This document shows, piece by piece, positions 1-64,000 of a stretch of DNA of 64,000 nt. This stretch comes from Bacilli bacterium. GTDB lineage: Bacteria; Bacillota_I; Bacilli_A; ML615J-28; CAG-313. How positions within the stretch are numbered: position 1 is the stretch's first letter; every line of letters begins with the position of its first letter. The translations under genes were made by a program, and so were the position numbers. The DNA is taken from the NCBI GenBank assembly GCA_045589955.1, contig JAZNQD010000064.1, positions 32,203-96,202 of the forward strand. The letters run 5' to 3'. Under the pieces are notes generated by a model that searched no databases, was not told where the DNA came from, and worked only from the letters and a program-made list of their open reading frames with translations.

Positions 1-2
1 TA

Positions 3-2435
3 CCAAGACAACTTTCTCAAGCCTTTGTTAATAACCAAAAAAATTTCCTTGTTATTGGAAATGTTGTATTTACAAATTATTCAATTATCAAAAATATTAA
101 AGATCGAATTTCAGGATATTTATTACCAAATATCAAATTCACATATTTTGAGGCTATTGAGTTGGTTGAAGATTCGCAAACAAAGAAACTTCTATCAAAG
201 TATTTTGATCCAAAACTACTTAAAAAAGACCACTTGGATAAAGATGAACTAATTAAATTAATCAGTGATTATTATCATGCAGGTAAGAGCATCATGGGGG
301 TCTTAGAAGTAAAAGACATTAAAATGGACCTAGAAAAATATTGGCAAGAATGTTTCAACTTCTATCGTCTTGTGAGCTTGCATTTAAAGTATACTAGCAA
401 TCTTGAAACTTTTGTTAAAAAACAAATTTCTATTGCACCAATTGAAATTAACAAAGTTATAAATACATTAAAGAGCTTAATCAGTAATTTTAATCTTGCA
501 GATACACATATCAAAGAATTAGAAAAGTATAATATCCATATTTCTTCTGAGTATCCTTTAGATAAGATTAATCAGCTATCTTCTTGGACAACGTATTTAT
601 TAACAGTTATTAATGTTCGCAATGAGACTTATAAAACATTTATAAATCATAATATTACTATTAATGAAATCATTGAATTAATTGAACAAGACAATAATTA
701 TATTAATTTATTAGATAGAATTAATAAAAATGAACCTGATTATATATATTTATTAGGTGAAAGCTACAAGAAATTCGAAACTGTTATTAGTGAAACTGGT
801 AGCGCAATCGACCACTTTGATGGTTTTGTTGAAAAACTAAATGATCAAAACGATGTTGACAAACTTCTTAACACAAAGAACTTTGAAAAATTCTTGAAGA
901 ACACAATGGATATTAGAAAAATGCACAGTGAATGGTTTAACCATTATCGTAACTTTTCTAATTGTTTTGTTCATGGTCAAGCAACAATTCAAACAAATTC
1001 CTTTGATGACGTTTTAGAAGAATTAAAGGAGTATGCTTCAAAAACAGATCAACTTGAAACTGCCCGTAGTGTTATTAATGCTATTGAAGAAATTGATAAA
1101 TTTGGCTTAGAATCATTAGTTAAGATAATTAGAACAAGTGACCATATTGAAAATTTAAAGGCTTCATTCTGTAATGCTATCTATACAAAATATATAAATA
1201 TTTTTGCAAAAAACTATCCGATTTTACTTGATTACAATAAAATAAAAACTAATTTTGAAGAGTTTGAAAAGAATGAACAAAATTTCTGTTTAAATAACAT
1301 TTTAGAAATCAAGAAGATTTGTGCTAAAAAAGGTCGTATTAGAACCGTTAATGCCGAATTCTATGAATATAACAAACATGTAGCAGGAACAATTCGCAAT
1401 AATAACTTATATCTAGCTGATTTAAATATTTTTAATGCCGACTTAGATGTATCTCGATTTGATTTAGTTATTATTGATGACTGTCACCTTTCTACTGCAA
1501 ACAAATATAATCGCCTAGATTATTGTAAACAAGTAATTGTTCTTGGAGATAAATCATTCCAAAGTTCAGTATCAAATTCGTTATTACAACGTATTGGGGA
1601 TGATTCTGTTGTTCAATACTCAAACCGTTATGTTAAAATGACTCCGAAATTTAACAATGTTTGGAATTATTCAAATCGTTATATATATTCATATGAAACA
1701 AGTATTACAACTGAAACAATAGATAATTTAAATGCTTTTGCAAAAGTTATATATGAGTATTTTGTGAAAAATCCTAAAAACATTGTTAATGTTGTTATCG
1801 GAAATGAAGAAACAAGACGTGACTTATACATTGCCATTGTTTCTGCTTTAAGTATGTCTTATACATTTATGGATGTTATTGAGATTCTTACATATCATAT
1901 TCGTTTAATTAATGCCAACGAAGAGGGATCTAAGTACGTTAATGATGTCTTCATTTTCTATACAGATTTCCTTGAATATGATCTACCTCAAAACAATTTA
2001 ATGTTTAAAAATTTTATTGTTGTTGAAAACAGTGTTCGTATATTCTACATTCCTTCAAAAGTTGAAGCTGAAAACAAAAAAATTGAAGATGACATCAACA
2101 AAACAATGGTAAAAGCAGTTGTTAGACAAAAATCAACTAATGGAATTTCAAAAATATTTAACGATGATTTAAAGAATGCAGGTATTAAAGTTAAGACTGG
2201 TTTTGGTAAGTTTGATATAACTATCCAAAAATCAAGTAAACATCCGATTGCAATTATCTTTGAAGGAACAATAGATAATTATTCAAACTCATTAATTGAT
2301 GATTATCATTACTATTACCGACAATATGTAAATCGTGGTTGGGACATAAAGATAATTAATACTTATGAGTTAATTAATAACTATGACCAAATTCTTAAAA
2401 ACATTATTTCTGATATTGAAGGAAAAAATAAGTAA
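3..2435 (+). CDS. 5'-truncated large protein: degenerate SF1 (DNA2/NAM7-like) helicase region plus C-terminal Vsr/restriction-endonuclease-like domain
   Basis: Frame is open from base 3. FDLVIIDDCH and QVIVLGDKSFQ resemble helicase motifs II/III (DEAxQ, GDxxQ). The C-terminal KFDITI...AIIFEG...RGWDIKII resembles Vsr-like/MTES_1575-type domains. Confidence 0.55.
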   Translation, partial: PRQLSQAFVNNQKNFLVIGNVVFTNYSIIKNIKDRISGYLLPNIKFTYFEAIELVEDSQTKKLLSKYFDPKLLKKDHLDKDELIKLISDYYHAGKSIMGVLEVKDIKMDLEKYWQECFNFYRLVSLHLKYTSNLETFVKKQISIAPIEINKVINTLKSLISNFNLADTHIKELEKYNIHISSEYPLDKINQLSSWTTYLLTVINVRNETYKTFINHNITINEIIELIEQDNNYINLLDRINKNEPDYIYLLGESYKKFETVISETGSAIDHFDGFVEKLNDQNDVDKLLNTKNFEKFLKNTMDIRKMHSEWFNHYRNFSNCFVHGQATIQTNSFDDVLEELKEYASKTDQLETARSVINAIEEIDKFGLESLVKIIRTSDHIENLKASFCNAIYTKYINIFAKNYPILLDYNKIKTNFEEFEKNEQNFCLNNILEIKKICAKKGRIRTVNAEFYEYNKHVAGTIRNNNLYLADLNIFNADLDVSRFDLVIIDDCHLSTANKYNRLDYCKQVIVLGDKSFQSSVSNSLLQRIGDDSVVQYSNRYVKMTPKFNNVWNYSNRYIYSYETSITTETIDNLNAFAKVIYEYFVKNPKNIVNVVIGNEETRRDLYIAIVSALSMSYTFMDVIEILTYHIRLINANEEGSKYVNDVFIFYTDFLEYDLPQNNLMFKNFIVVENSVRIFYIPSKVEAENKKIEDDINKTMVKAVVRQKSTNGISKIFNDDLKNAGIKVKTGFGKFDITIQKSSKHPIAIIFEGTIDNYSNSLIDDYHYYYRQYVNRGWDIKIINTYELINNYDQILKNIISDIEGKNK

Positions 2436-2440
2436 TAGTT

Positions 2441-2962
2441 ATGAAATCATTGAATCGTGAAATTATGAAAAGTCTTGTAAAAGAAATCAAAAATCAAAGT
2501 CAAAATGCTCAAACGCTTAAGATAAAAATAAAAGATGCACAAAAAGCAAATTTTGATTTTAATACAAGATATTATGCTAGTAGAACATTACTACACTATG
2601 CAACGATTGCAGATGCACCTGGTGTAGTATCTATGTTAATTAAATTTGGTGTAAATCCAAACCTTTGCGATGAGCGTTATAACACTCCATTACATATGGC
2701 TGTAAACTTAGACCGATATTTAATTATAAAAGAATTATTAAAACATGAAGTAGATATTAATGCTCCAGGGGAGTTTGAACAAACCCCTTTACATTTAGCA
2801 GTTATCAACGGAAACATCGACATTGTTGAATTGCTTGTGGAAAACGGAGCTGATGTCGAACTTGTTGATGAAAAAAACCAAAATGCATTAGATTATGCAA
2901 TAGATGAAAAAAATGAAAAAATATTTAATTTTTTAAATGAAGTAATGAAAAAAAAGGAGTGA
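2441..2962 (+). CDS. Ankyrin repeat protein
   Basis: Repeated TPLHMAV / TPLHLAVINGNIDIVELLVENGAD ankyrin consensus. Confidence 0.9.
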   Translation: MKSLNREIMKSLVKEIKNQSQNAQTLKIKIKDAQKANFDFNTRYYASRTLLHYATIADAPGVVSMLIKFGVNPNLCDERYNTPLHMAVNLDRYLIIKELLKHEVDINAPGEFEQTPLHLAVINGNIDIVELLVENGADVELVDEKNQNALDYAIDEKNEKIFNFLNEVMKKKE

Positions 2963-2966
2963 CAAT

Positions 2967-3770
2967 ATGTTTAACGCTAACATATTAAGCGTATCTAGTA
3001 TTATTTCTGACTATATCAAAGAAGGTAAAATTGTTAATTTAGTAATTGACTGTCTTTTAGTTCTTGCGATAGTTATTCTTGGACTTGTACTAGCTTTTAA
3101 ATACGTTAAAAAAACATATGTAGTTTTAGGCTCACTTGGGTTAATAGTTGCCTTAATTTTGTGTGAAGTCTTTAAATTACAAATACTTCCTTGGTTACTG
3201 TACATTGTTTTTGCTGTTGTTGTTTGTTTGTTAAGTTTTATGGTTGCAAGCCACTTAAAAAATGTCATAAATACTAAACAAAAACAAAAGAATCAAAAGA
3301 ACTTTGTTTTTAACCAAGAAGCTAAAGAAGAATTAATTGAAACACTAATTAAAACAGTTGAACACTTAAGTGCTCGCCGTATAGGTGCAATTATTTCTTT
3401 AGAAAAACAAAATACTTTAACTGCTTTTATTACAAGTGGGGTTAGAATTGATGCTTTAGTTACTACTGACTTATTAAATACAATTTTCTTCCCTAATACA
3501 GCTCTTCATGATGGTGCTGTAATTATCAGAGGAAACCGTGTTATTTATGCTGGTGCATATTACCCTTCATGTGAAAAAGCTGATATCCCTCAAAGCTATG
3601 GTACAAGACACCGTGCTGCAATCGGTATTAGTGAAAAAACCGATGCTTTTACAATTGTTGTTTCTGAAGAAACAGGTCGTATTTCTGTTACTATTGCCGG
3701 AACAATTACAAGTGGAATCTCATTAGATAGTTTAAGAGTTTCACTAAACCAACATGTTATTATTCAATAA
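2967..3770 (+). CDS. cdaA: Membrane-bound diadenylate cyclase (DAC domain, CdaA type)
   Basis: Three N-terminal TM segments; catalytic LHDGAVII (DGA) and GTRHRAA (RHR) motifs; VVSEETG. Confidence 0.92.
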   Translation: MFNANILSVSSIISDYIKEGKIVNLVIDCLLVLAIVILGLVLAFKYVKKTYVVLGSLGLIVALILCEVFKLQILPWLLYIVFAVVVCLLSFMVASHLKNVINTKQKQKNQKNFVFNQEAKEELIETLIKTVEHLSARRIGAIISLEKQNTLTAFITSGVRIDALVTTDLLNTIFFPNTALHDGAVIIRGNRVIYAGAYYPSCEKADIPQSYGTRHRAAIGISEKTDAFTIVVSEETGRISVTIAGTITSGISLDSLRVSLNQHVIIQ

Positions 3771-3785
3771 TAAAGGAGTTAAAAT

Positions 3786-4979
3786 ATGGGAGTTACATTT
3801 GTCGCAATATTTACAACAGCTGTTGTAACCGCAGTAATTGTATTTGAAGTAATTAAAATATTACTTTATAAAACATATACTTTATCTGATGTCGCCCTAG
3901 CAATTATTTTGACTATTCTTTCATGTGTATATGCTTTTGTAGCTCATTTACACCTTGCTATTGAAATCACTGGTGCAATCTTGTTATGTCTTGGAGATGT
4001 TTTATTACTTACAGTATCACTATTTTACTTTGTTGAAAAAACAAGATTGTATTTAATGTATAATAAAAAACTTACTCGTTTTTTAAAAGAATCAGAATAT
4101 GATTTTTATATTCAAGTAAACCAAAAAAATAAAATACGTGATTTTGGCACTTCTTTATTAAAAACAGCAGGATTAACAAAGAAGGATGTCCTTAAAAAGG
4201 ATGTTTGGCACTTTTTATTCGATACACTTGAAATCTTAACAATTAATAAACTTGAAGCAACTACTGCTAATTTTAATAACTTCGTTTCTGAATATGAGGC
4301 CGCAACTTCTAAGTTCAAAACATATAACTTTGAAATGAAAATTGTTATTAAAGAAAGTGATGTAACATATAAGGGTATTATCGAACCAATCTATCTAGGC
4401 AATCACTTAATTGGTCGCAATATCTATTTCTATGTTGATCGAATGAAAAACATTCAACGTCTTAAAGATGAACTTAATAATGCTATTAACGATATTGAAA
4501 AACTGAGAAATCAAAACTATGCAATGATGAGTTTAGCTGATGGTGTATTGATGTATTTTGATTACGAAACAAAATATTATGTAGCTACAGAAAGCTTCTG
4601 TCGTTTTACAAATACTCATCAAAGAGAATATACTTTTGAAGAAATTATTAACTTCATTCATCCAGATGATTTAGAACGTTATATTGAACAATCAGAAACA
4701 ATTAATAGCGCCTCTGTTACAAGATTAAAATTTAGATTACTAATTAATGATACATATTATAATGTGATGGAAGACTCAATATATTTAAATGGTGATACTG
4801 ATCTTGTTTCAATTATTCGCATTTGTGAAAAGAATGAAGAATTAGGGGAAGACTCTGTTTTCTCAACTTATGAAGCAACAAAGATTATTGAAACTTTAAG
4901 TACTACTAATATTGAAGCGGTAATCGAAAAAACAAAAAATATTCTTGATACTGTCATTGGAGATGAAACTGATGAATAA
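3786..4979 (+). CDS. Membrane protein with PAS-like sensory domains and no evident output domain
   Basis: Three hydrophobic N-terminal helices, a coiled-coil linker, and an IHPDDLERY PAS_3-type motif. Confidence 0.6.
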   Translation: MGVTFVAIFTTAVVTAVIVFEVIKILLYKTYTLSDVALAIILTILSCVYAFVAHLHLAIEITGAILLCLGDVLLLTVSLFYFVEKTRLYLMYNKKLTRFLKESEYDFYIQVNQKNKIRDFGTSLLKTAGLTKKDVLKKDVWHFLFDTLEILTINKLEATTANFNNFVSEYEAATSKFKTYNFEMKIVIKESDVTYKGIIEPIYLGNHLIGRNIYFYVDRMKNIQRLKDELNNAINDIEKLRNQNYAMMSLADGVLMYFDYETKYYVATESFCRFTNTHQREYTFEEIINFIHPDDLERYIEQSETINSASVTRLKFRLLINDTYYNVMEDSIYLNGDTDLVSIIRICEKNEELGEDSVFSTYEATKIIETLSTTNIEAVIEKTKNILDTVIGDETDE

Positions 4980-6099
4980 TGTTAGTGCAATTTTATTAAT
5001 GGCTGGTAGCAGTAATCGCTTTGCCCAAAACATTAATAAAACACTTTATGAACTTAATAGTAAGCACTTATTCTTATACTCAATTGAAAAGTTCAATAAA
5101 CTAAATATTCAAAATATTTACTTAGTAATTCGAAAAGAAGATGAAGAACAAATCGTTGATATTTTGAATAATACAGGTAATCTAAATATTAATATTGTTT
5201 GTGGTGGAACAGAAAGACATGAAAGTGTAAAAAATGCTTTAAAGTTAATTAAAACAAAATATGTTTTGATTCATGATGCGGCGCGTCCTTTAACAAACAT
5301 TGAAGATATTAAAAGACTTTATCAGGATGTTGTCTTAGAAAACACTATTTGTGGAAGCTTGTATCATGATGTTATTGATACAATCAAGGAAGTAAGTTTA
5401 GATGTAAGACATTTAGATCGTAGAGTATTAAAAGCAGTAACTACACCTCAAATCTTTAGGAATGATGGATATAAACAAATTTTAGACAACACTTCATTAG
5501 TAACTGATGAACTATCGATCTTTAAAAATCAAAAAATAACATTTACTAAAGAAACATCAACTAATATTAAAGTTACCACAAAAGAAGATTATGAATATGT
5601 AAATTATTTGTTAAATAAGGATCAAACATATAAAATAGGTCATTCTTTTGACTACCATAACTTTTTAGAAGGCAATGAATTAGTATTAGGTGGGGTACAT
5701 ATTCCTTGTTCATTTGGACTTGAAGGATATAGTGATGCTGATGTTGTTTATCACTCTGTTTGCGAGGCAATTCTTGGGGCACTTGGACTTGGTGATATTG
5801 GTACGGTTTTTCCTGATAATAAGATTGAAAACTACAAACGAAATTCGTTAGACTTTGTTGAATATGCTTTTAATAAACTTAAGGAATTCCACTATGAAGT
5901 TGTGAATGTTGATATGATGATTTATCTTCAAAAACCAAATTTAAAAGAATACAAGTTTTTAATTGCTCAAAATATTAAAAAAGTTTTAAATACTGATTCT
6001 GTTAATGTGAAAGCAACAACCCTTGAAAAACAAGGATTGATTGGAACATGTAAAGGAATCGGAACAGAAACAGTCATACTAATTAAAAAGATAGTGTAA
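4972..6099 (+). CDS. ispDF: Bifunctional IspD/IspF (MEP pathway)
   Basis: IspD motifs GGTERHESV, LIHDAARP, TPQ. IspF motifs IGHSFDYH, SDADVVYH, GDIG..FPD, NVKATT. GGAG RBS precedes ATG 4972. Confidence 0.93.
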   Translation: MNNVSAILLMAGSSNRFAQNINKTLYELNSKHLFLYSIEKFNKLNIQNIYLVIRKEDEEQIVDILNNTGNLNINIVCGGTERHESVKNALKLIKTKYVLIHDAARPLTNIEDIKRLYQDVVLENTICGSLYHDVIDTIKEVSLDVRHLDRRVLKAVTTPQIFRNDGYKQILDNTSLVTDELSIFKNQKITFTKETSTNIKVTTKEDYEYVNYLLNKDQTYKIGHSFDYHNFLEGNELVLGGVHIPCSFGLEGYSDADVVYHSVCEAILGALGLGDIGTVFPDNKIENYKRNSLDFVEYAFNKLKEFHYEVVNVDMMIYLQKPNLKEYKFLIAQNIKKVLNTDSVNVKATTLEKQGLIGTCKGIGTETVILIKKIV

Positions 6100-6113
6100 T
6101 ACTATCTTTTTTT
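6085..6113 (+). terminator. Intrinsic terminator after ispDF
   Basis: aaaaagatagt-gtaat-actatcttttt hairpin with T tract. Confidence 0.7.
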
Positions 6114-6157
6114 GTTATTTTATATAGAAAATATTCATAAAATGTATTAGTGATCAT

Positions 6158-6781
6158 ATGTTAAAAAAAGTAATCCTGGTTTTAATAATGTTATTAATTA
6201 TTGCGATACCGGCAATGCTCTTGGCAATGAGTGATAATTATTTTAGTGAGCGAACAGATATCTATATTAAGCAACATGTTAAGGAAAAGACATCTGATAT
6301 TTATGCTAATGTTATTAAAGAAGAATTTAAAGCAATCTATGATGTTGATGAACTTGTTAGTTATAAATTTAATAATAACAATGAAATCGAAAGTGTTCTT
6401 ATAAACAGTTCCAAAGTTAATGATATTATATATATAGCATCATCTTTAATTTCTCAGTCTATCAAAGAAGGAGTTATTGAAAAAGAACTAGAAGAAATAT
6501 CTTTTCCGATTGGTCAGCTAATATCAAAATCAATTTTTGCAGGAGAAGGTCCAGATATTCATATTGAAGTTGATCCAATTACATCATACGAAGTTGATAT
6601 TGAAACCAATATGAAAGAATATGGAATCAATAATATGATATTTGAAATCTATCTTGTTTGTAAAATTGAAATGGAAGTAATGATCCCCTTAAAACAAGAA
6701 AAGATTGTTTGTGATAATAAAACATTAATTTTATCACAAATCCTTCCTGGGGAAGTCCCATATTTTTATTATAAAGCTTAA
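6158..6781 (+). CDS. yunB: Sporulation protein YunB family
   Basis: N-terminal TM; ISFPIGQL...FAGEGPDI, EYGINN, and C-terminal GEVPYFY typical of YunB. Confidence 0.8.
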   Translation: MLKKVILVLIMLLIIAIPAMLLAMSDNYFSERTDIYIKQHVKEKTSDIYANVIKEEFKAIYDVDELVSYKFNNNNEIESVLINSSKVNDIIYIASSLISQSIKEGVIEKELEEISFPIGQLISKSIFAGEGPDIHIEVDPITSYEVDIETNMKEYGINNMIFEIYLVCKIEMEVMIPLKQEKIVCDNKTLILSQILPGEVPYFYYKA

Positions 6782-6855
6782 AACATTAGTTTTAAGTTTT
6801 TTAACATATTAATACAAAAATATAATGATTTGTAGTATAATATGTAATTGAGGTA

Positions 6856-7101
6856 ATGATTATGGAAAATACATTAAAATTAATAAAAAAGACTATTAAA
6901 AAAATTCGCCCTTATATTAACTCTGATGGTGGGGATTTAGAATTTGTAAAATTTGAAGAAGGCATTGTTTATATTCGTTTATTAGGTGCATGTGTGGGAT
7001 GCTCATCTGCCGATACTACGGTAAAAGGTGGAATTGAAACAATGTTCTTAGAAGAAGTACCAGGCGTAATCGGAGTTGAACAAGTCAAGGACCAAGAATA
7101 G
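6856..7101 (+). CDS. NifU/Nfu-type Fe-S cluster scaffold
   Basis: IRPYINSDGGDLE...LLGACVGC (CxxC) motif. Confidence 0.9.
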   Translation: MIMENTLKLIKKTIKKIRPYINSDGGDLEFVKFEEGIVYIRLLGACVGCSSADTTVKGGIETMFLEEVPGVIGVEQVKDQE

Positions 7102-7111
7102 AGGTGTCTTT

Positions 7112-7474
7112 ATGTGTGAAAACGAAAATAAAATTCAACATCAGCCTGGAGACATTGTTTATGGCAAGATTACAAATATCTTAGGATATGGTGCTTTTGT
7201 TCTTGTTGATGATTATGATGGGCTTGTTCATATTTCTGAATTCTCAGATGGATTTGTAAGAAACATCAATGATTTTGTAAAAGTTGGACAAGAAATAAAA
7301 TTACGTATTATTGAAATAGATGAAGAAAGTAAAAGAATGAAGTTAAGTTATAAACAAATTCATAAAACTCGTGGTGTTAGATGCCGTGTTCCAGAATATA
7401 AGATTGGGTTTGAAACAATCGAAAACAAACTTGCATCTTGGATGGAAGAATATGAATACGATAAAAAGAATTAG
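7112..7474 (+). CDS. S1 RNA-binding protein (GSP13/CvfD family)
   Basis: GKITNILGYGAFV...GLVHISE S1 motif; GAGGTG RBS before ATG 7112. Confidence 0.85.
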   Translation: MCENENKIQHQPGDIVYGKITNILGYGAFVLVDDYDGLVHISEFSDGFVRNINDFVKVGQEIKLRIIEIDEESKRMKLSYKQIHKTRGVRCRVPEYKIGFETIENKLASWMEEYEYDKKN

Positions 7475-7988
7475 TTTTTTATCAATACTGATAATTGTTC
7501 TTTTGACACTGACTTCATGTAGAAAGGATCAAATGTTAAGTAACTATCAAAGTCTTAAAGATAAAAATCATATATATAAAGTTTGTCAACCAAAGGAAAT
7601 AATTGAACTATTGAATTCAAAGGAAAGAGCAGTTATTATTTTTTCTTTTCCGGAATGTCCTTGGTGTCAAGCATCAATCCCTTATTTAAATGAAATTGCT
7701 AAAGAACAAAATTATGATAAAATATATTATTTAAATATATTAAAGATTCGCGAAGAAAATAGTGAGGAATATCTAACTATCTTTAATAAAATCCGCTATG
7801 ATATTGGCAATCCTGAAAAGATTAATGCACCGACAGTTATTGTTATTGATAATGGGAAAGTCTTAGGTTATCATATTGATACAGTTGAAAGCCATGTGAA
7901 AAATGATAATGATGTTTTAATGCCAATGAATGAGGAACAAATTGAGGAATTAAAAAATATTTATCGCGAACTTTTAAATCTTAAATAA
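7452..7988 (+). CDS. Thioredoxin-fold lipoprotein
   Basis: Lipobox LTSC; CPWC active site; APT cis-Pro motif. Confidence 0.75.
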   Translation: MNTIKRISFLSILIIVLLTLTSCRKDQMLSNYQSLKDKNHIYKVCQPKEIIELLNSKERAVIIFSFPECPWCQASIPYLNEIAKEQNYDKIYYLNILKIREENSEEYLTIFNKIRYDIGNPEKINAPTVIVIDNGKVLGYHIDTVESHVKNDNDVLMPMNEEQIEELKNIYRELLNLK

Positions 7989-8031
7989 GAATAAAAACAC
8001 AAAGTTAAAAATAAAATATAAGGGTGATTGT

Positions 8032-8676
8032 ATGCTTAAGAAAATTATTTTATTTTTAACTTTATTTTTAACGACTAATGCGGTTATCGCAACAACAGTA
8101 ATAATGGAAAACAACAAACCTGTCATTTATCTTGATCCAGGTCATGGTGGATATGATGGTGGATGTGTTTCTTATAATAAAGATATAATAGAAAAAAACG
8201 TTACGCTAAACATTTCTTTAGCAGTTAAACGTAAATTACAACTTTTAGGGTATAAAGTTATCTTGACAAGAGATACAGATGTTGCCTTAGGGAAAACAAA
8301 GAAAGAAGATATATATAACCGAGTTGATTTAATTAATAAATCCGATGCTTCACTTTACTTAAGCATTCATGCTAATAGCTTTACATCGGGTGATATTAAA
8401 GGTGCTCAAACATTTTATAACCCAAGTAATGATATTAACCGTGACTTAGCAATTACGATGCTTGAAAAAGTAAGATCGCTTGATCCGAGCAATAATCGTG
8501 TTGCTAAAAGCATGACGGGTAAATATTTGCTTGATCATGTTAATGTCCCTGGATGCTTGATTGAGGTTGGATTTATAACTAATATGGAAGATCTAAGAAA
8601 CTTAACTGATGACGCTTATATAAATGACCTTGCAATGCTGATAAGCATAGCAATCAACGAAGTATATAAAAGGTAA
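8032..8676 (+). CDS. N-acetylmuramoyl-L-alanine amidase (Amidase_3, CwlD-like)
   Basis: LDPGHGGYDGG, EK, LTRDTD, SIHAN, GAQTFY, IEVGF motifs; signal/anchor sequence. Confidence 0.88.
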   Translation: MLKKIILFLTLFLTTNAVIATTVIMENNKPVIYLDPGHGGYDGGCVSYNKDIIEKNVTLNISLAVKRKLQLLGYKVILTRDTDVALGKTKKEDIYNRVDLINKSDASLYLSIHANSFTSGDIKGAQTFYNPSNDINRDLAITMLEKVRSLDPSNNRVAKSMTGKYLLDHVNVPGCLIEVGFITNMEDLRNLTDDAYINDLAMLISIAINEVYKR

Positions 8677-8681
8677 TAATT

Positions 8682-9173
8682 ATGAACAATCAAGCTATTA
8701 AAGTAAAAGTAAAGAACATTGAACAAATGATGGGCCTTGGAGAACTAGTTGCAAAATATTCAACTCCTAATCTTGTTATTGGCTTAAATGGAGATCTTGG
8801 TGCAGGTAAAACAGTTCTTACTAAAGGTATTGGAAGATACTTAGGTATTAAGCGTGTTATTAACAGCCCAACATTTACAATTATGAAAATCTATGATACA
8901 ACAAATGAACAAATTAAGAAGTTATATCATTTAGATGTATATCGTTTAGATAATGCAGAAAGTGACTTTGAATTAGAAGAATATTTTTACTTAGATGGCT
9001 TAACTGTTATTGAATGGTCAATTATTATCGAAGACATTCTTCCTGTTGATATGTGGAATATTAAAATCAGTATTTTAAGTGAAAATGAAAGAATAGTTGA
9101 GATTGAACACAACTTGAATAATAATGAATTAGAAGAAGCGTTAAAGGAGCAAAATTATGAAATTATATATTGA
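8682..9173 (+). CDS. tsaE: tRNA t6A biosynthesis ATPase TsaE
   Basis: GDLGAGKT, SPTF, HLDVYRL, IEW motifs. Confidence 0.95.
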   Translation: MNNQAIKVKVKNIEQMMGLGELVAKYSTPNLVIGLNGDLGAGKTVLTKGIGRYLGIKRVINSPTFTIMKIYDTTNEQIKKLYHLDVYRLDNAESDFELEEYFYLDGLTVIEWSIIIEDILPVDMWNIKISILSENERIVEIEHNLNNNELEEALKEQNYEIIY

Positions 9174-9732
9174 TAGTTCAACATCATACCTATATTTAGC
9201 AATTCCTTCTATTAATGCTTCATTTGCAAGAAGTGGCAAAAATGACCATTCAGAAACACTTGTTGATTTTTTAGAAAACTTTTTGAAAGAACATCATATT
9301 AATATCCAGGATATTGAAGAAGTAATTGTAGGACGAGGACCTGGTTCATATACTGGTTTAAGAATTGCCGGAACTGTTGGTAAAGTTTTAAGTTTTGCCA
9401 AAAACTTAACTTTTAAATCGTTTTCTTCTTTAGATCTTTTACTTGCAAGTGTAATTAGCAAAAATGGAAAATACTTAGCACGTATTATTGCAAAGAAAAA
9501 CCACTCATATATTAAAGTGGTTGAAGTAAATGATAATCAAATCAATGTTATCCTTGATGATGCATTTGTTGAAGATACAGAACTAGAAAAGTATAGTGAT
9601 TATCAAATGATTGAACCATCAGATGAATTATTTAGTAGTGCTGTACTTGCTAAAAATATTGAGAATAAAAACTTAACAAGAGAAGAAAGTAAGTATGATT
9701 ATGTACCAAACTACTTACGAAGTGGTATTTAA
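9157..9732 (+). CDS. tsaB: tRNA t6A biosynthesis protein TsaB
   Basis: IDSS, HSETL, GRGPGSYTGLRI, PNYLR motifs; position in tsaE-B-rimI-D cluster. Confidence 0.93.
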   Translation: MKLYIDSSTSYLYLAIPSINASFARSGKNDHSETLVDFLENFLKEHHINIQDIEEVIVGRGPGSYTGLRIAGTVGKVLSFAKNLTFKSFSSLDLLLASVISKNGKYLARIIAKKNHSYIKVVEVNDNQINVILDDAFVEDTELEKYSDYQMIEPSDELFSSAVLAKNIENKNLTREESKYDYVPNYLRSGI

Positions 9733-10170
9733 ATGAAGATGCCAGAAGTAATTATTAGACCAATTACTGTAAGTGATGTATCAAGAATAATTGATCTAGA
9801 AATGAAATACTTAGGAGAAACAATTGGTAGTGATATGCTAATTAGTGAAAGCACTAATCCAACAATAAAGTTTCTTGCAATTGAAAAAAATAATTTATTA
9901 CTTGGATACATTGGCTGCTATCATATTTTAGGGGAATGTGAAATCTTAAATTTTGTTATTGACGGAGCGTTCCAACGCAAAGGATATGGTCAAATGTTAT
10001 TCAACGAACTTCTTAAACAGGTCGATGCAAAGAGAGTAATTCTCGATGTTAGAGTAAATAATGAACAAGGAATGAAGTTTTATTTAAAGAATGGCTTTAG
10101 GAAAATTTCCATTAGAAAAAATTATTATTCCGATGGGACTGATGCCATTGTTATGGAAAAACTGGTATAA
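9733..10170 (+). CDS. rimI: Ribosomal protein alanine N-acetyltransferase RimI
   Basis: GNAT QRKGYG motif, LDVRVNN, RKNYY...DAIVM; synteny. Confidence 0.88.
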   Translation: MKMPEVIIRPITVSDVSRIIDLEMKYLGETIGSDMLISESTNPTIKFLAIEKNNLLLGYIGCYHILGECEILNFVIDGAFQRKGYGQMLFNELLKQVDAKRVILDVRVNNEQGMKFYLKNGFRKISIRKNYYSDGTDAIVMEKLV

Positions 10171-10174
10171 GATT

Positions 10175-11143
10175 ATGAGTAATAAAAAAGTAAGAATATT
10201 AGCAATTGAATCAAGCTGTGATGAAACAAGTATTGCTATTGTTGAAAATGGTAATAAAGTTTTAAGCAACGCTATCTATACACAAATTGATATTCATAAA
10301 GAATTTGGTGGTGTAGTTCCTGAAGTTGCAAGTCGTCATCATATTGCTAAGGTAACATATGTTTTAGAACAAGCTTTAAAGGAAGCTAATACAACAATGG
10401 AAGAAATAGATGAGATTGCGGTAACACAAACTCCTGGACTAATTGGTTCTTTAATGGTTGGAATTAATACAGCTAAAACATTATCACTTGTTTATAATAA
10501 ACCAATTACATATGTAAATCACATTCATGGACATATATACGCAAACGCCATTGAAAGTGATTTTGTCTTTCCAATGCTAGCCCTAGTAGTTTCTGGAGGT
10601 CATACGGAATTAGTACTTATGAAAGATCATTTTGATTTTGAAATCTTAGGGGAAACGCTAGACGATGCTGTTGGTGAAGCTTATGATAAAGTAGCGCGTG
10701 TTGTTGAAGTAGGTTATCCTGGAGGACCAATCTTAGATAAAATGGCTAAACTTGGTAATCCTATTTATCCACTTCCACATATTAAACTTGGTAAAGATAG
10801 TTATGACTTTAGTTTTTCTGGATTAAAATCAGCAGTTATAAATTTACATAACAAGACAAAAGCAAAAGGAGAGACGTTAAATTATAATGATCTTGCAGCA
10901 AGTTTTCAAAATGCCGTGATCGATGTCTTATCAGAAAAAACAAAACGTGCTGCTATTGAGTTTGGAGCAAAAATGGTTATTATTGCTGGTGGTGTTTCAG
11001 CAAACTCAGCTCTTAGAGAAAAGATTAAAAGAGATATGGAAGAACTTAAAATCAAATTTAATGTTCCTAGCTTTAAATACTGTACTGATAATGCAGCAAT
11101 GATTGGTGCAGCTGCGTACTATCAAAAATTAAACGAAAGATAA
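10175..11143 (+). CDS. tsaD: tRNA t6A transferase TsaD
   Basis: LAIESSCDET, GGVVPEVASRHH, HIHGH, SGGHT, DDAVGEAYDK, TDNAAMIG. Confidence 0.97.
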   Translation: MSNKKVRILAIESSCDETSIAIVENGNKVLSNAIYTQIDIHKEFGGVVPEVASRHHIAKVTYVLEQALKEANTTMEEIDEIAVTQTPGLIGSLMVGINTAKTLSLVYNKPITYVNHIHGHIYANAIESDFVFPMLALVVSGGHTELVLMKDHFDFEILGETLDDAVGEAYDKVARVVEVGYPGGPILDKMAKLGNPIYPLPHIKLGKDSYDFSFSGLKSAVINLHNKTKAKGETLNYNDLAASFQNAVIDVLSEKTKRAAIEFGAKMVIIAGGVSANSALREKIKRDMEELKIKFNVPSFKYCTDNAAMIGAAAYYQKLNER

Positions 11144-11171
11144 ACAACTACAAAAATGTAGTTGTTTTTTT
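11142..11171 (+). terminator. Intrinsic terminator after tsaD
   Basis: aaacaactaca-aaaa-tgtagttgttt followed by T tract. Confidence 0.8.
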
Positions 11172-11174
11172 GGT

Positions 11175-11897
11175 TTATGAAAACCCCCAGTTCGACTGGG
11201 GGTTCTAAAAGCTTATAGCTATGCGTAGAAAAAAGCCCATGATATAATTTTGTTGAAGGTCCGCCAACCGAAACAAAATTATATCACAGGAGGTGTCCAA
11301 ATGGACAATAATAGTTTATCACATACGAAGTGGAATTGCAAGTACCATATTGTATTTGCACCCAAATATAGAAGATTAATAATATATGGGAAAATCAAAG
11401 TAGAAATAGGAAAAATAATGAGAGAATTGTGTTCGAGAAAAGGTGTAGAGATATTGGAAGCAGAAGCATGTCCAGATCATATACATATGTTGATAAGTCT
11501 GCCACCAAAGTACTCTGTTTCATCATTCATGGGATATTTGAAAGGAAAAAGTAGTTTGATGATATTTGATAAATTTGCAAATTTGAAATATAAATATGGA
11601 AACAGACAATTTTGGTGCAGAGGATTTTTTGTTGACACAGTAGGAAAAAACAAAAAAGCGATAGCAGAATATATTCGAAATCAACTCACTGAAGACAAGC
11701 AGTATGAGCAACTGAGTATGAAGGAGTTGTTTGACCCGTTCACGGGTGAACCAGTCAAAGAAAGCAAAAAATAAGCTGCTTTAGCAGCAGCTTGGGAAAC
11801 TAAGCAAAAGGCGGACTTTCGAGCGTGTAAAAACGCAGCGCAATAAGAGAGCCTTATAGGCTCAGAGCAAACCACCAGTTTTACTGGTGGTTATGAT
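11175..11897 (+). mobile_element. IS200/IS605-family insertion sequence (IS200 type, tnpA only); ends approximate
   Basis: Subterminal hairpins aacccccagt-tcg-actgggggtt (11182-11204) and aaccaccagt-ttt-actggtggtt (11870-11892) flank a Y1 transposase. Confidence 0.88.
11301..11774 (+). CDS. tnpA: IS200/IS605 HUH (Y1) transposase
   Basis: HTKWNCKYHIVFAPKYRR, DHIHML (HUH), FWCRG, YIRNQ catalytic Tyr; AGGAGG RBS before ATG 11301. Confidence 0.96.
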   Translation: MDNNSLSHTKWNCKYHIVFAPKYRRLIIYGKIKVEIGKIMRELCSRKGVEILEAEACPDHIHMLISLPPKYSVSSFMGYLKGKSSLMIFDKFANLKYKYGNRQFWCRGFFVDTVGKNKKAIAEYIRNQLTEDKQYEQLSMKELFDPFTGEPVKESKK

Positions 11898-12022
11898 TGT
11901 GCTTTTCAAATATGCTAAAATGCTTCTTACATTTATAACTATTTACAAAGAACAATAAAAATAGTATAATATTTTTGTTATTATGGGATAAAATATCCAA
12001 ATTTAATTTATAGAGTGATTTT

Positions 12023-14212
12023 ATGGGAAATGTATTTGAAAAAGTATTAAAGTATATGTCAGAACCAGTAAAATTAGAATCTGACAAAAAATCAACACCA
12101 AGATTCTTTAAATATGTTATACCAATATGTTTGGTAGCAGTATTTATTATAAGATTGTTTAGTTATGTAACAAAGGCAGATGTTCCAATTGGTTTAGATC
12201 AATCACCACTTGATAGTAAGTTCTTAACAATTATAACGTTACTTTCAATCTGGCTTAACTATGTTGCATTGCTTGTTGTAATGATGCGAGGCTTTTACAG
12301 TGTACGTGTTTTACGTCTATTGACTAAATATTTCGCGCCACTTGTATTCTGGCTTAATTTGATTTTATTAAAGCCAACCTTAATAATTTTACAAGGCGAT
12401 GCGCACTTCTCATTACTTTCTGTTCTATTGTTGATAGAACTTGCCTTAGGTAGTGCAATTACAATTTATTACTGGCATAGTGAAGGGATTGATAAACTAA
12501 AATGGAAAGAATTACTAAAAGTATTCGGGTTATTGTTATTAATGATGATTCCTGTAATGCCTCCGTATTTCTTACAGTTTGTTTTTGGTGATGCTAAAGC
12601 AAGTTTATTAATTTTAGACTTTACATTTACACACCGTATTTTCTTATATTTAGGAATAATTATTCCAGTATTATTATTTATTTGTTTAAGAAAAAAGACA
12701 TTAGAAGTTAAACATTTCACATTAACATACATTTGTTTGGCTACATTAATCGTATTCATGGTTGATTACAACTATACATATTTTTCAAGACCATGGGATT
12801 GGCCATTCCACTTATGTAATACTGCAATGTTTATCATTCCAATTTGTTTAATATTTAGAGCTAAGAATCTATTCTACTTCACATATTTCATTAATGTTGT
12901 TGGTGCTTTAATTGCAATGTTAATGCCAAACTATGATGAAATGTCCGATATTTTCTCTTCTGATATTGTTGAATTTTGGTATAATCACTACATTGCATTC
13001 TTTATGCCTGTATTGATTACTTTACTTGGCGTATTTGAACGACCAAGATTAAAACAGTTTATTAGAGCTATGGGATGGTTCCTAGCATACTTTATTTTAG
13101 TAATGATTTTAAATGTAGTTTTCCCAGCAGTATTTAATGAAGATGTTGATTTCTTTTTCTTAAATGGGGATCATATTGTATTGAATGTTTTAGAAAATGT
13201 TCAATTTGTTAGAAAATTATATGATGTTAAATTAACATTAAATGTTCCGCTATTTGGTTGGAGCTTATCTGTACGTCCTATATATCAAGGTATTTTCTTT
13301 GCGGTATATATTGGTATTGCATTAGGAGTATGGTTTGTTTATGAAGAAGGCTATCGCGTTGTTGATAGACTTGTAAAATTAAAAGATGATCTAGATGTAA
13401 TTAAGTTGGATGAATTTGCTTTCCAATCTCAACTTAATGGAAAGGATATTGAATTACCTATGAATGAAAATGCAGGTATCAAATATGAATTACAACATTT
13501 CTCTAAGAAGTATGGAAATAATAAACATTACTCAGTTCAAGATGCTAACTTAGAAGTATATGGTGGGGAAATCTTCGGTTTCTTAGGACCAAATGGTGCT
13601 GGTAAATCTACAATTATAAAAAGCACTGTTGGTATTCAATCAATCACCGAAGGACATATCCAAATTTGTGGATATGATGTAACAAGACAACCAGTTATGG
13701 CAAAACGCCAAATTGGTTTTGTTCCTGACCATTATGCATTATATGAAAACTTAACAGGTCGTGAATATATCAATTATATTGCTGACATATATGAAGTTTC
13801 AAAAGAAGAACGTAATGAAAGAATTGAAAAATACATTAAACTATTTGAATTAGAAAACAAAATTGATAACAAGATTGAAACTTACTCACATGGTATGAAA
13901 CAAAAAATCACAATCATGTCAGCATTAGTTCATAATCCTAAAGTTTGGATTCTAGATGAACCTTTAACAGGGTTAGACCCTAATAGTATTTTCCAAGTTA
14001 AAGAATGTATGAAACAACATGCAAGTGAAGGAAATATTGTTTTCTTCTCAAGCCATATTATTGATATTGTTGAAAAACTTTGTCAACGTATTGCCATTAT
14101 TAAGTCAGGACATATTCAATGTGTTAAAACAGTTCAAGAAATTGAAGAATCTGGTATGACACTTGAAGAATTCTACTTACAAACTATCGAAGATAAGGAA
14201 GTTAATAATTAA
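12023..14212 (+). CDS. Fusion of YwaF/TMEM164-like polytopic membrane domain and C-terminal ABC ATPase
   Basis: Many TM helices with WPFHLCN and FWYNHY. C-terminal Walker A GPNGAGKS, signature YSHGMKQK, Walker B ILDEP, H-loop SSH. Confidence 0.8.
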   Translation: MGNVFEKVLKYMSEPVKLESDKKSTPRFFKYVIPICLVAVFIIRLFSYVTKADVPIGLDQSPLDSKFLTIITLLSIWLNYVALLVVMMRGFYSVRVLRLLTKYFAPLVFWLNLILLKPTLIILQGDAHFSLLSVLLLIELALGSAITIYYWHSEGIDKLKWKELLKVFGLLLLMMIPVMPPYFLQFVFGDAKASLLILDFTFTHRIFLYLGIIIPVLLFICLRKKTLEVKHFTLTYICLATLIVFMVDYNYTYFSRPWDWPFHLCNTAMFIIPICLIFRAKNLFYFTYFINVVGALIAMLMPNYDEMSDIFSSDIVEFWYNHYIAFFMPVLITLLGVFERPRLKQFIRAMGWFLAYFILVMILNVVFPAVFNEDVDFFFLNGDHIVLNVLENVQFVRKLYDVKLTLNVPLFGWSLSVRPIYQGIFFAVYIGIALGVWFVYEEGYRVVDRLVKLKDDLDVIKLDEFAFQSQLNGKDIELPMNENAGIKYELQHFSKKYGNNKHYSVQDANLEVYGGEIFGFLGPNGAGKSTIIKSTVGIQSITEGHIQICGYDVTRQPVMAKRQIGFVPDHYALYENLTGREYINYIADIYEVSKEERNERIEKYIKLFELENKIDNKIETYSHGMKQKITIMSALVHNPKVWILDEPLTGLDPNSIFQVKECMKQHASEGNIVFFSSHIIDIVEKLCQRIAIIKSGHIQCVKTVQEIEESGMTLEEFYLQTIEDKEVNN

Positions 14213-14240
14213 TTATTAATTTCATAGAGGATAATAGAAG

Positions 14241-15962
14241 ATGGCAAAAGAAGTAAAAGTTAAAATGAAAAATGGTACTGAAAAACATAGTGAATTTAAA
14301 TCATTTATTTCAGTAACAAAAATGCAACTAAAAAATAAAGTTGATCTTTCATGGACAAAGAGTGTTAAATCGGTTATTCGTGTTGTTATTTTAACTTTAC
14401 TAAAAAGTATTATTGTCGGAGCACTTGCCTTTGTAATGCTTTATATTCTAAATCTTTTAGGTATATATCGTGCTTGGAACATTTATCAAGTTGTTATTGT
14501 AATACTTTCATTATCACTAATATTATCACTTATTTCTTGTACCTTCGGGTTAACAAAGAATTTATATTTCTCAGATGATAATAAAGTATTAATAACTTTC
14601 CCAGTTTCCGCAAACAAGATTTTTATCTCAAAGATTATCGTTTATTACATATATGAATTAAAAAGAAGTATTACTTTCTTAATTCCAATTACGCTTGCTT
14701 GTTTCTTAATGCTTTTTATTAATAGTAAAATATCAATACTAGTCTTTTTATGGATGTGGATTCCACTGTTATTCATTATTGCAATACCAGTATTAGTTGG
14801 TGCTTTATTATCAATTCCTCTTATGGGGATTAAAATCTTATTTAATAAAGTTCCGGCCTTAAGAGTTATTTTTATCTCTTTAATTTCTGTAGGTGCAATA
14901 AGCTTAGTAGTTTATACAATTTTATCAATTCCATATTATGTTGACTTTAACAATCAAATCTTAATAATTAGTGATGCCTTAAATAACTTCTTAAGAACAT
15001 TAGAAAAATATCTTGTTATTGAAGGACAACTTGTATATCTAATGATTGGTGATTTAAATGATGCAAATATGTATGGAATGAGTATTTGGATCCCAGTAAG
15101 ATTTATTGCTCTTGTTGGTTCCCTTTTATTATTAGCATTATTCAGTTATTTAATTTCAAGACCGCTTTTCTTAAAGATGGTTTCAAAAACAATTGAAAAG
15201 GATGCCGGAATAACAAGATCAACGAAAAATGTTAAACATGGTAAAATATTTACATTCTTCAATAAAGAATTAAAAGTTAATATTCGTAATATTAATGTTT
15301 TAGGAACACTTGCTGTAACATATATTATTACACCAATCCTAATCTTATTAATTAATAAAATCTTTGGAGCAATGGATCTATCAAACTTAGGTCGTGTAAT
15401 GACTTGTGCATTTAATATTTTATTAATATGCTTACCACTGCTTGCAACTAATTCACTTGTAGCATCAATGTATAGTAAGGAAGGAAGAGCAGGTTATATT
15501 AAAAAGACAAAACCAGTTAAGCCTTATTACCCATTACTTGCAAAAATGTCTTTAAGTGTAATCTTATCAATTCCATCAATTATTGTATCTGTAGTAGTAT
15601 TCACAATTACAGGCGGAATTGGTTTAAAATTCTATGATTCAATTATTTTGATACTTGCAATCTTCGCACTTCATTTAGGACATATGTTCTATAGTGCAAC
15701 ATTAGATATTACTAATCCTCAAAATGAACACTATGCAACTAGTGGTGAATCACACAACAATCCAAATGAAGATAAGGCAACTATTGGTGCTTTTGCGTTA
15801 TCAATTGTATTTGCCGTATTTGCATTTATCTTAGTTAATGAATCTTTAATCAGAGGAATTTTCACATTAGCATGTGTTAAATTATTATTTATAGGCGGCT
15901 TAATTTTATTTGCAGGTATGTTACTATTCTTCAAAAATATTAAGGCATATTATGGTAAATAG
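14241..15962 (+). CDS. Putative ABC exporter permease
   Basis: Highly polytopic with two repeated halves (LITFPV..NKIFISK / KTKPVK...LLAK); follows the ABC ATPase fusion. Confidence 0.7.
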   Translation: MAKEVKVKMKNGTEKHSEFKSFISVTKMQLKNKVDLSWTKSVKSVIRVVILTLLKSIIVGALAFVMLYILNLLGIYRAWNIYQVVIVILSLSLILSLISCTFGLTKNLYFSDDNKVLITFPVSANKIFISKIIVYYIYELKRSITFLIPITLACFLMLFINSKISILVFLWMWIPLLFIIAIPVLVGALLSIPLMGIKILFNKVPALRVIFISLISVGAISLVVYTILSIPYYVDFNNQILIISDALNNFLRTLEKYLVIEGQLVYLMIGDLNDANMYGMSIWIPVRFIALVGSLLLLALFSYLISRPLFLKMVSKTIEKDAGITRSTKNVKHGKIFTFFNKELKVNIRNINVLGTLAVTYIITPILILLINKIFGAMDLSNLGRVMTCAFNILLICLPLLATNSLVASMYSKEGRAGYIKKTKPVKPYYPLLAKMSLSVILSIPSIIVSVVVFTITGGIGLKFYDSIILILAIFALHLGHMFYSATLDITNPQNEHYATSGESHNNPNEDKATIGAFALSIVFAVFAFILVNESLIRGIFTLACVKLLFIGGLILFAGMLLFFKNIKAYYGK

Positions 15963-15970
15963 GTGATCGT

Positions 15971-16399
15971 ATGAAAAAATCGGTAATAATAGCTATAATT
16001 GCATTTTATTTATTATCTATTGTCATTGTTGGTATAATGGGTGGTAAATTTAAAACTTATGATGAAGAAGTGTATGTACAAAAAATCATTTGTGAAAACG
16101 CAAATGAATTATCTGAGGCAGATAAAAAAGAATTAGGTGTTGACGTTTCAATTATGAAAGAAATGGGCAACAAAGAAGAAGTTGTTGTTGAAGTTATTTG
16201 TAAAGCATATCCCGCAACTGCAACTGATAAAACAATCATGTTCTACTTCCCTGAAAATCCTGAATTTTATAAAGTAGAATTTGATTCTGCAGAAGGGATT
16301 GCAACAATAACGTTCTATAAAAGAACAACATTAATTTTAACTGCTCGTTCAATTGATAATGGTAGAGCAGAATTAAAAATCAGAATTGACGTTTATTAA
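15971..16399 (+). CDS. Membrane-anchored protein with Ig-like (Big_2-like) domain
   Basis: N-terminal TM; YPATATDKTI and TARSIDNG resemble Big_2 strands. Confidence 0.5.
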   Translation: MKKSVIIAIIAFYLLSIVIVGIMGGKFKTYDEEVYVQKIICENANELSEADKKELGVDVSIMKEMGNKEEVVVEVICKAYPATATDKTIMFYFPENPEFYKVEFDSAEGIATITFYKRTTLILTARSIDNGRAELKIRIDVY

Positions 16400-16431
16400 A
16401 ATTAAAAATATTAAATAGAAAGGAAAAAGTT

Positions 16432-18384
16432 ATGAAAAAAACAATTTTAAGTATTTTTGCACTATTAATGTTAGTTGGTTTTTTAGCATCATGTGAAACT
16501 CCAACTTGCGCACACGTTGATAAAGATGATGACTTATTATGCGACCTTTGTGGTGTTGCTCATGATGATGGGCCTGAACAACCTCAAGAGGCTGAATATG
16601 AAATTAAAATTACATCTGTTAATGAACCTGCATTTATTAGCACTTGGAAACTAAATAAAGGTGAACAAGTTAATAAACAAACTGAATTTGCGGTTTTAGA
16701 TGCAGCTTATCAAGTTGGTGATGACAACGCATTTAATTGTAAACCTTTAGTTACTTTCATTAAAGTAAATAAAGAAACTGGTGCTACTCTTCCAGCTGGT
16801 GTTAGCGATTGGAATTATGAAATTCAAGTTTTAGTTAAAGAAGGCGAAGAATTTGTTGCTTTAGCTGAAACTAATGAATATATTGAAAAAATTGATGCAC
16901 AAAAATGTGCTATTGACTTCTCAGAAGCAGCTATTGGAAAAGAATTCCAAGTTGTTGTTAAACCTGAAGGTTTAACTGAAGAACAAGAAGCAAGTGGACA
17001 TTATCAAACTTCATTCGAATTTACAGTTATTGAAGGTTTCAATGCTTATTCTGCACTTGACTTAGCTTATATTGAAAACAGACCTAACCCAGTTGATGAT
17101 AATGGTGAAGAAGGTACTGATCTTGAAAGAGAAGCTTGGCTTAAGTTTAAAGAAGAAAAAGGTATTGATTTAGAGTATCAACCTGCAGCTGTAATTTTAC
17201 ATAATGATATTAAAGTTACTAAAGCCGATGTTCCTAGTTATTACTTCTGGACAGCTGAAGAAGTTTCTAAATTAGATGCTGACTATAATAGAGTAGTTGG
17301 TTCAATGAGAGACCGTATGGACTTCTATCGTCGTCATTTAGAAGAAGGCGAAGAATTCAAATTATTAGGTAACTACTTCAAAATTGACAACTCAGAATTA
17401 CCAGTTATCGTTCGTGAAAACGATAAAGTAACTCCTGAAGGAACAGTAATCAGCCATACTGCATTATTTAAATTCTCTGGTGCAGGTGATGCTAATGTTG
17501 AATTCGCTCACTTAAGAATCGTTGGTAATGCGGGTAGAACTGAAAATGCTATCTTATCTGGTGGTCAAATCTTAATTAAAGTTACAGGTCCTCAAATGTT
17601 AGCATATAACAACATTTCTGTTAATACATTCATTCACTACTTTGCAGAACACAATGAAGATAAGACAACTGCAGATAACACAACAGTATTTACAGTTGAA
17701 AAATGTAAAGGTTATAATGCATTCAACAGTTTCTTATACAACTGGGGTTCTCACATGATTGTTAAAGATTCTGAATTAATTGGCGCTGGTGGTCCAATTG
17801 TTATTCAAGACCATTGTAATTCAAGTAAAGATAATCATCCAGGTTATATTCCAGAAGTTGAATTTATTAATTCTAAAGTTGAATCATTTGTTGCTGGTTC
17901 TGAAGGTTGGTTCAAAATTGTTCAAGCTGACTCATTAGTTCCAGGTATTAAACAATTATCACAAATCTTCAATATGGTTGGAAAAACATTCGTAGTTCCA
18001 AATGACGAAACTGACCCTGCTAAACAAGCAACATTCTTAAATTTAATAAGTGTAACAAAAGGTCCTCACCAAACATTTACACAAATTAAAATTGAAGGTA
18101 AAGTTGTTAAAGAAGGTCATTCATTTGACTATGGTGTAACTGCTGGCCAAAATGGTAACCCTTATATCAGAGCTGTCTTAGATCAAACATTTACATTAAA
18201 TGCTCCTGCATTCGAAACTAATGCTGGTGGATTTGCATATTTTGATGGTAATGGTTTAGTTGGCTTAGATCAACAATATATTCAAGATCCAACTAACCCT
18301 ATCTTTGCAGGTGATACATTAACAATCTACTACATGGGTATGATGTTAACATTCGGTTACTATAATGTAGGTTACATTCACTAA
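16432..18384 (+). CDS. Large surface lipoprotein of unknown function
   Basis: Lipobox LASC; HVDKDDDLLCDLCG metal-binding-like motif; codon usage suggestive of high expression. Confidence 0.75.
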   Translation: MKKTILSIFALLMLVGFLASCETPTCAHVDKDDDLLCDLCGVAHDDGPEQPQEAEYEIKITSVNEPAFISTWKLNKGEQVNKQTEFAVLDAAYQVGDDNAFNCKPLVTFIKVNKETGATLPAGVSDWNYEIQVLVKEGEEFVALAETNEYIEKIDAQKCAIDFSEAAIGKEFQVVVKPEGLTEEQEASGHYQTSFEFTVIEGFNAYSALDLAYIENRPNPVDDNGEEGTDLEREAWLKFKEEKGIDLEYQPAAVILHNDIKVTKADVPSYYFWTAEEVSKLDADYNRVVGSMRDRMDFYRRHLEEGEEFKLLGNYFKIDNSELPVIVRENDKVTPEGTVISHTALFKFSGAGDANVEFAHLRIVGNAGRTENAILSGGQILIKVTGPQMLAYNNISVNTFIHYFAEHNEDKTTADNTTVFTVEKCKGYNAFNSFLYNWGSHMIVKDSELIGAGGPIVIQDHCNSSKDNHPGYIPEVEFINSKVESFVAGSEGWFKIVQADSLVPGIKQLSQIFNMVGKTFVVPNDETDPAKQATFLNLISVTKGPHQTFTQIKIEGKVVKEGHSFDYGVTAGQNGNPYIRAVLDQTFTLNAPAFETNAGGFAYFDGNGLVGLDQQYIQDPTNPIFAGDTLTIYYMGMMLTFGYYNVGYIH

Positions 18385-18386
18385 AA

Positions 18387-18430
18387 ATAAAAAAAATTCA
18401 GATTCTAAAAAAGAATCTGAATTTTTTATT
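18387..18430. terminator. Bidirectional terminator between convergent lipoprotein genes
   Basis: aaaaaattcagattct-aaaaa-agaatctgaattttt with A/T tracts on both sides. Confidence 0.85.
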
Positions 18431-20158
18431 TTACCAAATCAAATCTGCAAATTCAGGACAGTCAATGAATGGATTTCTATTGCCTTGAATTGCTTCAATC
18501 TTATTATTTCTATTGATTTCTAATTCACTAACAGGGTCTAAGGCATTCCATTCTAATAACACATGAATACCTTCACAAACTGAATTAAATGAATAACTGT
18601 CTGATTCAGGGTATCTTACCATTAAATAGAAGATAATTCTTGCGATATCCCCTTTGTAATCATCATTTGGTACATAGTAACCACTAGAATTTCCATATTT
18701 TTGGTTACCACGACTTGAGTTAACAGAAATGCTACATGGGCGAATATGGTGTAAGTCTGCACCTGCACCAGAAGTTTTGAACCAACCTAAGCTTTGTGGC
18801 CATAAGTGTTCTCTGTTCCAGTCATTATTTAAGTCATATGATTTAGGAATTGATTGACCAGTATAGAATAAAATCATATTATTAGGGTTATTTGGGTCTT
18901 CATCAATATCAGGAAGTTCTAACTTACAATCAGAATAAGTAGTGATTTTCTTATGAGTTGAAGTGATTAAAGTTCTAAGAGCTGATTTTAATGCATCACC
19001 TGATAAACCAAGAACTGATTGATAGTATTCTTCGTTATCAATATCTAAGTCACCTGGATCAACTGGTGGACGTTCAGGAATAACTGGTTGGTCAACACCA
19101 TCTTTTAAATCTTCTGGATGATATAAGTATGCAATAAATGTAGTTGTTGCATAAGTGATTTTATTAGCACTATATGTTTGATAAGTCTTACGACTATCAG
19201 TACCTAACATATAGTCAACACCATCAACAGGGTTTGTTAATGTATTTACAGTTTCATCAAATTTCCAAGCATCACCTGGAGTATTTACATAAACAACATT
19301 AATATGTGTTCCACTTGGAACAATATCTAAATAAACTTTTTGATTATTCTTTAAGTGATATACATAATAACCACCATTTGCTTCTTCTAAGTAAATAATA
19401 ATAGATTCTGCAAGAATAGTTGTTGTTTCGTAGTAGTAACCATTCATATTACCTGTAATAAAGAATTCTTTATTTAAAGTAGAATGATTAAGTTTTAAAA
19501 CATAAGGAACGTTTGTTTTAACTTTAATAACGTAGCCTTCTTCAGAGACATCACTATCATCAGGAGTGTAGTTTGGATCAACTTCCCCACATTCACACTT
19601 ACCATCAATGAATTCATGAACATGTGGTGGAATATAGTTTGGATCAACTTCCCCACATTCACATTCACCATCAATAAATTCATGAACGTGTGGAACATAG
19701 TTAGGATCAACTTCACCACATTCACATTTTCCTTCAACAAATTTATGAGTATGTGGTGGAATATATTCAGGATCTTTTTCACCACATTCGCATCTTCCAT
19801 CAACAAATTCATGGACATGTGGAACATATTCATAAATACCGTTTACAATTTGACTTGGAGATGTATATTCACCATAAGGTAATGTTTGAATAGTATAGTT
19901 AATACTTTCTATTTCGACATCCTTAAAATTATAACTTGTTCCAATAACTATTTTTGAATAAGATTTACCGTCTAGTGTATAAGTTATTTCAAATGATAGT
20001 TTTTCTTCAGGGCTTGGACTATCCCAAAGAATTTTTGTTTCTTCGCATCTTAAGTTAGTTGGTGCTGGTGCTTGGTTACCTGCTGATTCACAAGCGCATA
20101 AAAGTCCAATACTTAAGAACATAATTAATATAAATGTTAATCGTTTAAATAATTTCAT
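18431..20158 (-). CDS. Endonuclease I family extracellular nuclease lipoprotein with His/Cys repeats
   Basis: Lipobox LCAC; WNREHLWPQS, DLHHIRPC..VNSSRGN, KGDIAR, QGNRNPFID. Confidence 0.9.
   Translation of the reverse strand: MKLFKRLTFILIMFLSIGLLCACESAGNQAPAPTNLRCEETKILWDSPSPEEKLSFEITYTLDGKSYSKIVIGTSYNFKDVEIESINYTIQTLPYGEYTSPSQIVNGIYEYVPHVHEFVDGRCECGEKDPEYIPPHTHKFVEGKCECGEVDPNYVPHVHEFIDGECECGEVDPNYIPPHVHEFIDGKCECGEVDPNYTPDDSDVSEEGYVIKVKTNVPYVLKLNHSTLNKEFFITGNMNGYYYETTTILAESIIIYLEEANGGYYVYHLKNNQKVYLDIVPSGTHINVVYVNTPGDAWKFDETVNTLTNPVDGVDYMLGTDSRKTYQTYSANKITYATTTFIAYLYHPEDLKDGVDQPVIPERPPVDPGDLDIDNEEYYQSVLGLSGDALKSALRTLITSTHKKITTYSDCKLELPDIDEDPNNPNNMILFYTGQSIPKSYDLNNDWNREHLWPQSLGWFKTSGAGADLHHIRPCSISVNSSRGNQKYGNSSGYYVPNDDYKGDIARIIFYLMVRYPESDSYSFNSVCEGIHVLLEWNALDPVSELEINRNNKIEAIQGNRNPFIDCPEFADLIW
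19562..19828 (-). repeat. Four tandem 63-66 bp coding repeats (HxHxFxxGxCECGExDPxYxP)
   Basis: Visible in both DNA and translation. Confidence 0.9.
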
Positions 20159-20294
20159 AAGTACCTCTTTTCAATTATTAATTATATACTATGTAACACA
20201 AAATGTCAACTTTTATAAGTTTTTAAAAAATTCTATTAATATGTTGAAAGAAAACTTGGAATGTGCTATAATAATTAATATAGGAAGTGATAAA

Positions 20295-20543
20295 ATGTTT
20301 AGACCTTTAAATAAAAAAATATTACTAATTCCTCTTCATGAAGATAAAACTAATACAACTATTTTTATGGGTAATAGCAGCACAAAAAAATATGAAGTTG
20401 TAAGTATCGGTAAAGAAGTTGTTGAGGTTAAAGTGAAAGATCATGTTTATCTAAACGAATCAAAACTAATTCGTTTAGATATTAATAATACTATTTACTA
20501 TCTTTTAGAAGAACAAGATATATATATGATTGTTGAGGAATAA
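20295..20543 (+). CDS. groES: Divergent, short co-chaperonin GroES
   Basis: FRPLNKKILL N-terminus, VVSIG...VKVKDHV, EQDI C-terminus; directly upstream of groEL. Confidence 0.7.
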   Translation: MFRPLNKKILLIPLHEDKTNTTIFMGNSSTKKYEVVSIGKEVVEVKVKDHVYLNESKLIRLDINNTIYYLLEEQDIYMIVEE

Positions 20544-20544
20544 T

Positions 20545-22122
20545 ATGGCAGTTGAGATTAAATTTGCACAAGATATTCGTCAAAAAATCCTAAAAGGTGT
20601 ACAAACAGTAAATAATGCGGTTAGCGTTACTCTTGGGCCTAAAGGTCGTAATGTTATTATTTCGGAAGACTATGGAGCACCACTAATTATTAATGATGGT
20701 GTTTCAATTGCCAAAAGAATTGAATTAAAAGATAAGTTTGAAAACTTAGGGGCACGTACATTAATTGAAGCCTCAATCAAAACCAATGACCTTGTAGGTG
20801 ATGGTACCACTTCTGCAATCATTCTTGCCTCATCAATTATTAATGAGGGAATGACTTTAATTAATCAGGGAGCTAACCCAGTAACTTTAAGAAAAGGTTT
20901 AAACTACTATTTACCAATTATCACAAAACTAATTGAATCGAAAAGTCAAAGCATAACAACTAATAATGATATATATAAAGTTGCATATGTTTCATCAACA
21001 AATGAAGAAGTTGCAACACTTATTGCCCAAGCATATGAACAAATTGGAGATGATAGTGTAATTACACTTGAAGAATCGCAGGGGATTGATACTACATTAG
21101 TTATTGTTAAGGGATATTCATATGATCGTGGTTATTTATCAAGTTATATGTTAAGTAACAATGCCAAAGAAGCTGAGCTTATAAATCCATATATTCTAAT
21201 TATTGATCAAAAAATTAATAATATGAATGAACTTGTTCCCTTTTTAGAATTAGCTATTAAGGATAATCGAGCAATTCTTGTAATATGTGAAGATATCGAA
21301 CAAGAAGTATTAAGTTCTTTAGTTGTGAATAAACTTAGAGGCGTTGTAAATGTTGTTGTCACAAAAGCACCTGGTTTTGGAAACAAGAAAACAAAGATGT
21401 TAGAAGATATTGCCTTGCTTACGGACTGTATTTTTGTAAGTAGTTCGTATAAAGAATTTCCTAGCTCAGAAAATACAAAATTAGGTAGTGCAAAAAAAGT
21501 AATTGTTTCAAGTAATGAAACAATTATTATTACAGATGGAAACGATGAAGTTAACAATCGTATCCAGAATCTTAAAGAAGAACTTCAAAGTGTAACAAGT
21601 CAGTATGACAAAGAAGTTTTAGAAAAACGAATTTCTAAACTATCAGGCGGTATTGCGATTATTAGAGTTGGCGCTTCAACAGAGCTTGAACTTCAAGAAA
21701 AGAAATTACTAATTGAAGACGCAATATGTGCTACACGATGTGCAAAAACTTCTGGAATTATTCCGGGTGGTGGGAAAGTATTTTACGAAATAAGTGAAAT
21801 ACTATCCAACGAAAAATATCAGGCCTTTCCTGAAGCTAAATCTTTATTAATTAACGCTTTGAAACGTCCTTTTTACCAACTAGTTGAAAACTGTGGAATT
21901 AAGGTTTGTGAAGTTTTACCACTCGTAAATGATAAAATGTGGTTTGATGCAAATACTGAAGAAGTAATTGACTTTACTAAAATGCAAGTAATTGATCCTA
22001 CAACTGTCGCAACAACAGTTATTAAAAATGCGATATCAGTTGCAAGTATCTTACTAACAACTGAATGTGGTATTGTCGAAGTATTAGAAAAGAAAGAAGT
22101 AAATGAGGATAATTTATTATGA
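20545..22122 (+). CDS. groEL: Chaperonin GroEL (divergent; no GGM tail)
   Basis: VTLGPKGRNV, NDGVSIA, GDGTTSA, DRGYLS, KAPGFG, PGGG, VIDP. Confidence 0.93.
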   Translation: MAVEIKFAQDIRQKILKGVQTVNNAVSVTLGPKGRNVIISEDYGAPLIINDGVSIAKRIELKDKFENLGARTLIEASIKTNDLVGDGTTSAIILASSIINEGMTLINQGANPVTLRKGLNYYLPIITKLIESKSQSITTNNDIYKVAYVSSTNEEVATLIAQAYEQIGDDSVITLEESQGIDTTLVIVKGYSYDRGYLSSYMLSNNAKEAELINPYILIIDQKINNMNELVPFLELAIKDNRAILVICEDIEQEVLSSLVVNKLRGVVNVVVTKAPGFGNKKTKMLEDIALLTDCIFVSSSYKEFPSSENTKLGSAKKVIVSSNETIIITDGNDEVNNRIQNLKEELQSVTSQYDKEVLEKRISKLSGGIAIIRVGASTELELQEKKLLIEDAICATRCAKTSGIIPGGGKVFYEISEILSNEKYQAFPEAKSLLINALKRPFYQLVENCGIKVCEVLPLVNDKMWFDANTEEVIDFTKMQVIDPTTVATTVIKNAISVASILLTTECGIVEVLEKKEVNEDNLL

Positions 22123-23714
22123 TGAATAATTATGATGAAAAGACATTACTTAATAAAATATCAGAACTAGAAAATGAAAATGCTAAATTGAAAGTTGAAA
22201 ATCAAGATTTAAAGAACAAACTTGAAGTTCAAGATTTAGTTGATCAAGACTATAATAAACCAGTTTCATTAAATGATTATTATTTATCAAAATATCTTGA
22301 TACTCATGATGAAATTTACAAAAGACGCTTAAGTGCTATTCTTAATAAAAACAGTGCTATCAAAGATACACTTGCTTTACTAGAAGAAAAGTATGAAAAT
22401 TTAAAAAAATGTGATACTGATCTTACAGTGGAAGAAGTTAAAGAAGAAATTCAAAAACTAAGAAATGAAAAAGAAGAACTTGATTCGAAACTTAATGTAA
22501 AGATTATTGAACTAACTGACATGATTAAAGCTATCAATAAAATGCTTATTGATGCTAAGAAATATGTTGTTGAATATTATGGCAACTTAGTTCAACATTT
22601 AGGAAAAGCCTCTTTTGATGCGACTATTGAATATATGGATTTTATTATTAATGTTGCTCGTAATACCTTCTATGATCAAAATGTATTAATTAATAATGAA
22701 ATGATTAAAGCAAGTTATTTAAACCGCGAGCTTGAAGATTTAGATAAACAGACTGAGATTGAAAAAAATAATATTGATGAAAGAATAAAAAATCTTTCTG
22801 ATGTTTCTATTAAGGAACAAATCTGTGAACTTGAAGAACAGATTGAAACATTAAAAGAAGATTTAAAACATAATACTTTATTTGCTAGTGAGCTAGAAGA
22901 GTTATTTAAAGACATCAAACAAAAGCATATTAAAGAAATTCTTGATCAAATTAGCTATATGCAAATAAGAGATGTTGTAAATAAAGAAATCGCTAATTCC
23001 TTAGAAGAGTTAATTGAAATTGATTTTGCCTCAATGTTAGAAACAATAGATACTACTACAAGTGCTAAATTAAAAAAAGAAACAGAAATCAAATCTTTAA
23101 ATTTAAGAAAAGCTCAACTTGAACAAGTTCAAAGTGAATACGAGGAATGTTTAAAAGAAGTTGATAATATTGAAGGTATTGAAAACACAATCAATAAAAA
23201 CATTACTCAGATTGAAGAATACGCAAGTTTTGCGATGAAAGCAATTGAGTCTCATGCTAATTATCAACGTATTTATGATGAATATACATCATTAATTACT
23301 AAAAGAGATCTTCTTGTAAAAGAGATTGATCACATACAAGATGAACTTATTACTTTAAAAGAAACAAGACGTGAAAAGGTCCTAGATCCATATGCTCGTC
23401 CAATCATTAATGAGTTAAATGAAAATATTGCTCAAAGAGAAAGCAAGTTAGATCGTTCAAAGGTTGTTTTAGAAAAGTTAGAAAGAGAAATTGAACTTTA
23501 CCCTAAAACAAAAGAAGAAATTATTGTTGTTTCAGTTATTTGTGAAAAAATCAAATGTGAAAAACATTTACCAGATTTATATCAAAAACAAAGAGAGCTA
23601 ACAATGGCTGTTGAAGATAAAAAAGATCATCTTGCTCAACTAAAAAAATCACTTGATGAATATGATGCTTTAAGTGAGAAATTATCGGAATTAGAAAATG
23701 AAAGTAACAATTAG
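22119..23714 (+). CDS. Long coiled-coil protein of unknown function
   Basis: Heptad-rich E/K/L sequence, no ATPase motifs; translationally coupled to its neighbours. Confidence 0.7.
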   Translation: MMNNYDEKTLLNKISELENENAKLKVENQDLKNKLEVQDLVDQDYNKPVSLNDYYLSKYLDTHDEIYKRRLSAILNKNSAIKDTLALLEEKYENLKKCDTDLTVEEVKEEIQKLRNEKEELDSKLNVKIIELTDMIKAINKMLIDAKKYVVEYYGNLVQHLGKASFDATIEYMDFIINVARNTFYDQNVLINNEMIKASYLNRELEDLDKQTEIEKNNIDERIKNLSDVSIKEQICELEEQIETLKEDLKHNTLFASELEELFKDIKQKHIKEILDQISYMQIRDVVNKEIANSLEELIEIDFASMLETIDTTTSAKLKKETEIKSLNLRKAQLEQVQSEYEECLKEVDNIEGIENTINKNITQIEEYASFAMKAIESHANYQRIYDEYTSLITKRDLLVKEIDHIQDELITLKETRREKVLDPYARPIINELNENIAQRESKLDRSKVVLEKLEREIELYPKTKEEIIVVSVICEKIKCEKHLPDLYQKQRELTMAVEDKKDHLAQLKKSLDEYDALSEKLSELENESNN

Positions 23715-24345
23715 TGAAGATATAACAAAAATCCTTCCGGGTTTTTCAGTAATTGCTTACACAATGGATGTTGATAACAAATTAACAGACGGTGTTACAA
23801 CGTTCATCAATAAAGTTGTTGAAGAGAATAAGGATATATATACTTTAGAACAAGTCATTAAAGATCAAAAAATCTTAGAGTCAAGAAATGGGTATAAAAA
23901 ACTTGGCAAAGATCCAAGCCATACTCGTGTTGCTTGTGAAAATCTTCTTCGAAGAATTATAAAAAGACAACCCTTATATCGCCTTGGTGATATAATTGAT
24001 CTTGGAAATATTCTTTCGATTTTAACAAGACGCAGTGTCTGTGTTGTTGATCTTGATAAGCTTGTTGGTAATGTAAATATTCGTATAGGTACTAAAGAAG
24101 ATATATATATCACAATTAATCGTGGGCCATTAAATGTTGATAAAATCCCAGTTTATGAAGATGAGAATTCACCATTTGGTTGTCCATCAAGTGATACCCT
24201 TAGAACAGCAGTTGATCAAAGCACTAAATCAATTTATATAATGATTATCTGTTTTGAACAAACAAATTTAGAAGAAGATGAAAAATTACTAATTGATATA
24301 TATAAAAAATATACCAATGCTAGAAATATAAAAAAGATAAAATGA
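23698..24345 (+). CDS. Free-standing B3/B4 (PheRS-beta-like) tRNA-editing domain protein
   Basis: GKDPSHTRVACENLLRR, DLGN..S, DLDKL, GCPSSDTLRT. Confidence 0.85.
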   Translation: MKVTISEDITKILPGFSVIAYTMDVDNKLTDGVTTFINKVVEENKDIYTLEQVIKDQKILESRNGYKKLGKDPSHTRVACENLLRRIIKRQPLYRLGDIIDLGNILSILTRRSVCVVDLDKLVGNVNIRIGTKEDIYITINRGPLNVDKIPVYEDENSPFGCPSSDTLRTAVDQSTKSIYIMIICFEQTNLEEDEKLLIDIYKKYTNARNIKKIK

Positions 24346-24359
24346 GGTAAAAAATCATT

Positions 24360-26000
24360 ATGGAAAATTCGAATTTTATAAAAACAATAATGAAAAACGA
24401 GTTAGAACAAGGAGTTGTTAAAACCATTTTAACAAGATTTCCTCCTGAACCTAATGCGTATTTACATATTGGTCATGCTCGTGCTATAATTACAAACTTT
24501 GAACTATCAAAATCTTTTGGTGGAGGAACAAACCTTCGTTTTGACGATACAAATCCTTCTAAAGAAGATACTGAATATGTCGAAGCAATTAAAAAAGATA
24601 TAGCTTGGTTAGGCTATGAACCAAGAACAATTAACTATGGTTCTAACTATTTTGATGCAACATATGAAAAAGCATGCCTTTTAATAAAAAAAGGTTTAGC
24701 TTTTGTTTGTGATTTAAACCAAGAACAACTTTCAGAATATCGTGGTTCTATTAATGAACCTGGTAAAGAATCACCTTATCGTAATCGTACTGTTGAAGAA
24801 AACTTACGTTTATTTGAGGAAATGAAAAATGGCAAATATGGAAATGGTGAAAAAACACTACGTGCTAAGATTGATATGGCTAGTCCTAACATCAACATGC
24901 GTGATCCAGTAATCTATCGTATTATGCATGTAAATCATCACCAAACAAAAGACAAATGGTGTATTTATCCAATGTATGACTTTGCTCATCCATTACAAGA
25001 TGCTTTTGAAGGAATTACTCATTCATTATGTAGTATTGAATTTGAAGACCATCGTCCACTTTATGAATGGGTTATTAATAATTGTGAAGTAGAAGCTAAA
25101 CCTCGTCAAATTGAATGGGGACGTTTAGGTATTACGCATATGATTATGAGCAAAAGATACTTAAAACAATTAGTTGATGAAAAACTTGTTATAGGTTATG
25201 ATGACCCAAGAATGCCGACATTAGTTGGCTTAAGAAGAAGAGGGTTTACTCCTAACTCAATTCGTGAATTTATTTTATCAACTGGTCTTTCTAAAATTAA
25301 CTCAACAGTTGATTATGGCATGTTAGAACACTTCTTAAGAGAAGATTTAAAATTAAGTTCTCCTCGTCCTAATGCAATTATTAACCCTTTAAAAGTTGTA
25401 ATTACTAACTATGAAGAAGGTAAAGTAGAATACTTAGATGCGCCAAACAATACAGAAAATGAAGAATTAGGTTCTAGAAAGATTTCTTTCTCTCGTAATA
25501 TTTATATTGAAAGAGATGACTTTATTGAAGAAAAGCCAAACAAACATTGGAAGCGTCTTGCTAAAGGCATCGAAGTTAGATTAATGCATGCATATTTTAT
25601 TAAGTGTAATGAAGTAATCAAAGATGAAAATGGTGAAATTGTTGAAATTCATTGTACTTATGATCCTGCAACAAAATCAGGAACAGGCTTTAATGAAAGA
25701 AAACCAAATGGTAATATTCATTTTGTTGATGCATCAACTGCCGTTAATGCAACATTTAACTTATTTGAACCATTAATTCTAGATGAAAAAGTTTCAACAG
25801 ATAATTTCATGGAAAGATTAAATCCAAATTCATGGGTTGTTAAACATGGATATGTTGAAGAAAGTTTAAAAAATACAAAACCAGAAGACAAATATCAATT
25901 TATTAGAAATGGTTATTATGTTACAGATTATAATTCAAAGGAAGATGAATTGATTTTTAATCGAATTGCGGAGTTAAAATCATCATTTACGGTGAAGTAA
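24360..26000 (+). CDS. glnS: Glutaminyl-tRNA synthetase
   Basis: [45 protein letters not shown]. Confidence 0.95.
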
Positions 26001-26001
26001 A

Positions 26002-28086
26002 ATGAGCGATTTCTTAGAAAACTTAAATAAAGAACAGCTTTCTGCTGTTATGGCGGTAGAAGGCCCAGTGATGGTATTTGCGGGGGCAGGCACAGGTAAA
26101 ACAAAAACGTTAATTGCGCGTATCATTCATATGATTGAGGATTGCAATATTGAACCACGCCGTATTCTTGCGATAACATTTACTAATAAAGCAGCGCGTG
26201 AAATGCGTGAACGAATTAAAAATTCACTAAGTTCAGATAAAGGATATGTAAATATCTCAACAATTCATTCGCTGTGCGCTCGTATCTTAAGACGTAATAT
26301 TGCTAAACTTGGTTTTAAAGAAGAATTTGAAATTATTGATGAAGACGAAAGCATAAAAATTTTATCAGAAATCTTAAAAGATATGTATATTGATAAAAGA
26401 CAACTTCATCCACGTGCTGCTTTAAAGGCAATTAGTGACTTTAAAAATAATGTTCGCGATTTAAACTTGGACGAAGAAAATGTCTGTAAGAAATATCAAG
26501 CATATTTAAAAGAAAATAATTTAGTTGATTTTGATGATTTATTAGTCTTAACACTTGAATTATTTAATAATCATTCAGATGTTCTTGATTACTATCAATA
26601 TATATATCAATATATTTTAGTAGATGAATTTCAAGACACTAATAAAACACAATTTAACATTGTAAAATTATTAGCCGGAGAAAGACGTAATGTCTTTGTT
26701 GTTGGAGATGATGACCAAAGTATTTACTCATTCCGTGGCGCATGTTATGACAATATGTTTGATTTTGCTAAAGTGTATCCAGATGCGCAAATTTTTAAAT
26801 TAGTTCAAAACTATCGTTCAACAAATAACATCTTAAAAGGGGCTAATGCCTTAATAAAAAATAATAAGCTACGTCAGGAAAAAGAATTATTTAGTGAAAT
26901 TCCTGGTACATCAAAAGATATTATTGTTCATGAAGCATACTATTTTGAAGATGAGTCTCGTTTAGTAATTAATGAAATTGCTCATCTTCTAGCTTCAAGA
27001 AAATATGAACCAAGTGATATTGCAATTTTATATCGTAATAGTGCAATTTCTAGACCATTTGAACTTGGCTTAATTGAATCAAAAATTCCCTATTCTGTAT
27101 ATGGTGGATTCTCATATTTAAAAAGAAAAGAAGTTAAAGATGTTTTAAGCTACTTAAGATTTATTGTCGATCCGACAAAAATTCATCACTTCAAAAGAAT
27201 TATTAACACTCCTGCTCGTGGTATTGGTCAAAAAACTTTAGATAGTGTTTTTGAATATATGGAAGATAATCATTTAACATTATTTCAAGCAATTGATGAA
27301 TTATGTGAAAAATATCCAAATACTAAAAATACATTATTAAAGAATTTTAAAACATTGATTGAAGAACTAGCAAGTGTCATTGAAACAATGGATCTTCAAG
27401 ATTTCTTTGATTTAATGCTTGATAAAACAGGTTATATGGAAATGTTAAAAGATGAAGATTCAGAATCGAATCGTATTGATAATGTTTTAGAATTTAAGTC
27501 TGTACTATATACTGTTGATCAAATTTATGCATCAGATGGATTAAGTCAAAAAGAAAAAATTCAAGTTGGTCTTGATGAAGTGGTATTAGACCAATCAAGT
27601 GATAATGAAGATAAAAAAGGTGTTGTGCTTTCAACAATCCACTCAGTCAAGGGACTAGAGTTTAAAGTTGTCTTTTTAGTAGCACTTGAAGAAGGAATCT
27701 TCCCTGTTATTCGTGATGAATCGGATATTGAAGAAGAAAGAAGAGTTGCGTATGTTGCGGTGACACGTGCTAAGGAAAAATTATACCTTACTTGTGCAAG
27801 TCGCCGTCTAATCTACGGACGTGTAGTAAGAAATAATAAATCACCATTCTTACTTGAATTCATCGTTCCAGAAGATATCAAAGAAAATATCAAAAAAGAA
27901 CAAGAACAAAAAGATCAAGCCGAAGATGGTGAAATCAAAGTTGGTTCTAAAGTTGTTCATACATTCTTTGGTTACGGGATTGTTGTTGAAGCGGATGATC
28001 GTTTTATCAAAGTCCTATTTGAAAAGGGCCAAGAAATCAAAAAACTTACTAAAAATCATCCAACAATAACAAAAATTAAAAATTAA
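26002..28086 (+). CDS. pcrA: ATP-dependent DNA helicase PcrA/UvrD
   Basis: AGAGTGKT, TFTNKAA, VDEFQDTN, VGDDDQSIY, NYRS, STIHSVKGLEF, EEERRVAYVAVTRA. Confidence 0.95.
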   Translation: MSDFLENLNKEQLSAVMAVEGPVMVFAGAGTGKTKTLIARIIHMIEDCNIEPRRILAITFTNKAAREMRERIKNSLSSDKGYVNISTIHSLCARILRRNIAKLGFKEEFEIIDEDESIKILSEILKDMYIDKRQLHPRAALKAISDFKNNVRDLNLDEENVCKKYQAYLKENNLVDFDDLLVLTLELFNNHSDVLDYYQYIYQYILVDEFQDTNKTQFNIVKLLAGERRNVFVVGDDDQSIYSFRGACYDNMFDFAKVYPDAQIFKLVQNYRSTNNILKGANALIKNNKLRQEKELFSEIPGTSKDIIVHEAYYFEDESRLVINEIAHLLASRKYEPSDIAILYRNSAISRPFELGLIESKIPYSVYGGFSYLKRKEVKDVLSYLRFIVDPTKIHHFKRIINTPARGIGQKTLDSVFEYMEDNHLTLFQAIDELCEKYPNTKNTLLKNFKTLIEELASVIETMDLQDFFDLMLDKTGYMEMLKDEDSESNRIDNVLEFKSVLYTVDQIYASDGLSQKEKIQVGLDEVVLDQSSDNEDKKGVVLSTIHSVKGLEFKVVFLVALEEGIFPVIRDESDIEEERRVAYVAVTRAKEKLYLTCASRRLIYGRVVRNNKSPFLLEFIVPEDIKENIKKEQEQKDQAEDGEIKVGSKVVHTFFGYGIVVEADDRFIKVLFEKGQEIKKLTKNHPTITKIKN

Positions 28087-28099
28087 AAGGGGATAAAAT

Positions 28100-30824
<2,725 letters not shown>

Positions 30825-30828
30825 AATG

Positions 30829-30861
30829 AATTAATCGAACAGTTTTGTTCGATTAATTTTT
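30829..30861 (+). terminator. Hairpin/terminator after ligA
   Basis: aattaatcgaaca-gttt-tgttcgattaatt followed by T tract. Confidence 0.7.
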
Positions 30862-30990
30862 ATATAATCAGATATGATGGTTAAAATATATATAAATAAA
30901 TATATAGAAAAAATTATCAGTTATGTTTAAATCAAAAAATATTTATGGTATAATAACTTGTTAAGGTGATATTAATAAAAGGAGGTTCTT

Positions 30991-33840
30991 ATGCAAGATA
31001 AAACTTATGACATTAATAAAAACATTGTAATAAAAGGAGCTCGCGTTAACAATCTTAAGAATATTGATTTAGTACTTCCACGCAATAAGTTAATTGTTAT
31101 GACTGGTGTATCTGGTAGTGGAAAAACTTCACTTGCATTTGATACAATATATGCTGAAGGACAAAGAAGATATGTTGAAAGTTTGTCATCATATGCAAGA
31201 ATGTTTTTAGATAATGTTGATAAACCTGATGTTGATTATATCGAAGGCCTGTCTCCAGCTATTTCGATTGACCAAAAAACAACAAGTAAGAACCCGCGAT
31301 CAACAGTTGGTACAATTACTGAAATATACGACTATTTACGTCTTTTATATGCACGTATTGGTCATCCGATATGTCCAACTCATGGTATTGAAATCACATC
31401 ACAAACAATTGAAGAAATGACTGATAAGATCTTTACTTATCCCGAAGAAAGTATTGTAGTAATTTTAGCCCCTATTGCCGAAGGTAAAAAAGGTACATTT
31501 GAAAAAACTTTGGAATTATTAAGAAAAGATGGATATTCTAAAGTAATAATAGATGATGAATGGTATGAACTTGATGAAGAAATAAATCTAGATAAGAATA
31601 AAAAACATAATATCTTGGTTGTAATTGATAGATTAAAACTAAGACAAGAATCTCGTTCAAGAATATATGACTCATTAGAAACTGGATGTAAATTATCAGA
31701 AGGAAAAATCTTTGTTGATATTAATGAAGAAAGAATACTATTTAGTGAACATTTTAGTTGTCCTTATTGTGATTTTACAATGGGAAAATTAGAACCTACT
31801 TTTTTCTCTTTTAATTCACCCTTAGGAGCATGCCCAGAATGCAAAGGGTTAGGTTTTAATTCGGTATTGAATCCGGAATTATTAATAACTAATCCAGAAG
31901 TATCGATTGCGGATGGAGCAATTCGCTATTTAAAAAATATTGTTTTTACTGAAGCAATTGAATGGCAACAATATAAAATCTTATTTGACTACTACCATAT
32001 TGATGTATTTAAACCATATAAAGATTTAACAGACGAACAAAAAGAGATAATACTTTATGGTTCTAAAGAACCAATCAAATATGAAATAACTTCTTCAGGT
32101 GGCATTACAATGCGTAAGAATAAACATATTGAAGGTCTTGCCAATCTAATTACAAGAAGATATCTTGAAACTTCATCATCATTCCAAAAAGAATACTATG
32201 GATCGTATATGAGTGAAGTTACTTGTTCTACATGTGGAGGAAAAAGATTATCTCCTCAAGCTCTTTCGGTTAGAATTAATGGGAAAAACATTTTTGAATT
32301 TACAGATCTTTCCATTGAAGATGCTATTATTTTTATTGAAAATCTAGAATTAACAAACACTGAAAGACAAATTGCTAAACTAATATTAAGAGAAATTAAG
32401 ACTCGTTTACATTTCTTAAATCAAGTTGGTCTTGGTTACCTTACTCTTTCACGAACTGCTGGAACTTTATCTGGTGGTGAAGCACAACGTATTCGACTTG
32501 CTAGTCAAATCGGTTCTAAATTAACGGGAGTATTATATGTTTTAGATGAACCATCAATTGGTCTACATCAAAGCGATAATCACAAGTTAATAAGTGCTTT
32601 AAAAGAAATGCGTGATTTAGGTAATACTTTAATTGTTGTTGAACATGATGAAGAAATCATGCGTGAATGTGATTACTTAGTTGATATCGGTCCTTATGCC
32701 GGTGTGCATGGTGGAGAAGTAGTTGCTAAAGGTACTCCAGATGAATTTAAAGAGTTTACTAATTCAATTACAAGTGATTACTTATATGGAAGACGTCGTA
32801 TTGAAATTCCAAAAGAAAGAAGAAAGGGTAATGGTAAATTTGTAACAATTAAAGGAGCTAAAGCAAATAACCTTAAAAACATTGATGTATCATTCCCTCT
32901 ACAAAAGATGATTTTGGTTACTGGTGTTTCCGGTAGTGGTAAATCAACACTTGTAAATGATATTTTGTATAATGCAGCTGCAAAAAAAGTATACAAATCT
33001 AAAACAATTGTTGGTAAACATGATTCAATTGAAGGTTTAGAAAATATTGATAAAGTAATTGATTTAAACCAATCACCAATTGGAAGAACACCAAGGTCTA
33101 ATCCAGCTACATATATTGGGGTCTTTGATGCGATTAGAGATTTATATGCATCAACAAAAGAAGCGAAGATGAGGGGTTATACTAAGAGTCGTTTTTCTTT
33201 CAATGTTAAAGGTGGAAGATGCGAAACATGCGGTGGCGATGGTGTAATTAGAATATCAATGCACTTCTTGCCAGATGTTTACGTTGAATGTGAAGCATGT
33301 AAAGGGAAAAGATACAATCGTGAAACATTAGAAGTTAAGTACAAAGGCAAAACAATTGCTGATGTACTTGATATGACTGTTGAAGAAGCGCTTATTTTCT
33401 TTGAAAATATTCCAACTATTTATCCAAAAATGAAAACATTATATGATGTCGGTTTAGGTTATATTAAACTTGGACAAAGTGCAACAACATTATCGGGCGG
33501 GGAAGCACAGCGTGTTAAACTTGCCAGCGAACTTTATAAAAAAATAACTGATAAAACATTATTTATTTTTGACGAACCAACTACAGGCCTTCACTCATAT
33601 GATATTGATAAACTAATGAAAATGATCAACTTTATTGTTGATTCAGGTGGAACTGCCGTTATTATTGAACATAACTTAGATGTTATTAAACTTGCAGATC
33701 ATATTATTGATTTAGGCCCTGAGGGTGGTGTAAATGGTGGTAATATAGTATTTAGTGGTACACCAGAAGAACTAATTGAACATCCAACATCATATACAGG
33801 AAAGTTCTTAAAAAAAGTTTTAAAGAAAGAAAATGAATAA
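30991..33840 (+). CDS. uvrA: Excinuclease ABC subunit A
   Basis: Two ABC modules (GVSGSGKT / GVSGSGKS, LSGGEAQR), zinc fingers. Confidence 0.98.
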   Translation: MQDKTYDINKNIVIKGARVNNLKNIDLVLPRNKLIVMTGVSGSGKTSLAFDTIYAEGQRRYVESLSSYARMFLDNVDKPDVDYIEGLSPAISIDQKTTSKNPRSTVGTITEIYDYLRLLYARIGHPICPTHGIEITSQTIEEMTDKIFTYPEESIVVILAPIAEGKKGTFEKTLELLRKDGYSKVIIDDEWYELDEEINLDKNKKHNILVVIDRLKLRQESRSRIYDSLETGCKLSEGKIFVDINEERILFSEHFSCPYCDFTMGKLEPTFFSFNSPLGACPECKGLGFNSVLNPELLITNPEVSIADGAIRYLKNIVFTEAIEWQQYKILFDYYHIDVFKPYKDLTDEQKEIILYGSKEPIKYEITSSGGITMRKNKHIEGLANLITRRYLETSSSFQKEYYGSYMSEVTCSTCGGKRLSPQALSVRINGKNIFEFTDLSIEDAIIFIENLELTNTERQIAKLILREIKTRLHFLNQVGLGYLTLSRTAGTLSGGEAQRIRLASQIGSKLTGVLYVLDEPSIGLHQSDNHKLISALKEMRDLGNTLIVVEHDEEIMRECDYLVDIGPYAGVHGGEVVAKGTPDEFKEFTNSITSDYLYGRRRIEIPKERRKGNGKFVTIKGAKANNLKNIDVSFPLQKMILVTGVSGSGKSTLVNDILYNAAAKKVYKSKTIVGKHDSIEGLENIDKVIDLNQSPIGRTPRSNPATYIGVFDAIRDLYASTKEAKMRGYTKSRFSFNVKGGRCETCGGDGVIRISMHFLPDVYVECEACKGKRYNRETLEVKYKGKTIADVLDMTVEEALIFFENIPTIYPKMKTLYDVGLGYIKLGQSATTLSGGEAQRVKLASELYKKITDKTLFIFDEPTTGLHSYDIDKLMKMINFIVDSGGTAVIIEHNLDVIKLADHIIDLGPEGGVNGGNIVFSGTPEELIEHPTSYTGKFLKKVLKKENE

Positions 33841-33846
33841 TAGACA

Positions 33847-33876
33847 AAAGCTATTTCAAAATTGAAATAGCTTTTA
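33847..33876 (+). terminator. Intrinsic terminator after uvrA
   Basis: aaaagctatttcaa-aa-ttgaaatagctttt. Confidence 0.75.
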
Positions 33877-33945
33877 ATTATATAGATTGAAAAATATTAA
33901 CTAATATGTTATAATAGTAAAGTAAAGATATATATAAGGTGCTAG

Positions 33946-34449
33946 ATGAAAAAGAGAAAAGATGAAGATAAAAAAATTAAAATGCCAAAAACGGAAGAAG
34001 ATTTATCTAAACTAATTGAAGATCTTTCAAAAAATAAAAAAGCAAGAATTCAAATTTATGGGTTTACTCATAAAATAGTAGAAAATGAATTTCTAAATAT
34101 TTTACTTTACTTAGGAATTAATTTTTTACTCTTTACCGCAAGCTACTGCATCTTTCGACCAGTAAGTTCTGATACGCTTTGGTTCTTGTTTACTTATATT
34201 TTAATATTTAGTATATTGGATTACCTTGCCAAAGTACTTATCTTTAAATTTTTTCAAAAGTACATTTTATTAACAGCATCACTAATCTTCCTTATAGAAG
34301 ATATTATATGTATTATAGCTGGAGCTATACCGATTATTTTCTTATTTGAGATAACACTTGAAAGTACTTGGTTATTAATAGCCACAGTAATTGTATTTTT
34401 ATTAGTAAGATTTATCTTAACTTTTTTGTTAAGAAGAAAGAGAGTTTAA
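33946..34449 (+). CDS. Four-TM membrane protein (possibly YvlD/holin-like family)
   Basis: Four hydrophobic helices; position between uvrA and lgt as for yvlD in Bacilli. Confidence 0.5.
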   Translation: MKKRKDEDKKIKMPKTEEDLSKLIEDLSKNKKARIQIYGFTHKIVENEFLNILLYLGINFLLFTASYCIFRPVSSDTLWFLFTYILIFSILDYLAKVLIFKFFQKYILLTASLIFLIEDIICIIAGAIPIIFLFEITLESTWLLIATVIVFLLVRFILTFLLRRKRV

Positions 34450-34450
34450 T

Positions 34451-35569
34451 ATGTTTTTATCATTATTTAGTAGTAACTGGTCAGATTCTTTAAGACCTGA
34501 TTGGTGGATTTTAGATAAGGTAAACCCAATATATACCGATGCATTTACTCTATTTGGTAGTATGTCTGTTAAATGGTATGCAATAATGATCCTAAGTGCT
34601 GTATTATTATCGGTTGTAATTGGGTACTTTGGTTTTGCTAAAAGATTAGGCATTACAAGTGACCACTTATTTGAAGGCGTTATTGCCGGTGTTGTTGCAG
34701 GTATATTAGGCGCCCGTGCATGGTATGTAATTGCAGATATGTTGCAAGATGGCGCGAAGTCAAGTTATTTAAGTGGAACCTTTGGTGAAAATTTAAGAGC
34801 AATTGTGATGATTCCTGATGGAGGACTTGCAATTTCCGGAGGTGTTCTTCTAGCTGGAATTGTCATATTTTTCTATTGTCGCTATCGTCATATTAAAGTT
34901 TTATATCTACTTGAAATTGTTCTTCCTTTAATTATGCTTTCTCAAGTATTAGGTCGCTGGGGTAACTTCTTTAATTTAGAGGCTCATGGTGGTTTAATTA
35001 AAGTTCCTGGTCTTGAAGAAGCTTTAGAAAGTGCAAAAACATTTGATACATTAGATAATGACATTTTGCTAGCTCAACGAAGATTTTTATGGTTCTTCCC
35101 TAAATTTATGGTTGATAGAATGTATATTTATGATGAGGTTACAGGAGTATATGGTTATTGCCATCCATGTTTCTTCTATGAAGGAATGCTTAACTTCATT
35201 GGCTTTACAACATATATGCTTGTTAGACGCTTTGTTAAAAAAGGAATTTATGTTGGTGATGGAATTAGTTTTTATTTAATTTGGTATGGTTTAGTTCGTT
35301 TTGGTGTTGAACACTTAAGAACTGATGCTCAAATGATTGGTGATATTCGTGTCGTTGTTATCTATGCGTCGATAATGATTCTTGCCGGCATTGCTTGGTT
35401 AATTATTAGACGTGTTAAGAAAATTAGCATGATTACATGTTATGATGCACTATACGGTTTTGATTCAACAATATTATTAGATCAACCAGAAAAGAAAAAC
35501 TCTAAGAAAAATAAAAAAGCCAAAAAACAAACAGAAATCAAAACAGAAGCAGAAATACAAAATAATTAG
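34451..35569 (+). CDS. lgt: Prolipoprotein diacylglyceryl transferase
   Basis: WYAIMI, GARAWYV, GGLAISGG, GRWGNFFNLEAHG, HPCFFYE, RFGVEHLR. Confidence 0.93.
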   Translation: MFLSLFSSNWSDSLRPDWWILDKVNPIYTDAFTLFGSMSVKWYAIMILSAVLLSVVIGYFGFAKRLGITSDHLFEGVIAGVVAGILGARAWYVIADMLQDGAKSSYLSGTFGENLRAIVMIPDGGLAISGGVLLAGIVIFFYCRYRHIKVLYLLEIVLPLIMLSQVLGRWGNFFNLEAHGGLIKVPGLEEALESAKTFDTLDNDILLAQRRFLWFFPKFMVDRMYIYDEVTGVYGYCHPCFFYEGMLNFIGFTTYMLVRRFVKKGIYVGDGISFYLIWYGLVRFGVEHLRTDAQMIGDIRVVVIYASIMILAGIAWLIIRRVKKISMITCYDALYGFDSTILLDQPEKKNSKKNKKAKKQTEIKTEAEIQNN

Positions 35570-35578
35570 GAGTTAATA

Positions 35579-36232
35579 ATGAGTAAGAAAAAAGTTGTTG
35601 CCTTTGATTGTGATGGCACTATTCTTGATACATACAATTTAATCCAACAAACTTTCAGAATTACTTTTAACGAGTTATTTCCGGATTTAAATTTATCTAA
35701 TGAAGAGTATGCATCATTCTTTGGCCCTGGTTTACATGACACTTTCAGTCGTTATGCAAAAAGCGAAGATGAAGTAAATTATTGTATTGAAAGATATCGC
35801 TATCATAATATTCGTATCATGAAGGACTATATCAAAGATTTTGAAGGTATTGATGATTTACTAAAGTACTTACAAGATAATAATTATCACATTGTTATTG
35901 TTTCTAATAAAGTATCTAATGTTATTTTATATGGACTAGAACTTTGTCATTTAGAACAATATTTTGAACATATTATCGGGTATGAAATGATAATACCAAA
36001 ACCAGATCCAGATGGTATATATCAAGTAATGAAATTATACGGTGTTGAAACATTAGTTTTTGTTGGTGATACGACAATCGATATGAAAACGGGTGTAAAC
36101 GCAAGTGTTCCAACCATTGGTGTAACGTGGTGTAAATCTACCAAAGAAGAACTTTATTCATCAGGGGCTACATATGTTATTGATAAACCAGATGAATTAA
36201 TTAAACTATTAGAAGAAGAATATTTATTCTAG
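35579..36232 (+). CDS. HAD-superfamily hydrolase (PpaX-like)
   Basis: FDCDGTILD, KPDP, VGDT motifs; located after lgt. Confidence 0.85.
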   Translation: MSKKKVVAFDCDGTILDTYNLIQQTFRITFNELFPDLNLSNEEYASFFGPGLHDTFSRYAKSEDEVNYCIERYRYHNIRIMKDYIKDFEGIDDLLKYLQDNNYHIVIVSNKVSNVILYGLELCHLEQYFEHIIGYEMIIPKPDPDGIYQVMKLYGVETLVFVGDTTIDMKTGVNASVPTIGVTWCKSTKEELYSSGATYVIDKPDELIKLLEEEYLF

Positions 36233-36244
36233 AAAGGAGAAAGT

Positions 36245-37192
36245 ATGAGCTTTGCAAGTGAAGTAAAAAAAGAAATCTTAACTATAACTGAAAACAAGAA
36301 AGAACAAATTGCCTTTACTTTTGGTGCTTTGCAAGGCCTTTCTTCAATCGTTCTTTCTTCATCAGGAATTAAGTTACAAATTAAATCTCCTATATTAAAT
36401 ATTATTAAAAAGATTGTTCCTTTACTAAAGGAACAATTTAATATTAAAACGCAAATTGGTTTTGCAGATGAAGTGGTTATTAAAAACAAAAGACGTTACT
36501 ACTATTATGAAATAACAGAACATGCAATGGAAGTTATCGAATTTTATAAATTAATGATGACTGATGAAATAGATATGGAAAATGAATTAATTCAAACTCC
36601 TTCAACAAAAGAAGCATTTATCAGAGGGATTTTTGCATCGAAAGGATCTATTAACGACCCCCGTAAGGAATGTTATCATTTAGAATTAGTAACAAAAAAA
36701 TATGATCTTGCCTTTGTTGTACAACAAATATTAGGTGAAAAAGGAATAGATGCTAATATTGTAAGTCGCAGAGGAATGTATGTTACATATATTAAAAAGA
36801 GCGAATGGATTAGTGAATTCCTTGCTTTTATTGGTGCATCAAGTGGAGTTTTCTATTTTGAAGATTATCGAATTTATCGCGATTCTGCAAACATGGCTAA
36901 TCGTATGGCAAACTGTGATATTGCAAATGAAAGAAAATGTTTAGAAAATTGTAATAAACAATTACAAGCCATAGAGTATATTCGTAATAGTAACTTGTTT
37001 GAAAAAATGCCTCTTCGCTTACAAACAATATCAAAGCTAAGAGAAGAATATCCTGAATCATCTTTAGAAGAACTATCGTTATATTCTGAAAATATATTTG
37101 GTAAGCAAATGTCAAAATCGGGTATTAGTCACTGCTTTAGAGATTTAATGGAATATTATCAAAACATAATAAATAAAAAAAATAACGTATGA
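36245..37192 (+). CDS. whiA: DNA-binding protein WhiA
   Basis: MSFASEVKKE, RGIFASKGSINDP..YHLE, NRMANCDIAN, SKSGISH. Confidence 0.93.
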   Translation: MSFASEVKKEILTITENKKEQIAFTFGALQGLSSIVLSSSGIKLQIKSPILNIIKKIVPLLKEQFNIKTQIGFADEVVIKNKRRYYYYEITEHAMEVIEFYKLMMTDEIDMENELIQTPSTKEAFIRGIFASKGSINDPRKECYHLELVTKKYDLAFVVQQILGEKGIDANIVSRRGMYVTYIKKSEWISEFLAFIGASSGVFYFEDYRIYRDSANMANRMANCDIANERKCLENCNKQLQAIEYIRNSNLFEKMPLRLQTISKLREEYPESSLEELSLYSENIFGKQMSKSGISHCFRDLMEYYQNIINKKNNV

Positions 37193-37222
37193 GTAAAACA
37201 TTTTGTTTTGCTCATACGTTTT
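37182..37222. terminator. Bidirectional terminator
   Basis: aacgtatgagtaaaaca-ttt-tgttttgctcatacgtt. Confidence 0.75.
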
Positions 37223-37485
37223 TATAATATATCAGTAAAATCAAATAATTCCCTTGGATCAATTTGAAGAGCATAACAAATCTTATGAATATTTTTTAAA
37301 GTAATATTCTTTTCTGCTCTTTCTACTTGTCCAATATAAGTTCGATGAAGTCCAACTTTCTCAGCAAACTCTTCTTGAGATAGATTAAGTTCATTACGAA
37401 GATTTCTGATTTTAATACCTATTAGTTCATTTAATAACATTGGATTGAAATTACTCTTATTTTTATAAATTTCTTCTTGTTTCAT
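37222..37485 (-). CDS. XRE-family HTH regulator resembling restriction-modification controller (C) proteins
   Basis: SQEEFAEKVGLHRTYIGQVERAEKNITLKNI motif; AGGTG RBS before ATG 37485. Confidence 0.85.
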   Translation of the reverse strand: MKQEEIYKNKSNFNPMLLNELIGIKIRNLRNELNLSQEEFAEKVGLHRTYIGQVERAEKNITLKNIHKICYALQIDPRELFDFTDIL

Positions 37486-37501
37486 AATAATCACCTATAA
37501 T

Positions 37502-37565
37502 ATTTTATAATAGGAAAAAATAACTTTCAACAGCCTATAAGTAGCAATGTTGCTATAAGTAGCAT
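37502..37565 (-). promoter_or_regulatory. sigmaA-like promoter with two C-box-like operators upstream of the XRE gene
   Basis: TTGAAA-17-TAAAAT on the minus strand; direct repeat CTATAAGTAGCA at 37535-37546 and 37553-37564. Confidence 0.6.
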
Positions 37566-37646
37566 TTTTCTTATTATTATCTTTATTATTTGTATTTTAT
37601 TAAAAAATAAGCTATAATGATAAAAAAGAGAAATGAGGTATTGAAT

Positions 37647-39440
37647 ATGAAAAAGACATTAATAGTAATAGTATCTTGTTTAATGTTATTGTTAACTGGA
37701 TGTACATCAAAAAATGAATCACGTATATATATTGGTGAAGATGGATATTGGTATATTGACGATGTAAAAACAGGCACATATAGCATTGGTCAAGACGGAA
37801 AAAGTGCATATGAAGTAGCTAAAGAAAATGGTTATACTGGAACATTTGAACAATGGCTTAAAAATATTACTAACAATTCCAATAAACTTGAAATTGCAGA
37901 TCCAGTTGGTAAAAACGATGTAACTGGTTATATTCAAATGATTAATAACCAAATCATGTTGATTGCAGAATATGAAGAAGAAGTAGAAATTAAAGAAGGT
38001 GTTTTAGAAGAATTAGCTTATGAAGACAAAACACTTTATGATTTATTTGTGTTAAATAATTATGGTTTAAATACAATGGATAGTTATCGTACAAGAAACG
38101 AAAACTATGCTGACTACTATGGTACAACTAAATTACAAAATAAAGTTTATTATTCTTATAATCAAGCAATGCAAGTAGAAGGTACAACATCTAATCAAGC
38201 GATGTCTAGTTTAACATATACAGGTAAATATTATATTGCCTCAAAAATTAAATGTACTCGCTATGAAAAAGGATGTTTAGGGGTAGTCTTTGGTCAAAGC
38301 CAAGAAACAGTAAATAATATTACCCTAACAGAAGTAACAGATGACTTTGTTACAAGAAGTGATATATGTACACTCTCTGGACACAACATCTTTATTGGTA
38401 GTTGCTTCTCTGCTAACTTAGACGGTTATATTGATGATGTGGTTGTGCTTGATTTATCTATTTTTAGTACAATTCCTACAAAAGAAAAACTAGATACATT
38501 ATATGAAAGATATCTAGACATTATGAATGGTAAAGTAGAGGCTAAAACATATACTGAAGTTGTTTCTAGACGTAAAGTTTTCTATTTAGGTGAAAATGAA
38601 GAAACTTACACTGATCGTGAAGCTAAAGCTCGTTTTATGCAATACATGAATGATAAAGCAAAAGACATTGGCATGGGAAATACATCGTTTATTGATGCTG
38701 CAGGGTTTTACAATCGTACTACTGCATATGACTTACTAAGAATGGGTGTTTACGCATGTTCATATGATCCTCTTGTTGAGGCTTGGCATAAGAATAATTA
38801 TACTGTTACTGTATCAGGAAATATTGAAAGAGAAGTTAACTTAACAACAACAGTAAAAGGCGATGGTTTAGAAAACTATTATTTCTTGTTTGGTGGCAAA
38901 ACTGGAACTGTTGATGGACAATCTAATTTACTTGCGATAGTAGAAGGACCTGACGAAAGATTATTTGTTGTAGTCGTTTTAGGTGCAAGCATTAATCGTT
39001 TTGAAGCTGCAAAACTTGTTATGGATGAAGCGGTTAAAAAATACCTTAATAAAGACTATGATTATTCAACAGTAGATGTTCCCGCAAAAAGCGCAGCAGC
39101 ATGTTTACTACCACTAAATAATACAAAGGCATATACTGATTATCCACTAACAATGTTATATGAAAAAGATATATATACAAGTCGCACTCCTGCCTCAATT
39201 ACAAAAGTCATGACAGCTATGTGTATGCTGGATTTTGTATATGATTTAAATGAGGAATTTGTTATTGGGTCAAATGATATAACAACAGGTTCAGGTAACT
39301 ATTATTATGCAGGTGACATGATTTCTTATAAAGAAAGTTTATATTCAATGATGTTACCTTCTAGTAATACATGTGCAGAAGCAACCGCAACTGCAGTAGG
39401 TCACTTAATTTTAAAATATGAAAATAAAAATAAAAAATAG
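37647..39440 (+). CDS. Lipoprotein with circularly permuted D-Ala-D-Ala carboxypeptidase (peptidase S11)-like domain
   Basis: Lipobox LTGC; MNDKAKDIGMGNTSF and GGKTGT occur before PASITK and PSSN. Confidence 0.8.
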   Translation: MKKTLIVIVSCLMLLLTGCTSKNESRIYIGEDGYWYIDDVKTGTYSIGQDGKSAYEVAKENGYTGTFEQWLKNITNNSNKLEIADPVGKNDVTGYIQMINNQIMLIAEYEEEVEIKEGVLEELAYEDKTLYDLFVLNNYGLNTMDSYRTRNENYADYYGTTKLQNKVYYSYNQAMQVEGTTSNQAMSSLTYTGKYYIASKIKCTRYEKGCLGVVFGQSQETVNNITLTEVTDDFVTRSDICTLSGHNIFIGSCFSANLDGYIDDVVVLDLSIFSTIPTKEKLDTLYERYLDIMNGKVEAKTYTEVVSRRKVFYLGENEETYTDREAKARFMQYMNDKAKDIGMGNTSFIDAAGFYNRTTAYDLLRMGVYACSYDPLVEAWHKNNYTVTVSGNIEREVNLTTTVKGDGLENYYFLFGGKTGTVDGQSNLLAIVEGPDERLFVVVVLGASINRFEAAKLVMDEAVKKYLNKDYDYSTVDVPAKSAAACLLPLNNTKAYTDYPLTMLYEKDIYTSRTPASITKVMTAMCMLDFVYDLNEEFVIGSNDITTGSGNYYYAGDMISYKESLYSMMLPSSNTCAEATATAVGHLILKYENKNKK

Positions 39441-39467
39441 TAAAGACGACAGTCTTTACTATTTTTT
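39434..39467. terminator. Bidirectional terminator
   Basis: aaaaatagtaaagac-gaca-gtctttactattttt. Confidence 0.8.
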
Positions 39468-40727
39468 ATTAACTTTTTCTGAATGTAAATGATAAATTTC
39501 TTCAGTTGCAAAAGCAAGTTTAGAGATTACATCATTTTTTGTAGGATAGCAAAAATAACTATTGTCTTCAGTATTAATTACAAAACAGTCAAAATGCTTA
39601 ATATGAACATAATCGTATTCAACATGTAAACTATTTGCTTGAAGAGGAGATCTTATAATACGATATGGAGCATTATTATAATATCCTTCTAGAACAAAAC
39701 CATTTTCAATTGTGTGTGAAATTTTGGCTTTACCAAGATAAATAGCACCATTTGTTCTTGGTAATGAATATACTTCAACATCGTCTTCAAAATGATAAGT
39801 TCCTTCTCTTACTTCTTTACGAACTTCAGCTTTTTCCCATTTAAACCAGTCGGGAACATGTGAAAATTCAGTGTCGCCTGTAAGTGCGGTTAAAGTTCCA
39901 TCTTCGTTTAAATTCCAATGTTTACCACATTCTTCACAAAATACTTCCGTACCTAAAGAATTCATTTTTCGTTCAGTATGACAGTGGGGACATTTGTACA
40001 AAATCTTATGAATCTTCTCTGCACGATCTTTTTCTGTAATTAAAATGTTATTGTCTTTTTGATATTGATATTCATCATACTCAAATTCTTTTTTAATAAC
40101 ATCATATATATCAGAAATGCTCATATTTTCAATATCATCAACTGTTAGAACCTGCTTAATAGTTGTATGAAGAGGAACTTTACGTGGTTTTTTCCAAGCC
40201 CAAAATGGAGTATGTAAATGATTACCACGATGAATAACTACAACCACTGGAACTTTACAACTTTTAATAAGCTTTGCAAGAGATTCAGGCAAATAAGAAG
40301 TTATTCCACAAGGAGAATATCTTGCCTCTGGATACATACCTAAAACATCGCCTCGTTTTAAGACTTTCTTAATTGATTTAATTAAATGTAAATCATTGGA
40401 AAATTTTCTTGTACAAATGGAACCAATTAACTCTAGTAACCATGCCCGACGAATATAACCATCAATATTAACAATATTGTTTATTCGATGAGGAAATGTA
40501 CCAACTGCAGTTAATTCAAAGTCAATGAAATAATGGTGATTACTTAGTAAGATATATGGAGGTTTTAATCCCTTCATATTGATTTTTTCAATTTTGTGTT
40601 TTTTTCCAATTAAAGCAAACTTTGAAAGAATATATATAAGTAGTGTTAGAATTCTTGGTTGTCTAATTGGATATTTTGCGGTATTGTATCTTTTTTTATT
40701 TTTATAATTTACCTCTATTTGATTCAT
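39459..40727 (-). CDS. Lysophospholipid acyltransferase (PlsC-like) with C-terminal Zn-ribbon-like extension
   Basis: NHHYFID (HX4D), YPEAR; CPHC...CEEC. Confidence 0.85.
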   Translation of the reverse strand: MNQIEVNYKNKKRYNTAKYPIRQPRILTLLIYILSKFALIGKKHKIEKINMKGLKPPYILLSNHHYFIDFELTAVGTFPHRINNIVNIDGYIRRAWLLELIGSICTRKFSNDLHLIKSIKKVLKRGDVLGMYPEARYSPCGITSYLPESLAKLIKSCKVPVVVVIHRGNHLHTPFWAWKKPRKVPLHTTIKQVLTVDDIENMSISDIYDVIKKEFEYDEYQYQKDNNILITEKDRAEKIHKILYKCPHCHTERKMNSLGTEVFCEECGKHWNLNEDGTLTALTGDTEFSHVPDWFKWEKAEVRKEVREGTYHFEDDVEVYSLPRTNGAIYLGKAKISHTIENGFVLEGYYNNAPYRIIRSPLQANSLHVEYDYVHIKHFDCFVINTEDNSYFCYPTKNDVISKLAFATEEIYHLHSEKVNKK

Positions 40728-40843
40728 ATTTTCCCTCTATAAATTTATATAAAATTCTATCATATATTTACTACCTTTGCAAATTTTATTATTTGAAAAA
40801 AAGAAATAATTATGTTATATTAAGTAAGAAAGAAGGTTTTAGC

Positions 40844-41800
40844 ATGGAATTATATCATTATTGCATTATTGCAATTGTGCTTATTATATTTATATCTATT
40901 TTCTTATTATTTGTTCTTCCATATATTTGTTATCGAAAAACATTCTATTCTAAAGGAAATAAAGTAAAGAACTTTGATGCTAAAGACTTGCCTAACCAAG
41001 CTGTTTATAATCTTTATCGTGATATTATTTTAAAAGATATTGATGATGTTAGATTATTAAAAGCAGAAGAACTACATCTTGTTTCTTTCGATAAACTAAA
41101 TTTATATGCACGATATTATGAATATGATAAAGATTCTCCAATTGAAATCATGTTTCATGGATACCGTGGAAGTTCAGAAAGAGACTTAAGCACCGGAGTT
41201 AAAAGAGCTTTTAAGTGTGGAAGAAGTGTTGTTCTTGTAGATCAACGTGCTAGTGGAAAAAGTGAGGGCCATACAATTTCATTTGGAATAAATGAAAGAA
41301 TTGATTGTTTGTATTGGGCAAGATATGTAAGTGAAAATTTTGGTTCTGGAAGAAAAATCATCTTAACTGGCATTTCTATGGGTGCTGCAACTGTTCTTAT
41401 GGCATCAAGTTTAGATTTGCCTGAAAATGTAGTAGGTGTTTTATCAGATTGTTCATATAATATGCCAAAAGATATTATTATGAAGGTAGTTAAAGATATG
41501 AAATTACCTCCAAAATTAGTATATCCTTTTATTAAATTAGGTGCTAAAATGTATGGGAATTTTAATCTTGAAGAAACATCTCCGATTGAGGCTGTTTCTA
41601 AAACAAAACTTCCAATTATTTTTTCTCATGGAACAAATGATGATTATGTTCCTTGTAATATGAGTGAAAAATTATTTAAAGAGTGTCAAAGTACCAAAAG
41701 AATCGTAACAATTGATAAAGGTCTTCATGGTACAAGTTATTTAACAAACCCTGATAAGTATCTTGAGGAATTAATTGATTTTTTTAAAGATATCAAATAA
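40844..41800 (+). CDS. Membrane-anchored alpha/beta hydrolase
   Basis: N-terminal TM, FHGY, GISMG, HGTNDDYVP, H catalytic triad; ATG 40844 after AGAAGG. Confidence 0.88.
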   Translation: MELYHYCIIAIVLIIFISIFLLFVLPYICYRKTFYSKGNKVKNFDAKDLPNQAVYNLYRDIILKDIDDVRLLKAEELHLVSFDKLNLYARYYEYDKDSPIEIMFHGYRGSSERDLSTGVKRAFKCGRSVVLVDQRASGKSEGHTISFGINERIDCLYWARYVSENFGSGRKIILTGISMGAATVLMASSLDLPENVVGVLSDCSYNMPKDIIMKVVKDMKLPPKLVYPFIKLGAKMYGNFNLEETSPIEAVSKTKLPIIFSHGTNDDYVPCNMSEKLFKECQSTKRIVTIDKGLHGTSYLTNPDKYLEELIDFFKDIK

Positions 41801-41829
41801 AAAAGAAAAAGAAGATTTGAATGTTATAA

Positions 41830-41870
41830 TTTAAAGGTTAGACTATTATTTAATAGTCTAACCTTTAAAT
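41830..41870. terminator. Long inverted repeat/terminator between convergent genes
   Basis: tttaaaggttagactatta-tt-taatagtctaacctttaaa. Confidence 0.75.
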
Positions 41871-41872
41871 AT

Positions 41873-42982
41873 TTATTTAGATAAGATTTTAGAGATAATT
41901 GGATATATATATTCAGACATAGATATAAAGCCATAATCAGTAGGATGGCAACCATCAACTGTTTTTTCTGATATGTTAGTTTTACCTAATACTTTTGCTC
42001 CATCAATGTAGTATAAGTTATTATCACCTGAATTTTTAACATATTTTTTTTGATATTTTCTAATTTCCTTTTCGTTTTTAATATAATCTTCATCATGAAA
42101 TTCAAGATACATTGGAATCTTACTCATAATAATAATAGGAACAATAGGATATTTACTTCTTAGACATTTTACAAAATTATCTAGTGTAGCTTTTAATCGA
42201 TCAAAAGTTGCATTGGCTTCATAATCTAAGATAAACATTTCAACATTTTCTATTTCGCTTAATGCTTCGGCAATTTCGATATGTCCTTTTCCATTTCCTG
42301 AAAATCCATAATTTAGACATTCTGTGTTTAACATACGTGATAAAATTTGTGTATAACTCATCCCAGGTCGACTAGCACAACCGCCTTGGGTAATTGATGT
42401 ACCATAAAAAACAATTTTCTTATTATCCTTAAATAAATCAAGACAAGGAGCAATCGCACTATTTGGATTAATACCTATTAATACTTCATCAACTGTTGCA
42501 TATAAAGGGAAGTTAAGAACAAATAATTTGTTTTCTTTGCTTAAGTTATTATGATTAAAGAATGTAAATTCATATTCGGTTTTATTAAAATCAAAATTGC
42601 TTGTTCGATAAAACTTCATATCTTGATAAGTATTACCAATATAAAGGTCAAAACCTGCTTGACCAGTATAAGGCATATGTCCCATATGAAATTTAAAGCT
42701 TAACTTGACTTTTATTTTTAAGACATTAGTATTTGAATAAAAGGCAACAAGTCCACCAGAACTATTTCCGGCAAGAACATCAACACTTCCTTCTAACTTA
42801 GGTAATACATCATCTAAACTTTTAGAAAGACGATGGTATCTTCTGTCTTTATCAAACCAGTATAACCCATAGACTTTGACTGAATCATCAATCTTTGGGT
42901 CAATATATCGTATTGAATCGTCTAAGTTTTCTTTGTTAATGAAATTACTATCTACTTTTTTAATATCAATTGTTTTACTCAT
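41873..42982 (-). CDS. SGNH/GDSL hydrolase with N-terminal domain
   Basis: YGTSITQG, GFSGNG, DYEAN, DGCHP. Confidence 0.88.
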   Translation of the reverse strand: MSKTIDIKKVDSNFINKENLDDSIRYIDPKIDDSVKVYGLYWFDKDRRYHRLSKSLDDVLPKLEGSVDVLAGNSSGGLVAFYSNTNVLKIKVKLSFKFHMGHMPYTGQAGFDLYIGNTYQDMKFYRTSNFDFNKTEYEFTFFNHNNLSKENKLFVLNFPLYATVDEVLIGINPNSAIAPCLDLFKDNKKIVFYGTSITQGGCASRPGMSYTQILSRMLNTECLNYGFSGNGKGHIEIAEALSEIENVEMFILDYEANATFDRLKATLDNFVKCLRSKYPIVPIIIMSKIPMYLEFHDEDYIKNEKEIRKYQKKYVKNSGDNNLYYIDGAKVLGKTNISEKTVDGCHPTDYGFISMSEYIYPIISKILSK

Positions 42983-43129
42983 AATTACCTCAAAATAATT
43001 TTAATTCAATATATTATAATTATATAATAAAAAAATAAAATTTAGCTTATAGACGCTTAATGAATCTAAATAAAATTAAAAACCAAAAGTAAAATCTAAA
43101 ACTTTAGAATAAAACTTTTGGTTTATTTG

Positions 43130-43855
43130 TTAATATAGACTCTTTACACGGCTCTTATATTCTTCGTAAATTTTTTTATTATGTTCATCTCCACCTTCTA
43201 AGTTAGCACTCATATAAATAGGAGGGGTAAGATTGTTTTTAGTAAATAAGTCAATTATTTCCAAAACTAAACATTGGGCAATATAACTACAAATGATTGA
43301 AGATACAGCACCAGAGTTTCCATAAGGCGTTTCGATAATACCATCTCCATGGGGAACATGATTGTCAATTACAATATCAGCACATTCATATAAATGTTTA
43401 TTATCTAATGTTCGTGCTTTATTATTTTTAGATGAAGCAACACTTGTTATAGCTATAACTTGATGACCATTTTTTCTCGCAATTTGGGCAAATTCAACAG
43501 GAACAGCATTAACACCCGAATTAGAAACAACAATAAAAGGATCATTGTCATTAACATCTAATCCTTCATAAACAACTTTTGCAATCCCTGGTAATCTTTC
43601 AAATTTTGTACTGCTTATTGCACCTTCATGTTGCATAAGAAAAGGTCTTAATACAGGATCAATGGCAACTAAACCACCTGCACGGTAAAATAATTCCTCA
43701 CTAAACATATGTGAATGTCCAGTTGCAAAAACGTGTAAGATACCTTTTTCTTTAATTGAATCAAAAATTATCTTTGCAGCTGCTTTAATATTTTCGCTTT
43801 CTTCATTTGCAACTTTATCAATTAATTCTTTAACTTTATTTGTAAATTCATTCAT
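43130..43855 (-). CDS. SIS-domain (sugar isomerase) protein
   Basis: FATGHSHM..EELFYRAGGL, SNSGVN, IDNHVPHGD, SANLEGGD. Confidence 0.88.
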   Translation of the reverse strand: MNEFTNKVKELIDKVANEESENIKAAAKIIFDSIKEKGILHVFATGHSHMFSEELFYRAGGLVAIDPVLRPFLMQHEGAISSTKFERLPGIAKVVYEGLDVNDNDPFIVVSNSGVNAVPVEFAQIARKNGHQVIAITSVASSKNNKARTLDNKHLYECADIVIDNHVPHGDGIIETPYGNSGAVSSIICSYIAQCLVLEIIDLFTKNNLTPPIYMSANLEGGDEHNKKIYEEYKSRVKSLY

Positions 43856-43992
43856 AATTATTCCTCATTTATTTTACTTAGATTAATTATAACATATATA
43901 TCTCATTTGGTCAAGAAACCCTTTCTATAAATTTTTTCTTGTATTTGTTATAAGTCTATGATATAATTATTGTAATAAAAAAGGTGGTTAAT

Positions 43993-46620
43993 ATGAAAAA
44001 GAGATTACTATTTATAAATATTTTATTTTTACTGTTTTTAGTTTCATGCAGAGCAAAACCAGCTGAACAACATATAACAACAATTATTCCTCAAGAGGAG
44101 GAAATTGTCCTAAATATTGGTGACAGCAAACCAATTAATTATGATGTTTTACCAAGTGGTATATCTGAAGAAATAAAGATAACAGTTGAAGACCCAAGTA
44201 TTGTAAGAGTTGAAAACCAAACAGTTATTGCCCTTAGTTATGGTGAAACAAAAATTATTTTAGAAAGTACAAGTAATAGTGATGTTTATGCGAATATTGA
44301 TGTATCAGTTATTCGAAGAAATTTTAATATTACTTATGAATTAGATGGTGGAAAATTTACTGAACAAGTAGTAAGTACTTACCAAGAAAATATTGGCTTA
44401 GATGTTTTACCAGATCCAACTAAAGAAGGTTATCAATTCAACGGATGGTATTTAGAAGATTCATTATTAACATCAGTTAATCCAACTTTAAATAAAGATA
44501 TCACACTTTATGCAAAATGGGAGTATATACCTAAGACTTTTAGAATAGACTATAATCTTGATGGTGGTATGTTTTTGGAAGAAGTTCCTTCTTCATTTAT
44601 TGAAAATGTCGGACTAGAAGAACTTCCAATTCCAACAAAAGATGGTTATAAATTCATAGGTTGGGAACTTGAAAATGAATTAGTTTCAAGTATTGATAAA
44701 ACAATTAATAAAAATATTACCCTTAAGGCAATATGGTCATATATTCCTAAAGAATATTGTATTGAATATGATCTAGATGGTGGAGAATTTACAGAAGAAG
44801 TCCCAAATAGTTATTTTGAATTTGAAGGGTTAGAGGAACTTCCAATTCCTACTAAAGAAGAATATGAATTTGTAGGTTGGGAATTAAATGGTAATATTAT
44901 TACAAGTATTGGCAAAACTTCTAAGGAAGATGTTACTTTAATCGCAATATGGCAATTAAAGTTTGATGTTAACAAAGCTAATGAAGTTATTAAAATGATT
45001 AATACACTTCCTTATCATACAACCTATAATGATAAAGAAAAAATAGATTATATTCTAGAATACTATAATGGGCTTTCTGAAGATACAAAAGCTCTTGTTA
45101 CAAACATTGATATTTTAATTAGCAAAATAAACATTCTTGAAGAAATCGAAAATAATAAAACTGAAATTACCTATGTTCTTGGCAATAACAACTATAGTTC
45201 AAGAGAAGAATTATTCAATAATTTCTTTAGTGATTTTTATGTGTTTATCGTAAATAATCATGGTACTGACTATTTAATTCAAAACAATATAAATAGTATT
45301 GAAGATTTCGTTACATTGGCTGGTGATTTTAATGGTGCAGGTGTTTCAAACCTTTATGGTATTGGTAATCTTGCTGGTAGATATTTGTTAACAAAAGATA
45401 TCAATGGCGTTTTAGAAAATCAACCTGAAAATACTTTCTTTGGTTATTGTTATCAAAATAATTTATATCAAGATTTACTACCATTCTTTATTCGCTTCTT
45501 TGCTTATTGGCGTATCGATGAACGTTATGCGAATTTAAATAACTATGGTGCAGATATATTTGCAGAGGGATGGGCTCCAACAGTAGACATTGCTAAATTC
45601 TTCTATTATGATGAAAATACTTCATATGTAAAAACAGAAAGAATGCTGGATTGTTTCTTAAATACCGCTTCAGTTGTTTATGGTGATTTACCTACTGTTT
45701 TAACACAAGGTATGATTCTTCCAAATAATCTAAAACTTCGTGGATATATTTTTGAGGGATGGTATGATAATCCAGAATTTAGTGGGGATAAAATAACAAC
45801 AATCACCAATACAAATGAAAAAGTAATTCTTTATGCAAAATGGACAGAAGATATATATCAACAAGAAAAAGATAAAGCCGAAATCGTTGATATATATATT
45901 TATAACTTAACTACGTCAAAAGCTGTTGTAAATAAAAAAACTGTTACTTATATTAGAAATATGTATGAAGAACTTACACAAGTAGGAAAAGAACTAGTAA
46001 CGGATTATAATACATTCTTAAGATATGAAGAACAATTTGCCCAAGATTTCTTAGAACCAGTTACTGTTAATTTCACAATTGAGATTGATGAATTATTATC
46101 TAAAGAAGCTATTCAAAACGCTTTTATTGCCGATTTTAATTCTACAACAAATTCTAATATTCAATCACTTGATGAGCTAATTTCAAAAAGATATACATAT
46201 ATGAAACAAATTGGTCAGTTCTTTGCTGATAACTCAATGCGTAGCAAATGGTATTATTTATTAGATTTATTGGAAGATGAAAATAGTGCTATAGGATTAC
46301 AAATACAGTTAGAAAGAATTAAAGAAAATGGCAGTGGGGATTTAGAATACGTAACTAAGGCTCTTGGATATTTATTAAAAGGAGAAAGTGCTCTAGAAGA
46401 TAGTGAAGTTAAAGTTGATTTTAGTAAAGAAGAAGTACAAAGTAAGTTAACTTCACAATTTGGAACATATTCAGTTACATATGAAAAAGAAGCATATTTA
46501 TATACATTTACTATTGCTGGATATGAATGCCTAGGTTTCTTTGATTTAGAAGGAAATCAAGTATTTAAAATAACTGAAAACATGAATTCCAATTTGAAAA
46601 TCAAATTTGTAAAAAAGTAA
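43993..46620 (+). CDS. Surface lipoprotein with Ig-like domain and InlB B-repeat (Flg_new) domains
   Basis: Lipobox LVSC; repeated YELDGG...LPxPTKEGYxFxGW...TLYAKW units. Confidence 0.85.
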   Translation: MKKRLLFINILFLLFLVSCRAKPAEQHITTIIPQEEEIVLNIGDSKPINYDVLPSGISEEIKITVEDPSIVRVENQTVIALSYGETKIILESTSNSDVYANIDVSVIRRNFNITYELDGGKFTEQVVSTYQENIGLDVLPDPTKEGYQFNGWYLEDSLLTSVNPTLNKDITLYAKWEYIPKTFRIDYNLDGGMFLEEVPSSFIENVGLEELPIPTKDGYKFIGWELENELVSSIDKTINKNITLKAIWSYIPKEYCIEYDLDGGEFTEEVPNSYFEFEGLEELPIPTKEEYEFVGWELNGNIITSIGKTSKEDVTLIAIWQLKFDVNKANEVIKMINTLPYHTTYNDKEKIDYILEYYNGLSEDTKALVTNIDILISKINILEEIENNKTEITYVLGNNNYSSREELFNNFFSDFYVFIVNNHGTDYLIQNNINSIEDFVTLAGDFNGAGVSNLYGIGNLAGRYLLTKDINGVLENQPENTFFGYCYQNNLYQDLLPFFIRFFAYWRIDERYANLNNYGADIFAEGWAPTVDIAKFFYYDENTSYVKTERMLDCFLNTASVVYGDLPTVLTQGMILPNNLKLRGYIFEGWYDNPEFSGDKITTITNTNEKVILYAKWTEDIYQQEKDKAEIVDIYIYNLTTSKAVVNKKTVTYIRNMYEELTQVGKELVTDYNTFLRYEEQFAQDFLEPVTVNFTIEIDELLSKEAIQNAFIADFNSTTNSNIQSLDELISKRYTYMKQIGQFFADNSMRSKWYYLLDLLEDENSAIGLQIQLERIKENGSGDLEYVTKALGYLLKGESALEDSEVKVDFSKEEVQSKLTSQFGTYSVTYEKEAYLYTFTIAGYECLGFFDLEGNQVFKITENMNSNLKIKFVKK
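44323..44952 (+). repeat. Three tandem ~216 bp InlB B-repeat coding units
   Basis: Three ~72 aa repeats visible in the translation. Confidence 0.8.
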
Positions 46621-46664
46621 CTACATAAGAAACTAGTTTGATTAAAAACGGACTAGATAAAAAT

Positions 46665-46720
46665 AACACATTAGACTTTAAGTAATCAATTTTAGATTAC
46701 TTTATCTAATGTGTTTTTTT
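46665..46720 (+). terminator. Long hairpin/terminator at the island boundary
   Basis: aacacattaga...tctaatgtgtt followed by T tract. Confidence 0.6.
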
Positions 46721-46807
46721 ATACAATAAATGTAAAGAGTAAATTAACTATGTATATAAGAAAAGGAAATAATAAAATCTATACAAAATATACAAATGAA
46801 GAAAAAG

Positions 46808-47704
46808 TTACTTATCATACTCAATTCTAAAATAATCAAGATACGCTTTAAATTGATCTTGTGCTGCAAGACACGTATCAATCAAATATCCTTTTTCTTG
46901 TTCCCATTCTTTTAGCCCTCTATAATAAAACATCTTTAGTTTTTCATCTATTATAAAAGGAACTATGTTATATTTAAGACATTCCTTAAACATTAAAAGC
47001 CTACCCACCCTACCATTACCATCTTGAAAAGGATGGATGTATTCAAATCTATAATGAAACTCGATTATATCATTTAATGTTTTATTTTTAATATTGTTAT
47101 ACCATTCAATTAAAGATTTAACTTCATCTCTTACTTTTTCAGGACTTGTTGTAACTCTTCCACCAACTTCATTTGGAAGTTTTTTATAATCACCTACAAC
47201 GAACCAATTATTTCTACTATCAGTTGTCCCATTTTTTAAAATGAAGTGTAGTTGTTTTATTAAATTTTCTGTAATGTTCAGATTAGCTTTATCTATGATT
47301 AAATCTATACATCTAAAGTGATTAGCAGTTTCAACAATATCATCAACACTAATAACTTCACCAGTTAAACCTATCGTATTAGTTTCATATATGTATCTTG
47401 TTTGATCATGTGTAAGACGACTTCCTTCGATATGGTTAGAATTGTATGTAAGTTCAATTTGGACCTTATGATAAATTCCTCCTTTAAGTTTAGATACTTT
47501 TTCTAATTTTAAAATATCAAGTAATGTTTTTCTATTATTATTAACTCTTGCTTTTCTATCAGGTTTAACAGCATCACTTGGTATCATCCAAGTTTTGCCA
47601 ACAAGATAAGCACCAGAGATTCTTCCTTCAGAACAATAATTTCTAACACTTCGTTCTGACAGATTCCATAGTTTTGCTATTTCAGATACGCTTAAAAAAT
47701 TCAT
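46808..47704 (-). CDS. Fic family protein with N-terminal HTH (class II Fic)
   Basis: HPFQDGNGRVGR Fic motif; SNHIEG inhibitory motif; N-terminal excisionase-like HTH. Confidence 0.92.
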   Translation of the reverse strand: MNFLSVSEIAKLWNLSERSVRNYCSEGRISGAYLVGKTWMIPSDAVKPDRKARVNNNRKTLLDILKLEKVSKLKGGIYHKVQIELTYNSNHIEGSRLTHDQTRYIYETNTIGLTGEVISVDDIVETANHFRCIDLIIDKANLNITENLIKQLHFILKNGTTDSRNNWFVVGDYKKLPNEVGGRVTTSPEKVRDEVKSLIEWYNNIKNKTLNDIIEFHYRFEYIHPFQDGNGRVGRLLMFKECLKYNIVPFIIDEKLKMFYYRGLKEWEQEKGYLIDTCLAAQDQFKAYLDYFRIEYDK

Positions 47705-47737
47705 AATAACACCTCAAGTTACTATTATTATATCACA

Positions 47738-47794
47738 TTATCGGCAAAATATCAAGTATATTATTTTTTATTTTTTGTAATATTTTGCCGATAA
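47738..47794. promoter_or_regulatory. Perfect 15 bp inverted repeat upstream of the HTH-Fic gene (probable operator)
   Basis: ttatcggcaaaatat (47738-47752) / atattttgccgataa (47780-47794). Confidence 0.6.
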
Positions 47795-47894
47795 AGGAAA
47801 ATTCATTATTAAAAAATAATTATAATCATGCTATGATTACTTATCATTACATAAACAATAATACTCTTTACTACTTGATAAAATAAGAATTTAT

Positions 47895-48878
47895 CTATTT
47901 GATTAATGATTCTACAATATTTTTTTCTATATATTCAATTCTATCAAAAATCATGGGTTTAAAATATCCTGTAACTGCTACAACAATATTATATTTTCTA
48001 TTTATATAAATAACATTTCCACCATCACCAATTGCAGCAATTACATCACTACTTCTATGCGGTAACCACCATAAATAACCATAATCTTGATTGCCAAATT
48101 TATAATCTAAGGAAACGTATGATTGAGTCATTTCTTTTAAATATTTTTCACTAATGACTCTTACGTTATTATAAAATCCATTATTTAAAACAAGCAAACC
48201 AACTTGAGTCATTTCATATGCTGATAATGATAATCCCCAACCTGCTGTAGGCATATCGGTAGGATCCATAAACCAAACTTTCCCATGGGGATCTCTATTC
48301 ATTAAATAATTAAATTGATCTTCTTTAGATGTACAATTAGCATTTGCTCTTGGTTCAATTCCTAATGGTTTAAATAAATATTCATTTGCAAACTCTAATA
48401 CATTCATTCCACTTGCAATTCTTATTATTCCTAATAAAATTTGAGTTCCTAAGGTATGATATCTAAATTCATTAGTAATACCATTTCTACCACCCAACGA
48501 GTCTAAAATAGATAAAGACCAATCATTTGATGTGCATACTTTTTTCCAAGGTTCACTATTTCCTTTATAAGGAGCTAACATTGTTAATAAATGTTTAATT
48601 GTTACTTCATAAATAGTTTTTTCTCCTCTTTTTGGAGTATAAATATCCTTATAATAGTTCATTACAAAATCATCAACGCTTTTAATAAATCCTTTATCAA
48701 TAGCAATACCAACTAATAAAGAAGTTATAGATTTAGTAACACTCATTACATTCATTGTGTCTTCCCTAGTAAATCCTTCTCTATATTCTTCAATTTCTAA
48801 TACATTATCTTTATATGCAATAATTTGTCTAATATTAACGTCATTTTTACTTGAGTAATTATTTAAAACTTTCTTCAT
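47895..48878 (-). CDS. Serine hydrolase, beta-lactamase class C-like family
   Basis: SVTK (SxxK), TIKHLLTM, FRY, YGYLWW, AAIGDGG. Confidence 0.88.
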   Translation of the reverse strand: MKKVLNNYSSKNDVNIRQIIAYKDNVLEIEEYREGFTREDTMNVMSVTKSITSLLVGIAIDKGFIKSVDDFVMNYYKDIYTPKRGEKTIYEVTIKHLLTMLAPYKGNSEPWKKVCTSNDWSLSILDSLGGRNGITNEFRYHTLGTQILLGIIRIASGMNVLEFANEYLFKPLGIEPRANANCTSKEDQFNYLMNRDPHGKVWFMDPTDMPTAGWGLSLSAYEMTQVGLLVLNNGFYNNVRVISEKYLKEMTQSYVSLDYKFGNQDYGYLWWLPHRSSDVIAAIGDGGNVIYINRKYNIVVAVTGYFKPMIFDRIEYIEKNIVESLIK

Positions 48879-49143
48879 TAAAAGTACCTTTCTAATTTAT
48901 AAATTCTAATTATCTAACATTATTATACTACGATCTCATCTATATTTCCACAACTATCTCTTATTGGTTCGAGTCTCATCAAAACTAAAGGTTCGAAACC
49001 CGCAAGTTAATGGTTCGAGCCCGTGGTAAGTCTCATCTGGTGTTTAAATCTAAATGTTTCATAAATGCATAAAAAATAGACTATTTCACTATATTTTAAG
49101 CAAAATAGCCTACATAAATAAAAAAATAACACTTCAATCAGAA

Positions 49144-49272
49144 GGCCTATAGACAAAGTGAACTATTGTTCACAAAGTAAACTATTGTTCACAAAGTGAA
49201 CTATTGTTCACTTTACTAATGCCTAACTGCTACGATATCTATCTTTTTAAAAGGTGTGTGTGACGATAAGTA
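49144..49272. repeat. Non-coding repeat element, copy 1 (three tandem 19 bp units)
   Basis: caaagtgaactattgttca x3 (49154-49210, middle unit has one mismatch) followed by ctttactaatgcctaactgctacgatatctat. Confidence 0.9.
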
Positions 49273-49289
49273 TTATATAATAAATATAA

Positions 49290-49318
49290 AGACTGAGAAT
49301 TCTAAAAATTCCCAGTCT
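49290..49318 (-). terminator. Terminator after the Fic gene
   Basis: agactgagaatt...aattcccagtct hairpin overlapping the stop codon. Confidence 0.6.
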
Positions 49319-50540
49319 ATTCATATAAATCTAATTCCTCTAAATTACATTTAAAATAGTGATTTTTTCCACTTCGTATATCTAAGCATAAATTAAGTTG
49401 TTTCAAAACAGCTAAATATTCTGAAATTTTGGTACTGCCTTTTTTTAAAATTTCAATAAGCTTAGTTTTATTTAATCCAAAATCGCCAAAAATGCTACAT
49501 TGAATTAATATAAATAACAAATTAGTAATATCCTTTTTATTTTTATTCGATTCATATAACTTTGATACGTTATCAATTTTTTTCTTATATTTATTGAACT
49601 GTTGCATTTTTTCAAGTGCATATAATTCTGTTTTTTGGAATGATTTATAAATAATATCCAAAAATTCATAAACAAAAGTTGACACATCACCTTTATTTCT
49701 CACATCATTAGTATGATCAAATGCGTCTAAATATTGTGAAAGATTTTCTTTAATTGTCATGCTTAATCTAAAACCTACAACTTTGTTAAAATATTTTGAT
49801 AAGATATAACTTGAAATGAAACGATTAATTCTACCATTACCATCGTAGAATGGATGAATATACCCTAAAAAATAATGAAATATCGAAATTCTAATTAAAA
49901 CATCAATGGAATCTGAGTTTAATATGTTTAATGCTTTATTCATATAATCTATTATTTTAGATTCGGGCATTAATCCATTATGAACAATTTTTTCTCCTGA
50001 TTTATAAACATGTACTAAATCTTTTCTAAATATTTCGCCATCAGGTAAATTTTTCTCATCTTCACTTTTTATTTCGTTGTATAACATTTCATCATATAAT
50101 TTTCTAATGTCTTTTGAATCAAGAAAATTAATTTTTTCATTAGTTAGCATTAGGTACTTATTAACAATACCTTCCAAGCGATTACGTGTAGTAGTTTTCT
50201 TCTCAATTTCAGTTATTAAATCGTTTATATCTTTACGCGTAGATATAACCCCTTCAATTTGATTAGTATAATGTATTTCATCGATTAATGATTTTCTCAT
50301 ATACTGATCCTTAGCAATGTCAGGCAAACTCTCAAATATTTCGTTTAATCTATAGTTAAGAGAATTAATTTTAGATGCGATTGACATAATTTCGCTATCA
50401 TGAGTAAAAAAAGATTGATTTTCATTAATTAATAAATCAAACTTAATTGTGGCACTAGAATTAAATTTCTTTATATAGATATCATTAAAAGTGGAAATAT
50501 CATTCATAACATACAATTTATATAATGATTTATAACTCAT
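49317..50540 (-). CDS. Fic family protein (class II) with probable C-terminal wHTH
   Basis: HPFYDGNGRINR; TNQIEG inhibitory motif. Confidence 0.92.
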   Translation of the reverse strand: MSYKSLYKLYVMNDISTFNDIYIKKFNSSATIKFDLLINENQSFFTHDSEIMSIASKINSLNYRLNEIFESLPDIAKDQYMRKSLIDEIHYTNQIEGVISTRKDINDLITEIEKKTTTRNRLEGIVNKYLMLTNEKINFLDSKDIRKLYDEMLYNEIKSEDEKNLPDGEIFRKDLVHVYKSGEKIVHNGLMPESKIIDYMNKALNILNSDSIDVLIRISIFHYFLGYIHPFYDGNGRINRFISSYILSKYFNKVVGFRLSMTIKENLSQYLDAFDHTNDVRNKGDVSTFVYEFLDIIYKSFQKTELYALEKMQQFNKYKKKIDNVSKLYESNKNKKDITNLLFILIQCSIFGDFGLNKTKLIEILKKGSTKISEYLAVLKQLNLCLDIRSGKNHYFKCNLEELDLYE

Positions 50541-50975
50541 AAAAGCACCTCTCTCAAATTATTATATCATTTATAAAACCACTTGTCAAGTATAATTGCG
50601 TTCAAATTAGTGAATTTTTGAATCCAATTGATATAATCTCGTTTATTGAATTCATATTTTCTATTATTTGGAATAATAATAACGTTTTATGGATATTTTT
50701 GTTAAAAAAAGTAGGAATTTGAATTTTATAAATAATAATTTTTATACTTCAATTATTCATTATTAATTAGTTCAAATTCCATCAACCGACTAAATTTCTA
50801 ATTCCCTTAAAATACCCCATATTCAAATCCTATTAGTTCAACGAAAACTCAAATATCTCTATAAAATAAAAAAAGTGCTCCAAATATGGAACAAAATCTT
50901 TTAAATAAGTAAACCTAACAGGTTTTACCCTCTATATTTGAACTATAAACATTATGAATCAAAGATTCATATTAT

Positions 50976-51085
50976 GACTTATAGACAAAGTGAACTATTG
51001 TTCACAAAGTGAACTATTGTTCACTTTACTAATGCCTAACCGCTACGATATCTATTCTTTATATGGGTGTGAGGGACTATAAGTC
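50976..51085. repeat. Non-coding repeat element, copy 2 (two tandem 19 bp units, 9 bp terminal inverted repeat)
   Basis: gacttatag...ctataagtc ends; caaagtgaactattgttca x2 (50986-51023) followed by ctttactaatgcctaaccgctacgatatctat. Confidence 0.9.
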
Positions 51086-51089
51086 TTTC

Positions 51090-51857
51090 CTATAATCCCA
51101 TTTTGATTTTATAATTATCAATTAAACTTAATATATATTTATTCTTAATTACTGAATCATTCATTTTAATTTCATATTTATGTCTTTGTATAGGTAAACA
51201 TTTATCTATATTATCTAAAATACTAGAAATTAATGGAATAAATAATGGTGTTTCTTCGTTTGAACCATATATTCCTATAATATGTAATTTACTAATGAAT
51301 GTTGGATAATTCGATTCATTATTATTAAAATAATCTTGCATTCTTTCCATAAGCGTAAAATAAAGAGAAGATGGATTTCCACAATACATAGGGACAACAA
51401 AAACAATTTTATTGTAGCTAATACTCACATCAAGTAAATTGTAGATATCATCATAACGATATTTACACTTATTAACCTTCATACATTCATAATTACATCT
51501 ATTACATGAATTAATAAACAAATCTTTAAAACTAATAAATGTATCGTTATCATTCATCATATATTTTACTATATTTTCAGAATTTCCATTTGATCTTGCA
51601 CTAAAGGAAATGTATAGATTTGAATTAGTATTTTTAGGTAAAGGTATATTATTAGCATTATTTTCAAATATTTGATCTAATGTTAAATTATATTTATCAA
51701 TTAACAACATTAATTTATCATAACTTATTTCATTAATTCCTTTTTCTATTTTATTAATAGTTGATTTAGAGGTATACCCAAGTTCTTTAGCAAACGCTTC
51801 TTGGCTTAATCCTTCATTTATTCTTATTTCTTTTATTTTTTCTCCAAGTTTACTCAT
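51090..51857 (-). CDS. XRE HTH fused to flavodoxin/iron-sulfur flavoprotein-like domain
   Basis: LSQEAFAKELGYTSKSTINKIEKG HTH; SARSNGNSE, CNRCNYEC...C, PMYCG FMN-reductase-like motifs. Confidence 0.75.
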   Translation of the reverse strand: MSKLGEKIKEIRINEGLSQEAFAKELGYTSKSTINKIEKGINEISYDKLMLLIDKYNLTLDQIFENNANNIPLPKNTNSNLYISFSARSNGNSENIVKYMMNDNDTFISFKDLFINSCNRCNYECMKVNKCKYRYDDIYNLLDVSISYNKIVFVVPMYCGNPSSLYFTLMERMQDYFNNNESNYPTFISKLHIIGIYGSNEETPLFIPLISSILDNIDKCLPIQRHKYEIKMNDSVIKNKYILSLIDNYKIKMGL

Positions 51858-52674
51858 TGTTTGAAATTTTTAACACTTTCTCATTATTTTTGTTGAACAA
51901 TTCTTTTTCTTTGTTTGCTTCATTGTTTAATATAATTAATCTTGTTTGTGGAGGTATATTTTCTTCTATAAGTTTTGAATTGTAAAATTCCAAATTAGAA
52001 AGTATTGCTAGTTCAATTGTAGAAGCGTAATCTCTTATATTACCTTCTTTATTTGGATTAGCAGTACGCCACTGTTTTGCAGTCATACCAAATAAAGCAA
52101 CATTTAATATATCTGCCTCACTAGCATAAATTTCGTTTTTTTGTTCTGTAGTTAAATTTACTGTTATTAAATATTTACTTACCGCTTCAGTATTTATTAA
52201 ATAGTTTAACTTAACGATCAATCGTTGCCCTTGCCATTCTAATTTATCGCTTTCTAATGACTTTAATCTTTGAAATTCCTTTATTATATATAACTTAATT
52301 TCAGGAGAAATCCATGAAGCAAATTCTAAAGCTATATCCCTATGAGCATATGTCCCTCCTCCATATTTTCCTGCTTTTGATTTAATCCCTATGGCATTTG
52401 TAGACTTTATCCATTTTGATGGTGTCATAACAAAAGAATTACGTCCATATTCTTTTTTAAAGGTGTCGAATTCGACGCGGTTAAAATTAGGATTGTTTAA
52501 CGTTTCCCATAAACCAATATAGTCAATAGTATCCTTTAATCTCATCCAGTTTTGAATAGGATATCTTGGATCATCATTATTTAAAAATTTTGCTATATCT
52601 GTTAGACTAACATAATCATCATCACTAAATCCTGTGATAGTAATTTCTTTATCTTTAACAATTATTTTACTCAT
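51850..52674 (-). CDS. KilA-N domain protein
   Basis: DDYVSLTDIAK, NWMR, GKYGGGTYAHRDIALEFASWISPE, GNIRDYA. Confidence 0.9.
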   Translation of the reverse strand: MSKIIVKDKEITITGFSDDDYVSLTDIAKFLNNDDPRYPIQNWMRLKDTIDYIGLWETLNNPNFNRVEFDTFKKEYGRNSFVMTPSKWIKSTNAIGIKSKAGKYGGGTYAHRDIALEFASWISPEIKLYIIKEFQRLKSLESDKLEWQGQRLIVKLNYLINTEAVSKYLITVNLTTEQKNEIYASEADILNVALFGMTAKQWRTANPNKEGNIRDYASTIELAILSNLEFYNSKLIEENIPPQTRLIILNNEANKEKELFNKNNEKVLKISNNE

Positions 52675-52710
52675 AATTTATACCTCCTACCACCTATATT
52701 ATACCATGAA

Positions 52711-52727
52711 GTTGATTATTAATCAAC
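52711..52727. promoter_or_regulatory. Palindromic operator in the promoter of the KilA-N/XRE operon
   Basis: gttgatta-t-taatcaac, lying just upstream of a TGnTATAAT on the minus strand. Confidence 0.55.
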
Positions 52728-52739
52728 CAAATCAGTTAA

Positions 52740-52766
52740 AAAAATAAGTCATCAATGATGACTTAT
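52740..52766 (-). terminator. Terminator after the tRNA pair
   Basis: ataagtcatc-aat-gatgacttat with T tract on the minus strand. Confidence 0.75.
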
Positions 52767-52779
52767 ATACACATTCTAA

Positions 52780-52856
52780 TGGGGCGAATGATGGGATTCG
52801 AACCCACGCGTGACGGAGCCACAATCCGCTGTGTTAACCACTTCACCACATTCGCC
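52780..52856 (-). tRNA. tRNA-His (GTG)
   Basis: Cloverleaf with G-1, GCGAAUG/CAUUCGC acceptor stem, anticodon GUG, encoded CCA. Confidence 0.97.
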
Positions 52857-52857
52857 A

Positions 52858-52931
52858 TGGCAGGGGAAGTAGGAATCGAACCCACATTGACGGTTTTGGA
52901 GACCGGTGTACTACCGTTGTACGAAGCCCCT
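52858..52931 (-). tRNA. tRNA-Trp (CCA) with three stem mismatches
   Basis: AGGGGC... cloverleaf, loop CUCCAAA, T loop UUCGAUU, G73, encoded CCA. Confidence 0.9.
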
Positions 52932-52941
52932 AGGCTTTATA

Positions 52942-52970
52942 ATTATACCAAATTTCTCTTTTAAATGCAA
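52942..52970 (-). promoter_or_regulatory. sigmaA promoter of the tRNA-Trp/His pair
   Basis: TTGCAT-17 bp-TATAAT with extended TG. Confidence 0.8.
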
Positions 52971-53011
52971 GTAATAGACATTTAAAAAAACCAAGAACAT
53001 TTTCTTGGCTT

Positions 53012-53356
53012 TTAGTCTTTACTTTCGAATGTTTGACAGTGAGTAATCATATTGTTTGTTGTTTTTGTATTTTCGCTATTTACATTTTTGATTACAATTC
53101 TATCCGCATAACATTTTTGGCCTTTCTCAAAAACACACTGAATAACATCACAATATACTTCAGTTGCATTATCCGTTGGTTCATCAAATGTTGCAAACTC
53201 ATAGTTAAGTCTATTGTCTCCACGGTACTCATAACTCAAGCAAGAAGTATCACTTTTACATTTAGATTCAACACCATCAATATCAATTGCCTTTTTTAAA
53301 CAACAGTTATTATAATTATGAGCACACTGTCCAACTTCACATTTTAATTTTGGCAT
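53012..53356 (-). CDS. DUF1540 double-domain Cys-rich protein (typical of spore formers)
   Basis: Two CxVxxCxxNxxxxCxAxxI...TxCxTF repeats. Confidence 0.8.
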   Translation of the reverse strand: MPKLKCEVGQCAHNYNNCCLKKAIDIDGVESKCKSDTSCLSYEYRGDNRLNYEFATFDEPTDNATEVYCDVIQCVFEKGQKCYADRIVIKNVNSENTKTTNNMITHCQTFESKD

Positions 53357-53432
53357 TTTATCAATCCTTTCTTTTTTATAGTATTACTCATAATCATTTT
53401 TTATATACAAAAAAATCCAGTAAAACTGGATT

Positions 53433-53894
53433 TTAGTGTTCTAATAGATAAATAATTTCTGATGTTGGTCGATCAGTTGTTTGACTTGAAATTAATAATT
53501 CAACCTTATTATGGTCTACACTAATTAATGCAGGAACATTTTCAAGAATTACATCAGAGTAATTTTCTGTCCCAATAAAGGAAAAATATTGATATCCTTT
53601 CTCTGCCATTATTCCTTCATTATTTTTTACATCATCAACGTTTAAAATATAAAGCGGATAATTGTTTACATCATCAGCATATTCGATAGCTACCGGTAAT
53701 ATTTCTTCACAAAAATCGCAATCAGGTGAATAGAATAATACATAGTAAAAATCGTGATTTTTAGAAAGTAAATTTGGGTATGTTATTTTTGGTAAAGAAC
53801 GCCATGATGGTTCATTAGGATCAACACAGCTTGTTAAAAAACAAGAACTAAGTAATAAAAGTGTTGCACATAAAGTTAATATAATTTTTTTCAT
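53433..53894 (-). CDS. Thioredoxin-fold lipoprotein
   Basis: Lipobox LTSC; FYSPDCDFC; VPAL; GAGG RBS before ATG 53894. Confidence 0.75.
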   Translation of the reverse strand: MKKIILTLCATLLLLSSCFLTSCVDPNEPSWRSLPKITYPNLLSKNHDFYYVLFYSPDCDFCEEILPVAIEYADDVNNYPLYILNVDDVKNNEGIMAEKGYQYFSFIGTENYSDVILENVPALISVDHNKVELLISSQTTDRPTSEIIYLLEH

Positions 53895-53949
53895 ATTTAC
53901 CTCACTTGTTTGATGTAAGTATTTTACCACACTTTTAATTTCTAATCAA

Positions 53950-54963
53950 TTATTTAATATCTGATTCTCCTAAAGATTGTGCTATCAATAACATATCATC
54001 TAAAGATAGGGTAGATGATGCAAGAGTATACTCAATTCCGTTATCGTAAAACTTTAATGTGTTGTTTGCAACAAGTGCAAAAGAACCAGCCATTGTATAT
54101 ATATCACCAGTAAAGTATTCGCTCTTTAGACATTCGGTTTCTTTGACATAATATTCAAGTAGAGTGAAAGGAGCATCGCCAGTAAACTTCATTACAGCTC
54201 TTTTATCAAATTCATCACCAACAATTATTTCTTGAGCAAGCGTAGTATTTACTGGGCAAAATGTTGGATAAGTAATAGAACGATCAAACTTGATTGGCGA
54301 ATCAATATAGTCTAACCTTGAAGATGTAATTGTATTATCAACAACAAATAAGTTTGAATCTAATTTTGGATTTTTTTCAATACTTTTAATATTTACATGA
54401 TTTAACAAACTATCATTAGAACGATATATGAAAACATCTTTTGGAAGTTTAGTCTTATAGTCAAAAACAATTTTTTCTTTCATTGGTTCAACATTATTAA
54501 AAAATTTTGTTTTGAATTCTAATATTATTTCCCCATTTTCGGTTTTAGTCATCAAATCTTGATTATTCAAAACATCCTTTGACAAAGAATGTAAAAGATA
54601 TGGTTGTTCAGTAGATTCAGGCCAGTCACTAGTAATCTTAAATGTCTTATTGATACTTGGTAAAATGATAAAAACACCCTTATTGTTTTTTATCATGATC
54701 TGCTTTTCATTCGCAAGAGTACCAGTTAGTTCAACACGGTATTGGTCTGGAGCCATAAAATAAACTAAAACATTACATTCTTTAGAACCATTTTCAAAAT
54801 ATGTAGTGTAGGATGCTTCTAATTTATAACTTGTTAAGTCGCTAACAATTTCTGGAAATTTCTTTTCCACAACTTTCTCTTTTTTACAACTTGTTATTGT
54901 AAAAGTTGTTAATAATATCATTATTAAGTAGAATCCTTTTTTAAGTAGTTTGCGATTAATCAT
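53950..54963 (-). CDS. YdcC-like (LolA-fold) sporulation lipoprotein
   Basis: Lipobox ITSC; YRVEL, QIMIKNNKGVFIILPSINKTFKITSDWP..QPYLL pattern of B. subtilis YdcC. Confidence 0.75.
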   Translation of the reverse strand: MINRKLLKKGFYLIMILLTTFTITSCKKEKVVEKKFPEIVSDLTSYKLEASYTTYFENGSKECNVLVYFMAPDQYRVELTGTLANEKQIMIKNNKGVFIILPSINKTFKITSDWPESTEQPYLLHSLSKDVLNNQDLMTKTENGEIILEFKTKFFNNVEPMKEKIVFDYKTKLPKDVFIYRSNDSLLNHVNIKSIEKNPKLDSNLFVVDNTITSSRLDYIDSPIKFDRSITYPTFCPVNTTLAQEIIVGDEFDKRAVMKFTGDAPFTLLEYYVKETECLKSEYFTGDIYTMAGSFALVANNTLKFYDNGIEYTLASSTLSLDDMLLIAQSLGESDIK

Positions 54964-55084
54964 AATAACACCTCTTTCATTTATATATATTACTCTTTCT
55001 AAATTTTTAGAACAAAAATAAGATTATACGTATAAAGAAACTAATAGTGTAAATAATAATAGTGTAATTATTATGGAGGTATAT

Positions 55085-55318
55085 ATGAGCGTAGTTCGAA
55101 AAATTGCTTTAGTAATATTAATCGTCGGTGCCCTAAACTGGGGTTTAATTGGCCTATTTGATTTTAACCTAGTAGGTTTCTTATTTGATGGTATTAGTGA
55201 AGTTATCTCTAGAGTTATTTATTCATTAGTCGGTGTTGCAGGGATTGCATCAATCGTAACATGGGCAATTCCAGAAACCGAAGAGGCTTTAAACTATACA
55301 CACAAGATGAATAATTAA
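55085..55318 (+). CDS. DUF378 (YuzA-like) small membrane protein
   Basis: LILIVGALNWGLIGLFDFNLV...RVIYSLVG signature. Confidence 0.9.
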   Translation: MSVVRKIALVILIVGALNWGLIGLFDFNLVGFLFDGISEVISRVIYSLVGVAGIASIVTWAIPETEEALNYTHKMNN

Positions 55319-55319
55319 A

Positions 55320-55360
55320 ATAAGGCAATTACTGTAAACAAGCAGTAATTGCTTTATTTT
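55320..55360 (+). terminator. Intrinsic terminator
   Basis: ataaggcaattactg...cagtaattgctttattt. Confidence 0.75.
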
Positions 55361-55467
55361 GCGATTTAAACCCTAAATTTGCCTGTTTTTGCATTTTTTG
55401 TTTCTTTGATAATAATTAATTGACTAAAACATAAATTAATTGTATAATTTTAATAAATGGAGGAAAT

Positions 55468-56793
55468 ATGAGAAGAATAAAACAATTAAGTGTATTTTTA
55501 ATAACTTTAACAAGTTTATTTTTACTTGTTTCATGTAAACCTAAAACATATAATGTTACCTTAGTTTGTCAAGGTCAAATTGAAGAATTACAATTTAAAG
55601 AAGGAGAAATCTTTAAAGGTGATGAGATTAAAATTGAAGGATATGTATTTGTTGGCTGGTTTGATTCAGAAGGAAACAACGTATCTAATTATCAAGTAAA
55701 CCAAAATGCAACTTTTGTTGGGAAATACATAAAAGAAGGTACGACATATAAGATTAATTATGAACTTAATGGAGGAGAACTTCCGGAAGAATATCCAGTT
55801 GAATATATAATTGGACAAGAAATCACTTTACCAATCCCTTATGGTTTTGGTGATATGACATTCTTAGGGTGGTATGTTAATGGCGAAATAATTTCATTAA
55901 TATCTTCAAAAACCTATGGTAATTTAAATATCGTTGCTAAGTGGGATGATAAAAATATTTACCATGATCTTAACTATGAATTAGATGGTGGTACTTTAGA
56001 AGAAGGATATCGTACTCGATATGTTGAAGGGTCAGTTTATGTTTTGCCAATCCCCAAAAAAGATGGATATTTATTTAAAGGGTGGTATACAGATAGTGAA
56101 TATCAAAATCGTATAAAGAAAATAACAAAAGAAGATAAGCAAAGTTATACTTTATATGCTCGTTTTGAAGAAAGAATTCGCGAAAATATGTATATTTCCT
56201 TTTTAGGAGATAGTATTACAACTTATGTTGGATATATACCAGAAGGTTTTGCGACATATTATCCAACCTCAGGGTGTGATGTTGATAGCGTAGAAAAAAC
56301 ATGGTGGCATCAAGTTCTTCAAAAAACTGGCTATAAACTTCTTGTTAATAATTCTTATAGTGGAACACAAGTATCAGGGGGAACAAACTATGGTAATAGT
56401 TATGAACGTCTAAAATACTTATCAAAAGATGGAGTTGATCCTGATATTATTGTAATTCATATGGGAACAAACGACTTTACACATGGAGTAAATGTCACTA
56501 AGTTTAAAAGTGCTTATGGAGCAATGATTGATAAGATTAAAGAAGAATATGATGATGTTGAGATATATATTATTAATCTTCCTTACAATAAGTATGCAAC
56601 TAGTTTTGTAAGCCCTCGCGAAAAATATAATGTAGCCCTTCAAGAATTAAGTGAAGAAAAGAATGTTGAATTAATTGATATTACTGTAGGTATTAATAAA
56701 AATAATGTTCATTTATATATGTTTGCCGGCGCGCATCCAAATTATGCAGGTATGACATATATGGCGGATATTATCTGGAAACGAATATTATAA
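55468..56793 (+). CDS. Lipoprotein with InlB B-repeats and C-terminal SGNH/GDSL hydrolase
   Basis: Lipobox LVSC; YELxGG...GW repeats; GDSIT, GTND, HP. Confidence 0.87.
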   Translation: MRRIKQLSVFLITLTSLFLLVSCKPKTYNVTLVCQGQIEELQFKEGEIFKGDEIKIEGYVFVGWFDSEGNNVSNYQVNQNATFVGKYIKEGTTYKINYELNGGELPEEYPVEYIIGQEITLPIPYGFGDMTFLGWYVNGEIISLISSKTYGNLNIVAKWDDKNIYHDLNYELDGGTLEEGYRTRYVEGSVYVLPIPKKDGYLFKGWYTDSEYQNRIKKITKEDKQSYTLYARFEERIRENMYISFLGDSITTYVGYIPEGFATYYPTSGCDVDSVEKTWWHQVLQKTGYKLLVNNSYSGTQVSGGTNYGNSYERLKYLSKDGVDPDIIVIHMGTNDFTHGVNVTKFKSAYGAMIDKIKEEYDDVEIYIINLPYNKYATSFVSPREKYNVALQELSEEKNVELIDITVGINKNNVHLYMFAGAHPNYAGMTYMADIIWKRIL

Positions 56794-56822
56794 AAAAAGT
56801 CTGTCCTTTGGACAGACTTTTT
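56794..56822. terminator. Bidirectional terminator
   Basis: aaaaaagtctgtcc-ttt-ggacagacttttt. Confidence 0.85.
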
Positions 56823-58011
56823 AGTCAGTATAATTATCAAAATAACCTTGAACTAAAACAACTGGAGTTCCTTTATCACCAGAACCACTTGTTAAGTCAC
56901 AAAGAGAACCAATTAAATCAGTAAGTTGACGTGGAGTTGTTCCTTGTGATGCCATATTACCAACTAAATTATTATTTTTAGCTTTGATACTTTTTGAAAT
57001 AGCTTCTTTTAATTCTTCACCACTTAAATCTTTAAAATCATTATCAGCTAAGTATTTAAGCTTTAATTCGTTTGGTGTACCAATCAAACCATCAGTATAT
57101 CCAGGAGAAACAACAGGATCAGCTAATTCCCAAATTTTGCCTTGAGGATCTTTAAATGCTCCATCGCCATAAACCATTACTTCAATATGCTTATGTGTTT
57201 TTTCTAAGAACATTTCTTGAATTTTAACTACAAGTTCCTTACAGTTTTTAGGGAAAAGTTTAATTGTATCTTCAGTTGATTTATTTGAACCAAGAAGGCC
57301 ATATTGTTCATTATAACCAGAACCATTAACTGATTCAGTTAGGATTTCATCAATACCTAAAACAATTTTAGCACCAGCCGCTTTTAAAATACGTTTAGTT
57401 CTTGCACGTGTGTGAATATCACATGTTAACACTTTATCAGTGTAGTTTAAAATAGCTTTTGGTTGATTAGCAAAAACAATCTCAACTTCAGCACCCATTT
57501 CTTTAACAATGTTTGCATAATATTCTACATAATCTACACCAGTAAATTCGTGTTTGTTCTCACCAAATAATTCACGATATTTTTCTAAAGATAGGACATC
57601 AGAATATGGATTTACGCCAGCTTCATCAAGTTGGTCATAAGTTAATAAAGCATTACCAACTTCATCACTTGGATAACTTAACATTAAAACAACTTTATCA
57701 ACACCCATTGAGATACCACGTAAACAAATGGCAAAACGATTTCTTGAAAGAATTGGGAAAATTACACCAACAGTTCCTCCGCCGAATTTGTTTTTAACGT
57801 CTGTTGCAATATCATTAATTGATGCATAGTTTCCTTGAGAACGAGCAACAATTGACTCAGTTAATGCAACTACATCGCGATCTCTTAATTCAAACCCTTC
57901 TTCAACACTTGCATCGATAACACTATCAACAACGATTTTTGCAAGATCATCATTTTTTCTAATAATTGGACAACGAATACCTCTTGAGACAGTTCCTACT
58001 TTTCTACTCAT
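56821..58011 (-). CDS. F420-0:gamma-glutamyl ligase (CofE-like) family protein
   Basis: GIRCPII, TESIVAR, YGDGAFKDP...WELADP, DLTSGSGDKGTPVVLVQGY. Confidence 0.8.
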   Translation of the reverse strand: MSRKVGTVSRGIRCPIIRKNDDLAKIVVDSVIDASVEEGFELRDRDVVALTESIVARSQGNYASINDIATDVKNKFGGGTVGVIFPILSRNRFAICLRGISMGVDKVVLMLSYPSDEVGNALLTYDQLDEAGVNPYSDVLSLEKYRELFGENKHEFTGVDYVEYYANIVKEMGAEVEIVFANQPKAILNYTDKVLTCDIHTRARTKRILKAAGAKIVLGIDEILTESVNGSGYNEQYGLLGSNKSTEDTIKLFPKNCKELVVKIQEMFLEKTHKHIEVMVYGDGAFKDPQGKIWELADPVVSPGYTDGLIGTPNELKLKYLADNDFKDLSGEELKEAISKSIKAKNNNLVGNMASQGTTPRQLTDLIGSLCDLTSGSGDKGTPVVLVQGYFDNYTD

Positions 58012-58174
58012 ATATTTACCTTCTTTTTTTAATTTTTATTACATATATATTATACTCTTTTTAACCATTTTTCTCAAAGAAAAAGCATACGTTTCTTAAA
58101 GAGATAGGTGTATGTTACTATTAATTATAACCTTCTTATAAAATCGGAATAGTATAATATAAGGAAGTGTTTTA

Positions 58175-58909
58175 ATGAAATTTATTATTTTGGGATTATA
58201 TCCATTTATTGGGACAACAATTGGATCGATGTTTGTCTTCTTTATGAAAGATAAATTAAATCAAAAAATTGAAAAAATAATGTTATCAGTTGCATCAGGA
58301 GTAATGCTTGCATCAGCATTCTTTTCGTTGTTGGTTCCTTCAATTGAATTATCAAAAGAGTTAAAAAATATAATGTTTATCCCTCCTTCAGTAGGATTTA
58401 TTTTAGGAATTATGGTTTTTATCATTGTTGAAAAAATATTTATTAGAAAAAATAAAGATAAAGTAATGATGCCACTTGTTGTAACGCTTCATAATATTCC
58501 TGAAGGAATGGCGGTTGGTGTATCAATTGCAAGTTTACTAATTAATCAAAATCTAATAGCATATTCAAGTGTTTTAGCATTATCACTAGGAATTGCTCTT
58601 CAAAATATTCCTGAAGGAGCCATAATATCGCTTACTTTAAAAACGCAAGGAACAAATAAATTCAAAGCCTTTTTAATTGGTGTTTTATCTGGAATAGTAG
58701 AACCTCTTGCAAGTTTAATAACAATAATATTTACTAATGCAATGCATTTTATTCTGCCTTATTCTTTAGCTTTTGCCTCGAGCGCAATGATTTATGTTAT
58801 TATCGAAGAACTATTACCGAGTGCATATGAAGAAGGTTCAAAACGATTAATCTTGTCTTTTTTATTTGGGTTTATTGTCATGATGCTACTTGATATAATG
58901 CTTTCTTGA
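58175..58909 (+). CDS. ZIP family metal transporter (GufA/ZupT-like)
   Basis: TLHNIPEGMAVG, QNIPEG, SGIVEP, EELLP. Confidence 0.92.
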   Translation: MKFIILGLYPFIGTTIGSMFVFFMKDKLNQKIEKIMLSVASGVMLASAFFSLLVPSIELSKELKNIMFIPPSVGFILGIMVFIIVEKIFIRKNKDKVMMPLVVTLHNIPEGMAVGVSIASLLINQNLIAYSSVLALSLGIALQNIPEGAIISLTLKTQGTNKFKAFLIGVLSGIVEPLASLITIIFTNAMHFILPYSLAFASSAMIYVIIEELLPSAYEEGSKRLILSFLFGFIVMMLLDIMLS

Positions 58910-58938
58910 TTGACAACCCTTTTTAAAAGTGTTATATT
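58910..58938 (+). promoter_or_regulatory. sigmaA promoter
   Basis: TTGACA-17-TATATT with TG extension. Confidence 0.7.
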
Positions 58939-58959
58939 ATATGTACAGAAGAGGTGTAT

Positions 58960-60075
58960 ATGCTAGAAGTAAGAGAAGTAAAAACAAGAAAAGAAAAAAA
59001 GCAATTTCTTGACTTTCCTCTAAAAATGTATAAAGGAAATAAGTGTTTTGTTCCACCTCTTTACGCAGACGAAAAACAAATATTCAAAAAAAATTACGTA
59101 TACTATGAAACATCAGAAGCAGTATATTACAATGCTTATAAGGATGGAGTAATGGTCGGAAGAATATCCGGTATACTGCAAAAAGCAAGTAATGAGAAAT
59201 GGAAACAAAACCGAGTTAGATTTACAAGATTTGACTCAATAGATGATCAAGAAGTTGCTAATGCATTATTTAATGCGGTTGAAAAATGGGCGAAGGAAAA
59301 AGGGATGGATGAAGTTGTTGGACCATTAGGATTTTCTGATTTGGAACGCGAAGGACTTTTAATCGAAGGATTCGATGAAATTGCCACTTTTGAAGAACAA
59401 TATAACTTTGCTTATTATCAAAAATTGATTGAAAATTTAGGGTATGAAAAAGAAATTGACTGGGTAGAAAGAAAGGTCTATTTACCGGACGAAGAAGACC
59501 ATCGCCTTGAAAAATTAATACCTTATATTATGAAAAAGTATAATCTTTCATTTGCTCAGTATAAAAGTATTAACGAATGTATAAAAAAATATGGTGAAAA
59601 ACTTTTTGCCATTATTGATGAAACTTATGAACATATATATGGCAGTGTTCCATTTACAGATGGAATGCGAAAGATGTTAATAAGTAATTTTAAAACCATT
59701 GTTAGAAAAGAAGACATTATTATGATTGTCGATGAAAATGATCGGGTTGTTTGCTTTGGCCTTGCTATTCCCGCAATTGGTGAAGCTCTTCAAAAATCAA
59801 ATGGTCATTTGACTCTTCCAACAATAATTAAAGTTCTTAAAGCCAAGAATAATCCTAAGGTGTTAGACTTAGCTTTAATTGGTGTAATTCCTGAATATGA
59901 AATGCGTGGAGTTTCTTCTATCTTAATTAAATACGTTATGGATAAATTAAAAGAAGGTTTAGAACATATGGAAACTAATCTAAATCTAGAAACGAATTAT
60001 CATATTCAAAACCAATGGAAGTCTTTTAAAACGGTACTACATAAACGTCGTCGTGCTTATATAAAGAAAATATAA
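58960..60075 (+). CDS. Tandem GNAT-fold protein (YghO-like)
   Basis: VPPL, GRI, RFDSIDD, VGPLGFSDLEREGLLIEGF, YNFAYY, LIGVIPEY. Confidence 0.8.
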   Translation: MLEVREVKTRKEKKQFLDFPLKMYKGNKCFVPPLYADEKQIFKKNYVYYETSEAVYYNAYKDGVMVGRISGILQKASNEKWKQNRVRFTRFDSIDDQEVANALFNAVEKWAKEKGMDEVVGPLGFSDLEREGLLIEGFDEIATFEEQYNFAYYQKLIENLGYEKEIDWVERKVYLPDEEDHRLEKLIPYIMKKYNLSFAQYKSINECIKKYGEKLFAIIDETYEHIYGSVPFTDGMRKMLISNFKTIVRKEDIIMIVDENDRVVCFGLAIPAIGEALQKSNGHLTLPTIIKVLKAKNNPKVLDLALIGVIPEYEMRGVSSILIKYVMDKLKEGLEHMETNLNLETNYHIQNQWKSFKTVLHKRRRAYIKKI

Positions 60076-60101
60076 ATCAACCAAATGGTTGATTTTTATT
60101 T
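60074..60101 (+). terminator. Intrinsic terminator
   Basis: aaatcaacca-aa-tggttgattttt. Confidence 0.75.
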
Positions 60102-60199
60102 TGCTCTTTAAATAGTAAAAAATGCCTCTTACAAGAAATGATATTGTCAGTATTATTGAAAAATGATATAATATTTATGTAAAGAAAAGGAGGATGCTA

Positions 60200-61408
60200 A
60201 TGAAAAAATTATTTAAAAATGCCTTAGTTTTGGCAATTTGTTTAATGATGTCTTTTTTCCTAATTGGATGTAAGAAAAAATCAGAAGAACAATCATTATC
60301 TCGTGTAACAGTTGATATTAACCCAAGTATTGAGCTAATAGTCGATGGTGAAAATAAAGTTGTTTCTGTAACAGCTTTAAATGACGATGGTAATATTATA
60401 ATTGTTGGCGAATCTATTGTTGGAAAAACTGCTGAAGAAGCAGTAAGCTTAATTGTAAGCATTGCTACAGATACTGGTTATTTAGTTAAAGGCGAAGTAT
60501 CTGGTGATGAAAATCAAATTAAAATTTCTGTATCAGGAAATGAAAAGTTTCAAGAAGAATTGTATAGTTCAATCAAAAAAGAAGTAGAAAAAGTTATTTC
60601 TACTGAACATATTAAAGCTTCAGTTCAAAAACAAAATGCTTTAGTAAAGGAACAATTAGTTGAACTTGCCCTAGAACTTGATCCAACATTATCAAATAAA
60701 AATCTTAATGAAATGAGCGAAGCAGAATTATTAGAAGTAATAAAGCAAGCAAGATTAGAAACAGCATTTTTATATTCTGAAGCGCTAATTGAAATGTATA
60801 ATGAACAAAAAGCACTTGAAATTCAACTAGTTGAAAATGAAAAAACACAAGAAGTTATTAATTCATTAGATGCTAGTTACCAAGTATATAAAGATGCATA
60901 CTCAAAAATGTTATTGTCATTTGGTGAACTTATCAGTGATGCAAAACAAATGTATTTCGATTCACTAGTTGATCCAAGTAGTGACTATCAAACATACTAT
61001 GCTAAACTTCTAGATGCAAAAGCAGATTTAATTGCTCAAAAAGAAAAAGTGGCAGCTTTAGAAGAAGGTGCTGAAAAAGAAATTGCTAAGTCTATTCTTG
61101 CTTTAAAAGAAACAACTTATAATAGCTTAGTTGAAAGTACTAATAATGCATATAATTTATTTAAACAATTATTTGATCAATTAATCCTTCAACTTGAAGC
61201 ATTAGAAGCTCAATTAAAAGCTTATGAGGCAGAATTACCAAGCGAGATTAAAACAATGTTAAATAGTAAAGCAGCTGAAATTGAAAGTGCATGTAATCAA
61301 GTAAAAGACAATTTCTATTTAGAGTTTGAAAAAGAATTTGATGATGAAATTGAGTATTACAAGAATTTAATGCAAAGCAAAAAAGCACAATTAAAAGCTC
61401 AAGAATAA
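60200..61408 (+). CDS. Lipoprotein with RsgI-like extracellular domain and coiled-coil C-terminus
   Basis: Lipobox LIGC; VTVDINPSIEL...V.ALNDDG motif of RsgI periplasmic domains. Confidence 0.72.
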   Translation: MKKLFKNALVLAICLMMSFFLIGCKKKSEEQSLSRVTVDINPSIELIVDGENKVVSVTALNDDGNIIIVGESIVGKTAEEAVSLIVSIATDTGYLVKGEVSGDENQIKISVSGNEKFQEELYSSIKKEVEKVISTEHIKASVQKQNALVKEQLVELALELDPTLSNKNLNEMSEAELLEVIKQARLETAFLYSEALIEMYNEQKALEIQLVENEKTQEVINSLDASYQVYKDAYSKMLLSFGELISDAKQMYFDSLVDPSSDYQTYYAKLLDAKADLIAQKEKVAALEEGAEKEIAKSILALKETTYNSLVESTNNAYNLFKQLFDQLILQLEALEAQLKAYEAELPSEIKTMLNSKAAEIESACNQVKDNFYLEFEKEFDDEIEYYKNLMQSKKAQLKAQE

Positions 61409-61674
61409 TAATAAATAGCAAGTATATAGAGCCTATTAACTATAGGATAAATCTATTTACTTGCTTTTATTATTTAAACATTATTATTTTACAAATTATT
61501 AGAAATATAGTATAATATAGGTAGAAGATTGTGATTATAAATATATTACTTTTGTAATAACTCTATTAATTCGCTTTTTAAAATACCCTTTAAACCTCAG
61601 TATTATATTTTTATTAACATTATAATATGAAAGGCTTAATAATCACAAATTATATTTATAAGGAGACTATTAAT

Positions 61675-62025
61675 ATGGAAAAGAAATTTGAAGAAGTTAG
61701 TAAAAATATACTTTATACTGCTGTTGGTGCAGTGGTTGTAGTTACAGAAAAAACACAACAGTTTCTAGAAGAATGCCGAATTAAAGGCCAAGAAGCATGC
61801 GAACAATATGCAATCAAAAATGAAGAATTAAAAAGAAGTGCCAAAGAAGCATTTAAAAAAGATGTTAATGTTACTGTTGTATCTGATGATGAAGATGAAA
61901 ACCAACCCGAAGAAACAGAAGATATTTTAAGTAAAATTGCTAAACTTAGTAAAGAAGAATTATCAAGGGTAAAAGAAAAATTAAGCGAATTAGAAAAAGA
62001 AGAAGCTCCTGCTTCAGAAGAATAA
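61675..62025 (+). CDS. Phasin-like small protein
   Basis: ILYTAVGAVVVVTEK..FLEEC..KG pattern; directly upstream of the UbiB-like kinase; AGGAG RBS. Confidence 0.6.
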   Translation: MEKKFEEVSKNILYTAVGAVVVVTEKTQQFLEECRIKGQEACEQYAIKNEELKRSAKEAFKKDVNVTVVSDDEDENQPEETEDILSKIAKLSKEELSRVKEKLSELEKEEAPASEE

Positions 62026-62029
62026 ATTA

Positions 62030-63646
62030 ATGGCTAATAAATTTATTATTGACCAACGTCGATTAAGAGAAATTACAAGAGTATTATTAAAACATAAAAT
62101 CCAATCTGGATTAAATCCAGAAAAAGTACGCAAGATTGCTGAAGACTTAGGGCCAACATTTGTAAAAATTGGTCAAATCCTTTCAATGCGTGATGATATA
62201 ATTCCTCTTGCATATTGTGAAGAACTAAAAAAACTACGCCTTAATGTTGCGTATATGCCTTTTAATGTTGTAAAAGAACAAGTAGAAAAGGCAACTGGTA
62301 AAAGTCTAAATGAACTTTTTAAATCAGTTGATGAAGAACCTCTTGGATCTGCATCAATCGGTCAAGTCCATAAAGCAACTTTATTAGATGGAAATGATGT
62401 TGTTTTCAAAGTAATGCGTCCAGGTATTTACCAAATGGTTGAAAGTGATTTACGACTATTTAAAATCGCTCTTAGCGCTAATAATCTTATTCCTCAAACA
62501 AAAGGTCTTAATATTAATATCGAAAGTCTTATTGATGAGATTTGGAAAATTATGGCTGAGGAAATGGATTTTACACATGAAGTTAACAATCTAAAATTAT
62601 TTAGTTCCTTAAATAAAGACTATGTATATATATCAACACCTAAAGTCTATGAAGAATATACGTGTAAAGAATTCTTTGTAATGGAATATATTGATGGAAT
62701 TCAAATCAGTGATAAAGAGAAACTTTTAGAAAATGGTTATGATTTACATGAAATTTGTGAAAAATTTGCAAACAACTTTTTAGTTCAAATTGTTGAAAAA
62801 GGTTTATTCCATGCGGATCCGCATCCTGGTAATATTTTAATTCGTGATGGTAAAATAGTCTTTATCGATTTTGGTAGTGTTGGCTTAATTTCAAAATATG
62901 ATCGCAGCATTTACAAAAATGCGATAATTGCCTTTATTAATCAAGATGCTTACGAAATTCAAAAAATCGTTTTATCATTTGGTATTTTAGATGAATCTAA
63001 ATTGGATTATTCATTATTATATACAGATATTGAATCAATGTTATTTAAATATTCTGGTATGAGTGCTGGCGATGTTGATTTAGGAACATTACTAGATGAA
63101 TTACTTAAGATTATTAGACACCATCCAATTGTATTACCAAAAGGTTTCACTGCATTTGGTCGAGCTATTTTAACAATCCAAGGTGTTATTAAGGAAGTAG
63201 ACCCATCAATTGATTTAGTTTCTATGTTTCTTAATTTGATTAAAAGTGATATTTTCAAATCAAATGATATAAGACAAAAAACATTTATTAATGCGTCAAG
63301 AACAATTAATGCTTTAAGTAAAACATCACAAATCCCTACTCAAGTATCAACTCTTCTTGATCTTGGTGTTAAAGGAAAAGCACGATTAAATCTAGATATT
63401 AATAATATTGATAAACTAAACAAAACTCTTAAGAATGTTGCAACAAAAATTGCTTATGCACTAGTTATTGGCACATTTGCTTTAGCACTTGCAATAATTT
63501 TAGCTGCTTTATTATTTTCACAACAACATATCTTGATTACACTATTTGCTATTTTTGTTTGTGTATGTGCACTAGTTTTAATTGGTGGTTTATTATTTGC
63601 CCTAATAGCTTACGTTATTGGAAATTATTTCAAAAAAAATAAATAA
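62030..63646 (+). CDS. UbiB/AarF/ABC1 family atypical kinase
   Basis: LGPTFVKIGQ, LGSASIGQVH, VFKVMRPG, FHADPHPGN, IDFG; C-terminal TMs. Confidence 0.93.
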   Translation: MANKFIIDQRRLREITRVLLKHKIQSGLNPEKVRKIAEDLGPTFVKIGQILSMRDDIIPLAYCEELKKLRLNVAYMPFNVVKEQVEKATGKSLNELFKSVDEEPLGSASIGQVHKATLLDGNDVVFKVMRPGIYQMVESDLRLFKIALSANNLIPQTKGLNINIESLIDEIWKIMAEEMDFTHEVNNLKLFSSLNKDYVYISTPKVYEEYTCKEFFVMEYIDGIQISDKEKLLENGYDLHEICEKFANNFLVQIVEKGLFHADPHPGNILIRDGKIVFIDFGSVGLISKYDRSIYKNAIIAFINQDAYEIQKIVLSFGILDESKLDYSLLYTDIESMLFKYSGMSAGDVDLGTLLDELLKIIRHHPIVLPKGFTAFGRAILTIQGVIKEVDPSIDLVSMFLNLIKSDIFKSNDIRQKTFINASRTINALSKTSQIPTQVSTLLDLGVKGKARLNLDINNIDKLNKTLKNVATKIAYALVIGTFALALAIILAALLFSQQHILITLFAIFVCVCALVLIGGLLFALIAYVIGNYFKKNK

Positions 63647-63653
63647 TAGATTT

Positions 63654-63689
63654 TAAAGGATATATGGTTATATATATCCTTTTTCTTTT
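63654..63689 (+). terminator. Intrinsic terminator
   Basis: aaaggatatat-ggttat-atatatcctttt. Confidence 0.7.
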
Positions 63690-63754
63690 AGGATTGTCAA
63701 AATAATATATAAATGATATAATATAGTATAGACAAATAAGGAAAGGAGTATATT

Positions 63755-64000
63755 ATGTTAATAACGTTTATCTTTATTGTTTTTATAATATTATTATCGA
63801 TTATTATAGAAATAAGAACACAACAAAAGAAACGTGTTATTATTGCATCATCTGGGCTGTATGCGTTTGTATTATATTTAGTAATTTTTGATACATTCAA
63901 AGACTCATCAGTATTGATGTGGTTTATAAAAATTAGACCTGATTTAATTCTTGAATCACTTGCTCCTAACCTCCTTAGAATATTTACAACTAATCCTTTT
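63755..64000 (+). CDS. 3'-truncated membrane protein
   Basis: AAGGAG RBS, ATG 63755, open hydrophobic frame MLITFIFIVF... to the window end. Confidence 0.65.
   Translation, partial: MLITFIFIVFIILLSIIIEIRTQQKKRVIIASSGLYAFVLYLVIFDTFKDSSVLMWFIKIRPDLILESLAPNLLRIFTTNPF

Follow-up and report, generated by a model that had tools for sequence, protein, structure and literature searches.

Lnt, the apolipoprotein N-acyltransferase of Gram-negative bacteria, carries an acyl chain from a phospholipid as a thioester on its active-site Cys and delivers it to the lipoprotein N-terminus at the outer face, and the ABCA exporters, which are type-V, pass lipid to extracellular domains. Human TMEM164 has been characterized as a CoA-independent phospholipid transacylase with a Cys123/His181 dyad (bioRxiv 10.1101/2022.07.06.498872), and its reaction is described as passing through an acyl-Cys123 intermediate (PMC12830759). 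In Bacillus subtilis, LhaT (YpjA, DUF1405) is described as a lipoprotein heptaprenylglyceryl N-acetyltransferase that takes an ester-linked acetyl group off a lipid carrier and places it on the lipoprotein α-amine at the outer face; this donor has to be flipped, by a process that the source calls unidentified (PMC12345273). No machine has been described in which a membrane enzyme of the lipid-acyltransferase type is fused to the motor of a lipid-type ABC exporter, and a literature search found no paper on the four-gene cassette analysed here.

The cassette lies in a 64,000-nucleotide stretch of DNA (the window) from a gut bacterium, with its four ORFs all on the + strand. The four genes are found where the initial annotation had placed them, in the order it gave and at short spacing (gaps of 28, 8 and 32 nt), and a neighbourhood survey found this order kept across relatives' loci. 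The features are as follows.

11942..11970, + strand: best sigma-70-like promoter match, TTTACA-17-TATAAT (11/12), 53 nt 5' of the first ATG; a consensus match, of which the region has 53 against 43.5 expected
12023..14212, + strand: fusion gene, 729 aa, 12-TM membrane domain plus ABC ATPase (ORF, Pfam, homologues)
12101..12556, + strand: N-terminal extension, five TM helices, residues 27-178 (AF2 model, alignments)
12620..13357, + strand: TMEM164/YwaF-fold core, residues 200-445 (Pfam, conservation, structural match, topology)
13358..13477, + strand: the last TM helix extended into the cytoplasm, and the linker that joins it to the ATPase (one helix, residues 419-470, in AF2)
13478..14209, + strand: ABC nucleotide-binding domain of the ABCA/DrrA (ABC-2, type V) kind (Pfam, PDB matches, alignment)
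14241..15962, + strand: permease, 573 aa, 12-TM, two fused TMD halves, a divergent PF16949-family member (from its relatives)
15971..16399, + strand: 142-aa protein, N-terminal TM anchor and one Big_2-like Ig domain (iterated HMM)
16432..18384, + strand: lipoprotein, 650 aa (lipobox, HMM, structure search)
18391..18427, no strand assigned (called on the - strand): hairpin of 16 pairs with A/T runs on either side, between convergent genes, likely a two-way terminator

The motifs on which the initial annotation rested are all present in the fusion ORF and invariant across 30 aligned fusions: WPFHLCN (260-266), FWYNHY (318-323) and DFFFL (376-380) in the membrane domain, and Walker A GPNGAGKS (522-529), signature YSHGMKQK (621-628), Walker B ILDEP (643-647) and H-loop SSH (676-678) in the ATPase. 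An AF2 model of residues 1-486 (pLDDT 92, pTM 0.90) has 12 membrane helices that end near residue 445; the complete nucleotide-binding domain follows. An assembly artefact or read-through that joins two separate genes is so improbable as to be negligible. Separate genes do exist in other lineages, and at seven loci the long membrane domain, ATPase and permease are three adjacent genes. However, both domains are present in 120 of 120 homologues among the matches listed, and among the best 150 clusters at 50% identity, 53 reach at least 650 aa, all with the Walker A motif. Fused frames of 704-766 aa also occur in 15 related genomes besides the source, 13 of them uninterrupted and two (G032 and G006) with a single stop inside the match, and in two studies there are contigs that run gap-free across the domain junction (12023-13954, X1 record 1; 13298-13908, X5 record 18). 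In a quick tree, a single branch (SH-aLRT 97) has the 47 fused ATPases all to one side.

The membrane domain had been proposed to be a TMEM164/YwaF-type enzyme rather than a permease, and several lines of evidence agree. Pfam family PF14808 (TMEM164) matches residues 200-390 (E 2.3e-21; 76.8 bits, cut-off 25). ABC permease families gave no match to the N-terminal domain, and the structure that it most resembles is TMEM164: the top row of the VIA structure search is the cryo-EM chain 9lw1_A at Z 12.3, and the next row stands at Z 5.3. Over 189 residues (rmsd 3.7 Å; model 224-448, chain 85-280), the alignment places Cys265 and His322 at TMEM164 Cys123 and His181, with offsets of 142 (265-123) and 141 (322-181). 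Sequence search alone gave no connection between the bacterial domain and human TMEM164. The Cys/His pair is conserved: among 82 divergent relatives, with identities as low as 21%, each of the two residues is kept in 79; the three relatives that lack C265 have S, T and Y in its place. P261 (82/82) and H204 (77/82) are other conserved residues of the core, and the H, P, C, H and N of the fusion core are common to three stand-alone paralogues in the source genome, from which H263 is absent. With the C-terminal ATPase in the cytoplasm, Lys and Arg total 18 in the inner loops versus 8 in the outer loops, and this positive-inside topology puts all conserved polar residues either in the outer half of a helix or in an outer loop, as is the case for H204, P261, H263, C265, N291, H322, N364 and D376-N381. 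By topology, Cys265 and His322 thus lie in the outer leaflet.

The N-terminal domain might instead no longer be an enzyme and serve as a structural, regulatory or substrate-docking module, or as the transporter's own TMD, which we consider very unlikely. Its five extra N-terminal helices, an extension specific to the ABC-associated long form, gave no clear structural match (Z ≤5.3) and could be a docking module; E139 within them is invariant in the 30 fusions and present in 64 of the 82 divergent relatives. Our search of the literature on YwaF found no paper on function and no reported activity of the bacterial proteins. On the other hand, the retention of both nucleophile and histidine speaks against a lost activity, and the cytoplasmic loops of the membrane domain, at 2-8 residues, are too short for a coupling helix, which argues that this domain is not the transporter TMD. 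A separate permease with the type-V plan is moreover found downstream of the ATPase in every case.

That permease appears to be the true transporter TMD, as had been supposed. PF16949 is matched by 25 of the 35 members of its family, and the same permease follows stand-alone copies of the ATPase; the window's own permease has no Pfam match, its assignment to PF16949 resting on these relatives. Its conserved basic cytoplasmic loops follow TM2 (L108, D113, P121, K131) and TM8 (G415, K422, P425, K435). The ATPase domain matches PF00005 (ABC_tran) over residues 506-648 (E 1.8e-28), and its best PDB matches are ABCA-type exporters (E 2.5e-64 to 5e-49).

The 142-aa protein had been described as membrane-anchored and Ig-like, and it does have a TM helix at its N-terminus and groups, by iterated HMM, with the N-terminal module of Big_2-repeat proteins, with no Pfam match above cut-off. 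A module of this kind follows the permease family wherever it occurs, and the 142-aa protein is its smallest version. Complex prediction lends weak support to a pairing with the permease (ipSAE 0.59, best control 0.01). Of 157 solved complexes, 116 pass the mark, as do 2 of 215 mismatched pairs; with a score of 0.60 or under, only 18 of the 157 solved complexes pass, and so do both of these mismatches. Contacts agree between runs by at least 67%, and partner pLDDT is at least 71.

The lipoprotein carries the lipobox LASC at residues 18-21, with Cys21 kept in at least 90% of 25 homologues, followed by a disordered linker (22-52), a β-rich N-terminal part that can be read as Ig-like, and a right-handed parallel β-helix (about 200-650). 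Its strongly biased codons, remarked on in the initial annotation, did not prove distinctive (Nc 32.5 versus 33.4-40.8 in seven neighbouring genes, with similar GC3). The best 50 structural rows are all right-handed β-helix proteins (Z 11.2-15.1), mostly pectate or alginate lyases, polygalacturonases and phage depolymerases, and include VexL, the depolymerase of an ABC-dependent capsule system.

These matches bear on a different reading, in which the cargo of the type-V exporter is a lipid-linked glycan or glycolipid, carried outward in the manner of Wzm/Wzt, KpsMT and TarGH. The YwaF domain would O-acylate or re-anchor it at the outer face, and the lipoprotein would trim or modify the polymer. 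The likeness to glycan lyases and hydrolases suits such glycan export just as well as lipoprotein acylation. In the wider family, moreover, the ATPase-permease pair is followed by Big_2 proteins, and in one case (L022) the cassette is flanked by a stand-alone TMEM164 gene and a Wzy_C gene. Nevertheless, we regard glycan export as unlikely. Among 124 flanking ORFs at 43 loci, no glycosyltransferase family was matched and no polymer-synthesis gene is conserved beside the cassette, the families matched being mostly unrelated housekeeping ones. Glycan export also leaves unaccounted for a switch from TM to lipid anchors that coincides exactly with the presence of the YwaF domain.

Of the 37 fused loci that could be assessed, 35 have in the cassette an ORF of at least 250 aa with a lipobox, and so do 5 of the 7 split loci; where only the ATPase-permease pair is present, the count is 1 of 17. 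The four misses are accounted for: L035, L052 and L058 show lipoboxes, and L041 has a homologue directly 5' of the fusion gene. The family HMM of the lipoprotein matched 34 ORFs, every one at a fused locus. Where the YwaF domain is missing, a TM-anchored ORF lies directly 3' of the permease in 8 of 17 assessable loci; Big_2 was found in all four of these proteins that were scanned and a weak, below-cut-off Beta_helix match in two, and the iterated HMM of the 142-aa protein matches their N-termini. Lipid anchoring and the YwaF domain thus co-occur. This association may reflect one ancestral event inherited by the clade, and since a single change suffices on the tree, it counts as few independent observations.

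A further possibility is that a fatty-acid auxotroph remodels its membrane phospholipids or scavenges lipid, with the outward-facing transacylase shuttling acyl chains between exogenous or outer-leaflet lipids and lysolipids, the ABC transporter flipping the products and the surface proteins capturing host material. No ketoacyl synthase (PF00109) was found in the source genome (94.8% complete), whereas 14 of 14 control genomes were positive, nor was one found in 34 of the 41 genomes of its order, which are small (1.0-2.1 Mb). The ATPase most resembles the phospholipid exporters ABCA3, ABCA4 and ABCA1, FakA and DegV genes adjoin the cassette at two loci (L006 and L029), and TMEM164 itself is described as a phospholipid-to-lysophospholipid transacylase (bioRxiv 10.1101/2022.07.06.498872). 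We nonetheless consider remodelling decidedly unlikely. The cassette does not track synthase loss: of the 6 genomes with a strong synthase match, 2 have the long form, and of the 35 without one, 20 have it, a comparison among related genomes that are not independent. Remodelling also leaves the strict tie to one lipoprotein family unaccounted for, and in bulk it could already fall to four stand-alone YwaF paralogues in the source genome.

Taken together, our results make it probable that an active, outward-facing acyl-transfer enzyme works with a type-V exporter. The fuller model, that the whole operon is one envelope machine combining this exporter with an outward-facing Cys/His transacylase acting on outer-leaflet lipid, has in our view about an even chance of being correct. 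Its core would be a type-V (ABC-2) exporter of one 12-TM permease and two ABCA/DrrA-like ATPase copies, each bearing an N-terminal 12-helix domain whose last seven helices form the TMEM164/YwaF-fold enzyme, with the small TM-anchored Big_2-like protein as the permease's accessory partner. An acyl chain from a membrane lipid would be loaded on Cys265 as a thioester and handed to an acceptor at the outer face, a ping-pong chemistry suggested by analogy with TMEM164, while ATP hydrolysis by the attached motor would let the permease bring the lipid donor to the outer leaflet or clear the product from it. We infer catalysis, the coupling of ATP to transport, the donor and the acceptor alike. The favoured acceptor would belong to the co-encoded β-helix lipoprotein, as either its lipid anchor or its free N-terminal amine: lipid anchors that track the YwaF domain, together with the N-acetylation of lipoproteins by LhaT, suggest an exporter-borne transacylase, most likely acting on the anchor of its own lipoprotein. 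That the cognate lipoprotein is the target is nevertheless a tentative proposal, and a lipoprotein acyltransferase would have a reason to need an ATPase only if its donor must be flipped. The earlier suggestion of acyl transfer coupled to ATP-driven export, possibly on the lipoprotein, is strengthened by the comparative evidence, and bacterial YwaF proteins gain a testable role from this cassette.

Among known systems, Lnt would share the logic proposed for the fusion enzyme, although it has an unrelated fold with a nitrilase-type periplasmic domain and no ABC fusion. The ATPase domains of ABCA1, ABCA3, ABCA4 and ABCA7 are the closest PDB matches to that of the fusion, but ABCA exporters are eukaryotic, comprise a full transporter with large extracellular domains in a single chain, and have no acyltransferase. 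Rv1217c-Rv1218c of Mycobacterium tuberculosis (8K1M/8K1N) is likewise a type-V exporter, with two fused TMDs in one polypeptide of about 550 aa and two ATPase copies, and the positions of its connecting and coupling helices agree with those of the basic segments conserved in the window's permease (PMC11406275). Rv1218c is among the PDB matches of the ATPase domain (E 5.5e-30), and Rv1217c gave no sequence match to the window's permease. Rv1217c-Rv1218c has no enzyme domain on its ATPase and no dedicated surface proteins, and it is described as a drug exporter. Human TMEM164 (9LW1) has the same Pfam family, PF14808, and the same fold as the bacterial domain; in both, a nucleophilic Cys opens one helix and the His lies two helices on, at matching offsets, and the presumed chemistry would be an acyl-Cys thioester and then a second lipid, as described for TMEM164 (PMC12830759; bioRxiv 10.1101/2022.07.06.498872). 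Unlike TMEM164, the bacterial domain has five extra N-terminal helices, a fused or adjacent ABC ATPase, an operon with a permease and surface proteins, and a His before the Cys in its P-x-H-L-C-N motif, and the TMEM164 metal ligands E106, H124 and Y177 are without established counterparts in it. LhaT is bacterial, an integral membrane enzyme and, according to its description, a member of the same ATGY superfamily as the fusion's domain (PMC12345273). It differs in Pfam family (PF07187, not found in the source genome), in being six-TM and stand-alone with no ABC partner, and, unlike the role proposed for the fusion, in acting on lipoproteins generally with a donor made by PcrB/YvoF. By analogy, LhaT nonetheless offers the functional model for the favoured reading, acylation of the lipoprotein.

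The initial annotation had placed four genes in tandem here, and four ORFs are indeed found, all on the + strand, with intergenic gaps of 28, 8 and 32 nt:

12023..14212 (+), fusion gene, 729 aa: a membrane domain (N-domain) followed by an ABC ATPase
14241..15962 (+), permease, 573 aa
15971..16399 (+), TM-anchored Big_2-like protein, 142 aa
16432..18384 (+), lipoprotein, 650 aa

The best promoter-like match lies 53 nt 5' of the first ATG, a 16-pair hairpin lies 3' of the last stop codon, and no convincing terminator-like site was found on the + strand at the gene junctions, the two weak ones lying within genes. Because of this arrangement, we read 12023-18384 as one operon, from its layout alone. 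The codon bias of the lipoprotein gene, which had been described as strong, proved not to be distinctive. Three further features touch the operon or its edges:

11250-11774 (+), IS200-like Y1 transposase gene directly 5' of the operon, separating it from the preceding genes (PF01797, E 9.2e-41)
16495-16587 (+), a C-x-x-C-G stretch in the disordered N-terminal linker of the cassette lipoprotein
18431-20158 (-), convergent gene for an Endonuclease_1 lipoprotein (Pfam E 1.1e-31)

The Endonuclease_1 lipoprotein carries four tandem, Cys/His-rich repeats of ~22 aa, of the type H-x-H-x-F-x-x-G-x-C-E-C-G-E, to which the single C-x-x-C-G stretch is similar.

The membrane half of the fusion had been expected to match TMEM164/YwaF, and in Pfam it does so, with PF14808 (TMEM164) covering residues 200-390 (E 2.3e-21; 76.8 bits, against a cut-off of 25). 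An AF2 model of residues 1-486, built with 82 relatives (pLDDT 92, pTM 0.90), has twelve membrane helices, the last of which (419-470) extends into the cytoplasm toward the ATPase. VIA-align matched this model to 9lw1_A, the cryo-EM chain of TMEM164 with its 6-7 TM core, at Z 12.3 (rmsd 3.7 Å, 189 residues aligned), with the second row at Z 5.3, and no row above Z 5.3 was obtained for the five-helix extension (27-178), searched within the 1-486 model. Foldseek against the PDB placed 9lw1_A at rank 8 with a probability of 0.77; it returned no row at E <=0.001 for the N-domain model or for the lipoprotein model. A PDB sequence search with a single N-domain sequence found nothing at E up to 10, and a profile of 29 N-domains found only bacteriorhodopsin (E ~1) and not TMEM164. 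When the ATPases were retained in the profile, ABC matches swamped the result.

Residue conservation extends across the family. The invariant membrane-domain residues in 30 fusions of 50-80% identity include E139, H204, P261, H263, C265, N266, N291, N321, H322, N364, D376 and N381. The Cys/His pair on which the proposed enzyme would depend is conserved among 82 relatives down to 21% identity, C265 and H322 each being kept in 79/82 (with S, T or Y replacing C265 in the remaining three), P261 in 82/82 and H204 in 77/82. Three stand-alone YwaF paralogues of the same genome have H204, P261, C265, H322 and N364 in common with the fusion. What defines the ATGY superfamily is an invariant His together with a nucleophile that may be Cys, Ser or Thr (bioRxiv 10.1101/2022.07.06.498872), and cryo-EM of TMEM164 revealed an acyl-Cys123 thioester (PMC12830759). 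C265 and H322 fit the family pattern of a nucleophile on core TM2 and a His on core TM4, and are probably the counterparts of TMEM164 C123 and H181, an equivalence taken solely from structural-alignment offsets. By profile, fold and residues, we assign the N-domain to the TMEM164/YwaF family (PF14808; ATGY superfamily), with a predicted enzymatic activity. Elsewhere in the window's own genome lie four stand-alone short-form YwaF genes (loci L002, L003, L004 and L005), of which the L003 copy has a TAA within its frame that divides it into two ORFs.

The topology of the N-domain was obtained by counting back from the cytoplasmic ATPase, which gives 18 Lys and Arg residues in the inner loops vs 8 in the outer loops. 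This places H204, H263 and C265 where their helices meet the outer surface, H322, N291, N364 and E139 in the outer halves, and D376-N381 in an outer loop, so that the predicted active site faces the outer leaflet. With a length of just 2-8 residues, the inner loops are too short to hold a coupling helix. This speaks against the N-domain being the transporter's own TMD and agrees with the earlier suggestion that this role belongs to the next gene.

The ATPase domain matches PF00005 at residues 506-648 (Pfam E 1.8e-28), and its Walker A, signature, Walker B with catalytic Glu and H-loop are all invariant in 30 fusions. Among NCBIfam models it comes closest to DrrA and GldA, without reaching the equivalog cut-off of either, and its best PDB rows are domains of ABCA3, ABCA4 and ABCA1 (E down to 2.5e-64), with the type-V exporter ATPases NosF and Rv1218c further down the list. 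We therefore class it as a PF00005 ATPase of the ABC-2/DrrA/ABCA-like subgroup.

The 573-aa permease of the window has no Pfam match of its own, and its sequence found no match in the PDB. Among 35 aligned sequences (the window permease and 34 relatives), 25 match PF16949, the ABC_tran_2 family of putative ABC exporter permeases (best E 1.2e-13), and a few relatives also give weak ABC-2 membrane matches. Hydropathy divides it into two six-helix halves, with one basic segment before TM1 and another before TM7, and conserved basic loops follow TM2 (L108, D113, P121, K131) and TM8 (G415, K422, P425, K435). In PMC11406275, Rv1217c-Rv1218c is described as one polypeptide with two TMDs and two copies of one ATPase; TM1 and TM7 are each preceded by a connecting helix, and one coupling helix lies between TM2-3 and another between TM8-9. 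In hydropathy and conservation the window permease fits this layout, and it is a candidate type-V permease of the PF16949 family.

In loci where the N-domain is fused to the ATPase, an iterated HMM of the 142-aa protein picks up a small TM-anchored homologue encoded directly behind the permease; in loci where the two are separate adjacent genes, the homologues are longer (about 310 or 967 aa). The same HMM matches the N-termini of 772-2080-aa TM-anchored proteins that follow ATPase-permease pairs lacking a YwaF domain; four of these were scanned, and all have Big_2 repeats (E down to 1.3e-68), two with a weak Beta_helix match. A TM anchor with a first Ig domain therefore accompanies this permease family throughout. 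A complex prediction for the permease and the 142-aa protein scored 0.59 vs 0.01 for the best control, with at least 67% of contacts in common between runs and a partner pLDDT of at least 71. By the tool's grading this is weak support: the score mark is passed by 116/157 solved complexes and 2/215 mismatches, and passes at 0.60 or under came from just 18 of the 157 solved complexes and from both passing mismatches. The cassette is most likely a type-V ABC exporter in which each of two ATPases bears an outward-facing Cys/His transacylase, a machine whose functional steps we infer.

The fusion is not a peculiarity of this contig, as might have been feared of a read-through: among the matches listed, 120/120 homologues (50-99% identity, 562-842 aa; 'YwaF family protein' in NCBI) carry both PF14808 and PF00005, and contigs of two studies run through the domain junction unbroken. 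Residues 1-476 matched 232 clusters at E <=0.001 among 1.84 billion cluster representatives. Within the best 150 of these, 53 are at least 650 aa long and have Walker A in 53/53, and 46 more are 400-649 aa long and have Walker A in only 8/46; a long stand-alone form therefore exists too. Named hosts are Bacillota (Bacilli and Christensenellaceae-type Clostridia) and Mycoplasmatota (Acholeplasmataceae, Izemoplasmatales and Anaeroplasmataceae), and the long form occurs in 22/41 genomes of the window's own order. Seven related genomes (G004, G016, G018, G021, G022, G027 and G037) have a fused copy (frames of 704-788 aa) and, in addition, a long-form N-domain encoded by a gene of its own (frames of 473-497 aa), and thus contain two paralogous systems.

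Arrangements among 80 loci from species genomes. A lipobox ORF is one of at least 250 aa within the cassette.
Fused (N-domain joined to ATPase): L006-L047, L053-L055, L073; homologous permease next at once wherever the contig reaches; lipobox ORF at 35/37 assessable loci
Split (long N-domain, ATPase and permease as three adjacent genes): L048, L052, L056, L058, L064, L081, L085; lipobox ORF at 5/7
YwaF-less (related ATPase, no N-domain match in flanks): 27 loci; permease detected at 22/27; lipobox ORF at 1/17, a doubtful one after a 576-nt gap

The direct succession of fusion and permease reported for the window thus holds at every fused locus that can be assessed for it. In a quick IQ-TREE analysis of the ATPase domains, one branch (SH-aLRT 97) sets the 47 fused rows apart and another (96) the 27 ATPase-only rows, with the seven split rows between, and one fusion event is enough for this tree. 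Outside the cassette, almost every flanking family occurs at only 1-3 loci; these families are mostly unrelated housekeeping ones, and nothing is conserved beyond the four genes (124 ORFs at 43 loci, a count that omits 2 of 126 listed ORFs, both part of a second cassette at L023). At L023, one Clostridia contig, two complete four-gene cassettes stand in tandem (2-7596 and 7761-14435). Fatty-acid kinase components (DegV/FakB, FakA) adjoin the cassette at L006 (5083-7670) and L029 (6371-8260), too few for linkage.

The 650-aa protein has a lipobox, L-A-S-C at residues 18-21, followed by a disordered linker; Cys21 is kept in at least 90% of 25 homologues, and the host genome has two Lgt and two Lsp matches. 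By lipobox and host pathway, we class it as a predicted bacterial lipoprotein (Lgt/Lsp substrate). One Lgt gene lies inside the window, at about 34541-35404 (+), the others being on contigs C66, C13 and C68 of the same genome (G000), and duplicated Lgt/Lsp genes are unusual for so small a genome (2.0 Mb). The family HMM of the lipoprotein matched 34 ORFs, every one in a fused locus, and found no match, even at E up to 1, in the TM-anchored Big_2 proteins of the YwaF-less loci. At L041, L043 and L046 the lipoprotein homologue is encoded immediately 5' of the fusion gene and not at the cassette end; the gene set is retained there despite the changed order.

Most fused and split loci have a lipobox ORF, whereas all but one of the 17 YwaF-less loci lack one, and the four misses among the former are pattern or range failures, since L035, L052 and L058 have lipoboxes and the L041 homologue lies upstream. 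The large surface protein thus has a lipid anchor at loci with the YwaF domain and a TM anchor at loci without it, a pattern that counts as few independent observations, since a single event may lie at the origin of the fused clade. Lipid movement driven by ATP would bring in the donor or take away the product, and the favoured acceptor would be the anchor of the cassette's own lipoprotein. In its fullest form, which we offer tentatively, the cassette would be a self-contained anchor-acylation machine in which the ABC transporter flips an acyl-donor lipid outward and the YwaF enzyme N-acylates or remodels the lipoprotein anchor.

Beyond its linker, the lipoprotein is predicted to be a right-handed parallel beta-helix over residues of about 200-650 (AF2 model, pLDDT 83.4). 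Over that span each of the 50 top VIA rows is a beta-helix protein (Z 11.2-15.1), and most of these are glycan lyases, hydrolases or phage depolymerases; the Pfam Beta_helix match is weak (E 0.11); on the model we assign it a pectate-lyase-like fold. Glycan or glycolipid export with acylation is an alternative that would give such a glycan-related fold a place, and we consider it unlikely; the anchor pattern is what acylation of the cassette's own lipoprotein speaks to.

The host itself suggests a second alternative. Ketoacyl synthase (PF00109) was not found in the 94.8%-complete host genome, with 14/14 control genomes positive, and it was likewise not found in 34/41 genomes of the window's order (1.0-2.1 Mb), which look like fatty-acid auxotrophs; a FtsW/RodA match is present in the host. 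Bulk phospholipid remodelling in such an auxotroph would be a further use for an acyltransferase with a transporter, and seems to us quite improbable. The long form occurs in 2/6 synthase-positive and 20/35 other genomes, a comparison that does not discriminate; related genomes are moreover not independent. Anchor acylation, in turn, would account for lipoprotein modification in wall-poor, fatty-acid-auxotrophic, Lnt-less Bacillota and Mycoplasmatota.

In literature with little coverage of subscription journals, we found no account of a YwaF-ABC fusion and no function reported for any bacterial YwaF. Here a YwaF protein is wired to an ATP motor, a permease and one lipoprotein family, fused in most lineages and adjacent in others, and through this linkage an orphan but widespread family becomes a testable hypothesis. 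Anchor acylation would give bacterial YwaF proteins their first function and would be a new lipoprotein-modification route in gut Bacillota and Mycoplasmatota. Lipoprotein modification is a determinant of TLR2 recognition. If the target were another lipid, an acyltransferase on an ABC ATPase would still be an undescribed coupling of lipid chemistry to transport.

Finally, the cassette can be set beside known lipoprotein-modifying enzymes. Lit was rejected as a relative of the N-domain: this lipoprotein intramolecular transacylase has a different fold, in which four TM helices bear an extracellular cap and two His are catalytic (PMC8275575). LhaT (YpjA) is a bacterial enzyme of the ATGY superfamily and acts at the outer face, where it N-acetylates lipoproteins; its lipid-linked donor has to be flipped by a process that the paper leaves unidentified (PMC12345273). 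The fusion is not a member of the LhaT/DUF1405 family, and PF07187 (DUF1405) had no match in the 94.8%-complete host genome; LhaT serves as a working analogy alone. If the anchor is acylated, the cassette would exemplify how a dedicated ABC flippase can bring an acyl donor to the outer face, a step on which LhaT also depends, and this would be the first identified donor flippase for extracellular acylation. An anchor-acylation cassette of this kind would then be a private counterpart of Lnt or LhaT, equipped with its own flippase.
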